Below are positions 1-64,000 of a stretch of DNA of 64,000 nt, piece by piece (position 1 is the first letter of the stretch; each line of letters begins with the position of its first letter). This stretch comes from Octopus bimaculoides. Its lineage: Eukaryota. The position numbers and the translations under genes were made by a program. Under the pieces are notes generated by a model that was not told the DNA's origin, did no database searches, and saw only the letters and a program-made list of their open reading frames with translations. Where the stretch lies: the NCBI RefSeq assembly GCF_001194135.2, contig NC_068985.1:26020919-26084918 (forward strand), given 5' to 3'.

Positions 1-333
1 GTAGCACCTTGGGCAAGTGACATCTATAGCATGGGTCCAACAAAAACCTTGTTATGGGTTTCGCAGATGGAAAATGAAAGAACCCCATCGTGTGTGTGTG
101 TGTGTGTGTGTGTGCGCGTTTGTGTCTTTGTTTGTCCCCCATCATCATTTGACAGTCAGTGCTGGAGTGTCTATGTCCTCATAACTTAGCGGTTCAGCCA
201 AAGAAATTGATAGAATAAGTACCAGGCTTAAAAAAAAAAAGTACTTGGATCAATTAATTCCACGAAAATTCCCCGAGGTAGTGCCTCAGCATGGCCACAG
301 TCTAATGACTGAAACAAGTAAAAGATAAAAGAT
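1..333 (+). mobile_element. SINE, 3' portion (abundant family in this window)
   Basis: Body ccttgggcaagtg...(gt)n...gatagaataagtaccaggctt...gcatggccacagtc...gactgaaacaagtaaaagat recurs at about 33030-33356 (+), 34291-34620 (-) and 55521-55889 (-). Confidence 0.75.
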
Positions 334-337
334 ATTA

Positions 338-340
338 TCA

Positions 341-371
<31 letters not shown>

Positions 372-490
372 ATGTCCACTTTCAATGGTTAGATGATTTG
401 ACAAGGATCCAATGTGTCCAAGGATTGCATCATGATTCTGTGTCTGCTTTGGCATGGTTTATGCAGCTGGATGCCCTTCCTAAAAGAAAC
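338..490 (-). mobile_element. RTE-type LINE 3' tail remnant
   Basis: (atc)n-tttaatgtccactttc...ggcatggttt...cagctggatgcccttcc is the reverse complement of the tail seen attached to RTE coding remnants at 26565-27478 and 59443-60790. Confidence 0.6.
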
Positions 491-945
491 CACCTTAAAG
501 AGGGTTCTAAGAGAAGATTCATGGCTACTTTGCAATTTACTTGAATGGGTGGGAGTAACTGGAGTGGTGCTACAGAAAGAAGTAGATGCTGTAGTGTTGA
601 GGTGCCAGAATATACCCACAAAGTAACATATCCAAGAAGGGGAATAAAAGTGCACAAAGAGACAAGAGAATCAGAATGGATGAGTATAGTTATAAGAGTG
701 TGAGGAGAGGATGAGAGATAAATATAAGCATGGGGAAGAGGTAATCAGATGTATAAAGGAGGTGAGTATAGTGAATGAGGAACAAGAGTAATTCTGATTG
801 ATGGTAAATATATTTGATGTACAACAACAACGATAACAGATGCCAAATAGGTGTAGCTCAGAGGAGAGAGAGTGGAGACTGGTAATACAGAAATGGTAAT
901 ATGAAATGGGTTGTGGTGAGAGTCATTGACTCCCTGGTGGATTGG

Positions 946-1951
946 AAGAATGGACTAGCCAAACTCTTAAAAAGAGTAGTGGTTAGTAGTAGTCGGAGAG
1001 AGTGTTTTGGTAGTAGAGTAGACATTAATCGCGTTTGTTTAAATCCTTGCGATTCCATCGAGTATTCTTGTTTATCTGATTGTTGAAGGTTTAGTGCCTA
1101 TTGTCTAATTTTGTTGAAGACTGTTGCCATTTTGTCTGTGGGCTTGCGTATTTGTTTGTATTCTTTCCCCCATTTAGCGGGGAAGAGACTTGGAAAAAAA
1201 ATGAATAGCGAACCGGAACGAGCCCATACCAGGAGCCATGCTTCAGCAGCTGGAAGTCGTACCTCTGAAACAAATGTGCTAGAGGTGGGGGAAATGAAAA
1301 TTGAAAGAGAGAAGTTAGAGAGTTGCAAGGAACTGATCCAGAAAGAGGGGTCAAATTTAAGGTTGACCCCCTCCAGAGGAAGTAACCAGTAGAACGAGGA
1401 GGACAATGGTATACAGAACGCTGTCCATAACCAATAAGAAAATAGAGATGGCATCAGAGGAAGCCATTGAGAAATGTATGGAAGAAGTGAATAGTGCTGC
1501 AACATTCTACACTAGAAAATTAGAACAGGACCAAAAATTAACTTTTCAGGCAGTGGCTGATGAATGTCAGAGGATTATAAATTTAAGGCATGGCATGGAT
1601 AAAATTGAAGAAAAAGATTGCTCTCAGGTTCCGTCTGCAGACAGTCCACTGCCCATTATTGTCGATCTATGGATTAGAAATGGATTCCCCCACTCATACA
1701 GCCAACAGATTGCAGCACTGGGGAATGATCCTACTGAATTACAATTTCAAGATGGAGTATTTACCATCGAAAAAGTTGAGACAGGCAGATGGTTTGTCAA
1801 GGCTAATATCAAAATGCAGTGAACCACTAGAAGACTCAACGATAGCAGCATCAAATGCCAAAAATGAAATAAAAGATATAAAAAGAATGGACTAGCCAAA
1901 CTCTTATAAAGAGTAGTGGTCGGTAGTAGTTGGAGAGAGCGTTTTGGTAGT
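946..1951 (+). mobile_element. Ty3/Gypsy LTR-retrotransposon remnant (gag-like and RNase H fragments) bracketed by 69-bp direct repeats
   Basis: ORF 1590..1895 reads LQTVHCPLLSIYG...THTANRLQHWGMILLNYNFKMEYLPSKKLRQADGLSRL, the end of Gypsy Pol RNase H (TDHKPL...RLQRW...ADGLSR). Near-identical repeats lie at 946..1014 and 1883..1951. Confidence 0.7.
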
Positions 1952-2589
1952 CTCACGAAGTATATTGCGGGAACACATTGATTAAACCTCTTCTGGTTAA
2001 TTTATCTATACCAGCCTGTGGCAAGATATAAAAAAAATGCTTTGTAGTAACAGGTTTGCAGTTCAGGACTTGCAGCAGATAGGAGTGTGGTGGATGGATT
2101 GAATGGTAGGGAAAGACAGTAAATATGGGGGGATGATGTTGGGCTCAGGAGAGGGACCTAGTTTTCTGAATGAGGAAAGGAAAGACAAATGGTAGTTCTA
2201 GACTTGACAAGGACACTGAGAGAGTCAGTTGCATGCATAGTGTGCATACACAAATTTCCACAATCTTAGCTATGTGCAAACACATTGTTTTCAGGATTTC
2301 ATACATACCAATATTAGCATAACTTGGTGGGTCTTCTCAAGCACTGTGTATTATCAATGTGCTTGAGTTTTTTTTATCTCTCTCTAAAGCTCAGCATCCT
2401 GAGATCAGCCTTCACTACCTCATTCCAACCCCTTGGTCTCCCTTTTCCTCGTTGTTTTGTCTTCTATAAGCAGTTGACACTTCTTTATACAACTCTCCTC
2501 GTGTGTATGCTTTAAACAGTGAAACCAATACAATCTTCTCCCTTGCTCATCATATATAATTCCTCTTATGCCCAGTTTTTCTCTTTAAA

Positions 2590-2750
2590 CTGTATTTTGT
2601 TGTTCATCCACACAAGCATTGCACATCTGGAGAGATATGGTTGCTTCATTTCTGTTTAGTTCACACACGTCCTCTGCATTCGGGGCTCACATCTCACTAC
2701 CATCTAGCATTGCAGTTAGTGCACAGGTATCGGTCTGCCTTTTACTTTGG
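2590..2750 (-). mobile_element. RTE LINE fragment
   Basis: Minus strand reads approximately AMLDGSEM*APNAEDVCELNRNEA, matching the AML(H/Y)GSE(T/I)W...ED...LERNEA stretch of the other RTE copies here. Confidence 0.55.
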
Positions 2751-3859
2751 GGGAGAAACTTTTTGTTACCAACAGAGGTTCTAGTTCCTCAAACTTTCTG
2801 CAACCTTTTTATTTACTCTAGCTACTAAACTTTCAGAACATTGCCCACCATCACTCATTATTTCATCTAGGGAAAAGCAACTTTTCACTATTTCTATGGA
2901 TCCTCCTGTGCAAGTGAAAGCATCTATTCCCTAAACATTCTGAATGATTATTACTCCTGCACATATACGAAATCTGCTTTCTCTGTTCACATGGCAATGA
3001 TTCCACTACAGCTCTTGTGTGGTCATAGTTTACATTGAATATACCATATGGAATCTCTACCTATATATCAGTTAAATTTTGTCATTCTTTTGTCAAGTTA
3101 ACTTGTCAATGGTAGTTTATATAAGGCCTTAATAATTCTCCCTCTTTCTACTTAAGGGCATAGCATAGTGGATAAAAGTGTTGGTTAATGTGATACAGTC
3201 AACTAGACGTTCTGAGTTCAATCCTGGGTAAGGCACTAAGGTGAATCACAACACCCCTGAAGACAGCTGCAGTATACAACAGCCAAAATGTAGTGTAAAC
3301 AATAATCAAGAAGAAACCAGTCTGGTTAATGTAAACAGTATGCATAACTTTTTCTTTATCTCAATGAGTGCTATATGATCTGAGGTATGAATGTATAGTG
3401 GCAGTTAATTTGATTTTGATATCCTAGGTTATACAAATTAGGATATATTATAGATATTTTAAACTCATTTATTCTCAAAATGGTTTTAAATACCTCCCTC
3501 ACTTGGTAACAGCAAGCTAATCAAATACAAAATGTTGGTATGTTTCCTTCTTAGCTTCTTTAATCCTTGAAATACCAGTGAAAAATTATTTCCATGAATG
3601 TTATTAATTGACAGCAGGCGGAAGCATTTCTCTGCCAATGTTTTGTGGGAACAACACACAGTGATTGAATTGAATTAGCATATAAATTTAGAACTTGTAT
3701 TTCTAAGCATTTTACTCACATTTTTTAATTAATTTGTGAGAGTAGATGGGACAGGCCCTTCCAGACTGTGATATCACTATTAGCAAACAACAACGGTGAC
3801 AACACAGATTCCTGATGCACACCAACTTTCACTGCAAACTCCTCCGACAGCTCTGGTCC

Positions 3860-4430
3860 GATTCTAACTCTTGTAAACTCATCACTGCCCTCACTATTAC
3901 CTCCAGTACACCTCCCTACCTCAATTCCAACTTAATCACCTTCCTTGGAACCCTGTCAAATGCCTTCTCCAGATCAACAAAGCATATGTACAACTCCTTC
4001 TCCTTATCTCAGTATTTCTCTTGCAATCTCCTTACAATGAGCACTGCATTTATTGTCCCCCCTTCCTGGCATAAAACCAAATTGCATCTCGTCCACATCC
4101 ACCCCTTCCCAAATTCTTTCCAACACCCTTTCCACTATCTTCATTGCCTCCACTACTTCTTCCCAACTAACCTTCTCCACTGGCCCCTTCACCACAGCAA
4201 CTTCCACCCTCTGATCCCATTCATTCTCCTCATTCATAATTCCCTCCATATGTTCCTTCCAAACTCTTCTCCTGTCCTTTTCACTAAAATTCAACCTTCC
4301 ATCACTCCCCCTCATACATCTTCCTCCCTCAACATCTCTTCCATCTTTTTTTCACTGATTTCATAAACCTAAACACTCAACTTCTCCTCAGCCCCCTTCC
4401 TCATAGATCTCACAACCACCCTCTTTGCAT
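3860..4430 (-). mobile_element. RTE-clade LINE, internally deleted RT fragment
   Basis: ORF 4004..4315: WKEHMEGIMNEENEWD...EKVSWEEVVEAMK...VDVDEMQFGFMPGRG, a non-LTR RT N-terminal region with the QFGFMPG motif. Confidence 0.8.
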
Positions 4431-4596
4431 GATTCTTCAGGTTATTATACCTGGCTTTCATTTACTCAGTCTTATTATTACATAAAGCTTCGTGCACCTC
4501 CTTCTTCCTCGCTATCACATCCCTCACCTCCTCATTCTACCACAACATATTGTGTGAAAAACATAATAGAAATTTGGAAAAAAGTTTCTATAAAAC

Positions 4597-5350
4597 TATT
4601 GGGTTGGCAACTAAGTTCCCGCCGTTTTTTTAAATTTAAATTTTTAAAAGGTTTAATAAAAAATAACAACTAATTAATCAATAATGTATTCACCCTTGTT
4701 GTTTACAACTTCTTCCCAATGTTTGACAAGATTTTCAATACCCCGTTGGTAGAAATCACCCGATTTCGACTCGAAGAATTGATCCAACCAAGCTCTCAAT
4801 TCTGCATCAGTATTGAACGAAACTCTGTATATAGCATTTGAAAAAGATCGAAAGAGGTGGAAATCTGTTGGTGCCAAATTAGGAGAGTATGGTGGGTGTG
4901 GCAGCACTTCCCAGCCATGTGTTTGAATGGCTTCCTTGGTCATATTGGCGATATGAGGGCAGACGTTGTCGTGCAACAGAAGAACTCCATGCTGCCAATT
5001 AGGTCTTTTCTCTTGAATAGCCATGTTGAGTCGTTCCATCTGTTGAACTATTTGGTTCTGTTCAAGCAATTCGTAATGGATAAACCCTTCCCAGTCCCAC
5101 CATATGCACAACATCGTTTTACGCGGATGAAGATCTTGTTTCACGTACGGTGTCACTTGTTTACTGGGGCTAAGCCATTCCTTACACTGCTTCATACTGA
5201 TGTACAGGCACCAATTTTCGTCGCCAGTAACGATTCGGTAAAGAAATCATTGCTTGTGTCGATGAGTTGAGCGGTAACGAGCAAGCAAACCAGCAGAGAT
5301 TGTGGCTCATTGAATTTTGCTGTTGTCACTTAAAGCATGCAGAACCCATG
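4597..5350 (-). mobile_element. mariner transposon, 3' half (inactive)
   Basis: ORF 4674..5195 has MLCIWWD, LLHDNVCPH and HPPYSPNLAPTDFHLF; RIVTGDENW lies upstream after in-frame stops. TA plus TIR ttgggttggcaactaagttccc begins at 4597. Confidence 0.9.
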
Positions 5351-5559
5351 CTCCATACAGAATCGATGCTCCATATGGAACCCATGCTCCTGAATTACCT
5401 TAAGTACAAAAGGCAAGTGCCATCTCTTAGCTGTGTTTTCTGGCTTGTATGTATGTACTCAGAAGAGGTCCATCCATCTACCCAGACCACACCATCACTC
5501 TTGTTCATTATTCAATAAACCTCACTTCCACCCTCACTTTACTCTCAAAATGATATTAC

Positions 5560-5766
5560 AAGGACTTGATAAGGTCTTGGCTGAAAAGAAAAGTGTTTAT
5601 TCTTAGTCCTTTTGATCTTATCATAATAATGATTTCTAACTTCTTTAGAAACCCATAAATTGATAAGAGAGAGAAATTTCTGGCTGAATCTCTTCCAGTA
5701 TAAAAACAAAGGCCCCTTAGGAGCCTTTGTTTTTATCAAACCCAGTGTGATAAAATAAAATTGATC
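5560..5766 (-). CDS. candidate exon E of an unrecognised spliced gene
   Basis: cccctttacag acceptor, 207 nt open in phase 0 (DQFYFITLGLIKTKAPKGPLFLYWKRF...FQPRPYQVL), gtaata donor, or read-through to the stop at 5545. Confidence 0.4.
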
Positions 5767-6260
5767 CTGTAAAGGGGCTGGAGTTCAGAACACAACTAAA
5801 TATTACTTAATCCAGTATTCTACTGTTTTAAACACTTAACTACCTCTTGTAATGTATTAATATTAATGATAGCTTAGATAAGGGACTATGAATGGATAAT
5901 GTGTTAAACTATCAACTTACATGTCATTATTGGAAGTGTACTGCTCCCTTGGTCAATATACTTGATCTCTTGATACCATAGTCAACCTAGCTATGAATTA
6001 GATTACAAAAGAACTTAGTAATGCAGATCTTTTGTTGTTTTTCATTAACATTAATAATGATTTCATTAACTCTTTCATATTCTACTGAGGCTAATTAAAC
6101 CCCTGAGATAACCTTAAACTATTCTCTTTAAGTTTTTTTCTATATTTGTGATATCTTCTATTTTTCTAAAGTTTCATCATGCTATTCAAAGTGTCACTGT
6201 CTATTATGAGAAGGAAGATTTACTTATTTTATACACATTTTATTATTATTAAATTGTCAC

Positions 6261-6349
6261 CTTAATGATAATGAATCTTTCAGTTTTGTATGGTCCCACA
6301 TTCCTGTTAATTTCCCCTTTTAATCCTTCTATAATTATAACTAAAGTAG
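6261..6349 (-). CDS. candidate exon D of an unrecognised spliced gene
   Basis: ttttacttctttcag acceptor, 89 nt, phase 1 to 0 (STLVIIIEGLKGEINRNVGPYKTERFIIIK), aag|gtgaca donor. Confidence 0.4.
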
Positions 6350-7227
6350 CTGAAAGAAGTAAAATCAGATTTTCATTTCAGAATATGAATAAAACATTTA
6401 GAGTGAAAGGTATCAACTATAATACATAGTATAACACATAACAAGTATGTATCCTTAGCAACAAAAACTTCCAGCCACTAGTTTGCTACACATGTTCCAT
6501 TCCGTTTTTTCATATCAACTGAAGCTTTTATCTCCCTCGGAGCTCAATTCTAACAACACAACTTATCTTAAATTCTGACAGTGCATGTGAATACATAAGT
6601 AGCTTCAGTAACCTTGTGTTTATTTATTCTCTGCTTGCCATTTCCTACCTGGCATAGCCCTAAATTGTCATCAGTAAGGGAATATTTAATGCTGTATAAG
6701 ATAAAGGTAAATGACTTCAAAATAATTTCTTTTTTTCTATGTTATAATTTTAAATTTTTCCATTATTTTCATATTTTTCAAATTCAGGTTTTTGCTTATC
6801 ATGAACTCACTTATCTCATATTGTTTTATATTTCACCATTATCTATATTATTGTTTTACACCTACAGTCAGCATGCCTTGAGTATTGGTGGTGCAAAGAT
6901 AGTTGCTTGAACAAAATAACTGATTGGCATTTTTAAAGATGATCATCTGGATTTTAATGTAGGCATGCTGTTCTGAAATTTATAATTCAAGATATATGGT
7001 TCCCATTTTCAATGTTATATAGGGTATCATTGAAGAAATTTTGATTGGACAGTTCAACTACATAGAACTGTTTGAAATACATAGAAGTAATTGGTTGAAC
7101 ATCTGTTGTCTTTTGTGTAGTGTCACCATCCTTCTTTCAGAGAATAAATCCTCATTTTCATTAAATCTATTTCAGATGTTCACATTTGTGAAACATTTTT
7201 CATTTCCATGACACTCCTGCTACTTAC

Positions 7228-7324
7228 ATTCAGGTTCTCTGTAGATAAGATTGAAGTTGCTTTGTTCTCCATATGAATGATATTCATTAACTGCTCCGTG
7301 ATGGTCACTCTCAACCCAACACAT
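7228..7324 (-). CDS. candidate exon C of an unrecognised spliced gene
   Basis: catctttgactgtag acceptor, 97 nt, phase 0 to 1 (MCWVESDHHGAVNEYHSYGEQSNFNLIYREPE), gtaagt donor. Confidence 0.45.
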
Positions 7325-7565
7325 CTACAGTCAAAGATGGTGACACTCAAAACTATTTATTGGAGTTTATATTTTCATAGGGTTTCTCATTACCAAATAT
7401 AAGTTGGGTGATCCGGTCAAAACATCACTCTTAAAGTCTTCAAAACATATATCCTTCTGCCTTGAGAAGATAGTCAGCATATACAAGAGAAGTTGGTGTT
7501 GTTGTTCATGTTGTCAGGAAACTGGAATTAGTATGAGTGTCATAGAGTGGTAGTAAGCTCCTAAC

Positions 7566-7635
7566 AAGTTGAGTCTGCAATGCAGGTTCAATTTTCAGTA
7601 TCATTTCACATGCCTCTTGTATCTGTGATTTCCAG
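7566..7635 (-). CDS. candidate exon B of an unrecognised spliced gene
   Basis: cattatttattacag acceptor, 70 nt, phase 2 to 0 (WKSQIQEACEMILKIEPALQTQL); the gttagg donor is weak. Confidence 0.4.
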
Positions 7636-7961
7636 CTGTAATAAATAATGTTAGAGAAGTATAGACTTGACTATACTGACTTGCTTTTAATCATGTTAAA
7701 CAAAAACAATGTAATTAAAGGTGACTGAAGCATTTTCATTTCAATAATTCTTGTTAAATTCTTCAATATCAACAAATGTTATTGATCTATAAACGCTCTA
7801 CATCACCTATTCCAGCATACAACTAGAACTTGTTTTATTGACCTTAGATGGAGAAAATTATCAGTTAGCTATGGCTAAATTTGAAACTAGGTTTGCATGC
7901 TGTTCTGAAAACTCTAACAAGCTGCTTGTTTCATTGTCACAGTTTGCTTTATGTTGATGAG

Positions 7962-8355
7962 GTTGTTGTTGTTGTTGGCACTCCGTCGCTTACGACGTCG
8001 AGGGTTCCAGTTGATTCGATCAATGGTACAGTCTGCTCGTGAAATTAACGTACAAGTGGCTGAGCACTCCACAGACACGTGTACCCTTAACGTAGTTCTC
8101 GGGGATATTCAGCATGACACAGTGTGACACAGTGTGGTCCGTTGAATTACAAGCACAACAGAAACAGGAAGAAAGAGTGAGAGAAAGTTGTGGTGAAAGA
8201 GTACAGCAGGGTTCACCACCATCCCCTGCTGGAGCCTCGTGGAGCTTTAGGTGTTTTCGCTCAATAAACACTCACAACGCCAGTCTGGGAATCGAAACCG
8301 TGATCCTATGACCGCGAGTCCGCTGCCCTAACCACTGGGCCATTGCGCCTCCACG
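7962..8355 (-). mobile_element. tRNA-derived SINE, near full length
   Basis: Minus-strand head ggaggcgcaatggcccagtggttagggcagcggactcgcgg...ggtttcgattc carries Pol III A and B boxes; (caa)n tail. A similar degraded copy lies at 23850-24175. Confidence 0.85.
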
Positions 8356-8431
8356 TTGATGAGGTAAATATATTTTTAATGAAATCTTGATATACTTTTC
8401 ATTTTCCAAACTTTTTAGAGATGTCATATAC

Positions 8432-8461
8432 CTAATAATATTCATACACATGATTTCTATC
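8432..8461 (-). CDS. candidate exon A (30 nt) of an unrecognised spliced gene
   Basis: cacctgttttccag acceptor, phase 2 to 2 (IEIMCMNII), ag|gtatat donor. Confidence 0.35.
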   Translation of the reverse strand, partial: DRNHVYEYY

Positions 8462-9032
8462 CTGGAAAACAGGTGAACAAAAGTCTTAGAACAGTAGTAA
8501 TTTGTTTTTTAAAAAATGCTGTTACTGACAGATTAAAATGAAGAGAACTGAATTCCCTGACAAAATATTTTCCCAAAGAAGTATATTTGCTTTCTTTGGC
8601 CAATTCTTTACTTTCTCTATAGTAAAATTCATTAATCTATTATTATAATGAAGATGACGATTACTTTCTCTTTTATCAAGGGAAACAAACAGTCCTTATT
8701 GCAAAAGCACAATTTAGTTCAATACATACAAATAAACAAAATACAAATTATAAGTTATGACACGTATGCATGTGTATTGGTGAAAGTGTATATATAATAT
8801 AATTTAATATATAACATAATGTAATATAATATTATATTACATTGTGTGTGTATGTGTATGTGAACAGACACATGTAGCTGTGTAGCAAGAAGTTTGTTTC
8901 CTAGTCACATGGTTTCACGTTCAGTCCCACTGTATGGCACCGTGGGCAAGTGTCTTCTACTATAACCCTCAGCTATCCAGAGACTTGTGAGTGGATTTGG
9001 TTGACAGAAACTGAATATATTGTATACATATG

Positions 9033-9039
<7 letters not shown>

Positions 9040-9105
<66 letters not shown>
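9040..9105. repeat. (TA)n microsatellite
   Basis: Direct reading. Other long (TA)n tracts lie at about 11514-11543, 13626-13671, 57233-57268, 59409-59442 and 63625-63665. Confidence 0.95.
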
Positions 9106-9108
<3 letters not shown>

Positions 9109-9429
9109 TATTATATGTATATAAATATTGAACTGTTAATCCCTACAAATTCTTTTCTCTCCATTTTTGTCTCTTTTCTCTCTCTCTCTCCATTTTTTTT
9201 TTCTTTTCAAAGCTTTCTGTCAAAGAGAATGGGCTCAAAGGCATGGATTGGACACTTTGACCAGAGCTGGCAAGCTGCACCAGACTTCAATTGGATTTGG
9301 CATGGTTTCTACAGCTCAATGCCCTTCCTAATGCCAACCACTTTTCAGAGTGTACTGGATGCTTTTACACAACACTTCATAGGTGCTTTTGCATGGCACT
9401 ACCATGCGTGTTTTACACTATATATATAT

Positions 9430-10890
9430 GGCTGAAGATTAGCATCATGCTTGAAACTCCTTAGTACTCTGAGTTTCATGCATGGTATTCATCTTCAGCC
9501 ATTGGTCGAGAAAGGTCACGCAATGTCACAGTTTGATGTTGGTATTTCAGCGACAACAATTACTTGGAAATTACTGCATGGTGAACAGGAAATCAACCCT
9601 TGTAATTAGAAACCTGATTTCAGACATTAGCAATTGGGAATCTAAACTCTCTTCCAATAGGGAAATCTTTAATGGAACTGCTCCCACCCCACTATAATGA
9701 TGCTTTGGCTAGGAGCAGATTTTCTGAGAAGCTCACATATGTGGACGATCCCCAAACCCCTCTCCTTGCCCCAAGAGAATTAGGAAAAGGAAAATTATCT
9801 GATCTAACCTCCCATTTAACCTAGAAGTTTCTATCAACATAACCAGGAGTTTCCTATTGTTAATTAAGAAACATTTCCCCAAAGGCCATAAGTATTACAA
9901 ACTCTTCAATCCCCATAATGTTAAGGTGAGCTACTCCTGCTTAGACAACATTGCACACATCAACAGGCATAAAAATGCACCCACACAACCCTCAACCCCA
10001 ACCTGCAATAACCGAAATCCCACTACCTGTCCTCTAGAAGGATCCTGCCTCTCGAGGGCTGTAGTATGCAGAGCCACCCTTGCACCATCCGATGGCATCA
10101 CTAGGCACTATACGGGTATGACAGCCAATAACTTCAAGGAAAGGTACTCCCAGCACATACATTCTTTCAGATCCAGGGATAGAGAGAACTCCACTTCTCT
10201 GTCGCGCTTTCTCTGGAGACTCCGTGACCTCCGAGATGAAACACCCAGCATCAAGTGGACTATTGTCAACAGGATGTCACCATATTCAGCTGAGGCCCCT
10301 AATTGTCAGCTCTGCCTCCATGAAAAACTGCATATCATCTACCAGCCCGCAGTATCCATCAACAAGAAATACGATCTGTCCTATTGCTGTTACCAAAGGT
10401 ATACTCTTCTGGTAAATTTCAAGCCACTGGCCATCAACAACCTGTATATGCCTCCTTAGTACCAGCTGCCCCCACCTGCACCAAGATCCCTGTCACCAAC
10501 TAGCCCCCATGAACAGCACCGCAAATCAAACAATCTCCAACACTTCTTCGTGCCTGTCTACCCACATACCCTCACCCCTTGTACATAACCACACAAGTAT
10601 ATGTGTGTACATGAGTGTGCATGCATGTGCATATACACCTGCACACTGTATGTGTGCGTGTGTGGATATATGAACCATGCAGTCAATTTCCTTTTAACCA
10701 TGCAGTATTTTCAAAGTAATTGTTGTCGCTGAAATACCAACATCAAACTGTAATACCACATGACCTTTCTCGACCAATCGCAGGCTAACATCCATAATAA
10801 ACATTGACTCTCTTCAACCATCCTCTCGTTCAAACTCCAATGGCCAAAGATTAGCACCATGTTTGAAAATCAGAACACTAAAGAGTTTGA
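9430..10890 (+). mobile_element. Penelope-like element remnant (GIY-YIG endonuclease region) with inverted flanking repeat
   Basis: ORF 9857..10459: KLFNPHNVKVSYSC...CPLEGSCL...HYTGMT..NFKERYSQHIHSF...STSLSRFLW...CQLCLHEK, typical of the PLE C-terminal GIY-YIG region. Segment 9501..9597 is inverted at 10684..10778. Confidence 0.75.
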
Positions 10891-11509
10891 ATCAAACTGT
10901 TTTGATCCATACATGTAACTCCCAGTAAAGGTGTTGAGTATCCTTCTTTCATTTGTCTACTCACTCCTGACCCATGATGACCTAAGGTGGTGTCATTCTT
11001 TTTCATGTTGCCTTCAATCATAGTGGACATGATTTTCTGAGCTTCTCACTCTACCCTCCTGTCTGTACTCCTTTAGGACAGTTTTCATTTCTCCTTTGTG
11101 TTATCCATTCTTGTCTTGTCTTGCAGCCCCAAGGTTTTACGTTGTATATGTATTATCATTGTTAATTGTTGTCTTTGTGGAACCCTAAGCCTTTATTCTG
11201 TTTATTATTTTGTTCCTCATCCATCCACTAATGGTCTCATCTCAAACCCATTTCATTTTATTATGTTTAGGTCCGATTCCCGGCAAGTTTCTTGTAGGTG
11301 CCTCCAGAGTGGAAGCAATATTATCGATAATGGCTGAAATTGCATTTGACTAATGTTTTCTGTCTGCCTGTGTATTTAGTATGTGTTCATTTATTTACTA
11401 CATGTTTTTTAATCATATATATAGGGGTAGGTCATATTTTCCGTTTGTTGTATTTTTATTTAATCCTGAAAATATTATTTATGTAACGAATGTACTCCTT
11501 AATTTTTTA

Positions 11510-11545
<36 letters not shown>

Positions 11546-11548
<3 letters not shown>

Positions 11549-11745
11549 TGGGGGGAAATAAATATTCGTACATGTCAAAATTCTTTATTTATTTAATTTC
11601 TAATGAACATAAATGGGATATACCAATACTATATTTGCATACACATACATAAACTAAGAATATGCAAAAGAAACTAATAAATTATAGTAACTAATGAATT
11701 TATATACAATTATAAATATTTAGGGGTGAACAGAAAATTTGTTTC
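11546..11745. mobile_element. Tc1-like terminal fragment
   Basis: CAGTGGGGGGAAATAAATATT follows a (TA)n tract and resembles Tc1 TIRs (CAGTGGGG...AAATAAGTATT). The inner boundary is approximate. Confidence 0.5.
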
Positions 11746-11884
11746 CAATCTTCCATGAAAACATGTCTAGTTCATGGGGAATATTACCTTACATGGTAAC
11801 AGGTGAGTGTTGTTGACAGAAAGAGCATCCAGCAATAGAAAACACCCCTCAGCAAATTCTGTCTGACCCATGGCAAGCATGGTG

Positions 11885-12267
11885 AATCATTATCCTCCTC
11901 CTCCTCATCATCATTTAACACTTGCTTTCCATGCTGGCATAGGCTGGACAGTTTCACAGAAGCTAGTAAGCCAGAGGACTATACTAAACTCTACTATCTG
12001 CTTTGGCATGGTTTGTACAGCTGGATGCACTTCCTACTGCCAACCACTTTACAAAGTGTACTTGGTACTTTTGTTTACATGGCAGAAGCGTTGGTGAGGT
12101 CACCAAGTAATTTGCAAGACAAAGATTTCACAGTTGATAGAGGGAGAGATATTGAGTGATATAGCTTTGTGCCAGGTGATATGAGGTTAAACTATGATAG
12201 AGAAATAGAAACAAGTATCTTGTTGTAGAAATGGTTACCCCAGTCAGTGGGAGGGAGAGAAAGAGAC

Positions 12268-12314
<47 letters not shown>

Positions 12315-12780
12315 AAGGGCAAGCGAGAGAGTGAGGGAGAGAAACAGAGCAAAGGAGATGGCAGTGATATGCCAGGGCATACTCTCAAGATACAAGGAGA
12401 TGAATGTAAATGGAATGACTGAGGATTGCCCAGGGTGTTTGAGTAGGGAGTTCACAAAAGGACAAAAGAGAAAGAGATGGAAAGGAAGGAATGCAGTGGG
12501 TGGTGAACCACAGGTGTATAGGGGGAGGCAACTGGATAGCATTTATACAATTGGCAAGGAAAGGAGAGGAGAGAGAGACAACCAAGTGATGTTGGGCTGC
12601 AGGTTTTGGGTGGGGAAACAAGCATAATGCATGAAGAAAAGATGAATCTAATTCCTGTGTGCTCTTAGTGCTTATTGTTCCTGCACATCTGCCACATACA
12701 AAGACTACACTTTCTGTTAATCTATCTGCAATACCACTGCATCTCTTATGTATCCATAGTTTACACTGGGTGCAAAAATA
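11885..12780 (-). mobile_element. RTE LINE 3' fragment with tail and internal (GA)/(GACA) repeats
   Basis: Minus strand reads CTQCKLWIHKRCSGIADRLTESVVFVCGRCAG; the tail with (gat)n is in the same orientation at about 11890. Confidence 0.6.
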
Positions 12781-12789
12781 AAAATAATA

Positions 12790-13622
12790 CTGACATCTCA
12801 TTTTAACAGATATATTTATCAAAATTACATGAAAATAACTTGAAATACTAAAGAGTAAATTTATTCAATAAAATAGCCATTGGCTTCAACCACGGCCTCC
12901 AGATGACTTTGGAATCTCCTGCAACTCTTCTTGATGGTTTCCTTATTTAAATTGATGAATGCCGCTATAATTCTTGCCTTCAGTTCATCTTTGGTGTTAC
13001 AAGAAGTTTGGTTGGTTTCTCGCTCAACTGTGCCCCACACATAATAATCAAGGAGGTTGCAGTCCAGGGAGTTAGGTGGTCAGATGTTATGGGTGATGGG
13101 GTTGCAGAAATTGTCTGACAGCCATGACTGGTTCTCCTGCTTATGTGGCATGGCACAGAGTCTTGTGTGGCATGATGCAGAGACATAGGTTCTTCCAGCA
13201 CTCACCCTCTTGACCCAGGGTAGCTCTACCTACTCCAGGCACTTGATGTAGGGCTCTGTGTTGAGTCTGAGGCCACGTGGGAAGATGAATGGAGGCATAA
13301 CGTCACCATCACTAGTGATCACTCTAAACACCATGATATTGACTGGATGTTTGATTCTTACCACTTTCGGTACATGTTTTAGTCACTCAGATTGATGCCC
13401 AACACTCTGAAATGTTCGTATTGGAGCTTCCGGCACAAATGTCAAACAGTACAAGATGTCATTTCCAAATTTCTGGAAGAGTGAATTGCATCATGGTGCT
13501 GTTTTTGTCACAGATGGTACCCAACTGACCCTACTATACTGTGTAGTCAACAAAATCAAAACCAAACAATGTGCATGGGTGAAATTAAAAATATAAAATG
13601 ATGACAATTTATCCATTGCACC

Positions 13623-13625
<3 letters not shown>
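12790..13625 (-). mobile_element. Tc1/mariner (maT/DD37D-like) transposon, deleted and frameshifted
   Basis: Minus strand gives QDSVPCH...SWLSDNF...PPNSLDCNLLDYYVWGTVERETN...ELKARI...GYFIE; TIR cagggtgcaatggataaattg abuts TA at 13626. Confidence 0.8.
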
Positions 13626-13674
<49 letters not shown>

Positions 13675-14297
13675 TCATCATCATCGTTTAACGTCCACTT
13701 TCCATGCTAGCATGGGTTGGACGATTTGACTGAGGACTGGTGAAACCGGATGGCAACACCAGGCTCCAATCTGATTTGGCAGAGTTTCTACAGCTGGATA
13801 TGCTGTAGATGAGGTCTTACATTTGGCCTCCATTCATTTTAATTGATAAACTACATTCCTCATAGTTTGTCAATTAATTAATTGGGCTATATGAATAAAT
13901 ATTGTTAATGCAAAATATAGATTAAAATTTTATTTGGTGGAATTCATGTAAAACATAGAAATTTAATCTTTAAATCTTCTCTTTAGCAAAAAAAAACATG
14001 ATATTTTTTTCCCTTACTGCATAAACTATAAAATTTAACTTATTTCATTTTATTACTGTCTCTATTAACAACTCCAGAAACACAGGTGGGGGGGAGGGTC
14101 CGTGATAAAAAGAGTAACAGACATACATACAAACAGAAAGTGAGAGAGTGTATGTAATTATCTCTTTTATTATGTTTTCAATTTACCATTAAGCCTAAAA
14201 ACATGTTTTCATGGCTTCTGAAAGATTGACAGCATTACCCAGGCTTAGTCTACCGACAGATGTTGACTTTTAGAAAACAACAACTCATAAAGTTGAA

Positions 14298-14310
14298 GTA
14301 CTATGGCAAC
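14298..14310. promoter_or_regulatory. possible RFX X-box
   Basis: GTACTATGGCAAC versus consensus GTTGCCATGGCAAC (perfect GGCAAC half-site), between the candidate minus gene and the TBATA-like gene. Motif match only. Confidence 0.3.
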
Positions 14311-15398
14311 TGACAACTTGTGCGAGGAATTATTTTAGTTTGTTTTGCTCAGAGTATTTTCTATACCACATATTTAAGAGATTTAGAGGCAAGATAGTTG
14401 AGTGAATAGCAGTCTACTAGCTCTTGAGATCAAGAGTTCAAAACTGAAGCATAAATTTCATTTCTCATTTGTGTGATAAGGAATGACAGTATCTTTATGT
14501 TTTAAAGTTCCTTGGAGATGTGGGGGGGGTTAAGATAACAAAGTAATGAGTCTTGCCAACAGGTATAGACTATTATGGATTTCTCTGCCTTTCTATCCTA
14601 TACACAACTTAGCACATTTAGGGATTAGTCTTTCGGAAGCCTGTTGGTAAACCGATCAATTATCTTCTCCTTCTGTCTTTCTCAACTTCTTCATTTTTTG
14701 AATTCCTGTTTGTTATGAAGTACTCAAGGCTTTTTCTTCTCCTATAGTATCCAATGATCTAAGTCTGTTATCTTCTTAAGTTGTCAGGAAACTTTCTAAT
14801 GCTCCTTGTACATCTAACAAATTCAACATTTGTCACTTTATCTCTAGTAATGTTATTATGATGAAATGATTTTTTTTTTCCTTTAAGGAGAGACCATGTC
14901 TGAAACAACAATTTTTTTCTTTCCCTGCTACACAAAGTGTTACAGATTTATTCCATTTTTTTTTTTTTAATTTTAATAAAGGTAGTAATATTCAGTTTGA
15001 ATTTTAATTAGTTGGTGATAATGATTTTGTACAGAAAAAAAGATCTTTTAAGTAAACTGTTTAAACAAAGAAGCTGGTAGCAACATAGTGAGAAAGAATT
15101 TGGAGAAGAGAACTAGAGGCATCAAGTTAACAGCTTATTTACTAGCAAAGTCTGACATCATGTTTAGGACTTGTTAACATACCAAGAAGTGTACTGAACA
15201 AGTCACAAGTCACAGTGGGTTGATAACAGGGATCTTTGTGGTTGTCGTCACTGCATGTTGAAATCTTTAAAAGAATTTTTTAAAGTAATATATAGATGTA
15301 ACTGTTAATGCTGAATCCGAATTTGTTTATTCATTTATTCCAGAAAATTTTGCAAAACTTCTACAGGTGTTCAAACTTTGATAATTTTCAGAATTTTC

Positions 15399-15408
15399 AG
15401 CCAATCAG
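15399..15408 (+). promoter_or_regulatory. CCAAT (NF-Y) box upstream of TBATA-like gene
   Basis: AGCCAATCAG fits the NF-Y consensus and lies about 440 nt upstream of the first coding exon. Confidence 0.35.
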
Positions 15409-15619
15409 AAAACAACGCCTCTTCCATCATCTGTCACAGTAATGAGAAAGTGTGACATGTAAAAACATTAAACTAGCTACAGTAAACAGCAAAAAACATA
15501 AAAAACTTTGTAAGCAAATTAAATATTTAAAAGATACAAGCAAACCAACAGGAGTTGCTAGAAATAACAATCAAAACAGTAGTTAATTTGCTCATGTGTC
15601 TAAAAAGAAAGGTTTTCAA

Positions 15620-15745
15620 CCAGTGTGTGCTGCTTACAATTACATATACATCTAAAAATAGACTACCAACAAGAGCATCGAAAATAAATTAAAAGCAACA
15701 CAAAGAGCCATGGAAAGGAGAATGCTGAAGATTAACAAAAGTATT
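15620..15745 (+). mobile_element. RTE LINE micro-fragment
   Basis: Reads IENKLKATQRAMERRMLKI, the RTE post-RT motif (TQRAMERxML). Confidence 0.55.
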
Positions 15746-15848
15746 AATAATAAACTTGAATTGTTGAAAAACACTATCTTGTAAACTTCACATTTTGCAG
15801 TGCATTGTGTGATATAAAAAGATATTTATTTGCTTTAAATTTTTCAGA

Positions 15849-16029
15849 ATGAATCCTTTTGTAGAGTTAAGTCTGCCAAACGTTTCTTCACCTCGTGGAC
15901 TGCTACTTAACTATGATTCTTCAAGCAGACCACCAGAATCCCGAGGAGGTTATCGTTTTGGACAGCTTAGCAAGAATTCGTTTTTTACCCGACACAACCC
16001 ACATCCAAAAAGAGTTAAACATATAAAAG
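15849..16029 (+). CDS. TBATA: TBATA/SPATIAL-family protein, coding exon 1
   Basis: ttttcag acceptor then ATG. YRFGQLSKNSFFTRHNPHPKRVKHIK matches recalled human TBATA YCFGRLSHHSFFSRHHPHPQHVTHIQ; ag|gtaaaa donor, phase 1. Confidence 0.9.
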
Positions 16030-17947
16030 GTAAAACTGCAATCTTTCCCTTTTCTATACAGCTACAAATAAGAATAATTATTTCTTACCCACAAATATTT
16101 GAGTATGATACAGAGTTAATTATAAGACTTTTAATAAGGAATCTTCAATTAATTGATCAGCTTAAATTTAATGTGTGCATGGGATGTGAGAAGACAATTG
16201 TAGAAGGGATGCCAATTCTGGGTGTCTTTGCAATATAAAGCAGTGAAATAGTTACAAGGAATCAAAACAAGCTTATAAACTTAATTTACCATCTCTCTCA
16301 CTTCCTTATATAGTTTATGTGAACCCATCTCCCTTTTGTCTGTTTTGTTGTCATGGATTGATAGATTCTCTTCTTTCAAGTTATTAGTTCCTGATTCTGC
16401 TGTACTGCTCAATGCCAAAAGTGTGGGTACATGCCGAAGGATGTGTGGGTACATGAATTTCAACCTATGAGTAAAGCCAAATCAACAGACCTACTGTAAT
16501 CACCAGGAGATGACAACCAAAATAACTGGCATTTACAGATGAGAAAAAAATTATATTTAAAACCTTGAATAAACTGACCAAGAAACTCATCCCAGACTAG
16601 TTGCGCTGGAACTTTGTCAGTGACCAATTTGCAGATAGTGCAATGGAAATTTTGACTCCAAATAATAATTAAGTTAGCAGTTTTTGTATGTTTTAAGTGG
16701 CTAATACATGTCTTCAATGCTGTAATTGCTTTAGTTTCAACACATAGACTCAGATCAAATCACTTGCCAGACAGGTAGATCTCTAGTCTTCTAATTTTAT
16801 ATTACTCACCTTCTCTGTATAGTTGCTTAAACAAATTACATTAACAATATAAATTACAGCATAAAAGAAGTATATGTCAGCAAAGGTTGTACTGAAATTT
16901 TATCACTGCCATACTTGTCACATAAAGTGTAACCAAAGTCTACCCACACTACCATCACTACCTCTTATAAAAATCCTGATCACGTTTTTGGAAAGGCCAT
17001 TTCAAATTAAGCTGCTGAGTGACTCTTTGGAGAGGCCATAAAATTCTTTTGTAATTGCAATGCCATTCTCTCTCCACTCCTTCCCCTTACCACCCATATT
17101 TTCTCTCTCTCTCTCTCTCTCTCTCAAATAATCTATTTACTTGTCAGCTGCATAAATCCCTGTTAAGCTTGCACACATGCTGGCTGTCATAAGTACCTCC
17201 TCCTCTTCCTCCTCCTCTCATATTAACTATATGTTACCTGACCAATTTGTTAATTCTTTTATTAAAAAAAAAACATATGATCTAAGAGGTTTTCACTCCT
17301 TGTTTCTTTTCCTGTCTATCAAATCCTTCCTCCTCAAAATGTCAAACCTTTGGAATCCTGCTTTGCTACCCACCACCCACTATCTCTTTCCCTGTAATTG
17401 TCATCTCACAGGTATTCAAACTTAACATTATTCCTACCAATCTCAACAGCTTTAAAGGGCTTGTACAGGACATGGACACTGCTCTTTCTTGCTAATGAAA
17501 CCTTTGAAAAAAAGAGTGAAAATGACATGATGGTGTTCATTATCATCATTATCATAATTATTTGATATGGCTGTTATTATCTGTTTATTTACTCATTAAA
17601 TATTTTTATATCTAGAGGGCATACAGCCTACTGGTTAGGGTGTTACACTCATGGATCACAAGATCATGGCTTCAATTCTTGAAACAGGTGGGGTACAAAA
17701 GACTTCATCCCATGTTGTTCTTTGATCACTTCAAGAGCAGACATGTGGTACACCATGCACCTACTTAAGTAACATCGATTTGATGGAGAGAGTGAATTAA
17801 TGTACAGCACATACATTTAACCACTATAAATATGTAATCATTTTTGCAGATTGTTCTGCAAGAAATTGCAGAACCATTTTTCTCGGACTACGAGAGACTA
17901 CTATCATATTTCATATCTATATCTAAATGATATTTCAATCTTTACAG

Positions 17948-18121
17948 GTTTGCTAGATGTACCAATATGTACAGTACTTGATTGGGACATACCTCCTATT
18001 TCTCCCAGAAAGGATTCAGGATATAAAAATGAAGTGTCTCTTTCTTTTATATCTGACACCGAGCGATTCAAAAGACTAAGACATTTTTACAAAGAGAAAG
18101 TATTACCCAACTATGGACCAT
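17948..18121 (+). CDS. TBATA: TBATA-like coding exon 2
   Basis: tctttacag acceptor; GLLDVPICTVLD continues the motif (human DLTGKPVCVVRD); gtaagt donor, phase 1 to 1. Confidence 0.88.
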
Positions 18122-18652
18122 GTAAGTTCCTTCAATATTTGCTGTTGATTGTTTAGAGTTTTGAAGAGCTTAATGTAATCAACATAATAACAGATAAAAT
18201 ACCCAGTGTTAGTTAGTTATAAGCTTATCCGTTCTTAGTTCTAATCACACTAAGATCAACTTTTTCTTTCTCTTTTCAGGATTAATTTAACCAACTGTTT
18301 CCAGCTTTCAAATTTATAGCTTTGTGCCTACATTAGAAATTGAGATTTTTTAGCATTCCAAAAGTCAATCTGGTGACAGATGGGCCCTACCAAACATACT
18401 TGTCCTCATCACACTTTATGAATATAATCAAACTGAGAGACAATGTTTATAAGATCACTAATACTGAGGGCTAATATAAATCATAAAGAAGTGGTTTGCA
18501 TATTATTACACATTTTTGGTAGCCGGTTAGATAAACTGGTCATAGCTGGATCACCTTTCATCACAGGTTTGCTTGATCAGGGTTGGCCTGGGGCTAAACA
18601 GCTTTTAATACCACATACATCACTACTATATATATATATATATATATATATA

Positions 18653-18992
18653 TTCTTGTGGGGATACCTGAAAGAGAGGGTTTACATCAACAAACTGGAG
18701 TCACTGGTGTAACTGAAGGAGAACATCATTAGAGAAAGCAGAGAAATGGGGTCTGAAACTCTTGATGCTGTTATAGTGCAAGTTTTGGAAAGAGCACAGG
18801 CATACAAAGCTGAAAATGGTCGCCATTTAGGCTATGTCATTTTTCATATGTGATGTAATGGTGTTGCAAAATTTGACTTGTGCATATTAATTTCCATTAT
18901 GTTCCTTTATATTGTATCAAAATTTCATGCATTTGTAAAGTTAAGGAAGCTATTAAAAATTGAAACCCATCAGTGACTTTTGGGACACCCTG
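18653..18992 (+). mobile_element. Tc1/Tc3-like transposon 3' end
   Basis: FLWGYLKERVYINK...LKENI...ENGRHL transposase C-terminus; TIR (reverse complement cagggtgtcccaaaag) abuts TA at 18993. Confidence 0.7.
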
Positions 18993-19988
18993 TATAAAGA
19001 GAGATCATAGAAATATTCTCCAGTGGAGGTATGACATACTAATCTTCTCTGACAGTACCAAGGCACAATCACTACACATATTAAGAAAGCTGTCTTGGAG
19101 TAACACATTATCCCCACACATGAACTATATAAAATTTCACATTTCAACAAATGTTATGTCTCACAGAGTCTGGTGATTTCTTATGATAACTTATCATCAT
19201 CATTTAATGTCCATTTTCCATGCTGGCATGGGTTAGACAGTTTGACAGGAGCTGACTAGGCAGAAGACTGCACTAGGCTTCAGTATCTGTTTTGTCATGG
19301 TTTTTACAGCTGGATGCACTTCCCAACACCAACCATCCTACAGAGTGGACTGAGTGCTTTTTACATGGCACCAGCACAGGCAAGATCAGTTTTGGCATGA
19401 TTTTTACTGCTGGATGCCCTTCGAAATGCCAACTAGTTTACAGTGTGGACTGGATGCTATGCTTTTTATGTGGCACCAGCACTGGCAGGGTCAACAGAAA
19501 TATGTAACCAAAACTGTATCTCAAAGTCTAAGGCCTGGAAATATAGCCCTGATTAGATTTCATGACTTACATTGAATTACTGCTTATTTATCTAAGGGAG
19601 TCCTGCTGCTGTACACATAAATATCCTAGATCACATCCTAAAGTACATGAAGGATATTAGAAAATTTGCTAAAACCCACTCAGCAATTTGTTGCTGTTTC
19701 ACATGTATGCTGCTTCATCCCTGTGTCCCTTCTATTGTAGCTACAAACCCTCTGAACCAGTTACCTACATACCCATCATACCATCTACCTACACTTTGTA
19801 ATCCATGCTGTTTTACTCTCACCTACCCAAGATGCTAAATATTTTGTTCGTCCTCTTGGAGCTTCAACCCTCTACATACATCAGTTTACAAATGCTCAAG
19901 CATCAACCACACCTATCTCATCTTGTATCTAATATTTTAAAATATGTTGTGCATGTTACTATATTTTAAAAATTCATTTCATTTACAG

Positions 19989-20260
19989 TAGCCTTAATGG
20001 AGGATTGGAACGATGAATTCCACAACTTTACAAACCAGCTAGGACTTACATTACAGAATACAAATGTAAAAAGTCAATTTCCTAACAAAGCAAAGGACAG
20101 AAAATCTCATTCAAGTGGTTGTGTGTATTCTTCAGAAACCGGTCGTTTAATTCCGCCTCCATCTAGAGCGATCTCAAAACATCGGATGCATACTGGACAA
20201 AGAGAATTATTAGCCAATCCAGCACTAGGTATAGTTGACCAACAAGAATTAGAAAACACT
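19989..20260 (+). CDS. TBATA: TBATA-like coding exon 3
   Basis: catttacag acceptor; GCVYSSETGRLIPPPSRAI matches recalled human GAKYSAETGRLIPASTRAV; gtgagt donor, phase 1 to 0. Confidence 0.92.
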
Positions 20261-20401
20261 GTGAGTTGCTATCTTTGAACATGAAGAATACATTATTTCT
20301 GTAAATATTCTTATATTTTGATAGGTCTAGGAGTTATTGTTAGTCACTGGTCAGCCTTGACTTGATCTTCGCAAGCAGAGTTTATATATATATGTATATA
20401 T

Positions 20402-21013
20402 NNNNNNNNNNNNNNNNNNNNNNNNNNNNNNNNNNNNNNNNNNNNNNNNNNNNNNNNNNNNNNNNNNNNNNNNNNNNNNNNNNNNNNNNNNNNNNNNNNN
20501 NNNNNNNNNNNNNNNNNNNNNNNNNNNNNNNNNNNNNNNNNNNNNNNNNNNNNNNNNNNNNNNNNNNNNNNNNNNNNNNNNNNNNNNNNNNNNNNNNNNN
20601 NNNNNNNNNNNNNNNNNNNNNNNNNNNNNNNNNNNNNNNNNNNNNNNNNNNNNNNNNNNNNNNNNNNNNNNNNNNNNNNNNNNNNNNNNNNNNNNNNNNN
20701 NNNNNNNNNNNNNNNNNNNNNNNNNNNNNNNNNNNNNNNNNNNNNNNNNNNNNNNNNNNNNNNNNNNNNNNNNNNNNNNNNNNNNNNNNNNNNNNNNNNN
20801 NNNNNNNNNNNNNNNNNNNNNNNNNNNNNNNNNNNNNNNNNNNNNNNNNNNNNNNNNNNNNNNNNNNNNNNNNNNNNNNNNNNNNNNNNNNNNNNNNNNN
20901 NNNNNNNNNNNNNNNNNNNNNNNNNNNNNNNNNNNNNNNNNNNNNNNNNNNNNNNNNNNNNNNNNNNNNNNNNNNNNNNNNNNNNNNNNNNNNNNNNNNN
21001 NNNNNNNNNNNNN
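20402..21013. other. assembly gap (N run)
   Basis: Other gaps: 34537-34546, 49915-50892, 56862-57148, 60946-60957, 62751-62881. Each abuts a microsatellite on at least one side. Confidence 1.
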
Positions 21014-21400
21014 TTCAAGGTCTGCTGTTAATTTCAGACTGGTGGGTGACCACAGCTGTGAGCAGTAATCCAGGCGGCTGAGCACGAATGTCCTCCAGAG
21101 TATCATCATGGTTTCCTTATCTCTGGTTCTGAATGTTCTCAGGATCCATCCAGCCAATCGTCTGCACTTTGTTGCCATTCTGGTAATGTGCACTTGGAAA
21201 GAGGTATCATCACTCATGTCGATACCCAGGTCTTTCACTGATTTAGGCTCTGGGATTGAAATTCCCTGTGGACCAGTGTACTCTGTAAGTTTAATATTCA
21301 GTTTTGGACGTTGGTAGCACAGGGCTTGGAATTTTTCAGCATTAAACTGCATATTATTGTCCTCAGCCCATATATAGATTTGGGTACAAGACGTCACAAA
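21014..21400 (-). mobile_element. CR1/L2-group LINE, RT C-terminal fragment
   Basis: WAEDNNMQFNAEKFQAL...KDLGIDMSDD...GWILRTFRTRD...LSRLDYCSQLWSP. Confidence 0.85.
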
Positions 21401-23229
21401 CTGTAAACAACATGCAATACGAAAGCAAATGAGTTGATATGCAAACAACGAGAGAAACAAATGAAAAACAGGTCAAGTAACATAAAGATTGACCCTTCAT
21501 CAGTTGTCAGCTGTCCACCTACTCCTCATTTCGAGCATTGAATGACATATGAAGTTAAAAGTTATGGCCAGTCATAGAGTGACCATTGGTTTCACACCTA
21601 TAAAACGCTTAGCAGTATAGGCAACTCATCAAACTCAAATGGCTGAAGGTAACCTTTCTACATGAAAAAGAAATACATAACAGTTAGTTGGTTTTGTAAG
21701 CAAAAAATAATTGTCCATGCTGTGAGAAGGACAGGGTTATCCCCCCTTACATCGGCTCTGGCTGTGGTGATATTTGAAGGGGCTGTGGTGGGACTATTGA
21801 ACGAATGGGGAATTCCAAGTTTGAAACTGGAAACATTTTAGATGAGAGCATTGACTGAATACTTCTTTCCTGCTTTACAATCACTGTCATATCTCATGTG
21901 TGGTACACCATGCACATATACAGACAATATTGATTTGACGGAGAAGTGAGTTCATATACAGTACAAACATTTTATCATTATAAACAAATCATTTGTGAAT
22001 GGTATTCATCAAGAAATTGCAGAATCATCTTTCTCAGATTTAAGAGACCAAGAAGAAAGAAAAAAACTGAATAGAATCTGTTTCCAATCGATCAAATTGG
22101 AGTATCAGAGAATTGTATTCTTGGTCCACAGGCATCTAAAAGCATACACTTTTACAGGTTTATGTAACATTCTAACTTTGGTACAAGGTTTCATGTTCAT
22201 AGAGAGAAGCCTTGTTGATACAACCAACTTGTTATCTAATTAATTCAGGAATTTTAAAAAAAGGTTAAGAAAACTTCAGTAGGATTTAAACACAGACTAT
22301 GAAGTTGTGTATCTCAGCACAACACTCTACAGTGTCAACCATTCCACAGTACAACTGATACAAATAATAATAATAATAATTTCCTTCTAGCTCTTAGATG
22401 GGGATTTAATTTTTTTTTTTTAATTTATCAAAATGGATTTTATTGATTGAATCCTACATTATCAATCTCAGAATATAAAAATTTCAGGAAGTGACATCAT
22501 CTGCTCCTCCACAGTCATTTTCTTTCAGTTAGGTAGAAGACTATAATTTTATAGAAGAGATAATAGAGGTGATCATAGTTGCTTCAATATATTATTGATA
22601 GTTATTCTGTTAAAAAAGACAGCAAGCTGGCAGAATTGTTAGCACAATGGGCACAATGCTTAGTGGCATTTCGTCCATTATTATATTCTGTGTTCAAATT
22701 CCACCAAGGTTGACTTTGCCTTTCATCCCTCAGAGAGTGAGGAAATAAGTACCAGCTGAGCATTTGGGCTGAAAGTAATCAATTTGCCTCCTCCCCCAAA
22801 ATTGCTGGCCTTGTGCCAAAATTTGAACGCAATATCTATTCTGCTAATACACAGTGGGAGGGATGAATTTCAAAAACCTCAAGCTTTATATAATATAAAG
22901 TACAGTTTACAACTATTCTGAATTTTCTTGGCCTTAGAACCTCAAAATATTAACTTTTTTTGCTTAAACATAGGCTGTTTTAATGAAGAAGAAATAATAT
23001 GGTTATGTCTGTGACAGACTGTCATCTCATTCAGAGTGGTGGGAGAGTGTTGTAATCTTTGTCACTCATACACTTAGGAACAAGGTAAAGCTGCAGCCTC
23101 ATCAGTCTCTGGACTCGTGAAAAATAAGAAAACAGAATATGGTGATGTGACAGTCAATTTTATTAGCCATCATCTCCATTGCCCAACTAAATCTAAATAT
23201 TAATATGCTTCTTTTTTCTCTTTAATCAG

Positions 23230-23311
23230 GTATTAACTATATTATGTCAGATTCTTCAGACCAGTGATATGGAGGCTATTCAAGGATGGTTAATATGTGC
23301 CAGTGATAAAG
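23230..23311 (+). CDS. TBATA: TBATA-like coding exon 4
   Basis: ctctttaatcag acceptor; VLTILCQILQTSDMEAIQGWLICASDK matches recalled human VLELLCRILETDLLSAIQFWLLYAPPK; ag|gtataa donor, phase 0 to 1. Not in the ORF track. Confidence 0.92.
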
Positions 23312-23324
23312 GTATAAAAATTAA

Positions 23325-23405
23325 CTCTTCAAGCTATAACTATTAACTATTCAAGCTATAGCTATTAACTATTCGAAAATTAACTATTCAAGCTATAAAG
23401 CTATG
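23325..23405. repeat. short minisatellite (about 22-bp unit ttcaagctata.ctattaacta)
   Basis: Three to four imperfect tandem copies just after exon 4. Confidence 0.6.
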
Positions 23406-24184
23406 CTATTTTAGACAGTAAATAATTCATATATATGTATATATGCATGCATATACATATGCATACGCATGCTCATACATGTACATCATCATCATCAACA
23501 TTATTATTATTTTACATCCATGCTATCATGGATTGGACATGCTGACACAGTCCAAGGCAGTTCATATTCAGAATTATTTCCTCTCTAGAGGGCAATATAA
23601 AATAAATTAAATAAATAAATGCAGTATTTGCTAGTGTATAAGATGCATTTTCACATACAACACACCTCTGTTTTACAAGTATACTTTGTGGAAAAAACAA
23701 ATTTAGCATGTTTCATCATATACTTATTGAAAGATATTTTAGAATCGTTTTGTCAGGGAAAATGTAGGATTCTGTGCATGTAAATGCAATGCTGTGACAG
23801 TATATAGGAATAAGTATGATACCATAAACTTCTCATATTTAAACTTTATTTTTCTGGCACTCCATCAGTTACAAGAATGAGTGTTCTGGCTGATCTGATC
23901 AAAAGAACAGCTTGCTTGTGAAATTAATGTGCAAGTAGCTGAGCACTCCCCAGATGCATTTATCCTTAACATTGTTCTGCGGGAGATTCAGTGTAACACA
24001 GAATGTGTTAAGGCTGGTCCTTTGAATCACAAGTAAACCTCATTTTTGCCAGCTGAGTGGACTGGAGCAATATGAAATGTAGTGTCTTGCTCTAGGACAC
24101 AACACACCACTGGAAATAATACTGATGGCCTTATGATCATGAGCTGAATACCCTAACCACTAAGCTATACACCTTATTTATTAT

Positions 24185-24500
24185 TCTTATGGTCAGGCTC
24201 CAGCTTGGGCCATGGCAACAAAGTCCACTTGCCACACTTCTTGGTTCAACATCACTGCCTCAAGGTCCTGAATACACTCCAGGCCAGTGTTTGCAATCAA
24301 GTTGATATGTGATGATGTTTTCCTCTTCTTACATCACCATGAAGTGGGTTCCACAAAACTAATTTAGACGCCTGCAGTTCAGGGTAGCACACATAGAGAC
24401 CAGATAGTTGCAGCCATCTTTGCATGATGTTCTTGCTAACTTTTGGCAGGTTTCCAGGAAGGCATTCATTTGTCATGTTTTGCTGCACTTTCACAAACTA
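24185..24500 (-). mobile_element. RTE LINE 3' coding remnant
   Basis: RWLQLSG...ASKLVLWNPLHGDVRRG resembles the RTE C-terminus (RRLxFAGH...SKLVLW.P..G...RG). Confidence 0.5.
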
Positions 24501-25528
24501 CACTATACTAGCACTATATTTCAACTTATCTTTCAGTACAACCACATATTTGCTTATAGTTTGGTCAACAGAATTGCCATACAAGATGTAATAACTTGTA
24601 TTTTTGACTATGGTATTCTGTGACTGCAATTGACCACAAGAGTGATACACCACTACTATGATTTTGTTGTCATTTACTTATTGCAGACAGATGAAAATTA
24701 AACATTCCTTTCATCTTTCTAGGAGAATTTCCATTTAGATAATTAAAAAAGTTTCTTAAAGTTGATGTAATAATTAATTAAATGATGTAAGACTTATATC
24801 AGGAGTGGGTTATATATCCTGGGGTAGGTATAATGAGATGATGTCACTTGAGCACATAACTACCAATGTACCATAGCAACATTTTGTAAGTCTATATTCA
24901 TATAGACTATAATATTTTAGCTCATTTTTAATATTTTATTATTAGTAACAATTATTGTGCTGAGTAGACTTATGCTTATCCAGCTCTCTAGAGTACAACA
25001 CTTGGTCTCCTATATGTAATACAACATTACACACCAGACAATTTTTTTATACATTTAAAAATAACAAAAAGTGCATCTTATACACCTACAAATATGCTAA
25101 CTCAAGGTTAATTCATTTCCCCTAAGTACCATGAAATAACAGATGACACTTTACTTATAGAAAGTTGGTAAATCTAATCATGTTCTGTTTTGTTTTATGG
25201 TTTGTTTTTTTAGTTACATATTTATTTTTACCTGAAGCAACCACAGATGTCACTAATAATTAACACAATGATATTTGTATTATGAAGTCATACTTTGTAA
25301 TACAAATATGAATGTAAAATTGAAATAAAAGATTTGTTGGATATTGTGCTGGATTCAGTTATGGTTATGCAGACTAATATATAAAAATTTAGTGTCTTTC
25401 CTATGGACATCATGCATTGTCTTACAACAGATATAAAGCAATTGTTGGGTTCTTTGACTGGGACTACTTCTGTATTACTTGATATTAACCATATTAAATC
25501 AATTGTTTAATTAAATTTTATGTTCCAG

Positions 25529-25730
25529 AAAAAAATTTGGTGAGCAACTTGATAAAAGCAGCTGTTCTTAGCCAAACGAATAACAGTGTTAATGTTCAAA
25601 ATGTGAATGGCAGAGAGCATCACCAAATAACAACTCTGCCACCTATAAGAGAGAACACAGCAGTTAAGGATATAACCTTTTCCAATAATATTAATCAAGA
25701 AAACAGGAAAAAATCTTCAAAAGTAGACAG
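25529..25730 (+). CDS. TBATA: TBATA-like coding exon 5
   Basis: tgttccag acceptor; EKNLVSNLIKAAV matches recalled human EKDLALGLLQTAV; ag|gtaacc donor, phase 1 to 2. Confidence 0.85.
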
Positions 25731-26564
25731 GTAACCTTTTTAGTTTAAATGCTTCAAATAAGCATTTAAAATTTCAAGAAATATCAAATAATCTCAAAAT
25801 AGTTTCTATCCAGCAAAATCTCTGACTGTGGCTAATTAAATAACTAACAGTCCATTAGTTATCATCATCATTTAACATCCATTTTCCATGCTGGCATGGG
25901 TTGGACAGTTGGACTGAAAACTGGTAAACTGGGGAGTTACACCAGGTTCCAATCTCATTTGGCATGGTTTCTACACCTGGATGCCCTTCCTAATGCCAAC
26001 CACTCCAATAATGTAGTGGATGCTTCTTAAGTGCCATTTCTTACATGCCAGTTATGAAACACCGGCATTGGCCATGACAATGATCTCACTTGGCTTGACA
26101 AGTCTTCTCAAGCACAGTATTTTGCCAAAGGTCTCAGTCACTTGTCACTGCCTCTGTGAGCCCAAAGTTTGGTGAATATTAAAATTAAAGTTAAGCAGCT
26201 TTAATTAGTATATATTACTAATTCCTTTCTCATTAACAGCTGACTACGTACATAAATCACCATGAACTCCTGTATATATGTTAAAGCAATCATTCTCAAA
26301 TGTTTTGTGCAAATCTCACATATTCATTATAATTACAATTTGGTATTTTTTTATCTGATTTTCTTCTTCAGAGATAATAAATACATCTGGTTTGAACATC
26401 TTGTAATGCTCTACAAAGCATACTAAAGCATATTTTCATATTTTGAATGAAATACAATACTTATGTAATATTTAGAACACAACTTAATGAAAGGTTCATG
26501 TACAAATTATGATGGAACTTAGCAAAAGCTAAGGTCCTAGTAAACAAGAGATTAGACAGGACCC

Positions 26565-27478
26565 TTCACTCTTCTGGTAAATGGCCTTGCTCAGTATGTA
26601 GGAAGGGTGTAAGCAGAAATCCCATTTGGTGTACCCAGTGCAAGCTATGGACACACAATAGTTGCAGTGGAACAGCAGGAAAGTTAACAGAGAAAGTAGT
26701 GTTTGTGTGTAGATGTGCAGGAACCATAAAGACTACAGATATATGGGAATGTTGGTAACCAAAGGTCTTTCTTTGAGTGAAAGGAGGATTGTATGATGCA
26801 TGTGTACAAACTGCAATGCTACATGGTAGTGAGATATGGGTCCTGAATGCAGAGGATATGTAAAGACTAGAGAGGAATGATGCTGGCATGCTCTGCTGGA
26901 TGTGCAATGTCAGTGTACATGTACAGTAGAGTGCTGGTGTACTGAGAGAAAAGGTAAGCCTAAGCAGAATCATATGCAGTGTACAAGAGAGGAGACTGTA
27001 CTGGTTTGGTCACATGATGTGGGTAGATGAGGACAGTTGCATGAACAAGTGCTGATCACATAAAATGGAGGGAAGTTGTGGGGAAGGGAGACCCAGGAAG
27101 ACATAGGACAAAGTTTTGAAGACTAATCTCAAGATTTTGAGCCTTACAAAGGAAATGACAGAGGACTGAGATATGTGGCACATTGCTGTACTCAAGAAGA
27201 CCAACCCACCACAACAGAATTGGTATCCTAAGACCAAAGTGTTATGTAAAAAGCACCAGTGTTGGTACCATGTAAAAATCACTGGTGTTAGTGTTACATA
27301 AAATGGAGCCAGTACACTTTTTAAAGTAGTTGGAAGGCCATCCAGCTGTAAAATGAAGCAAAAGCATATTACTGAACCTGGTGCAGCCCTTGGTCTTGTC
27401 AGTTCATGTCAAGCTATTCAACCCATGCCAGCATGAAAAACAAATGTTAAATGATGATGATGATGATGATGATGATGG
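26565..27478 (+). mobile_element. 5'-truncated RTE LINE with (GAT)n tail
   Basis: SGKWPCSVCRKGVSRNPIWCTQCKLWTH...AMLHGSEIWVLNAEDM..LERNDA, ending cccatgccagcatgaaaaac...ttaaatgatgatgat. Confidence 0.85.
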
Positions 27479-28215
27479 AAGGCATTAATTTAAATTAAGA
27501 ATTAGGGGTTTTGTATTTTATGAGCAGAGGCAGTCTTAAACAGTTTGGTATTAAAAGAGTTAATGAATTAAAATTTTCAAGATATTGAATACATCTCAGA
27601 AAATATAGTAATAAATTCTAATAGTGATCACATTCAGGGGACATTTTACTGTTTCACTGTTTTGTCATGTGTTTCATTTGACCAATAGCAGAATAGTCAT
27701 CTGCCTGCCATTTTAACTCTTTCATGGCTTTAATCTTTTTGACTCAGCTCTCTTTTTGACTGCCTTAGATCACAAGAAACATTGTGCTGGATGTAAAATC
27801 ACTAGGGAATCTTAATTTCTATCAGTTTATAATATATATATTATCTCTGTTTTTCTTTCCTTTTTTTTTTTTTGTCATTTTCTTCTTATACACATTCAAC
27901 CTAACAAGTATATTATTTAATTGACTTTGTAAAGCACAAGCATGTATATGCATTTTCTACAACACATTTAGGTAAACTTAAATTTGATTGATTTTGTAGC
28001 ACTGATAAACCATGTCCTAACCACCTTTGAATTATCATACCAGTAAAACAAATAAAACTGAAAGAGGTTTACTTCTATTAGCATATGGGGGAAAATGTGA
28101 AACTGTATGTCATCTGTTATCATCATTATCTTTGTGAACATCCTTTAATTTTCTACAAATTTATTTCTTAGTAAATGAATTAATAAACTTTAACATTCTG
28201 TTTTAATTTATGAAG

Positions 28216-28346
28216 GTTAATTCTTGAAAGTCCAACTGAACCTGAAGGAAAAGCAGCAGGAAACCAGAATTTTCATAATTCAGTGTCAAATAGACCTTCA
28301 ACAGACACAAAAATAAATGAAAGTGATAAATTAAAAGATCATTGCT
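28216..28346 (+). CDS. TBATA: TBATA-like coding exon 6
   Basis: ttttaatttatgaag acceptor; 131 nt open (LILESPTEPEGKAAG...KLKDHC); gtatgt donor; phase 2 to 1 links exons 5 and 7. Low-complexity, no homology recalled. Confidence 0.65.
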
Positions 28347-28975
28347 GTATGTATAAATTATGTAATAGTAAATTTTATAAAATAATAATTTTTCATTACT
28401 TTTTTGTAAATGATTGAGTAAATTTAATCCTTTCATTACCATATTTCTGTTGAAATACACTGCTTTTGTTTGAATTCTCCTTTAAAATAATAAAAAATTT
28501 AGTAAGCTAACTTTATCATTCTTATTCTGGTATTTGAAACATAAATTAACATGAAATTTCAATGGAAGGTTTTAGTTTAACTTTCTTTTGAAAAGAAAGT
28601 TTGTCTCATAGAACCAGTAGCAAGCTGCTATCAAAAGGGTTATATTGCATTTTGGAATTAGTTTTCTTTTGTTTATTCAATTAAACTCTCTACACTCGTA
28701 CTAAATGAATTTCACTTCAGCTCAACTTTTTCCCAAACAAGGATCTCTGAGATCAATGCAGTAAGGAAAAATTATATTACCTCATTTTTCAATTAATTTG
28801 AATCATCTCATAAATGTTATTTGCCAAGAATTGTCAAGTCTATATTTCTTTCATAAAGATAAAGTTTTTTATCTGGTGTCCCTATGATCTAATATGTTAC
28901 CTGAGTTTCCCCAACATTTAAATGAAAAATACCAGAACATATTAAAAATTAAGGCACTCTATTGTATTTTCACAG

Positions 28976-29055
28976 GCAATGAAGGAATGAGAAGATCAGT
29001 AGAAAAATATATATCGAGAGATGAAATTTTGAACTGGAAACCCAAGGAGCAATAA
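28976..29055 (+). CDS. TBATA: TBATA-like terminal coding exon 7
   Basis: tgtattttcacag acceptor; NEGMRRSVEKYISRDEILNWKPKEQ*; AATAAA at 29068. Joined CDS is 1122 nt (373 aa) with no internal stop. Confidence 0.7.
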
Positions 29056-29199
29056 TTTTTTTTTTTTAATAAATTTAAAGATCTGTCAAATAAAATTTCT
29101 AGATTTATCTTCTTTTTATATTCAAAATTATCAAATTCCATTAAAGAATCCATGATCACAGAGACTGGATGCTACTGTTATTGTTACTGCCCCTGTTGT

Positions 29200-30480
29200 C
29201 ATTATTATTTTTTTTTTTTTCACTTTTAATTTGCATGTTTGTTGACAATCACTTGTTGAGACACACACAGTGTCCTGGAGTGAGTGAAGGATAAGAGATG
29301 TTACAGTATGACTGAAAGCTTAGGGAGGGGATGTGGCAGGGGCAGTAGTGAAATATCTTCATGTAATACAATACAAACATTTAAATTGATAGGGTTTTTC
29401 TAAGGATGAGGGCAGTACTTGTCAGTATAACCTTTTGGATTTCTCCAAGACCTGCTTTTCCTGGGATCTTATCTAAATGTTTCTGACATCCCTTTTTTAT
29501 CATACCTAGGGCACCTACAATAACAGGAACAGTTCTCACTTAAAGATGTCACATCTTTTGTATTTCAATTTCCAGGTCCTTATATTTACTTAATTTGTCA
29601 AATTCCTTTACAGATATATTTTTATCAGTGGGAACACTTACATCTATAAATCTACAAGTATTTTTTTCCCTGTCCTTAATAATTATCTCTAGCTGATCTG
29701 TCAGTGTTGACTGGAAAATCTCAGAGGATAGTGACATTTTTACCTTCAATGACTGGCTCAGGATGGTGTTCATACCAGTAAGCAGGAGTGCTGACTTTGT
29801 AGTGTTTACATATTTTCCAATGTAAATACTGTCCTACCCTATCATGGGGATTTTTGTATTCATTTGGTGTCAGCACAGGACATCCTGAGATGAGATGATT
29901 TATTGTTTCATCAAATGTGTCACAGAATCTGCATTTAGGGTCAGAACCGTTTTGAAGAACATTAGCCTGGTAGTTTTTAGTAAGCAAGCTTTGATCTTGT
30001 GCCACTAATATGAAACCCTCAGTCTCTGCTTTCAATCTTGAGCTTCTCAGCCACTGATGGGTTGTTGCTTGGTCTACATCAGCATTTCAGCTTCAAAGTA
30101 TATACTTCCATGCAGAGGCTTCTGACTCCACCACTCCACAATTTGTTTTGCCCATTCTTTTTTGCAGTCTGCTTGATCTGTTTTGCTTGTTTTGTAGCAG
30201 TGGTTTCAGGTTCTTCATCTAATTTAAGGTTAATCCCAAGTTCCCTTGCAAATTTTCAAGCTTCCTTGACAATAGAATGTGATCTTTTTGCTGCTTTCAT
30301 GTTTGTACACAACATCAGAGTCAACAACTGTCAAACTTGGTGCAAATTCACATTAAGAGTCTCCCTACCAGTATGTACTGAAATACCCCAGAGTAAGGTC
30401 ACATTCTACTTCTCTAATATTCTTTCCGGCATATACCTATACCATTTTTTTCCTGTTGCTATTTCATAATGCTGACATAG
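29200..30480 (-). mobile_element. R4/Dong-clade non-LTR retrotransposon, 3' part (CCHC finger and restriction-like endonuclease)
   Basis: KAETEGFILVAQDQSL...CRFCDTFDETINHLISGC...HDRVGQYLHW and IIKDREKNTCRFIDVSVP...KYKDLEIEI; frameshifted. Confidence 0.85.
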
Positions 30481-30565
30481 CTTCCAGTACTGACATAACT
30501 TCCTAACTCTTATTCTGCTCCATTATTTCGGTGTTTTCTGGTAGGGTGGATTTGATCCTGCTCTA

Positions 30566-31840
30566 CGAGGTGGTATCGAAAGGTTCCCAGACTAATTATG
30601 TTCAATAAAAAATAACTTATTTTCTTAAGTTTTAACATCATCTCCTTTGAAGTAGTCACCATGTGCAGCAATACACTGGTCCCAGCATTCCTGCCACTTT
30701 TGGAATCCAGCCTGGAAGTCATTTTCCATAAGCAAGTCAAAGACTTTCTGCAATTCAGTCTGGATCTTGATAACAATGTTAAAACAACAAACTTTGAGCT
30801 GCATTTTCATCTTGGGGAAGAGATGGAAGTCTGCAGGTGCTAAATCTGGTGAATAGGGTTGGTACAGAAGTGATACCATGTTGTTTTTTGGCAAGAAACT
30901 CACAAGTGAGGAGAGCTCATAGATCTGGATGCTTTTGCTAAGTATCCTCTCTCAAACAATTTCAAAATGTCGCAGTAGACTCTCAGTCGATGGTCTGGCC
31001 CTGGAGGATGAATTCTCAATATACATATGGCAGATGTCAAAAAAAAAAACGATGAGCATGTTCTCAACTGAGCTGCAGCTCTGTCATGCCTAATTCAGAC
31101 ATGGATATGAAGGGCTCTTCCATTGTGAGGATTGCTGCTTCATCTCAGGGTCGTACCCGTGGACCCAACTCTTGTCACCAGTGATACTCCTCGACATGAA
31201 GGATGGGTCACCAGTGGCATGCTGACAGAGATCTTGACAGACTTCAATGCGATATTCTTTCTGTTCAGTGGTAAGCAGGCAGGGGAGAAACTTGGCAGAG
31301 ACACACTGTATGTTCAATTCAGATGTTAGGATTGCCTGCACAGATCCTTATACAGAGCAACAATATTAGTAATATCATTGATTGTCCTCCAATGATATTC
31401 ATGCACAAGCTGATGAATTTTATCCACATTTCTTGGGGGGACGTTTGTGGTAGGTCTTCCAGATCACTTTTCCTCTTCCAGGGATGTTCTTCCACTTTTG
31501 AAGCACTTGTGCCACTCAAAACATTGTGTATGACCCATTGCCTCATTGTCGTAAGCTTGTCAAAGCATGCTCGATGTCTCTGTAGCAGACGTCCCAAGTT
31601 TAATGCAAAATTCCACGTTGGTTCTTTGTTACAACTTCCTGTCCATGACAAAATCACAGACTACAGCATACATGTGATCACAAAAACACAAATTTCACAA
31701 CTTGCAAAGTAAACACAGTGATGTCATTTGGTACACTACCTCATGAAAGTCACTGCTAGCTCTCGCTGTGCACACATCCATGTGCTGCCATCTGTTGGTG
31801 CACTACAGAACTAGTCCTGGAACTGCTTGATATCACCTTG
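30566..31840 (-). mobile_element. full-length degenerate mariner transposon
   Basis: Imperfect TIRs of about 30 bp (cgaggtggtatcgaaaggttcccagact / caaggtgatatcaagcagttccaggact) with TA on both sides (30564-65, 31841-42). Fragments show the HTH, SAKFLP..L, ITGDKSW and PYSPDLAPADFHLF motifs split over three frames. Confidence 0.92.
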
Positions 31841-33029
31841 TACAGTCACAAAGTCATCAGTCTCAGCTTGAAGTCTTGTATTTGTTCTGAGTTCAAATCC
31901 TACAAAGATCAATTCTACCTTTCATCCCATATTGTACAGGAGCTTGCATCAACAGGGATAAGTTAATTGGCTTATAACTAGGCACCTGGAGTGGGAAATC
32001 CATACTATCTAGAAATACCCCAGTGCTGATTTATGTTATTAGATTCAATTAGGTTTGGTAGTAGTCTGGTTTGGAATGAGTTTCTAGGTAAAAAGGAAAT
32101 GTGAAGAAGTTGTGAGCAGGGTGGCCAGTCTCATGCAGAAATGGACAGAGAGGAATTTATCACTGAAAAGTCAAGCATTGCTTTAGTAATGTACTACTGT
32201 CTACATTAGCAAAATATCATATTGAAAAATGCATTCCTAAATCCAATGTATTTGAAAAACAAAATTAGTTGGGGATAGTCACAGATGAACTTTTTCATCA
32301 TAAATCTGCTTGGACTTACCAAAGTCAATAATATGAGATAAATAAATTAGGTCAATAAAGGAACCTCAATGTGATCCCTTAACCATTTATAAATAGCACC
32401 CAAATCTTGAAAATTATACAATACTATCTTAAATTAGGAAGTACATATTGGACAATATAGTTTTATATACCCCAAAAATAATAGGATGGTTACATTGGTA
32501 ATACTTTTGATCATTAGTCCGGTTGAGCAGGATTGCTCTGGGCTAAACAACAATAATGACAATGATTAAATACATGTCATATCCACTGTTAAAAAAAAAT
32601 TGGGTTTTACAAAATTGCAGGGGTACCTAATAGGGCCTATTAGATTCCATAAGATTGGCCTTGCATCTGTTAATGTATGTATAGACATGGACATGATTTA
32701 TTTTGAGAGACTAGCAATTGCCCATACATGGTAGTCTCTCATCTTCATGCTACTGATATTTATCAAAGGGAAATGCTGATATAGCTCAGCACCAGTGTTG
32801 TCATAATCATTGCCATCAGAACACAAAAATCCAGTATGGATACTGCAAGGCATCTTGCCTGACTTTCTCACTGTTCTGCCACTTCACCACTCTGAGTTAT
32901 GCTGTTTTTATCAACCTTGAGAAAGTGAAAGGCAAATTTGACTTCAATGGAATTGAACTCAGAGTGCAGAAAATTGAAATAAATGCTGCAAGGTGATTTA
33001 TCAAATATTCGAATGACTCTGCCAGTTCG

Positions 33030-33356
33030 CCACCTTCCACTGGTATCTTCTACCATGGTTCTGAGCCAAACAATGCCTTGTAAGTGAATATGGTAGATGG
33101 AAGCTGTGTGGTGGCCTGATGTGTGTGTGGGGGGGACGTATGTGCGTGTGTGTGTCTGTGTTTGTATTTGTTCTTGCCCGCCATGCTTCACAACTGGTGT
33201 TGGTTTGTTTACATCCCTGTAACTTGACAGTTCAGCAGAAATGACTGATAGAATAAGTACCAGACTTAAAAATAAGTACTGGGATCATTTTGCTAAACTA
33301 AAGCCCTTTAAGGTGGTGCCCCGACATGGCTGCAGTCCAGTGACTAAAGCAAGTAG
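33030..33356 (+). mobile_element. SINE
   Basis: Same family as 1..333. Confidence 0.7.
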
Positions 33357-34290
33357 TTGAAAGTAAAATTCTATTTTAGTTTTAAAAAATAGAAAATGAA
33401 AATCATTTTAAATGCTTAAACTTCTTTTTTATTAATATATCAATTTATTTATTCATTTATTGCCTTTCTTATTCTACCATCAAAGCTTGAACATTTTCAT
33501 AATTCTTGTATCATAATTCTTGTTTGAGAAATTGAGAAATTTCATTGAAAGTCTATTCACATGTAAAACATGATGAAAATTGAACATAAATCTATTAAAA
33601 CCAATTTTATATTCAACTGGAACCATCTTGCAGATATTTAAAATAAAGATCATAAAATTATGCCTAAATTAAAATGTAATGGTTCCCTAAATTCCCTCTG
33701 ATGATGAATGTCTCATAAAATGTTAATTAATTACTGAATTACAACTATTTCAATGAACTACTTTAATAAAATGCATACTGTTAAAACGTGAAAAACATCT
33801 CAATTTGAAGGCTGCTATATTTCACTGTGCTGACAGATGCAAGCATGATTTAACAAAATTATACAAACAGCATCTGCTTTTAAAATACAAGTGCAACATG
33901 TTTTTCTATTAAACTCAAAGTGGAAATTTCAGTGAAATGAGCAGTAAGTGACTAATTATCTTACATTTTCGTTTTAAATTATTTGCTAGAAAAATTAGAT
34001 GAAATGAAATGATGTAAATTTCATGCTTTTCCCTTAAACTTTATTGATGTTACTACTGAGAATTTGTTTTAAAAAGTAAAGAGTTAAAACCAAAGTGCAA
34101 GATTGGTTTTACTCAATGATGCTTCTCAAAATAATGATTGTTGTTGTTGTTGAGAAGTCCTGGTTAGTTCTCCACCTGGGCAGAGCTATAACTGAGTAGT
34201 AGCTAATTAATACTTGGCTTGTTCTGTGTATCCCATGTAATGCACAAGACATATTTCCCTGGTTTCCATGCATCATATGTGATACACATT

Positions 34291-34500
34291 ACTCTTTACT
34301 CTCTTTTTTACTTGTTTCAGTCATTTGACTGTGGCCATGCTGAAGCACCGCCTTTAGTCAAGCAAATCGACCCCAGAACTTATTCTTTGGATGCCTAGTA
34401 CTTATTCTATCAGTTACTTTTGCCGAACCGCTAAGTTACAGGGACCTAAACAGACCATCAAGCGATGTTGGGGGGGACAAACACAGACACACAAACATAT

Positions 34501-34536
<36 letters not shown>

Positions 34537-34620
34537 NNNNNNNNNNGCCATGCAGTAGGAATGAACACGGAACCATGTGGTTGGTAAGCAAGCTACTTAC
34601 CACACAGCCACTCCTGCACC
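34291..34620 (-). mobile_element. SINE spanning a small gap
   Basis: Reverse complement of the same family, with a tRNA-like head at about 34560-34620. Confidence 0.75.
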
Positions 34621-36548
34621 TATTACCAATTATTTTCAATTATCTGAGTAGTTTTAAACTTATGAAAAGAAAGCTTATATTACTCAGAATATATGATGCA
34701 AGGGCTAAATAAAAATCTAAAAACAAACATAGACATTTAGGATAAACTTAAGAAAATGCTTTGGACAAGCAAAGGAATAAAAGACTGAGAGCAACATATT
34801 AGTAAGGAAACTCTAATATACCATACTTTATTTGTTATGAACACTGTGAATTTTGTTTTACAGTGGTTAGCTTCATAGAGTAAAATATTCAACGTCACTG
34901 CCAAATGTTTCTCAAATATCTCTTAGTCATTCCAAAACACCTAAAAATTTAATGTGCCTACAAACAGAGACTGGATGTATAACCATGACTGGAGAGCCAA
35001 TAGAATCAATAAAACAATATGTAATTTCATTTCATTAAAATTACATGGTTTGCTGCATCAAGAATACAATCACCCACTTTACTATTAAAATTTCATGCAG
35101 CAGATGTCCCAGGATAATTTACCCTATTCATTCTTTCAAATTATCATGCCTCTTTGTGTTCGTTCACAAAAACAGCTACATTTCTCTAGTTTAGGTTTAG
35201 GCAACCGTTTCAAGAAGTGGGCTGCATAAGACATGGTTCATCATCAGGCAGGCTGCACTACTAAATAAGTTCAAGGTCATTTTTCATTAAGCATTCCATT
35301 CAGAAAGTCCTTAAGACCACTGTTAGCCCATTACTGCTCTAGGCATTCTTAGAATCCCAGTTATACTCAGCTTTCCTGATGAGATCTAGTAAGACCAAGA
35401 TACATATTTTTGTGCAATTTTTGTCAATGTACATCTATATACAATTAATTTATAAATTTTAATTAGTTATAATTTGGAAGATTGCTTCTCCAGTTTTTTT
35501 CTTTTTTTTTTTCTTTTTTGACAGAATTAGTGATTTAGATAATGACTGCATACATCATTTAGAGTGTTTTTAAATAATTAAAATTCCTTGTTTTACTACC
35601 TATTGCTATTAAGTTTCTCTGCAGCAGGCATCCCTACTCAGCTAATCTTAAAATTCCGGTTTCATATTTACAGAAACATTATTCCTAGAATAAATACCAA
35701 ATTACTTAATTTATCAGAGGAAAAATATATATATTTTATTATTGTTCTCTTTTTTAAAAATTTTATTTCTGATAAATATTAATTAAAAAATTTATTCTAA
35801 ATAGGCAGATTTCATAATATTCAATTTAGAATTTCTAACAAAAATGAATAGGCATCAATAAGAAATGAAATAATATGACAAAGAATGCTAAATTTATTAT
35901 TAGAATAAAAATTATTAATTTTTCTGCATCGCCTGTAAAAAAAGGGGACTAGAATGAAAAATTCGAGCAAGGGATAACAATATTCTTAAGTATTTAATAA
36001 GCACAGAAAAATACAGGACAGGAAGTAAGCAGAAAATAAGAGGAAAGAGCTTAAAATATTGCAGCTAAAATAAAATTTGAATGGGTTGCCAATTAAATAA
36101 AATATTCAAATAAGCCAAACTATTCAATACTTATCAATTACCTTTCACCCAAATTATTTTACTATTGCTAAGCTTATGCAAATAAATTTTCAATTATTTT
36201 AATAAATGAAAATAAAGTGATCACTGCCATAGTATTTTATAACATTAGTAATTAAAATATTTTTTATCTACTAAAATTTTTTACAAAAGTAAAGTAAGTA
36301 GGTAAATAAATTAAACGTTTGACTATAATAAAATTTAAGCCTATTTAAGTAATGAAATTTTTTCTTTGTTTTATTTTTGGCAAAATTATTTTACTTTACT
36401 TTTAAAATATTAATTTTTAGTTAGTTAACTGTTTGTGAGTTCATTTTACTGTTAGGTCCTCTAAGTTTCCCTCAAATAAATGAAGATGTCATAGAATTAA
36501 TCATAATGAAAGAAAATAAAAATCATCTTTATTGCACTGTATTAATAA

Positions 36549-36922
36549 TAAATAAGAGCACTCAGACAGTGCAAACCTCCACCAAGGCAACATCAGCATC
36601 TTCTCAACGATTAGCCAGGGGCGATTTTTAAAATGAGAATATCTGAAATAAACTCAACTGCTCTCACAAGCGAGAATACTAAAAATGAACCCAATCATTC
36701 TCCAAAATTAAGTAAAAAAAAAAAAAACAGGGAAAATAATTCAGGATCCTTGTCCCAAAATAAAATCAGTTTGTGCCAATCACAAGGCCAAATATCCTTG
36801 AAAGTCTCATCCAAATCCATCCAGCGGTTCTTGAGATATCTTGTCCACAGTCAAATAAACAAACAAACAAACAAACACGATTGAAAACAATACCTCTGCC
36901 TTCGCTAAAACAGAAGTAATAA
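36549..36922. mobile_element. Helentron-associated non-autonomous element (HINE/DINE-1-like)
   Basis: Subterminal acctccaccaagg near one end, internal (AAAC)n, terminal stem-loop acctctg...cagaagt followed by an A-rich end; core aaatccatccagcggttcttgagatatc. Confidence 0.55.
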
Positions 36923-38067
36923 ACAAAAATGAATCTCTATTTCAACAAGCAAAGTTGCTAGTTCTAAAATCTCTACAAGAGATGTAAGTAGTAACTCTAC
37001 TGAAATGTAATGGTTGTTACCACCCCAAAGTAGTTGTTCTGCATAGAACAATGTTACTACTCTTTTTAACCCCAGGAGGACACCTCCAGCTGGTTAATGA
37101 CACAATATCTGTGTCTGATATAGTGCAAACAAGGGAGCAAACAGCTCCCACCTAGTGGTGACAATTTTTATTTGATACATAGGAATTTATGATAAAGTAT
37201 CAGATTATTTATATCAAATTTTATATTTAGCTGCAGTATTTTAAGCTTTTTTTTATTTTAGGCTTACTTCTTGTTCTGTATTTTTCTATATTAATTAAAT
37301 ACTTAAGAATATTGTTATCCCTAGCTCGCATTTTTCATTCTAGTATGTTAAGTATGTGTAAATGGACTTCTTTCAGTTTCCATGTACCAAATCCATTTTC
37401 TAAGCTTTGGTTGGCTTGGGGATATAGAAGACATTTGTGGAAGATACCATGCAGTCAGACTGAAGCCAGAACCATGCAGTTGGGAAACAAACCTCTTACC
37501 ATACAGCCACACCTGTACAACTTTCTGAATTTGGCTGTTTGTAATGTTTTTACAAGAAAATTTAATCAAATTGAGATGAAGCAAATTTAACTAACCCTTG
37601 CAATAGCGATGATAAATTGCAGTTGTGAATATGGTTGATAATTATGTTGATTTTGCAGCCAATTATACTTAGTAAAATATATCCCATGCAGAAGGAAAGT
37701 TATGGAATTCAATTTCATAATTCTATATATCTTTTTAAAATGTGTGTAATGGTAATAAGAAACTTACAGAATAAACTACATTAATAAATAATTTTGTTGT
37801 ATCACAAGAGAATTGTTATGCTAATGATATACATATGCCTTACTCTGTTTTATCTCTTTTATTATCAATTGTCAATTGGTTAACATGTAACTATTAGCTA
37901 GATGACTAATAATGATTAAAGAAATGAATAGAACCAGTGTTTGTGTTTACTATTGGCATAATTATCCACCTGAGATATGCAAATATGTTTCAACACAAGA
38001 ATTCATATCAAGAATCTTGAAAGCCATTTACAAAAACAAAATAATAAATTATTCATTTTTCAGAATC

Positions 38068-38125
38068 ATGAAGCAAATTGTTCTGTTTCTTGGATTTTTT
38101 TTCCAAATAAATTTAGCAGCATCTT
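38068..38125 (+). CDS. exon 1 (signal peptide) of giant octapeptide-repeat protein
   Basis: attcatttttcag acceptor, ATG, MKQIVLFLGFFFQINLAAS (basic n-region, hydrophobic core, small-residue end), perfect gtaagt donor in phase 1; T|AT joins the 42617 exon in frame. Confidence 0.75.
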
Positions 38126-38759
38126 GTAAGTATCATGAAAATGCTTTTTCTTTATCAGAAAATTTGCTCTACAGTAATTATTTTATTTTACTATAAATGA
38201 TTTTACTTCAAATTATTTTACATTAAAATGTAATAAAACATAAGAACCATGATAAAAAATACTTTTCTTGTTAAAATTCAATTTAATTTTTTCTACTCTT
38301 ATCTTGGCTTTAATATTTAATGCATGTACCTTTGCTCAACCAATGCAAATATTTGGTTTCACAGGATTCTTTGCATTTGTAGTACTACTCTTCTCATCTC
38401 TCAATTTAAACTCTATCAACTCTACTATTTTCTAATATTAATTGCTAATGTTTATCATTTAAATTCTACAAACCATCTATTCTTTCTTTCTGCATTCTGA
38501 GCTAAAATCTATAATCTGTAGGTTTTCCATGCTTAAATAGTGTAATATATTCAATTTAGCTGGCATGTTATTGTTAATCTACATCTATTGTAACATAGAG
38601 GCAATAAGGCTAAAATAATAAGCTTATGTGATCATGTGAAAGCTCAATTGATCAAACAACTGAAAACTCATCTTCAGAACCAACACAGATCCATGACCTT
38701 GGCAAAAATGGTTAGAGTAAATGACCCTGCTCAAAGAGTGTGTCTATAGATTGGAGAGC

Positions 38760-41260
38760 AGGAGAGAGGATTTATACCTTTGGTGGTCAGGATGATATCC
38801 TGCATTTGTGGGGTCTCTATCTTCAGGTCACTCCTCCTCATCCATAACCACCAGTCCTCTGTATCTGTCTTTGCGTTCACGCTGACCACACTGACCATAC
38901 ATTTTGCAAACTGACCATACATTTTTTCCTTCCATGCTTTTTTTTTTGTATTCATTTTTTGTTTAAAGTTTTCTTTCATTACACAATTTTCAGTTTTGAC
39001 GGTGTTGGCCTTCTTCATGTTTCAACAATGGCTCCATGGCATTCTTTATATACCACCCTAAGCTGTTTTCTTCTGCTTTGATACAACCCTGACAACTGAT
39101 CAAACCTCTCCCACCCACTCTTCTGGACAAGTACAGCCTATCGGTGTCACTCTTAGGGTGGAAGGCTCTGTGTACTGTCAACATTCTGGTCTTGGTATTC
39201 ATTTTCATCACTTCTCCTTTTGCCATTTTATAATTCCCACTCCATACCAAAGTGATGCTGTGGCTCACATATCAACTGCTTTCTTTTTATTCCATCCAGT
39301 CAATTTTGAGTGCAACACCAACCTTAGTCTTTGGAAATACTCTATCCTCAGCTGCTCTTTTATTTCCTTCTCCATTATCTCATTGGACTCTGGTACACCA
39401 AAGTATTTGTAGCCTTCCATTTCAATTTATTTAATCAAGTCTGTTTGGTAATTCTATTTTTGCTAGGGACTGTACCTTGCCTCTTTTTAAGATTATTCTA
39501 CACTTCTTGAGTCCAAATTCCCTTCTAATATCATTACTAAAACAATGAACGGTGTTCACCAAGGAACTCACTTGTGTTTCATCCTTGTCATACAGTTTCA
39601 AATCATCCATGAAGAGGAGGTGGTTGATTGTTTGGGATTTTCCCTCCAGTTGGTACCCCAGGTTCATTTTCCTAAGTACCAAGGTCAGGGGTATCATGCA
39701 GAGAACAAAAAGCAACAGAGATGGTTATCACTCTGGAAAATCCTTCTTTTGATACTCAAGGTGCCCAAGCTTTTTCTGTAAGATGTGGTTTTATGGTAAG
39801 AAACTTGCTTCCCAACCACATGGTTTTGGGTTCAGTCCCTTGTATTGTACCTTAGGCAAGTGTCTTCTTCTGTAGCCTCAGGCCAACCAAACAAAGCCTT
39901 GTGAGTGGATTTGGTAGACGGAGACCAAAGTTACCAAAACTGTAAGTTCAGTTTTCCACTCAATCATACTTCTCTTCAGGAAACAAGTTGCATTCCTCAC
40001 AATTCCAAACAGATCTAGGCACCCGATGATTCACAAATGTGGAACCATATCATAAGCTTTACAGTAGTCAATCCAAGCCATTCCCAAATGTGTTCTCCTT
40101 CATTTACAATCTTGCATTGCAATTTTGTCTATCAATAATTGATCTTTGGTACCTCTGCATCTCCTTCTACAGCCTTTTTGTCCTGTCAGTAATATATCGT
40201 TCTCATCAAGAAATTTGTACAGTTCTTCTGCAATTCCTCCTGATAGTAACTTCCACATTAATGAGAGGCAAGAAATTGGTCTGTAATTGTCAGAAACATT
40301 TTCCTTTGATGCATCCTTCAGACACAGCACCATTCGCCCTTTTGTAACCAGCCCAGGATTGCCCTGGGATCAACTTATGGCAACTACTGAACTTTTTTAT
40401 CCAAAATCCCTGTACACCATCAGGTCCTGCTGCTTTTCAATTGCTTATCTTTTTTCTCATATCTCTGATACTGTCTTCTGTGAAGTGGATAGCTTCTTTC
40501 TGGGGACAAGAATCGGTTTGCTTCAGGCTGCAGAGCCATTCAGCTGTAGTATTTATTATGTTGTTCTTGCTTACTCCATATCTTACCCCTTCATCAGCAT
40601 CATAGACTAATCTTTCACGTTTTTTATCACCAATAATCTCTTCAAAAACATTTTTTGGGTCGGTTCTAAACAATATGTTTTGCTGGCATTACTTAATCCG
40701 TTGATCAAACCTAGTTAGCTTTGCTTGTTTTTACAAGTATGCACTGCTTCAGTTCTTCAGTTACAACATTCAGGCCTTTTGTAACTACACCATACTTCTT
40801 CCTAACTTTTTCAAATTTACACTCATTCTTAAGTTCTCCATTTCTTTTCCTGACAAGCATTGGACACTACACTGTTCGAGGAGTTTATATCTTTTGAAAT
40901 TCTCCATTTCCACCAAGGTTGCTTATTTCCTCTTCTATCCATTACTGTTTTGTTCTCAGTAGTTTTTTTTTTCAATAGTAGTTTTCAATCTCATCCTTTC
41001 TACCACAATTCTTCTAGCAGCCTTGAGAAGATGATTTGTTTGTGTGATGTTCTTTGTTTCAATGTGTCTCTATGCATTATTGACTTTACTCATCTCTTGA
41101 TTTAGTCTCCATTGGTTAGCCTTCTTAAAGTCACACATAAATTCTGTACCTTCAGTATTTAATAGATCCAAAATCCTATCTATTATTAATCGGTCTTCAT
41201 TGTTTGAGTAGTTATCATTATCATTATTATTACTAAGTTGGCCAACTGACAAAACTATTG
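38760..41260 (-). mobile_element. R4/Dong-clade LINE, RT region, degenerate, antisense in intron 1 of the giant gene
   Basis: [15 protein letters not shown]...[52 protein letters not shown]; interrupted by a SINE at about 39785-39927. Confidence 0.85.
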
Positions 41261-42299
41261 TTGTTGTTGCTTACTATTATATCTATTGTGGTAAAATCTA
41301 ATAATTTAGCCAGTGGGGCTTAAATGCTACAGGCACAAATAATTAAAATGTTCTAAGACACATGCCTCTTTTTCACAATCCCAACATGTATATAACATAC
41401 AATTCCATTGTTTCTTATTTTTGAAGTAGGCTTCCTATTTTTGGAGCAATGAAGCATTGTAGGAAACTATGAGTTGATAATCCACCTCAATGGCTCTTTT
41501 TTCCCTGTTTTCAACTCACACAGTAGTATGACCTTCCTCAATAGAACTTCACTGACAACACTGTAGATAACAGTCATCATCAATTAACATTTGTGAATGG
41601 AAGTCACAGGAGTAATGTTTGCTGCAACATACATGCAACACAAAGCAAAGTTGCATTCATCTGCTTCTTCACCAAATCATAAACACTAACAGTATATGTA
41701 CTGTTTGGAATGGGACGTTCAGCAGAGACAACTTTGTCAGTTTCTTGTAATGTGTTGTAGCTCTTTGTTGTTATAAAAAGAAAATGACAATTCTGAAATT
41801 TAATTATGTTCACATAGACTACTAATTGTCCTAAAACACCAGATTTGCAATCTTGTAGAATTTGCTGCTACTTCAGTTTGAAAACTTCCCTCTAAATTTA
41901 TTTATCATCCCTCAAGATTTGTTCACCTTTCATTATGTTCAAACACACACACACATACACACACACCTTATCTATCCCCTACCTCTAATCCATCTCTCAC
42001 CCTCCCCATACACTCATGCAACGTCTACCCACCAACACTCCATGTTCTTCTATCCCCACTGATTTCTGCCTGAAACTTTAAAGGCACACCTTGACTTCTC
42101 ATCACCGCTATTTTTATCTCACTCTAGCTACAAATGGTCAGTCTCACTTTCTCTTCTATAATGCAAGTTCCCATGTAGCTAACTCCTCTAAACTAAGAAA
42201 CCTGTTCTGTTCTGGCCCCTTCTCTCATAAAGCTGCTTCCTTCTCTACTGTAGTCCCACTCAGCTGAAGGGCATCTTAGTTTTACAAGCTGCATAACAA

Positions 42300-42490
42300 T
42301 CTCACTAATACTGAGGTCACAAAAAAAGTACACTCTGTAAAGTGGTTGGCATGCATAGGCACATCCAGCTGTAGAAACCATGCCAAAGGAGACACTGAAG
42401 CATGATGCAGTCTTCAAATCTGTTGGATCCTGTCAAACCATTCAGCCTATGCCAGCATGGAATATGGACTTTAAAAGATGATGATGATAT
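42300..42490 (+). mobile_element. RTE 3' tail remnant with (GAT)n
   Basis: catccagctgtagaaaccatgccaaa...gcctatgccagcatggaa...gatgatgatgat. Minus copies also lie at about 13670, 19195 and 25860. Confidence 0.6.
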
Positions 42491-42616
42491 ATGAGTGAGT
42501 GTGTATGTGTGTGTGTGTGTGAGTGTATAAATGTTTGCTTGTGTATACACACAAATGAACACACTCAAAAATGTTTTCTTTTTCATATTACTGATTAACA
42601 TACATTTACTTTCCAG

Positions 42617-45600
42617 ATAAGTGGCCATCACACATTTCCGCAAATAAGCCACTTCTTTTGCCAAATACTGTTCAAGAGACAAACAAATACCCAAACCAGG
42701 TTTCTGGGAAATTAGTAACTAAATTAGTACCAACAACACAAATTCAACAACCAGAAAATATACAGCAATCTTCACTGTCACAAATGAGATCCATTAATCC
42801 TTTTAAACAAGCAAAACCTATAAATCCTCTGATGGCAAAATTCTTGGGAACAAGTGATGTATATGCACCAGAAAGGCAATACAGAGAGGTGAAGAGACTT
42901 GAAGTGATTCCAGAAGCTGAAAATAAAGTAATTTTACCAATATCACCAGTGTCAATGAAGAATAACATAGAAAGAATATTTCCAAGTTTAAAAACAAAAA
43001 ATTGGATAAAAACAAATAGAAAAATTGGACAAACTGAAAAAAAGATATTGAAAGAACTTTACAGAACATTGCGGAAGAAGCAAATTCCACTTAATAGAAT
43101 GCCTGTGACAACGAAGAGTATCAAACCCAATAGTGAGAAACTATTGGCTCTAGCAATGAAAGAAGTAGTACAAAGAATGTTGAAGAAAAATGTTATGCAA
43201 GAAAAAATGTTAGGATTGGAACCAAGACTAACAAAGGAAATGATAGAAAATTATTCACAAGAAAAAGAGCCAAGAAATTCAAACAGGGAAATATTTGTGA
43301 AAGACACAATGCTAAGACTATTATCAAGTCTAATAAAGAATGTATCTTACAAAAGAATGCAAGAAATTGAAAGAAAACATAGACATGAAGGAAGGCAGAG
43401 AAGGGATACAAGAATATTGTTAACAAGGACAAAACAAGGGGTATTACAAGAGGCAGATCCTAGAAGGTTATCAAGAATAGTACTAGAGATGTCACCTAAA
43501 CCAGTGGTAGGAGTTTTGCCAGGAATTGCAAAAGTTATAACACCTGGCCAAGAACAAAATGTCTTAACAAGAACAAACCATAGAAACTCACCTGTAATAG
43601 TGTATCCTGCAAATGTACAAAGGATCTTGCCAAGAATGAATTACCAAAAGTTACCAGGATTATTACAAATATACCAGCCAAATATATTAGAAAGAAACGA
43701 GGGGAATGTAGTATCCAGACCATTCCATGCAATGTTCCCAGTAATGGCTCCAAATGTATTGGCTGCATCAATACCAGCTGTTATTCAAAGAACACCAGAC
43801 AACACAGGAACTCATGGACTTTTACAAGATGTAAGGCAAGATATGTATAACAAAAACATTAATAGAATGCCAAAAATGTTACAAAATGGTGTAACAGGAA
43901 TGATACAAAATGAGGCACCAGTAATGGTGCAAAGCTTGGTACCAGAGAAGGTTCATGGTGTGATGCCAGGAATGCTGCAAAATAGTATGCCAGCAATGCT
44001 TCAAGATGGCATGCCAGGAATGCTGCAAAATGGTATGCCAGTAATGGCACAAAATGGTATGCCAGGAATGCTGCAAAATGGTATGCCAGGAATGGCACAA
44101 AATGGTATGCCAGGAATGCTGCAAAATGGTATGCCAGGAATGCTACAAAATGGTATGCCAAGAACGGCACAGAATGGGAGGCCAGTAATTGTACAACGTG
44201 TAATGCCACAATTTCAAGAAATCATATCACCAGGAATGTTGCAAAATGGTATGCCAGTAATGGCACAAAATAGTATGCCAGGAATGCTGCAAAATGGTAT
44301 GCCAGGAACAGCACAAAATAGTATGCCAGGAATGCTGCAAAATGGTATGCCAGGAACAGCACAAAATAGTATGCCAGGAACAGCACAAAATGGAATGCCA
44401 GGAACAGCACAAAATAGTATGCCAGGAATGCTGCAAAATAGTATGCCAGGAGTGCTGCAAAATGGTATGCCAAGAACGGCACAAAATGGAAGGCCAGTAA
44501 TTGTACAAGGTGTAACGCCACAATTTCAAGAAATCATATCACCAGGAATGTCTCAAAATATAATACCAGGAATGGTACAAGTTATGATACCTGGAATTAT
44601 GCAAAATGTGATACCAGAAATAGAAGCAGGAAAAATGCAGCATGTAATAATTGGAAGAGATAAAAAAATGATATTAAAACCTGTTCAAGATACAGCAAAT
44701 ACATATGCCAATTCAAGGCAACAAAATGATGAGAAAATGTTAAAAAATGACAACAAACAAGAAATAGTTAAAAAGAATTCTATAAATAATTTGATGAATG
44801 AGGGGGGAAAACAGTCAATAGAAAATTGGCAAATATCAAGAACATCAAATGCACCATCTCTAGAATTGAATAAAAATCCACATAAAATGTATGAGAATAT
44901 ATTTGAAGCAAAGGAATTTAAGATTCAAGGAATCCCAGATAGGTCATCATCAGGAAGCTTGCAACAAATGTTACCACAAATTTCCCATAGAATGCAAATG
45001 CTATCTGGATCTATGCAGCAACCACCATTAACTATTCAAAAGATGAAAGTTCAATTACAACCATATAAATCTGAAAGGAGTCAATACATGTTACCTGGAA
45101 CTGTAGAAAGAATGGTTGAAGGAACAGTGCAAGAAATGTTACCTAGGGTTGTTGAAGAAATGTTAATAGGAAATGCACAAAGGATATTACCAGAGAAAGA
45201 GCAATTGATGTTACATGGAACAGGACAAGAGATACTCACAGCAAAAGGACAAAGGATACAACATGGAACTGGACAGGGCTTGTTACTTGGAACTGGACAA
45301 AGGATACTACCTGGATTTAGACAAGGAATGATACCTGGAACTTGGCAACAGATGTTACCTGGAACTAACCAACTGATGTTACCTGGAACTAACCAACTGA
45401 TGTTACCTGGAATTGGACAACATAGGTTAACTTTAACATTGCAAAGAATATTGCCTGGAACTGGGCAAAGGATGTTGCCTGGAACTGGACAAGGAGTGAT
45501 ACTTGGAACTGAGCAAGGAGTGTTACCTGGCACTGGACAAAGAGTGGTACTTGGAACTGGACAAGGGGTGTTACCTGGAACTGGACAAGGAGTGGTACTT

Positions 45601-48600
45601 GGAACTGGACAAGGGGTGTTACCTGGAACTGGACAAAGAGTGGTACTTGGAACTGGACAAGGGGTGTTACCTGGCACTGGACAAAGAGTGGTACTTGGAA
45701 CTGGACAAGTGGTGTTACCTGGAACTGGACAAGGAGTGGTACTTGGAACTAGACAAGGGGTGTTACCTGGAACTGGACAAAGGGTGGTACTTAGAACTGG
45801 ACAAGGGGTGTTACCTGGAACTGGACAAGGAGTGATACTTGGAACTGAGCAAGGAGTGTTACCTGGCACTGGACAAAGAGTGGTACTTGGAACTGGACAA
45901 GGGGTGTTACCTGGAACTGGACAAAGAGTGATACTTAGAACTGGACAAGGGGTGTTACCTGGAACTGGACAAGGAGTGATACATGGAACTGGACAAGGGG
46001 TGTTACCTGGAACTGGACAAGGAGTGATACTTGGAACTGGACAAGGGGTGTTACCGAGAACTAGACAAGGAGTGATACTTAGAACTGGACAAGGGGTGTT
46101 ACCTGGAACTTTACAAAGAGTGATACTTGGAACTGGACAAGAAACGATACTTGGAACTGGACAAGGGATGTTACCAGGAACTGGACGAAAAGTGATACTT
46201 GGAACTGAGCAAAGGATGATACCTGAAACTGGACAAAATACATTACAAGGTATGTTACTTGGAACTGGACAACAGATGTTACCTGGAACTGTACAAATGA
46301 TGTTGCCAACAACTAAGCAAGTTTTGTTACCTGCATTTCGACAAAGGATGTTACTAGGAACTAGGCAAGTAATATCACCTGGAATTTCACAAAGGGTGTT
46401 ACCTGGAACTTTAAAAATAATATTACCAAGAACTGGGCAAGGAATATTAGCTGTAAGTGAGCAAGGGATGTCACATGGAACAGAAAAAGGTGTGTTACTA
46501 GGAATTGAACAGAGGATGTTACCAGCTACTATGCAAGGCATGTTACCTGGAACTGCAAAACGTATTTTATCAAGAACTGGGCAAGGGATGTTACCTGGAA
46601 TTAAGCATGGACTATTACTCAAAACTGGGCAGGTGATGTTACCAACTTCTAAGCCAGGGATACTTTTCAGAACTGGGCAAGTGATGTTACCAGGAAGTGA
46701 GCAAGTGATGTTACCATCTACTGAGCAAGAATTGTTACTTGGAACTGGGCAAGAGATGATGCCTGGAATTAAGCAAGAGATATTACCTGGAACTGTAGAA
46801 AGAATATTATCAGAAACTCAACAAGAGATGTTACCTAGAACTCACCAATGGATATCACCAGCAAATGAACAAGGAATGTTACTTGGAATTGGTCAAGGAA
46901 TGTTACCTGGAAATGAACAAGTGATTTTACCTAGAACTATAGAAGGAATATTATCAGACACTGAGCAAAGAATAGTAACTAACACTGGGCAAGGGATATT
47001 ACCTGCAACTGAGAAAGTGAAGTTACTTGCAATGAGGCAAGGCATGTTACCTGCAACTGGGCAAGAGATGTTACCTGGAATCAAGCAATGGATGTTGCCG
47101 GGAACTCAGCAAGGGATGATGCATGCAGTTCCACAAAAGACATTACCTGTTATTGTGCAAGTAATATTACCTGGAACTGGACAACAGATGTTACAAGGAA
47201 CTCAGCAAAAGATATTACCTGCAACTGAGCAATGGATGTTACCTGTATTTAAGCAAGGGGTATTACCTGGAATGGGTCAAGGTATGTTACTTGGAACTGG
47301 GCAAGGGATACTACCTGGAACTGAACAGGTAATGCTACCAGGAAGACAAGGTATCTTTGTACAGGGGAACTTACCAGAAAATGTGCAAAGGATGTTACCT
47401 AAAAATGAGAAAGGTGTGTTACCTGTAAAAATGCAAGTAATTTTACCTGCAACTGAACAAGGATCACTACCTGGAACTGTAACATGGATTTTACCTAGGA
47501 ATGAGAAAAGGATGTTAAATGCAACTGGGAAAGGAACATTATCTAGAATTGTGCAAGAAACATTACCAGGAATGAAACAAAAATTCCTTCTTGGAAATAG
47601 GCAAGGTATGTTACCTGGAACTGGACCAGAGACATTTGCAGGACATTTTCAAAAGGCCTTAGTTAAAAATGAACAAAATGTGTCACCTGTAACTGGACAA
47701 CAGATATTACCAGAAAATGTACAAGAAATGTTAAATGGTACCAGTCAAGGAATTTTACCAGTAGAGCAAAGCATTTTGCCTGGAGTTATACCAGAAATAT
47801 TACCTGAAACAAGGCAAGTGTATTTTCCTGAAACTGTGCCCAATCTGTTATCTGGAGCTGGGCAAGGAGTAGTAGACGGAAATGTGCAAACAATATTAAC
47901 TGGAAATAGTCAGAGCTGGTTCCCAAATAATTTGCAAGGAACCATACCTAAAAATGTGCAAGCTGTGGTACCTGGAAATGTACAAGGGACATTATTAGGA
48001 ACAGTGAAAGAAATACCGCCTCCAGCTAAGCCAGTGATGATACCAGGAACTCTTAAAGAGATCTACCCTGGTAATTGCCATTGGACTGTACCTAAAATTG
48101 GGCAAGGGGTGTTACCAGAAAATGGTCAATGGATCTTTCCTGGAAATAGACAAGAGATGGTACCTGGAACTGGACAAGGGATGTTACCTAAAACTGGACA
48201 AGGGGTCTTACCACTAACTGAGCATAGAATCTTAAATGAAAATATGCAGAGGGATTTAACTGAAAATATTAATAACATCTTACTTAGAAATAGGCAAAAT
48301 GTGTTACTTATACCTGTGCAAGGAATTTTACCAAGAAATCATCAAGGGATTTCACCTGAAACTGGATATAGGGTTTCATCAGACAATGTTCAAGGGAACT
48401 TCATTGGAACTAAGCAGGAGATGTATCCTGAATTTGTTCAAAGCTTAGGTAACAATCAGCAAGGGAGTTTAGCTGTAACTGAGCATGGAAATTGGCAAGG
48501 GATGTTACCTGGAGCTGTTAGAGGGGCCTTTCCAGAAACTTTGCAACTGACCTTACCACAAAACAGACAGGGGATTTTACCTGGAACTGGGAAAGAGTTG

Positions 48601-49531
48601 TTAGCTGTGCCTGGACAGAGGATGTTACCAGACACAAAGCAAAGGATCTTAGTTGGAATTAGAAAAGATATATCACTTGGAAGTGGGCAAAGTATGTTGC
48701 CAGCAAATAAGCAAAGTATCTTACTCCCAAATGTTCAAGGAGTGTCACCTGGAAACTGGTATGTGATTTTACCTGGGACTGGACAATCAATGGTATCAGG
48801 GACTAGGGAAAGGATATCACCAGGAACTGGATATGGAATTTTACCAAAAAATGTGCAAAGGATCTCACTTAGTCCTGGGAAGATGATCTTTACAGGAGGT
48901 AGGCAAAGTGTGTCACCAGAAGCAATTCAAGGAACTTTACTAGGAAACAGACAAATGATATTACCAAAAAATGGTCAAAGGGTGTTATCTGGAATTGATC
49001 AAGGGATATTACTTGCAAATGGACAACAGAAGTTTGGTGGACATGGGCAACAAATTTCCTCAGGAAATATGCAAGGGAATTTGCTGAGAACTGTACCAGT
49101 GATGTTACCTGGAACTGTTCAAAATGCAGAACAATATACATCAAGAATGATGCCAGATATGAGAGGATTAGCAATAATTCCAACGTTATCACAAGGAATA
49201 AATCCTAAAATGTGGCAAAGAACAGTGCCAAACAGGCTAAATTTGGGAATAGTACAAAACTCACTAAGTACCACACAAACACGTTTACCTGAAATATCAG
49301 TAGGAAAAATGTATGGAACATTTACCCAAGCTAAAAATGGAATACCACAAAGAGCAAAACACACAAAATTACAAAACAAATTTAAATCAATACCAGTTAA
49401 CCCCCAGATGGGTTTAATGACTTTTCTGGAAAGTGGAAATAATAGACAGATTTGGAAACCATCTTCAAACCAACATCATGTGGCGGAGTTTGAATTAAAT
49501 CAGGAAGCAGCTGGCTCTAAACTACAAAAAG
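42617..49531 (+). CDS. exon 2 (6915 nt) of giant secreted Gly/Gln/Pro/Met/Leu-rich octapeptide-repeat protein
   Basis: catttactttccag acceptor; stop-free for over 2300 codons in an AT-rich genome; aaag|gtaagt donor; phase 1 to 1. The ORF-track extension past 49531 is intronic (CA)n. Confidence 0.93.
43966..44590 (+). repeat. coding tandem repeat block 1: 24-bp unit ccaggaatgctgcaaaatggtatg (PGMLQNGM)
   Basis: Direct reading; includes a 312-bp internal duplication (44161 versus 44473). Confidence 0.95.
45094..49130 (+). repeat. coding tandem repeat block 2: 24-bp unit (PGTGQGVL-like), near-perfect 48-bp dimer core at about 45478-46150
   Basis: Direct reading; the 8-aa register persists with few slips for roughly 165-170 units. 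Confidence 0.92.
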
Positions 49532-49549
49532 GTAAGTCGGGTTTTTATA

Positions 49550-49858
49550 CATATGTACATATACATACATACATACACAAGCACACATGCATGCATGCAT
49601 GCACACACACACACACACATACATATGCACACACACACACATACATATGCATGCACACACACACATCTGGTGTATGCAGTTGATGTATCATACCTCAAGT
49701 ATTATACCCAGCACTGCTGCATGGATGAATTTTCACACACCCAGTCTGATGTTTATTGTATTTTTAACACAGTATTTCCTGATGAGATGTTATCTTGGAA
49801 CAAATACTGCAGTAACTGGCCTATCAAGTGTACATACTTTAAGTATGATACATAGCTG

Positions 49859-49914
<56 letters not shown>
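49550..49914. repeat. (CA)/(TACA) and (TC)n microsatellites in intron 2, running into a gap; (AGG)n follows the gap at 50893-51017
   Basis: Direct reading. Confidence 0.85.
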
Positions 49915-51506
49915 NNNNNNNNNNNNNNNNNNNNNNNNNNNNNNNNNNNNNNNNNNNNNNNNNNNNNNNNNNNNNNNNNNNNNNNNNNNNNNNNNNNNNN
50001 NNNNNNNNNNNNNNNNNNNNNNNNNNNNNNNNNNNNNNNNNNNNNNNNNNNNNNNNNNNNNNNNNNNNNNNNNNNNNNNNNNNNNNNNNNNNNNNNNNNN
50101 NNNNNNNNNNNNNNNNNNNNNNNNNNNNNNNNNNNNNNNNNNNNNNNNNNNNNNNNNNNNNNNNNNNNNNNNNNNNNNNNNNNNNNNNNNNNNNNNNNNN
50201 NNNNNNNNNNNNNNNNNNNNNNNNNNNNNNNNNNNNNNNNNNNNNNNNNNNNNNNNNNNNNNNNNNNNNNNNNNNNNNNNNNNNNNNNNNNNNNNNNNNN
50301 NNNNNNNNNNNNNNNNNNNNNNNNNNNNNNNNNNNNNNNNNNNNNNNNNNNNNNNNNNNNNNNNNNNNNNNNNNNNNNNNNNNNNNNNNNNNNNNNNNNN
50401 NNNNNNNNNNNNNNNNNNNNNNNNNNNNNNNNNNNNNNNNNNNNNNNNNNNNNNNNNNNNNNNNNNNNNNNNNNNNNNNNNNNNNNNNNNNNNNNNNNNN
50501 NNNNNNNNNNNNNNNNNNNNNNNNNNNNNNNNNNNNNNNNNNNNNNNNNNNNNNNNNNNNNNNNNNNNNNNNNNNNNNNNNNNNNNNNNNNNNNNNNNNN
50601 NNNNNNNNNNNNNNNNNNNNNNNNNNNNNNNNNNNNNNNNNNNNNNNNNNNNNNNNNNNNNNNNNNNNNNNNNNNNNNNNNNNNNNNNNNNNNNNNNNNN
50701 NNNNNNNNNNNNNNNNNNNNNNNNNNNNNNNNNNNNNNNNNNNNNNNNNNNNNNNNNNNNNNNNNNNNNNNNNNNNNNNNNNNNNNNNNNNNNNNNNNNN
50801 NNNNNNNNNNNNNNNNNNNNNNNNNNNNNNNNNNNNNNNNNNNNNNNNNNNNNNNNNNNNNNNNNNNNNNNNNNNNNNNNNNNNNNNNNNNNAGGAGGAG
50901 GAGGAGGAGGAGGAGGAGGAGGAGGAAGAACAAGAGAGGGGGATTAGAGGAGGAGGAGGAGGAGGAGGAGGAGGAGGAGGAAGAACAAGAGAGGTGGATT
51001 AGAGGAGGAGGAGGAGGATATGCATTAGTATGCAAAGAACAAAAATTTACTGATCATATGAGACAGGTACGAAATAGGCATCAGATACAAAAACCATGGA
51101 TATGAGGTAAAAACATGCAAACTACAGAGTAAAGTTGAATTTTGTATCATGAAGTATAAAAACTGGTAATTTACAACAAACTAAATGAATACTGCTTTAT
51201 TTATCTTAATAAATGAAACAAAGTTTATGTGTGTGTATACTTCTTATGGATTCAAAAACTGGGTTACCAATTTGGAGGGCTTTAGCTAAGGCAGGCAACT
51301 CTATATCTTAGATAAAGCATAATGAGAAAATGTTTAAAATACATAGAGTTTTACCTGGGAATGAAACTCCAAAGATATACTGTCAACTTTATTAGTATTT
51401 TTTAGTAGACTGTCTTTTAATGTGAAATATGTTTGTCTATGTTTTGTTTAGCCCAGAGTTGTGGCTGATGTAGTAGACATATCGCATTGATTACCACAGA
51501 CACACT

Positions 51507-51552
<46 letters not shown>

Positions 51553-52004
51553 GTTGTGGTGAAAAAAGAAAACGTTTTCTCAGAATATTTTGCACAATAA
51601 CTTTTGAGAAATCTGGACAGCTTTCTTACTGCAAACTATTCAACTTCAAATTAGAATTGTTCATTCTTGGAAGTTAAGTAGACTGAGATGTACATATATT
51701 GTTATCATATAGAGTGGAAGTTCAATACAAAGTTTTGAACTCATTATCTTGTGGTTAGTAATCCATTACCTTAAATTTGAAGCCATTAAGTCTTTAAACA
51801 TTATTTTACTGGGTTTAGTCTTTCCACTGTCGCCATGATGGGGTATCATCTTCAAAACTTTAATTGGTCATACTCACCTCAGTACATATTTCAAGTGGGA
51901 ATCTATTTTATAGATCTCTGCTTGATGAACTACTAACTTTGAGGCATAATGGGACACAATATGCGATTTACCAACAAATGTAAACACACACACACATATT
52001 AGGT

Positions 52005-52160
52005 GCAAGAATGACTGTGTTGTTCAGAAGTTTGCTTCCCAACCACATGGTTCTATGTTCAGCCCCTTTGCATGGTACCTTGGGCAAGTGTCTTCTACTA
52101 TAGCCATAGGCCAGCCACAGACTTGTGACTGAATTTGGTAGACAGAAACTGCAGTGTTGT
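52005..52160 (+). mobile_element. SINE 5' fragment
   Basis: agaagtttgcttcccaaccacatggttctatgttcagccc...ccttgggcaagtgtcttctactatagcc, as at 8870-9010 and 39785-39927. Confidence 0.7.
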
Positions 52161-53649
52161 TCATCAGAAAATGACTGAAAAACATGTTTATAAAGAAGAG
52201 TTGTTTGCTTCATACTCCTCGTGTGCTGATTCTGCCCATAAGAAAGGAACAATTAATACAATGTGGTTGTAGGTTATAACACCCAGGAAATGTCAAGGTG
52301 CATTGCTAGTCAATTAATAAATCATTGGAAAGAAGTAGTTCCTTTCATAAGTACAAGGTTTCGTATGTATATTAAAGAGCAGGAACAAGATGTTAATGAT
52401 GCTCATTTGTTTCTTAAAGGCATTAGAAATAAGACATCATCATTTTAAGTCCATTTTCCATTCTGGAATGAGGCATTAGTGGTTTAGTGGTGCAACTAAG
52501 AACTGAAACTTCCTTGTAGACTGAGCCAATCAGAAGTTTACATCATCTCTTGTTTAAATGCAGCCATGTCCTGAGATTTTTCAAATAAGCTTTGCTACTA
52601 CAATCTACAGATTGTATATAATTAGAATTTGTTTTCTTTATTTCATTAGCTGCTAACTCAACAGACCAGAATATTACTCAAGAGGTGAAGGCTTCAGTTT
52701 CAGTCACCAGTATTACATCATATTCTTGGATAATATATATTATTCTGCTTGCCTTAAATCTCCTGGTTGGAATGTAGATATATATATATATATACACACA
52801 TATGTATATCATACTTTAAGATAAAGCATTAGAAAATGTGAGTATCCAGCCACAAAATACTTGCTAAATGAACTTATTAAACCTTCTTAATAACCTATTT
52901 GCTTCATCTATGGGAGAGTTGCAATTGGTTGTATTGACAGGGCTGACCGCCTTCTAGTTTAAGGGTTTATATCTATTTTGCCACTTATGCAGTCCCATGT
53001 CCCTGACAACGATTTTTAACTCTTCTTGGTCTAATGCACTTAAGTGTAAAACTGGAAATATATGAAAATATATTGGAATGTTATTTGGCAATAGAAGTAG
53101 TGAACAATCAGCAAGTGTGTCAGCTTGTATTGATACCTTCAAATTCTCCCGTAAATAAAATTTGTAATAGACTAACATACTACCCAAGTGAAGATATGTA
53201 TCTTGACCACTTTATTCCTAAAAGAAAATTGGTTAATTCATCTTCTGAGAATGTCACACATAAAAGGAATGTTGACTTTTTTTTTTAATCTTAGTTTTAA
53301 CATTTGTTTTTTCATAGTAGCATGAATTAGAAATATAGATATTTGTAAATGGATTATTGGAATAAATATTTTAAAATAAAGGTTCAATTAAAACTAGATA
53401 AGATACCAGTCCAAAAATGTAAACAGATTCAAACCAACATTTTGGTTAAATTAGTCAAAGAAATAAAATATTGTATCTGGCTCTGCCTTTGGCAAGAGTT
53501 TCAATGCTTCACTTTGTATTTAGTAAACTAGCACAAGAAACTCACATTTTGATTTCCTTAGAAATACATGTAGTTTTCCTGATTTTTTATTAACTTATAT
53601 AATATCTCTTATCATTATTGGATAAAGTCTTTATTTCATTTTTCTTCAG

Positions 53650-54920
53650 ATAACTTGGCAGTACCAGTGAAGGGTATATTTATGCAAAAGGTTCAAACGT
53701 CTTCAAACCACCAAAATGATTCCAAGAATCCAAAGAGTTTAAAACAATCATCAACCCAACAAAGGAGGCAGAACATCATTAAAAGATCTATTTTTCACAA
53801 TCATGCCTCCGCATCTGCACCTCTTAAAAAACCAAGAGCTCTGAGAAACAACACAGCTAATTTAATCAATTCAGTAATACCACAATTAACAGCATTTAAG
53901 CAATCAAGTCATGAGCCAAAAGGTAGTTTAAAACATCCATTTTCTGATTATAAATCTCATGTACAGATGCTTGATAATGGCTTTAGAACACTTTCAAAGA
54001 AAGACACATCTCACCTACAAACAATAACTAATTCAGAAATGTCTCATTCTCAAGACAGAAACAAAATACCAAATACAAATATTGGTATAAAGTCAACTGT
54101 ATATGCAATGCCAAATAATGGATACACTACACCTTCCACTAAATACAAGTTTTACACACTAAGACAAAATGGTAAAAGTTATTCAAGATTACCAAGCAAA
54201 CTGCTACAATTGCTTCAATATAACCATTTGAATCTTTATGCTGGGAAAAATGTACCATTTGAAAGTTTTAGAAAGTTATCACCAATACTTTACAATCCCT
54301 CTGTGCCTTTTAGTATACAACAATCTAGACCTTACATACTTCAACAAATACCAGTAATGAATTTTGAAAGGCCAGTTACTAGAGATGGTCCTTACATAGT
54401 AGAACCAGGACTACATTATCTTTATCAGCTACCACCATCAGGATATGAAACTCATATTTCAGAAACAGTACCAATTGGTGCAAACCAGATATATATGACC
54501 AACAGAGGTAAAGTGTCTTATAACCAGTTTGGAACCTACAACCAAGGTAAAACGTTATTGAGTAAACCTCCTGTTAAATATAATTCTACATTAAAGCCAT
54601 TACTTAATCTTGAAAAAAACTCGAAAATTTTGAATTCCCTCAATTTAAAACACACTAACAAAATTGAACCAAAGACTAAAAATGTGTACATATCAAAAAT
54701 TATTCCTGAATCAAATGATATTACCAGAAGAAATAAAAAAACAATTAGCAAAGATGTTAAAACTGCACTTACAAGAAATTCAGAGGGGATACATTTGGAT
54801 TCCAATTCTACAAGTAAAAGAGGTATAAGAGGGATTTTTTCATTACAAAATGAACGAGCAAAAAAATTTTCTTTGCATAATTATCATGATTCTGGTTATG
54901 AAAATAATCACAATAGATAG
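53650..54920 (+). CDS. terminal exon 3 of giant repeat protein (basic, Asn/Ser/Tyr/Pro-rich)
   Basis: tttcatttttcttcag acceptor; G|AT joins exon 2 in frame; 1271 nt to TAG; AATAAA at 55219 and 55346. Joined CDS is 8244 nt (2747 aa). Confidence 0.85.
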
Positions 54921-54968
54921 AAACAGAAATATATTTCTTAGAAAATGCATATATGCATACACACACAT

Positions 54969-55004
<36 letters not shown>

Positions 55005-55124
55005 GCACGCGCAGACACACACACAAACACACACACACATTAGTATGTAATATGTGTAAGGCTATAATAACATATATTCATACAAGTATTTGTTTGTATT
55101 TGTATGAATGTACTTATGTGTGTA

Positions 55125-55157
<33 letters not shown>

Positions 55158-55520
55158 TCAGAAATACATGTCAATTCATATTTAATAATATCTAAGAGCA
55201 ATAAGATTACTAATTTAAAATAAATAATTATCAAATTGTACTGATGAACCAAGATAATTAAGCTTAATTAATCCACATGCTAAATGAAACAATTCTGTTA
55301 AAAATTCTGAAAATCATAATGGCAAAATAAGTTGGTTTTTTTTGCAATAAATATTCTGCTTAGAAAAATAATATCAATATTTTATTAAGCTTTACGATCA
55401 ATGTTTAACTGTAAATTAATGCAAAAAGATTATAATCTTCAAAAAAAAAAATACAATAGTAAAATATCAGTTTCTTAGTAAAAGATACAAGGCCTTGTAT
55501 ATTTTCGTTCCTTATTTTAT

Positions 55521-55889
55521 CTTTTATGTTTTACTTGTTTCAGTCTTTGGATTACAGTGAAACTAAGTACTGCCTCGAAGAGTTTAGTGGAGTAAATGGA
55601 CCCCTGTGCTTATTTTTGAGTCTGGTGCCTATTCTATTGGTCCTTTTTGCCACACCACTAGGTTACAGGGATGTCAGCAAACAAACACCAGGTTGTCAAG
55701 CAGTGAGAGTGGCAGGAGGAACAAATACAAAAACATGCATGTACATATATACATGATGGACTTCCACACAGTTTCCTTCTACCAAATTCACTTGCAAGGC
55801 ATTTGTCAGCTTGGGGCTACAATGGGATGGAACTTGAAACCATGTGGTTGCAAAACAAGCTTCTTAACCACACAGCCATGCCTGCACCT
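55521..55889 (-). mobile_element. SINE
   Basis: Reverse complement of the 1..333 family, including the tRNA-like head at about 55830-55889. Confidence 0.75.
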
Positions 55890-56237
55890 GAGAAAGGTTA
55901 TAATCAATTGAATCAACTAGTATCCATTAAGGGTATAAATACTGGAGAGATGACGGATCAGGTTAAATACATCATTTGAATTCAGAAAGTAAAGAGGACA
56001 AGAACTAAAATAGAAATTATGGAAAGAAACAATATGGTCAGATTTCTCAAAATATTGGTACCCACTGATGAGGTAATTACAGGACCGAGAATGACAGTAT
56101 GTCATACTACAGACTCATCTAAATAATGCCAGCAGAGGAAAATGGATGCTAAAATAACATTCATGATGATAAGAGTAGTGGTTGTAATGATGTTGTTATT
56201 GGTGGTGGTGGTGGTGGTGGTACCTGAATCAAACCAG

Positions 56238-56820
56238 GACGAATCGAATCACCAGTCTGTGACTATATATAAATTGTGTAAAATCTATTTACTGATATGC
56301 CATGGTGATGCATATGTAAGATTAAATTCTATAACGAATTAAAAGCGGGAATAGTGTTGTTAACATTATCAACCAGACATACTCAATGTATGTTTTGTTT
56401 ATTCGCTGGTTCATTGTATGGTGCCTGGAGAACAACTCCCTCATTATGCTGGGTGTTAATGTTTACAACACTATTGCTGCTGTTAATTTATTATTGAATT
56501 TAATTTTACGTATGCATTAACATGACATGCCAGCAAATAGATTTTATGCAATTTATATATAGTGATAGCCTGGCAATTCTGTTCATCCCCAGTTAAATTC
56601 AGGTACATGATGTTGATAAGCCCCAAAAATGGCAAAATATCAATATCCATCACTCCTGAATTCAATCAGAGGCAAATTGTCTCACCTGTCTGACTTTCAG
56701 GTGTTTTAGCACCCAGCATAATGAGGGAGTCATCCACCAGGTGGTATACCACAGGGAGCCAGCAAATAAACAAGACAAGTATGTGCAGTCGATAATGTTT
56801 AATTCATTATTGAATTTAAT
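56238..56820. repeat. nested inverted repeats (A-B-A'-spacer-B')
   Basis: 56238..56367 pairs with 56458..56587; about 56320..56457 pairs with 56706..56820. Confidence 0.85.
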
Positions 56821-56829
56821 ATATATGAA

Positions 56830-56860
<31 letters not shown>

Positions 56861-57228
56861 ANNNNNNNNNNNNNNNNNNNNNNNNNNNNNNNNNNNNNNN
56901 NNNNNNNNNNNNNNNNNNNNNNNNNNNNNNNNNNNNNNNNNNNNNNNNNNNNNNNNNNNNNNNNNNNNNNNNNNNNNNNNNNNNNNNNNNNNNNNNNNNN
57001 NNNNNNNNNNNNNNNNNNNNNNNNNNNNNNNNNNNNNNNNNNNNNNNNNNNNNNNNNNNNNNNNNNNNNNNNNNNNNNNNNNNNNNNNNNNNNNNNNNNN
57101 NNNNNNNNNNNNNNNNNNNNNNNNNNNNNNNNNNNNNNNNNNNNNNNNGTGATCTTTGCTACCCTGGTATCTAGTAACCAATCTATTTTGTCGGAGTTAA
57201 TTATTAACTAAGAGAAAATAAATACATA

Positions 57229-57272
<44 letters not shown>

Positions 57273-57599
57273 AAGATGTGCTGATTGCTAAATGTTGATG
57301 GAACCTATAGATAAAGAAGACCCAGGAAAATATAGTATATAAATGGTCAAGAATGATCTCCAGATGTTGAGCCTCATGGAGGATATGACAAAGGACTGAA
57401 ATGGTTGACAAAACTCAGGGAGGGTGATGGACAGTTTTGATGCTTATCCCTGTCAAGTAGTTGGTTACCAGTTTGGAATTGTGGATTGGTGCATTGTCCT
57501 AGTGTAGGTACCACCAGTTTGAGTGGAAGGGTTCTGGCCCTTTGTGACAAAATCTCTTCCTGAACTTCCTCCAAACTTCTACAAAATACTCTTTGTTGT

Positions 57600-58260
57600 C
57601 TGTCCGGCCAGAGGGAATCCAGTGAATGTAAATGACGCTCTTGCGACTGAAAAAGAGGATCATCATAAGCTTCCCAGAGGACTTACTTTGCCTGGCCTTC
57701 TTGGATCTGGGGGAGCCATGATGCCTCCATTGGGCACTTGATCTCTAGATCATAACAGTGGACCCAGCTTTTGTTACAGGTCACCGGAGACTCAAGTATT
57801 TATGGATTGGAGGTAATGAGTTCAACTATCTCCTGTTGTCACCAACGCACCTTTCTTTCAGTTCATCATCAAACACTCTGAGAACTTTGCACAAAGTTCA
57901 CATCTTCATGAATAATTGTGTACAGTTGTCACACAAACTTCAAATTGTATGCTTATTGCCATTATAGAAAACCTTCATCTATAAAATTGTGAAATTGCTC
58001 AACAAGCTCTGATGACCAGATGTCCCACTCCTTCCCACACCTCTCAACTGTCCTTGAACATCTTGTACCAGTGAAAAACAGATGCTTAGCTCATACAAGT
58101 TAATCCATTACTAGCTGGAGCATTTCATAATTTGATGTAGCATTTTTACCCTGTTTAACACAAAACTTTATTGCATAGCAAAACTTCCAAATTGTCTTCA
58201 TGTCATGACTGCATTCTGCAAACTAGTCAGCTGTGGCAAGCAGTGTTCAGTAGGGTGTGT
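57600..58260 (-). mobile_element. mariner 5' part, degenerate
   Basis: Minus strand gives YAIKFCVKQGKNATSNYEML (HTH start) and VTCNKSWVHCYDLE (VTGDESW-like). Confidence 0.65.
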
Positions 58261-59406
58261 TCAAAGTGCTGTTACAGCAATCCTCTTCAATCTGGAATAA
58301 TAAAAGTTGGCAGGTCAGCTTATTAGGTGTATAGTAATGATATATACTAAAATTACAATAATCTAGGTGATTATAACTGTATCTCCTGAAAGTCTCAAAC
58401 CTTCTGGGATGCACGTTGCATTTTTATGCTCCTACATCCAGTCTATCCCTAACCAACCTACCCTCCCTTCCATTCCCACAACTCATGTCTATGCACCCAA
58501 CCCATTCCTGATGAACACCACCTCCCAGCATAGACCATTTTCCTATCACCAATTTTTCTCACAACTCATCTTCCTAACACCCATCAGTTCATCACCCTTT
58601 TAACTACAGAGCTACCAATTAAACTCTGTAATTTTGAGACCCCTACCTTCTCCGCACACTCTCAGTATCATCCCTTATCTCTCTATATCTGCTGAACATT
58701 TCTTTCACCTCCCCTTCACCTGTACACCTCCTCCTTTTCCAAGCAGTAGCCCTTCCAACCCCGCCCCCATATATGGCATTAGAAACGCCATATACCTCTG
58801 ACTTTCCCCTAGCACTGTGCATCACTTTTGCACACGACCCTCCACTCACTACACATCATCTTTACTGCCACCTATTACCTCCCTGACCCAAACCCACTTC
58901 CTCTGCCTTTCCATCAGATATTCATGACTGACCTTGCCTCCACCCATGTTCATCACTCACTGCATCTCCCTCTATCCATCTGCTACTTGCCTCTCACACT
59001 CCCATGAACTTCCCCACTCATACCACTTCTCTTTATTCACCTTCTTGTAACTTAAGAAAATGCCCTGATACATCTTCACCATCCTCCATTATTCCAATCA
59101 GGGTAACCATGTATCTCTCCGGCAGCAAGACACCTGTTCCTGTCCACCACCATAATTTAATATCTCATCACCTAGCATAAAGCCACCTCACGACTCAGCT
59201 GTCTTGTCCTGCTAGTTACTTGATAACCTCATGAGTGCCAGTATCGTGTACAAGCACCAGTACAATCTGTAAAGTGGTTGGTGTTAGGATGAGCATCTAG
59301 ATGTAGAAACAATGTCAAAGCAGACATTATAACTTAGCATGGTTTCTACAGCCAACTCCTTTCAAACCATCAAACCCATACCAGCATGGAAAATGAATGT
59401 TAAATG

Positions 59407-59442
<36 letters not shown>

Positions 59443-59445
<3 letters not shown>

Positions 59446-60790
59446 TCATCATCATCATTTAATGCCTGCTGTCCATGCTGGCATGGGCTAGATGATTTGA
59501 CCAGGGCTGGCAAGCTGAAAGGCTGCACCAGACTCCAGTCTGATTTTGGCATGGTTTCTATGGCTGGATGCTCTAATACCAACCAATCCGAGAATGTAAT
59601 GGGTGCTTTTGCATTCCACCAGCACGGATGCCATTTGTGTGACACCAGTATCTGCCACGACTGCAATTTTACTTGGTTTGATGGGTCTTCTTCTCAAGCA
59701 CAACATAATGCCAAAGGTCTTGGTCATTTGTCATTGCCTCTGTGAGGCCCAACACCTTAAAGGAGCTTTTCATATGCCACTTTGCCTCTGTTAGGCCCAA
59801 CGCTCAAAAGGTGCATTTTATGTGCCACCAGCCACGACTACAATTCCACTTGGCTTGACAGGTTTTCTCAAGCACAGTAAATCGCCAAAGGTCTTGGTCA
59901 CTAGCCATTGCCTATTTGAGGCCCAGAGTTCAAAGATCATGCTTCACCACTCATCCCATGTCTTCCTGGGTCTACCTCTACTACAGCTTCACTCCACAGT
60001 TTGAGATTGGCACTTCTTTACACAGCTGCCCTCATCCATATACATCACATGACCATACCAGCACAGTTGTCTCTCTTGCACACTACATCTGATGCCTCTT
60101 ATGCCCAACTTTTCTCGAAAGATGCTTACACTCTGTTGAACATGCACATTGACATTGCACATCCAGTAAAGCATACTGGCTTCATTTCTTTCCAGCCTAC
60201 CAATGTCCTCAGCTGTCACAGCCCATGTTTCGCTGCAGTGTAGCATAGCTGTTTGCACACAGGTATCTTACAATCTGCCTTTCACTCTGAGGGAAAGACC
60301 CTTTGTTGCCAGCAGAGGCAGGAACTCTCTGAACTTTGACCAGCCCATTCTTAAACTGTTACACTCTTGGAGCATCCATCTCCACTACTAACTTGCTCAC
60401 CTAGATAATGGAAGCTATCTACTACCTCTAGCTTACCCCACTGGCAGTTAGAGTCTATTTTCTGTACATTTTTGGTGTTTATTGTACCTGTGCATCTTCC
60501 ACATACACAAGCTATTTTCCCTGTTAACCTTCCTCTGATATTGCTGCACCTCTTATGTGTCCATAGCTTACACTGGGTACATCTTATGAAGTTTCTACCT
60601 ATGCCTTTTCTACAGACTGAGCAGGGCCATCTACCTGAAGGGACTTGCGATTTGTCTGCCTTTCTACTTACTAAGACTTTGGTTTTTGCTCGGTTAACTT
60701 TAAGGCTCTTCAATTCTTGCTTCCATACCTGAAACTTCTTCTCTAGTTCTGGTAGTGATTCAGCTATTGTCAATAGATCATATATCTGAA
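59443..60790 (-). mobile_element. 5'-truncated RTE LINE with tail
   Basis: LKVNRAKTKVLV...SGRWPCSVCRKGIGRNFIRCTQCKLWTHKRCS...AMLHCSETWAVTAEDIGRLERNEA, with (gat)n tail at 59443. Confidence 0.88.
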
Positions 60791-62220
60791 AGATATGCAC
60801 ACTCTAAACGGTTACATGCCCATGGCTATTTGAGTCTAAAGAGCTGTATATAAGACTTAGCACTTTATGGATGCAAAACCATTGGTCACTCTATGACTGG
60901 CTGTATAATTAACTTCTTTATATATATATATATATATATATATATNNNNNNNNNNNNGTTATTTGTGACAATGACACTTCAAAGAGTTGTTGCAGCTACC
61001 ACTGTCTGTCCTTTTTTCTGACTTCCATTTTGCTTCCCTTAATCATTTATACAACTTTTGGAGTGCCATAGATTGAAAGATTAAAACTTTCCCAATATTT
61101 TTATATTTTTTTTGAATCACAGGTACTTGATTTTTTTTTTTTTTTCTTAAAGGGGAAAATTATATTATTTAAAATAAAATATTAAACTTTATGTTAAGTT
61201 TGTTATCTTAATCAAAACCAAGTTGCTGTTCAAACAATGATAACAAAATTAGTCCATATATAATGAGTAGGCATAGTGGACCACCCAAAGCAGTTGCATC
61301 CATTTTAAGATTTTCAATTCATGAAAGAGAACCTACAATATTGAGACTGCAAGTTTATCTTGAACAAAGAATATTACTCAGAAATAATGAGGATATATAT
61401 GGCTGTCAATAAACAACATTGGCAGAATTCTTTTCATTGTGCATCAATGATGACTTAGCAAAAGCATTACTTTATGCTAAAGTACCCATGTATTTCATTT
61501 GGAACAGTAGTAACAAAGAATGGCAAAAAGTTTTCCAAGAAAAAATTCATGGTCATGTTAATGTTGTCATAACAAAAACCAGAGAACTGTATTAAAGAAT
61601 TTTAGTGCATGAAGTTCAAAATAGTATTTTTTCCTTTGCCACTGCACATCAACAGTTTTAACTTGGATTGGTTGTGACCCAACGTATCACAGGTTCATCT
61701 TGGGTGTGTGTGTGTGTATATATATATATATTATGGAGGGGGAGCACTAAGCAGTGATAAGTAGAGTTGTAATGTTATTATCAGCCCAAATATGCTTGAT
61801 GCACATATAGCGCTACCAGTCACTGTATGGTGACTGGAAAAGCATCGAGTCAATCTCTTCAATCAGCTCATAGCGTAGTCTGTCTAGTGTCTGTGACTGA
61901 AGAGGAGATAACTACTCCAAAATGCTAGCACCTCACAGTCTAGGTTGGTGGTACTGCAAGCTGATCTAAGTGTATACACACCATTTGTCAACAAGTGAGA
62001 TATATTCTCCATGACAAAACACAAACACAGTGATCAGCTTGTTCCCCAGTTTGAACATGCATCAAGCATATTCAGACTAATAACAACATATATATATATA
62101 GTAAAATTTCTTTGTGTATTGTATAGGCAGTAGTTTGAAGTACTCAGATAAAAGCCCAAGACAGAAAATATAAAAAATGTTAAGGAGAATTCAAATAGGT
62201 TCAACAATTTATATAAACAT

Positions 62221-63320
62221 ATATTGTACCATGGTTCGACATATACCAGTTTTTAAATATACAAATGTATCAATCATTAAAATATTGAAACATATTAAAA
62301 ACCTATGAATACATAAATATATAAAAATTTAATATACATAAATAGATGAATGAGATTAAGTTGTAAAAGTATAGCTGTATAAAAATAAATATAAAGACAT
62401 TTAGAATTACAATCATATTAAAAGGTTTTGTAAAATGACATTGTAGAAAATATTTTAATATAAATTTACCCTTACAAGAAGGTGAATAAAATAAAGTCTT
62501 TTGAAAAGAGCAAATAAAGAAAAATTATAGCGTTGAGATGAGATTTTTCAGAAAATATATGTAATTAATGTAAGAAAATTTTCTTAGATTAGTTACATAT
62601 ATTTACTGAAAAATCTAAATCTCAACGCTATGATTTTCCTTTATTTGCTTTTTTCATAAGGTTATTTTGTTCACAGTCTTGTAAGGTCATATTTTAAAAT
62701 ATTTTTTACAACACCTTTTAATACGATTGTAATTCTAAATGTCTTTATATNNNNNNNNNNNNNNNNNNNNNNNNNNNNNNNNNNNNNNNNNNNNNNNNNN
62801 NNNNNNNNNNNNNNNNNNNNNNNNNNNNNNNNNNNNNNNNNNNNNNNNNNNNNNNNNNNNNNNNNNNNNNNNNNNNNNNNNTATATATATATATATATAT
62901 ATTTATACAGCTATGCTTTTACAACTAAATCTCATTTGTCTATCAATATATGTATATTAAATTTTTATATGTGGAGGTGAGTGGCTTAATGGTTAGGGTG
63001 TCAGCATCATGATCGCAAGATTGTGGTTTCGATTCCTGGACTGGGCAACGTGTTGTTTTCTTGAGCAAAACACTTCATTTCACGTTGCTCCAGCCCACTC
63101 AGCTGGCAAAAATGAGTAACGCTGCGATGGACTGGCGTCCTGTCCAGCTGGGGAACACACGCCATTGAAACCGGGCCCATGAGCCTGGCTAGGCTTTAAA
63201 AGGGTGCAAAAAAAAATTTTTTTTTAATATATTTATGTATTCATAGATATTTAATGTTTTTAATAATTGATACATTTGTATATTTAAAAACTGATATACG
63301 TTGATCCACGGCACAATACT
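62221..63320. repeat. large spacerless imperfect palindrome (fold-back/MITE-like), arms about 350 bp
   Basis: Centre taagaaaa|ttttctta at 62578/62579. Arms can be matched across the N gap and across the SINE insertion in the right arm. Confidence 0.88.
62971..63216 (+). mobile_element. complete tRNA-derived SINE inserted in the palindrome arm
   Basis: A box gtggcttaatgg, B box ggtttcgattcc, central tgcgatggactggcgtcctgtccag, poly-A tail, T-rich TSD-like flanks. Confidence 0.88.
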
Positions 63321-63626
63321 TGCATGATAACACTTGTTTACACCTATCACAATATATCAAGACAAGTGTGATACTCAGGGGCAGAAATCTAGATTTTGCA
63401 ATTCCACTGCCACTGGACACTTTCCATTTGCTACTAATATACTTGTGCTTCTTAGCACTATATATATAAATATCTATGCAAGATACTTTCTCGAGATGAA
63501 TACCACAGTTTTATGGTTTTCTACAGTATATCCACATTAAGTAAAATATACAGAAATATATATATATATATATATGCGAGTAAAAATAAATACAAAAAAG
63601 GTGGGTTTTTTGTATGATTGTGTATG

Positions 63627-63670
<44 letters not shown>

Positions 63671-63894
63671 TTAGATTTTTGGGGCCAACCAATTTTGAAC
63701 AGTCTCAAGTGTAACAGGTCAAAACTGATGATAATTGGAAACTGACTGATGAATAGGCCACAAATGATCTGTCCTGGTTTTTCCTGTCCCTATGTCTTTA
63801 TTGTCATCCATTATATTCTTATTCCGTTTTTTTTTATTTATATATATAGCGGCGTATGTACACCTTTATACAAACACACACACACATACATACA

Positions 63895-64000
63895 GGTTTC
63901 AGTTTCTGCCTACCAAATCCACAGGCAAGACTTTGGTCAGCCAGGGGCTGTGAAAGACACTTGCCTAAGTTGCCATGCAGTGGTACTGAACTCAAAACCA
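63895..64000 (-). mobile_element. SINE fragment at window end
   Basis: Reverse complement of the ...cttgggcaagtgtctt...gtggatttggtaggcagaaactg family. Confidence 0.65.

Follow-up and report, generated by a model that had tools for sequence, protein, structure and literature searches.

Does this stretch of octopus DNA, a window of 64,000 nucleotides, encode one large secreted protein and, if so, of what kind? An earlier note had joined three exons into a single stop-free coding sequence through GT-AG, phase-1 junctions, and we reproduced both its coordinates and its junctions. All parts of the gene lie on the forward strand. The coding part of exon 1 (38068..38125, 58 nt) supplies MKQIVLFLGFFFQINLAAS and the first base of codon 20, exon 2 (42617..49531, 6915 nt) ends at the donor AAG/GTAAGT (slash, splice site), and exon 3 (53650..54920, 1271 nt) carries residues 2325–2747 and a TAG. 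The joined sequence comprises 8244 nt, or 2747 codons and the terminal TAG, with no internal stop. Intron 1 (38126..42616, 4491 nt, acceptor CCAG) and intron 2 (49532..53649) are both phase 1 with GTAAGT donors, and a pyrimidine tract precedes each of the two acceptors (TTTACTTTCCAG/AT and TTTTTCTTCAG/AT). As the note had also stated, the open-reading-frame list holds only disconnected pieces of this gene (37912–38196, 42658–49683 and 53655–54920), whose ends are non-biological. Two AATAAA hexamers at 55219 and 55346 (55219..55351), 300–430 nt downstream of the stop, are candidate polyadenylation signals by consensus match.

The predicted product has 2747 residues, with a mature chain of about 299 kDa, a pI of about 10.3 and one Cys. 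Its composition is the Gly/Gln/Pro/Met/Leu/Thr/Val-rich one noted earlier (G 11.2, L 10.3, Q 9.7, P 8.0, T 6.8, V 6.7 and M 5.1 %), with His at 1.6 %, Ala at 2.8 %, Tyr at 1.6 % and S+T+P at 20 % of the whole. The same octad pattern, x-Q-x-h-h-P-G-x, runs through two arrays (LQNGMPGM in one, GQGVLPGT in the other), and octad copies total about 195–200. Exon 2 opens with a unique basic N-terminal region (42617..43878, aa 20–440; K/R/E-rich, pI 10.5) in which a single R-Q-R-R motif lies at aa 279 and which from about aa 330 grades into degenerate octads. The Met-rich array follows (43879..44658, aa 441–700), with about 30 L-Q-N-G-M-P-G-M units (TRF period 24, 22.8 copies), a profile of Q100/N82/M68/P96 % and a higher-order duplication of roughly 104 aa within it. 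A Q/K/S/N-rich, stop-free spacer (44659..45078, aa 701–840), in which we looked for a period-8 signal and found none, leads to the core array (45079..46230, aa 841–1224; G-Q-G-V-L-P-G-T, pI 11.8). Here a 16-residue super-repeat (GQGVLPGT GQRVVLGT) builds 96-nt higher-order units (TRF periods 48 and 96, 82–84 % matches), with Leu in place of Pro in half of the units. About 120 degenerate octads (46231..49110, aa 1225–2184) retain Q2, the hydrophobic positions 4–5, P6, G7 and T/N8 but vary elsewhere, and exon 2 closes with a unique tail (49111..49531, aa 2185–2324). The exon 3 product is a unique, basic, S/N/K/Y-rich C-terminal region. Q, P and hydrophobic residues all peak at period 8 over aa 400–680 and 800–2160, and 176 Gln have a partner Gln at ±8, against 49 expected (maximum 68 across 200 shuffles). 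Of 76 Pro-Gly dipeptides, 65 follow V/I/L/M.

The coding frame is free of stops in all seven segments into which we divided it (140–960 codons each, repeat and non-repeat); the other five frames hold 1–107 stops in the same segments. The N-terminal region has none in 420 codons (8–40 in the other frames) and the degenerate octads none in 960 (20–107 in the other frames). Third-position composition is uniform across exon 2, with A at about 50 % and C at 2–7 %. On these features of the sequence, the coding status of the frame is well supported.

We found a single relative, consistent with the lineage restriction proposed earlier. Public collections gave no other, the one match coming from Logan WGS contigs of one close species; it is genomic, covers exon 3 only and shows 72–74 % amino acid identity. 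The relative's exon 3 has no stops where 6.4 are expected (P=0.0006), and its frame is kept through 152 substitutions and internal indels of 27, 9 and 6 nt, with a dN/dS of 0.5. The last 275 nt of intron 2 are 91 % identical to the relative, and the exon 3 acceptor is conserved. Amino acid change in exon 3 (pN 0.11) keeps pace with change in the adjacent intron (0.09), and pN/pS between repeats is 0.8–0.9 (0.82 between degenerate octad units); sequence constraint is thus weak. The unique N-terminal 420 aa had no match in an exhaustive HMMER search of 1.84 billion representatives. No exon-joining product of the kind expected from a spliced transcript came from searches with exon 3 or with the first 1200 aa of exon 2.

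That near-neutral pN/pS, together with the lack of an exon 2 homologue in the searches made, would suit an untranscribed or recently dead ORF, either a minisatellite-derived frame or a pseudogene yet to acquire stops. Read on its reverse strand, the core array likewise gives an open frame, of 513 codons, and hence repeats can mimic ORFs. The non-repeat parts (420 + 140 + 140 + 422 codons) are nevertheless stop-free, as are 960 codons of old degenerate octads, although exon 2 has 240 CAA or CAG (Gln) codons, each a single transition away from a stop, and exon 3 has kept its frame against the relative. We regard a dead ORF as improbable.

Transposon remnants are abundant in the window. Intron 1 contains a reverse-transcriptase fragment (RVT_1 match at 39431–39715 on the reverse strand, E=4e-4) and interspersed repeat copies at 39797–39925 and 42327–42487. 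An origin of the ORF in a transposable element or integrated virus is nonetheless scarcely credible: the 2747 aa include no transposase, reverse transcriptase, integrase, capsid or any Pfam domain, no second copy was found within the window, the gene is spliced with a predicted signal peptide, and the repeats inserted in its introns end at the exon borders.

How the protein begins depends on exon 1. By eye and by hydropathy scan, its peptide has the layout MK, IVLFLGFFF, QINLAAS: K2 is followed by a hydrophobic core of 9 residues, and A-A-S precedes the cleavage site predicted at the end of the exon. The ATG has a Kozak A at -3, and an acceptor-like TTTTTCAG 4 nt upstream of it means that a further 5′UTR exon is possible. 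The earlier proposal of a signal-peptide-like first exon fits our scan of both strands of the window (128 kb), where exon 1 was the sole ATG-to-GT phase-1 candidate to pass thresholds (donor score >=7/9, 9-residue hydropathy >=3.0) that were fixed after exon 1 had been seen. Phase-1 introns at the ends of signal peptides are reportedly a known regularity, attributed to Tordai and Patthy in 2004. In exon 2 the first in-frame Met is aa 76, and the 55 codons ahead of it are open. The frame closes only 8 codons upstream of the acceptor, which is a strong one, so that a coding exon must lie further upstream.

A real gene with a wrong first exon would start elsewhere, at another upstream site lacking a signal peptide or at Met76, and yield an intracellular, basic, low-complexity product, for example a nuclear or cytoskeletal one. 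The support for exon 1 consists of consensus features, 158 phase-1 ATG-to-GT candidates lie within 14.6 kb upstream, and a very basic chain with K/R-rich ends would also suit a nucleic-acid-associated protein. We consider this unlikely, given that the proposed exon outranks every other candidate on either strand of the window, that it has a textbook n/h/c layout closing with A-x-S at the exon boundary, together with a GTAAGT donor and the good Kozak A, and that the 55 open codons argue against Met76.

Exons 2 and 3 are separated by an assembly gap. This N run at 49915–50892, wholly within intron 2, begins 383 nt past the exon 2 donor and ends 2757 nt ahead of the exon 3 acceptor; its 978 nt are an estimated length. 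Simple repeats, (TC)n/(CA)n and (AGG)n, border the gap, and the intron also carries SINE-like copies. The SINE-like repeats of the window bear a resemblance to octopus SINEs, the one pointer towards a cephalopod origin. The unspliced exon 2 frame terminates at 49681–49683, ahead of the gap, and no reading frame crosses it. The gap therefore bears only on the linkage of exons 2 and 3, or on a hidden exon, and not on any frame. That this linkage spans a scaffold gap was counted against the best explanation.

Exons 2 and 3 might then not form one transcript as drawn, through a misjoined scaffold, hidden exons or a separate exon 3 gene starting at ATG 53682. Matching phase by itself is a 1-in-3 chance, an automatic gene caller made the relative's exon 3 a stand-alone ORF from the homologous ATG, and third-position T differs somewhat (0.37 in exon 3 versus 0.21–0.27 in exon 2). 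Such an arrangement appears quite unlikely to us, since the exons share a strand, the exon 2 donor is perfect, the exon 3 acceptor, a strong one, recurs in the relative, and from that acceptor onward the exon 3 frame is open. The exon 2 tail and exon 3 are also alike in their unique, N/K/S/Q-rich, basic composition, and without splicing the exon 2 frame would enter the (CA)n microsatellite.

In line with the earlier note, no globular domain was recognised with Pfam or PDB; the homology searches gave no true relative beyond the exon 3 one. HMMER matches reached E=2e-32 over the repeat arrays only (query 396–680 or 820–1196), never the unique regions. We rejected these as homologues and assigned them to convergent low complexity, as they vary in unit sequence, in organism and in the domains alongside: Macrostomum lignano PAA75235.1, Ephydatia muelleri KAL5483755.1 and a JGI metagenome ORF are unrelated proteins, each with an octad of its own (DSNPGMMQ, VTGQVVLQ and QGVPLGTH, respectively). 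AlphaFold modeled 128 aa of the core as all-beta with a 16-residue period (pLDDT 70, pTM 0.63), from a pseudo-alignment of the protein's own repeats, and such repeat models can be artefacts. The predicted strands span 14 residues and are interrupted at Leu-Pro every 16 residues. Exon 3 gave no confident fold (pLDDT 33.5), and the modeled C-terminal region is probably disordered.

Judged from sequence, the gene model and its reading as an orphan secreted repeat protein are supported. The best overall explanation, to which we give somewhat better than an even chance, is a real gene of a narrow animal lineage, with at least three coding exons and a predicted secretory product, encoding an extracellular structural protein that self-assembles and is rich in beta structure or in turns. 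Exon 1 would supply a cleavable signal peptide and direct the product into the secretory pathway. Each octad would contribute one near-invariant Gln, a turn at hydrophobic-Pro-Gly and a short hydrophobic segment prone to beta structure, from which we infer that the arrays form a regular rod or sheet, beta- or turn-rich, that repeats every 16 residues. Outside the cell, these rods or sheets may self-associate into a fibre, film or gel. Because no Cys is available, we propose that the assembly would be stabilized either non-covalently, by Gln ladders and hydrophobic stacking, or by transglutaminase-made Gln-Lys isopeptide cross-links in which the Lys-rich ends would donate the amines. That the protein evolves fast and is missing from public protein sets suggests a specialised, rarely sampled secretory tissue, possibly reproductive. 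Both the transglutaminase cross-linking and the tissue are pure conjecture on our part. Since the adhesive, cement, gel and spermatophore roles are guesses, a new biomaterial family is a possibility and not a finding.

A bolder version, tentative and somewhat unlikely, would make this protein the founder of an undescribed family of giant, strongly basic, Cys-free (one Cys counted) extracellular proteins, in which the octads form a Gln-laddered beta stack of 16-residue period, made in a secretory or reproductive gland that is seldom sampled and hardening through Gln-Lys cross-links. If true, it would be a new protein biomaterial from a narrow, probably octopod, lineage.

Known cephalopod materials share with this product a lineage-restricted, repetitive, Met/Gly-containing character. 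Motif counts and composition bear out the earlier remark that their hallmarks are absent. Reflectin is rejected, with no [MF]D.{5}MD.{5}MD motif, no MD dipeptide in 2747 aa and no protein match; so are suckerin, whose Gly/Tyr-rich modules alternate with Ala/His/Thr-rich ones, with no GGY or GGLY here and the low His, Ala and Tyr given above, and His-rich beak protein, again on its His content. Gel-forming mucin, which joins Pro/Thr/Ser-rich domains to Cys-rich VWD, C8 or cystine-knot domains, does not fit the S+T+P content, the single Cys or the lack of a Pfam domain. Collagen is rejected because Gly, Pro and Gln peak at 8 with no peak at periods 6, 9 or 12 (3 itself was unscored), the octad register contains no Gly-X-Y runs and no Collagen Pfam match was found.

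The sole Pfam match was a weak one to Cornifin/SPRR PF02389 (exon 2, aa 1797–1865, E=0.0016), and at 19.1 bits against a gathering threshold of 34.8 the product is not a member. SPRR/cornifin, involucrin and seminal-plug proteins do share the octapeptide period, a Gln conserved in every unit and ends rich in Lys. SPRRs, however, are small, cytosolic and Cys/Pro-rich, in contrast to this much larger chain with its predicted signal peptide and one Cys.

Tropoelastin (VPGVG), flagelliform silk (GPGGX), byssal preCol flanks, abductin and resilin likewise consist of tandem arrays with a hydrophobic-Pro-Gly turn. The octopus product resembles this type in being predicted secreted, G/V/L-rich, almost free of Cys and without a globular domain, and LPGTG within its octad fits [V/I/L]PGXG. 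It differs in its 8- or 16-residue unit with a near-invariant Gln, in lacking sequence homology and in a core modeled as beta-sheet and not as disordered. An elastin-like elastomer was rejected on its period of 8 and not 5, on only 21 matches to [VILM]PG.G and on a 2P+G of 0.31–0.38, which is well below the elastomer Pro+Gly threshold reportedly given by Rauscher in 2006, a study cited in PMC5703643. Nor does the translation contain the poly-Ala-Lys segments of elastin Lys-Ala or Lys-Pro cross-linking domains, consistent with its Ala content. Elastomers stay disordered through high combined Pro+Gly (PMC5703643).

Finally, Foldseek with the core model returned nothing significant (best E=0.13, TM 0.29; all TM <=0.34), its best neighbours being RTX block V, LbH acyltransferases and an ice-binding protein. 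We rejected an RTX beta-roll, defined by the GGXGXDXUX nonapeptide, on these scores and on the lack of Asp for Ca2+ in the octad. Like the octopus product, RTX, hexapeptide LbH and insect or bacterial ice-binding proteins place a short hydrophobic strand after each short, Gly-rich unit. Their beta-rolls and solenoids have periods of 9/18 or 6/18, whereas the octopus product, with a fold predicted by one model of moderate confidence, has a period of 8/16.

Three plus-strand exons (38068-38125, 42617-49531 and 53650-54920) join into a CDS of 8244 nt that encodes 2747 residues and has the terminal TAG as its sole stop. Both donors read GTAAGT, introns 1 and 2 are both in phase 1, and pyrimidine tracts precede the two acceptors (…TTTACTTTCCAG/AT and …TTTTTCTTCAG/AT). 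The earlier note had proposed this canonical, phase-1, stop-free three-exon join, and translation of the joined exons reproduced it; the spliceable, intact ORF is established. As that note had also said of the ORF track, with its disconnected pieces and wrong ends, a mechanical ORF list carries the gene as three fragments whose ends are artificial (37912-38196, 42658-49683 and 53655-54920).

We cut the CDS into seven segments (N-terminus, Met-octads, spacer, core, degenerate octads, exon-2 tail and exon 3) and counted stops. The coding frame contained none in 7/7 segments, and the other five frames contained 1-107 per segment. Since about 1100 non-repetitive codons are stop-free along with the repeats, the open frame is not an artefact of a stop-free repeat unit. 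Third codon positions are 47-56% A and 2-7% C in all exon-2 segments, each of the 240 Gln codons of exon 2 (211 CAA, 29 CAG) lies one transition away from a stop, and no stop has arisen in the old, diverged octads (960 codons). A Cys/Pro-rich antisense ORF of 513 aa (45081-46622, minus strand) is restricted to the core repeat array, where the 24-nt unit happens to lack a stop in that reverse frame; because stops occur everywhere else on the reverse strand, we rejected reverse-strand coding. It is highly probable that exons 2 and 3 belong to a real coding gene.

A search with exon 3 returned a single protein, P0001, from a close species (385 aa, 72% identity, E=8e-165). It is encoded on 1.5-kb Logan contigs of runs SRR11869384, SRR11869390 and SRR11869391, which are genomic rather than cDNA; the aligned stretch, 53375-54978, takes in the conserved acceptor as well as 275 nt of intron 2. 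Identity to one such contig, L001, is 91% over the last 275 nt of intron 2 (53375-53649) and 87% over exon 3 (53650-54920; pS 0.205). Internal indels measure 27, 9 and 6 nt in exon 3 and 3, 1, 14, 2 and 1 nt in the intron, and the Nei-Gojobori method gave dN 0.12, dS 0.24 and dN/dS 0.5 for exon 3. When the 152 observed substitutions were placed at random with their spectrum retained, simulated exon 3 acquired 6.4 stops on average and was stop-free in 0.06% of trials; with the observed exon open, this establishes that selection maintains the frame. The amino-acid sequence of exon 3 changes about as fast as the adjoining intron, and the frame is nonetheless kept. In searches of protein collections, the relative contributed exon 3 but nothing from the unique part of exon 2.

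Near the 3' end, a 1-nt indel in an A-run (L001 ~1440-1480, window 54860-54920) leaves the relative's ORF ~20 codons shorter (…QNEQAKSLFVA*), and the window's frame stays open in the relative (…FSLHNYPDSDGGNNHNR*) to the window's TAG. The indel is either a recent frameshift or the mark of a dispensable C-terminal tail. An untranscribed or dying ORF is a reading that we consider very unlikely beside a frame kept by selection.

The frame of exon 2 opens 8 codons 5' of its acceptor (42617) and reaches a first Met at residue 76; the 55 start-less open codons before this Met argue for a coding exon upstream. A scan of the whole window, on both strands, looked for an ATG with an open frame running to a GT in phase 1. 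Among ~1500 candidates, the proposed exon 1 was the only one with a donor score ≥7/9 and a 9-residue hydropathy ≥3.0, a result that is support rather than proof because the thresholds were fixed after exon 1 was known. Its peptide, MKQIVLFLGFFFQINLAAS, shows the n/h/c organisation expected of a signal peptide, and the exon ends with Ala at -3 and Ser at -1, so that the predicted start is signal-peptide-like. A phase-1 intron is the usual arrangement at the end of a signal peptide. Some other first exon, making the product non-secreted, is unlikely in our view given the single candidate to emerge from the scan, and we retain the putative signal-peptide exon. The ATG has an A at -3, and an acceptor-like sequence, TTTTTCAG, lies 4 nt 5' of it, which makes a further non-coding exon farther upstream likely.

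Intron 2 (49532-53649) contains an assembly gap, an N run at 49915-50892, at a distance of 383 nt from the donor of exon 2 and 2757 nt from the acceptor of exon 3. No reading frame crosses the unread letters, and a retained intron 2 would end the exon-2 frame at 49681-49683, ahead of the gap. Simple repeats bracket it, (TC)n/(CA)n before and (AGG)n after, and probably caused the assembly break: (TC)21 and (CA)n stand immediately before it, and the (AGG)n tract right after it (50893-51018) repeats a 55-nt unit 2.3 times at 98% identity. What the gap puts at stake is the correctness of the scaffold join, or a hidden extra exon. Exons 2 and 3 that are not joined as drawn, or further exons within the gap, are unlikely in our estimate, with the acceptor conserved in the relative on the side of the three-exon model.

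The predicted mature protein is ~299 kDa with a pI of 10.3, and contains one Cys, nine N-X-S/T sequons and one R-Q-R-R motif at residue 279. A unique, K/R/E-rich N-terminal region (residues 20-440) leads into a Met-rich array of ~30 octads with the consensus L-Q-N-G-M-P-G-M (441-700), a unique spacer (701-840), a core array of near-perfect G-Q-G-V-L-P-G-T octads (841-1224), ~120 degenerate octads (1225-2184), and a unique, basic, S/N/K/Y-rich C-terminal part (2185-2747). Core octads are paired as 16-residue units (GQGVLPGT GQRVVLGT) within higher-order repeats of 96 nt, and the copy number of these 96-nt units may be mis-assembled. In both arrays position 2 is Gln, positions 4-5 are hydrophobic, position 6 is Pro (62%), position 7 is Gly (53%) and position 8 is Thr/Asn/Met. 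For 176 Gln residues another Gln lies 8 residues away on either side, where 49 would be expected (at most 68 across 200 shuffles), and Q, P and hydrophobic residues have strong period-8 power at 400-680 and 800-2160 and none elsewhere. The octad architecture is thus established; pN/pS between octad units is 0.8-0.9, meaning that the pattern is conserved and the sequence is not. VVLGTGQGVLPGTGQR, FLGTSDVYAPER and LEVIPEAENK are among the tryptic peptides predicted to be diagnostic.

Homologues were sought widely. The full-length protein matched nothing among 5.8 billion clusters, a search that also missed P0001, present in that collection, and so does not prove absence. The final 704 aa encoded by exon 2 (aa 1621-2324) drew 8000 word candidates, none of them significant. 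An exhaustive HMMER run against 1.84 billion representatives, with exon 2's first 1200 aa as query, gave 481 matches, all repeat-only; we inspected ten and traced four of them, to a flatworm, a sponge and a metagenome. We rejected the matches as convergent low complexity, unrelated proteins with 8-residue repeats of their own. The unique 395 N-terminal residues had no match in the same exhaustive search. PDB sequence searches (N-terminus, exon 3 and octad profile) and JGI metagenome contigs (exon 3 and N-terminus) returned nothing, Rfam matched nowhere in the window, no paralogue lies within it, and a literature search for octad peptides yielded nothing relevant. Pfam found no domain above cut-off in exon 2, exon 3 or the N-terminal region, its sole match, Cornifin, being sub-threshold (19.1 bits against 34.8). 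Restriction to a narrow lineage is established.

These results agree with the earlier note, which had recognised no globular domain and had seen no hallmarks of reflectins, suckerins or His-rich beak proteins; the product carries none of those hallmarks, excluding these families as candidates, and the searches revealed no strong full-length match to a described family. The Pfam search found no transposon or viral domain, and we regard an origin of the ORF from either as scarcely credible.

Elsewhere, the window contains a mariner-type DDE transposase remnant (4674-5195, minus; PF01359, E=1.4e-14, 173-aa ORF) and two minus-strand ORFs (12385-12822 and 60351-60800) with a common PHD/C1-like zinc-finger motif (…CTQCKLW[IT]HKRCS…), sub-threshold in Pfam and probably copies of one retroelement family. 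A reverse-transcriptase fragment within intron 1 (39431-39715, minus; PF00078, E=4e-4, below cut-off) indicates that this intron took up a retroelement; another RT-like ORF (21014-21460, minus) adjoins a gap. At least nine diverged copies of a SINE-like repeat (69-83% identity, both strands) lie at 210-334, 8877-9011, 33072-33302, 34306-34621, 37376-37519, 39797-39925, 52001-52151, 55480-55900 and 63900-64000, in both introns and in none of the exons; the repeat presumably resembles an abundant octopus SINE, which points towards a cephalopod origin and does not establish it. Copies of a second family, ~160 nt long, occur at 344-473, 9296-9356, 11902-12063, 13669-13803, 19193-19351, 25861-26004, 27311-27464, 42327-42487 and 59259-59570, that at 42327-42487 ending ~130 nt 5' of the exon-2 acceptor. 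A 138-aa ATG ORF of globular-looking composition (1406-1822, plus), for which Pfam and an exact-sequence look-up returned no match, could be a neighbouring gene's exon or part of a transposon. Of 11 ORFs of the window looked up by exact sequence, transposon ORFs among them, none was on record.

AlphaFold assigned exon 3 no fold, and its pLDDT of 33.5 was too low for a structure search. For 128 residues of the core array, modelled from twelve in-register segments of the product itself aligned with one another, the prediction was all-beta (pLDDT 70, pTM 0.63), with 14-residue strands broken at Leu-Pro every 16 residues. An earlier pseudo-alignment of overlapping repeat segments was dropped because MAFFT merely realigned the overlaps. 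We treat the all-beta core as a hypothesis, as the aligned segments are not true homologues and repeats can give artefactual solenoids.

The predicted product would be secreted, its hydrophobic-Pro-Gly turns and short hydrophobic strands building up regular rods or sheets, rich in beta structure or in turns, that may associate into a fibre, film or gel. Without Cys, such a structure might be stabilised by hydrophobic stacking and Gln ladders, or else by Gln-Lys links that a transglutaminase makes to the Lys-rich ends. A specialised, perhaps reproductive, secretion would fit the protein's fast evolution, its orphan status and its absence from transcriptome-derived protein sets. We lean slightly towards this reading as a whole, secretion and structural role included, and hold the beta-stack and cross-link mechanism with less confidence. 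The observation in the earlier note is thus confirmed and its overall interpretation partly supported: an unannotated, lineage-restricted gene for a giant, predicted secreted octad-repeat protein, a well-founded lead rather than a discovery. If expressed, it would add a 300-kDa secreted protein absent from public protein sets, with a repeat unit unseen elsewhere (5.8 billion clusters, 1.84 billion representatives), and would illustrate how gene catalogues overlook a long, single-exon repeat gene whose signal-peptide exon is tiny and distant.

The product would belong with short-repeat extracellular structural proteins, a familiar class. Foldseek found no significant neighbour of the core model, the best being RTX beta-rolls and other solenoids at an insignificant E=0.13 and TM 0.29. 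A numerical Pro+Gly threshold for elastomers reportedly goes back to Rauscher 2006. With 2P+G of 0.31-0.38, the composition of the product agrees with the all-beta core model. Disorder in elastomers of the elastin type stems from high combined Pro+Gly (PMC5703643), at a level much above that of the product. Its simple, designable octad (GQGVLPGT / LQNGMPGM) would make it a candidate material protein, of interest to the fields of protein-based materials and lineage-specific secretions, lying between elastin-like and beta-sheet-forming sequence space.
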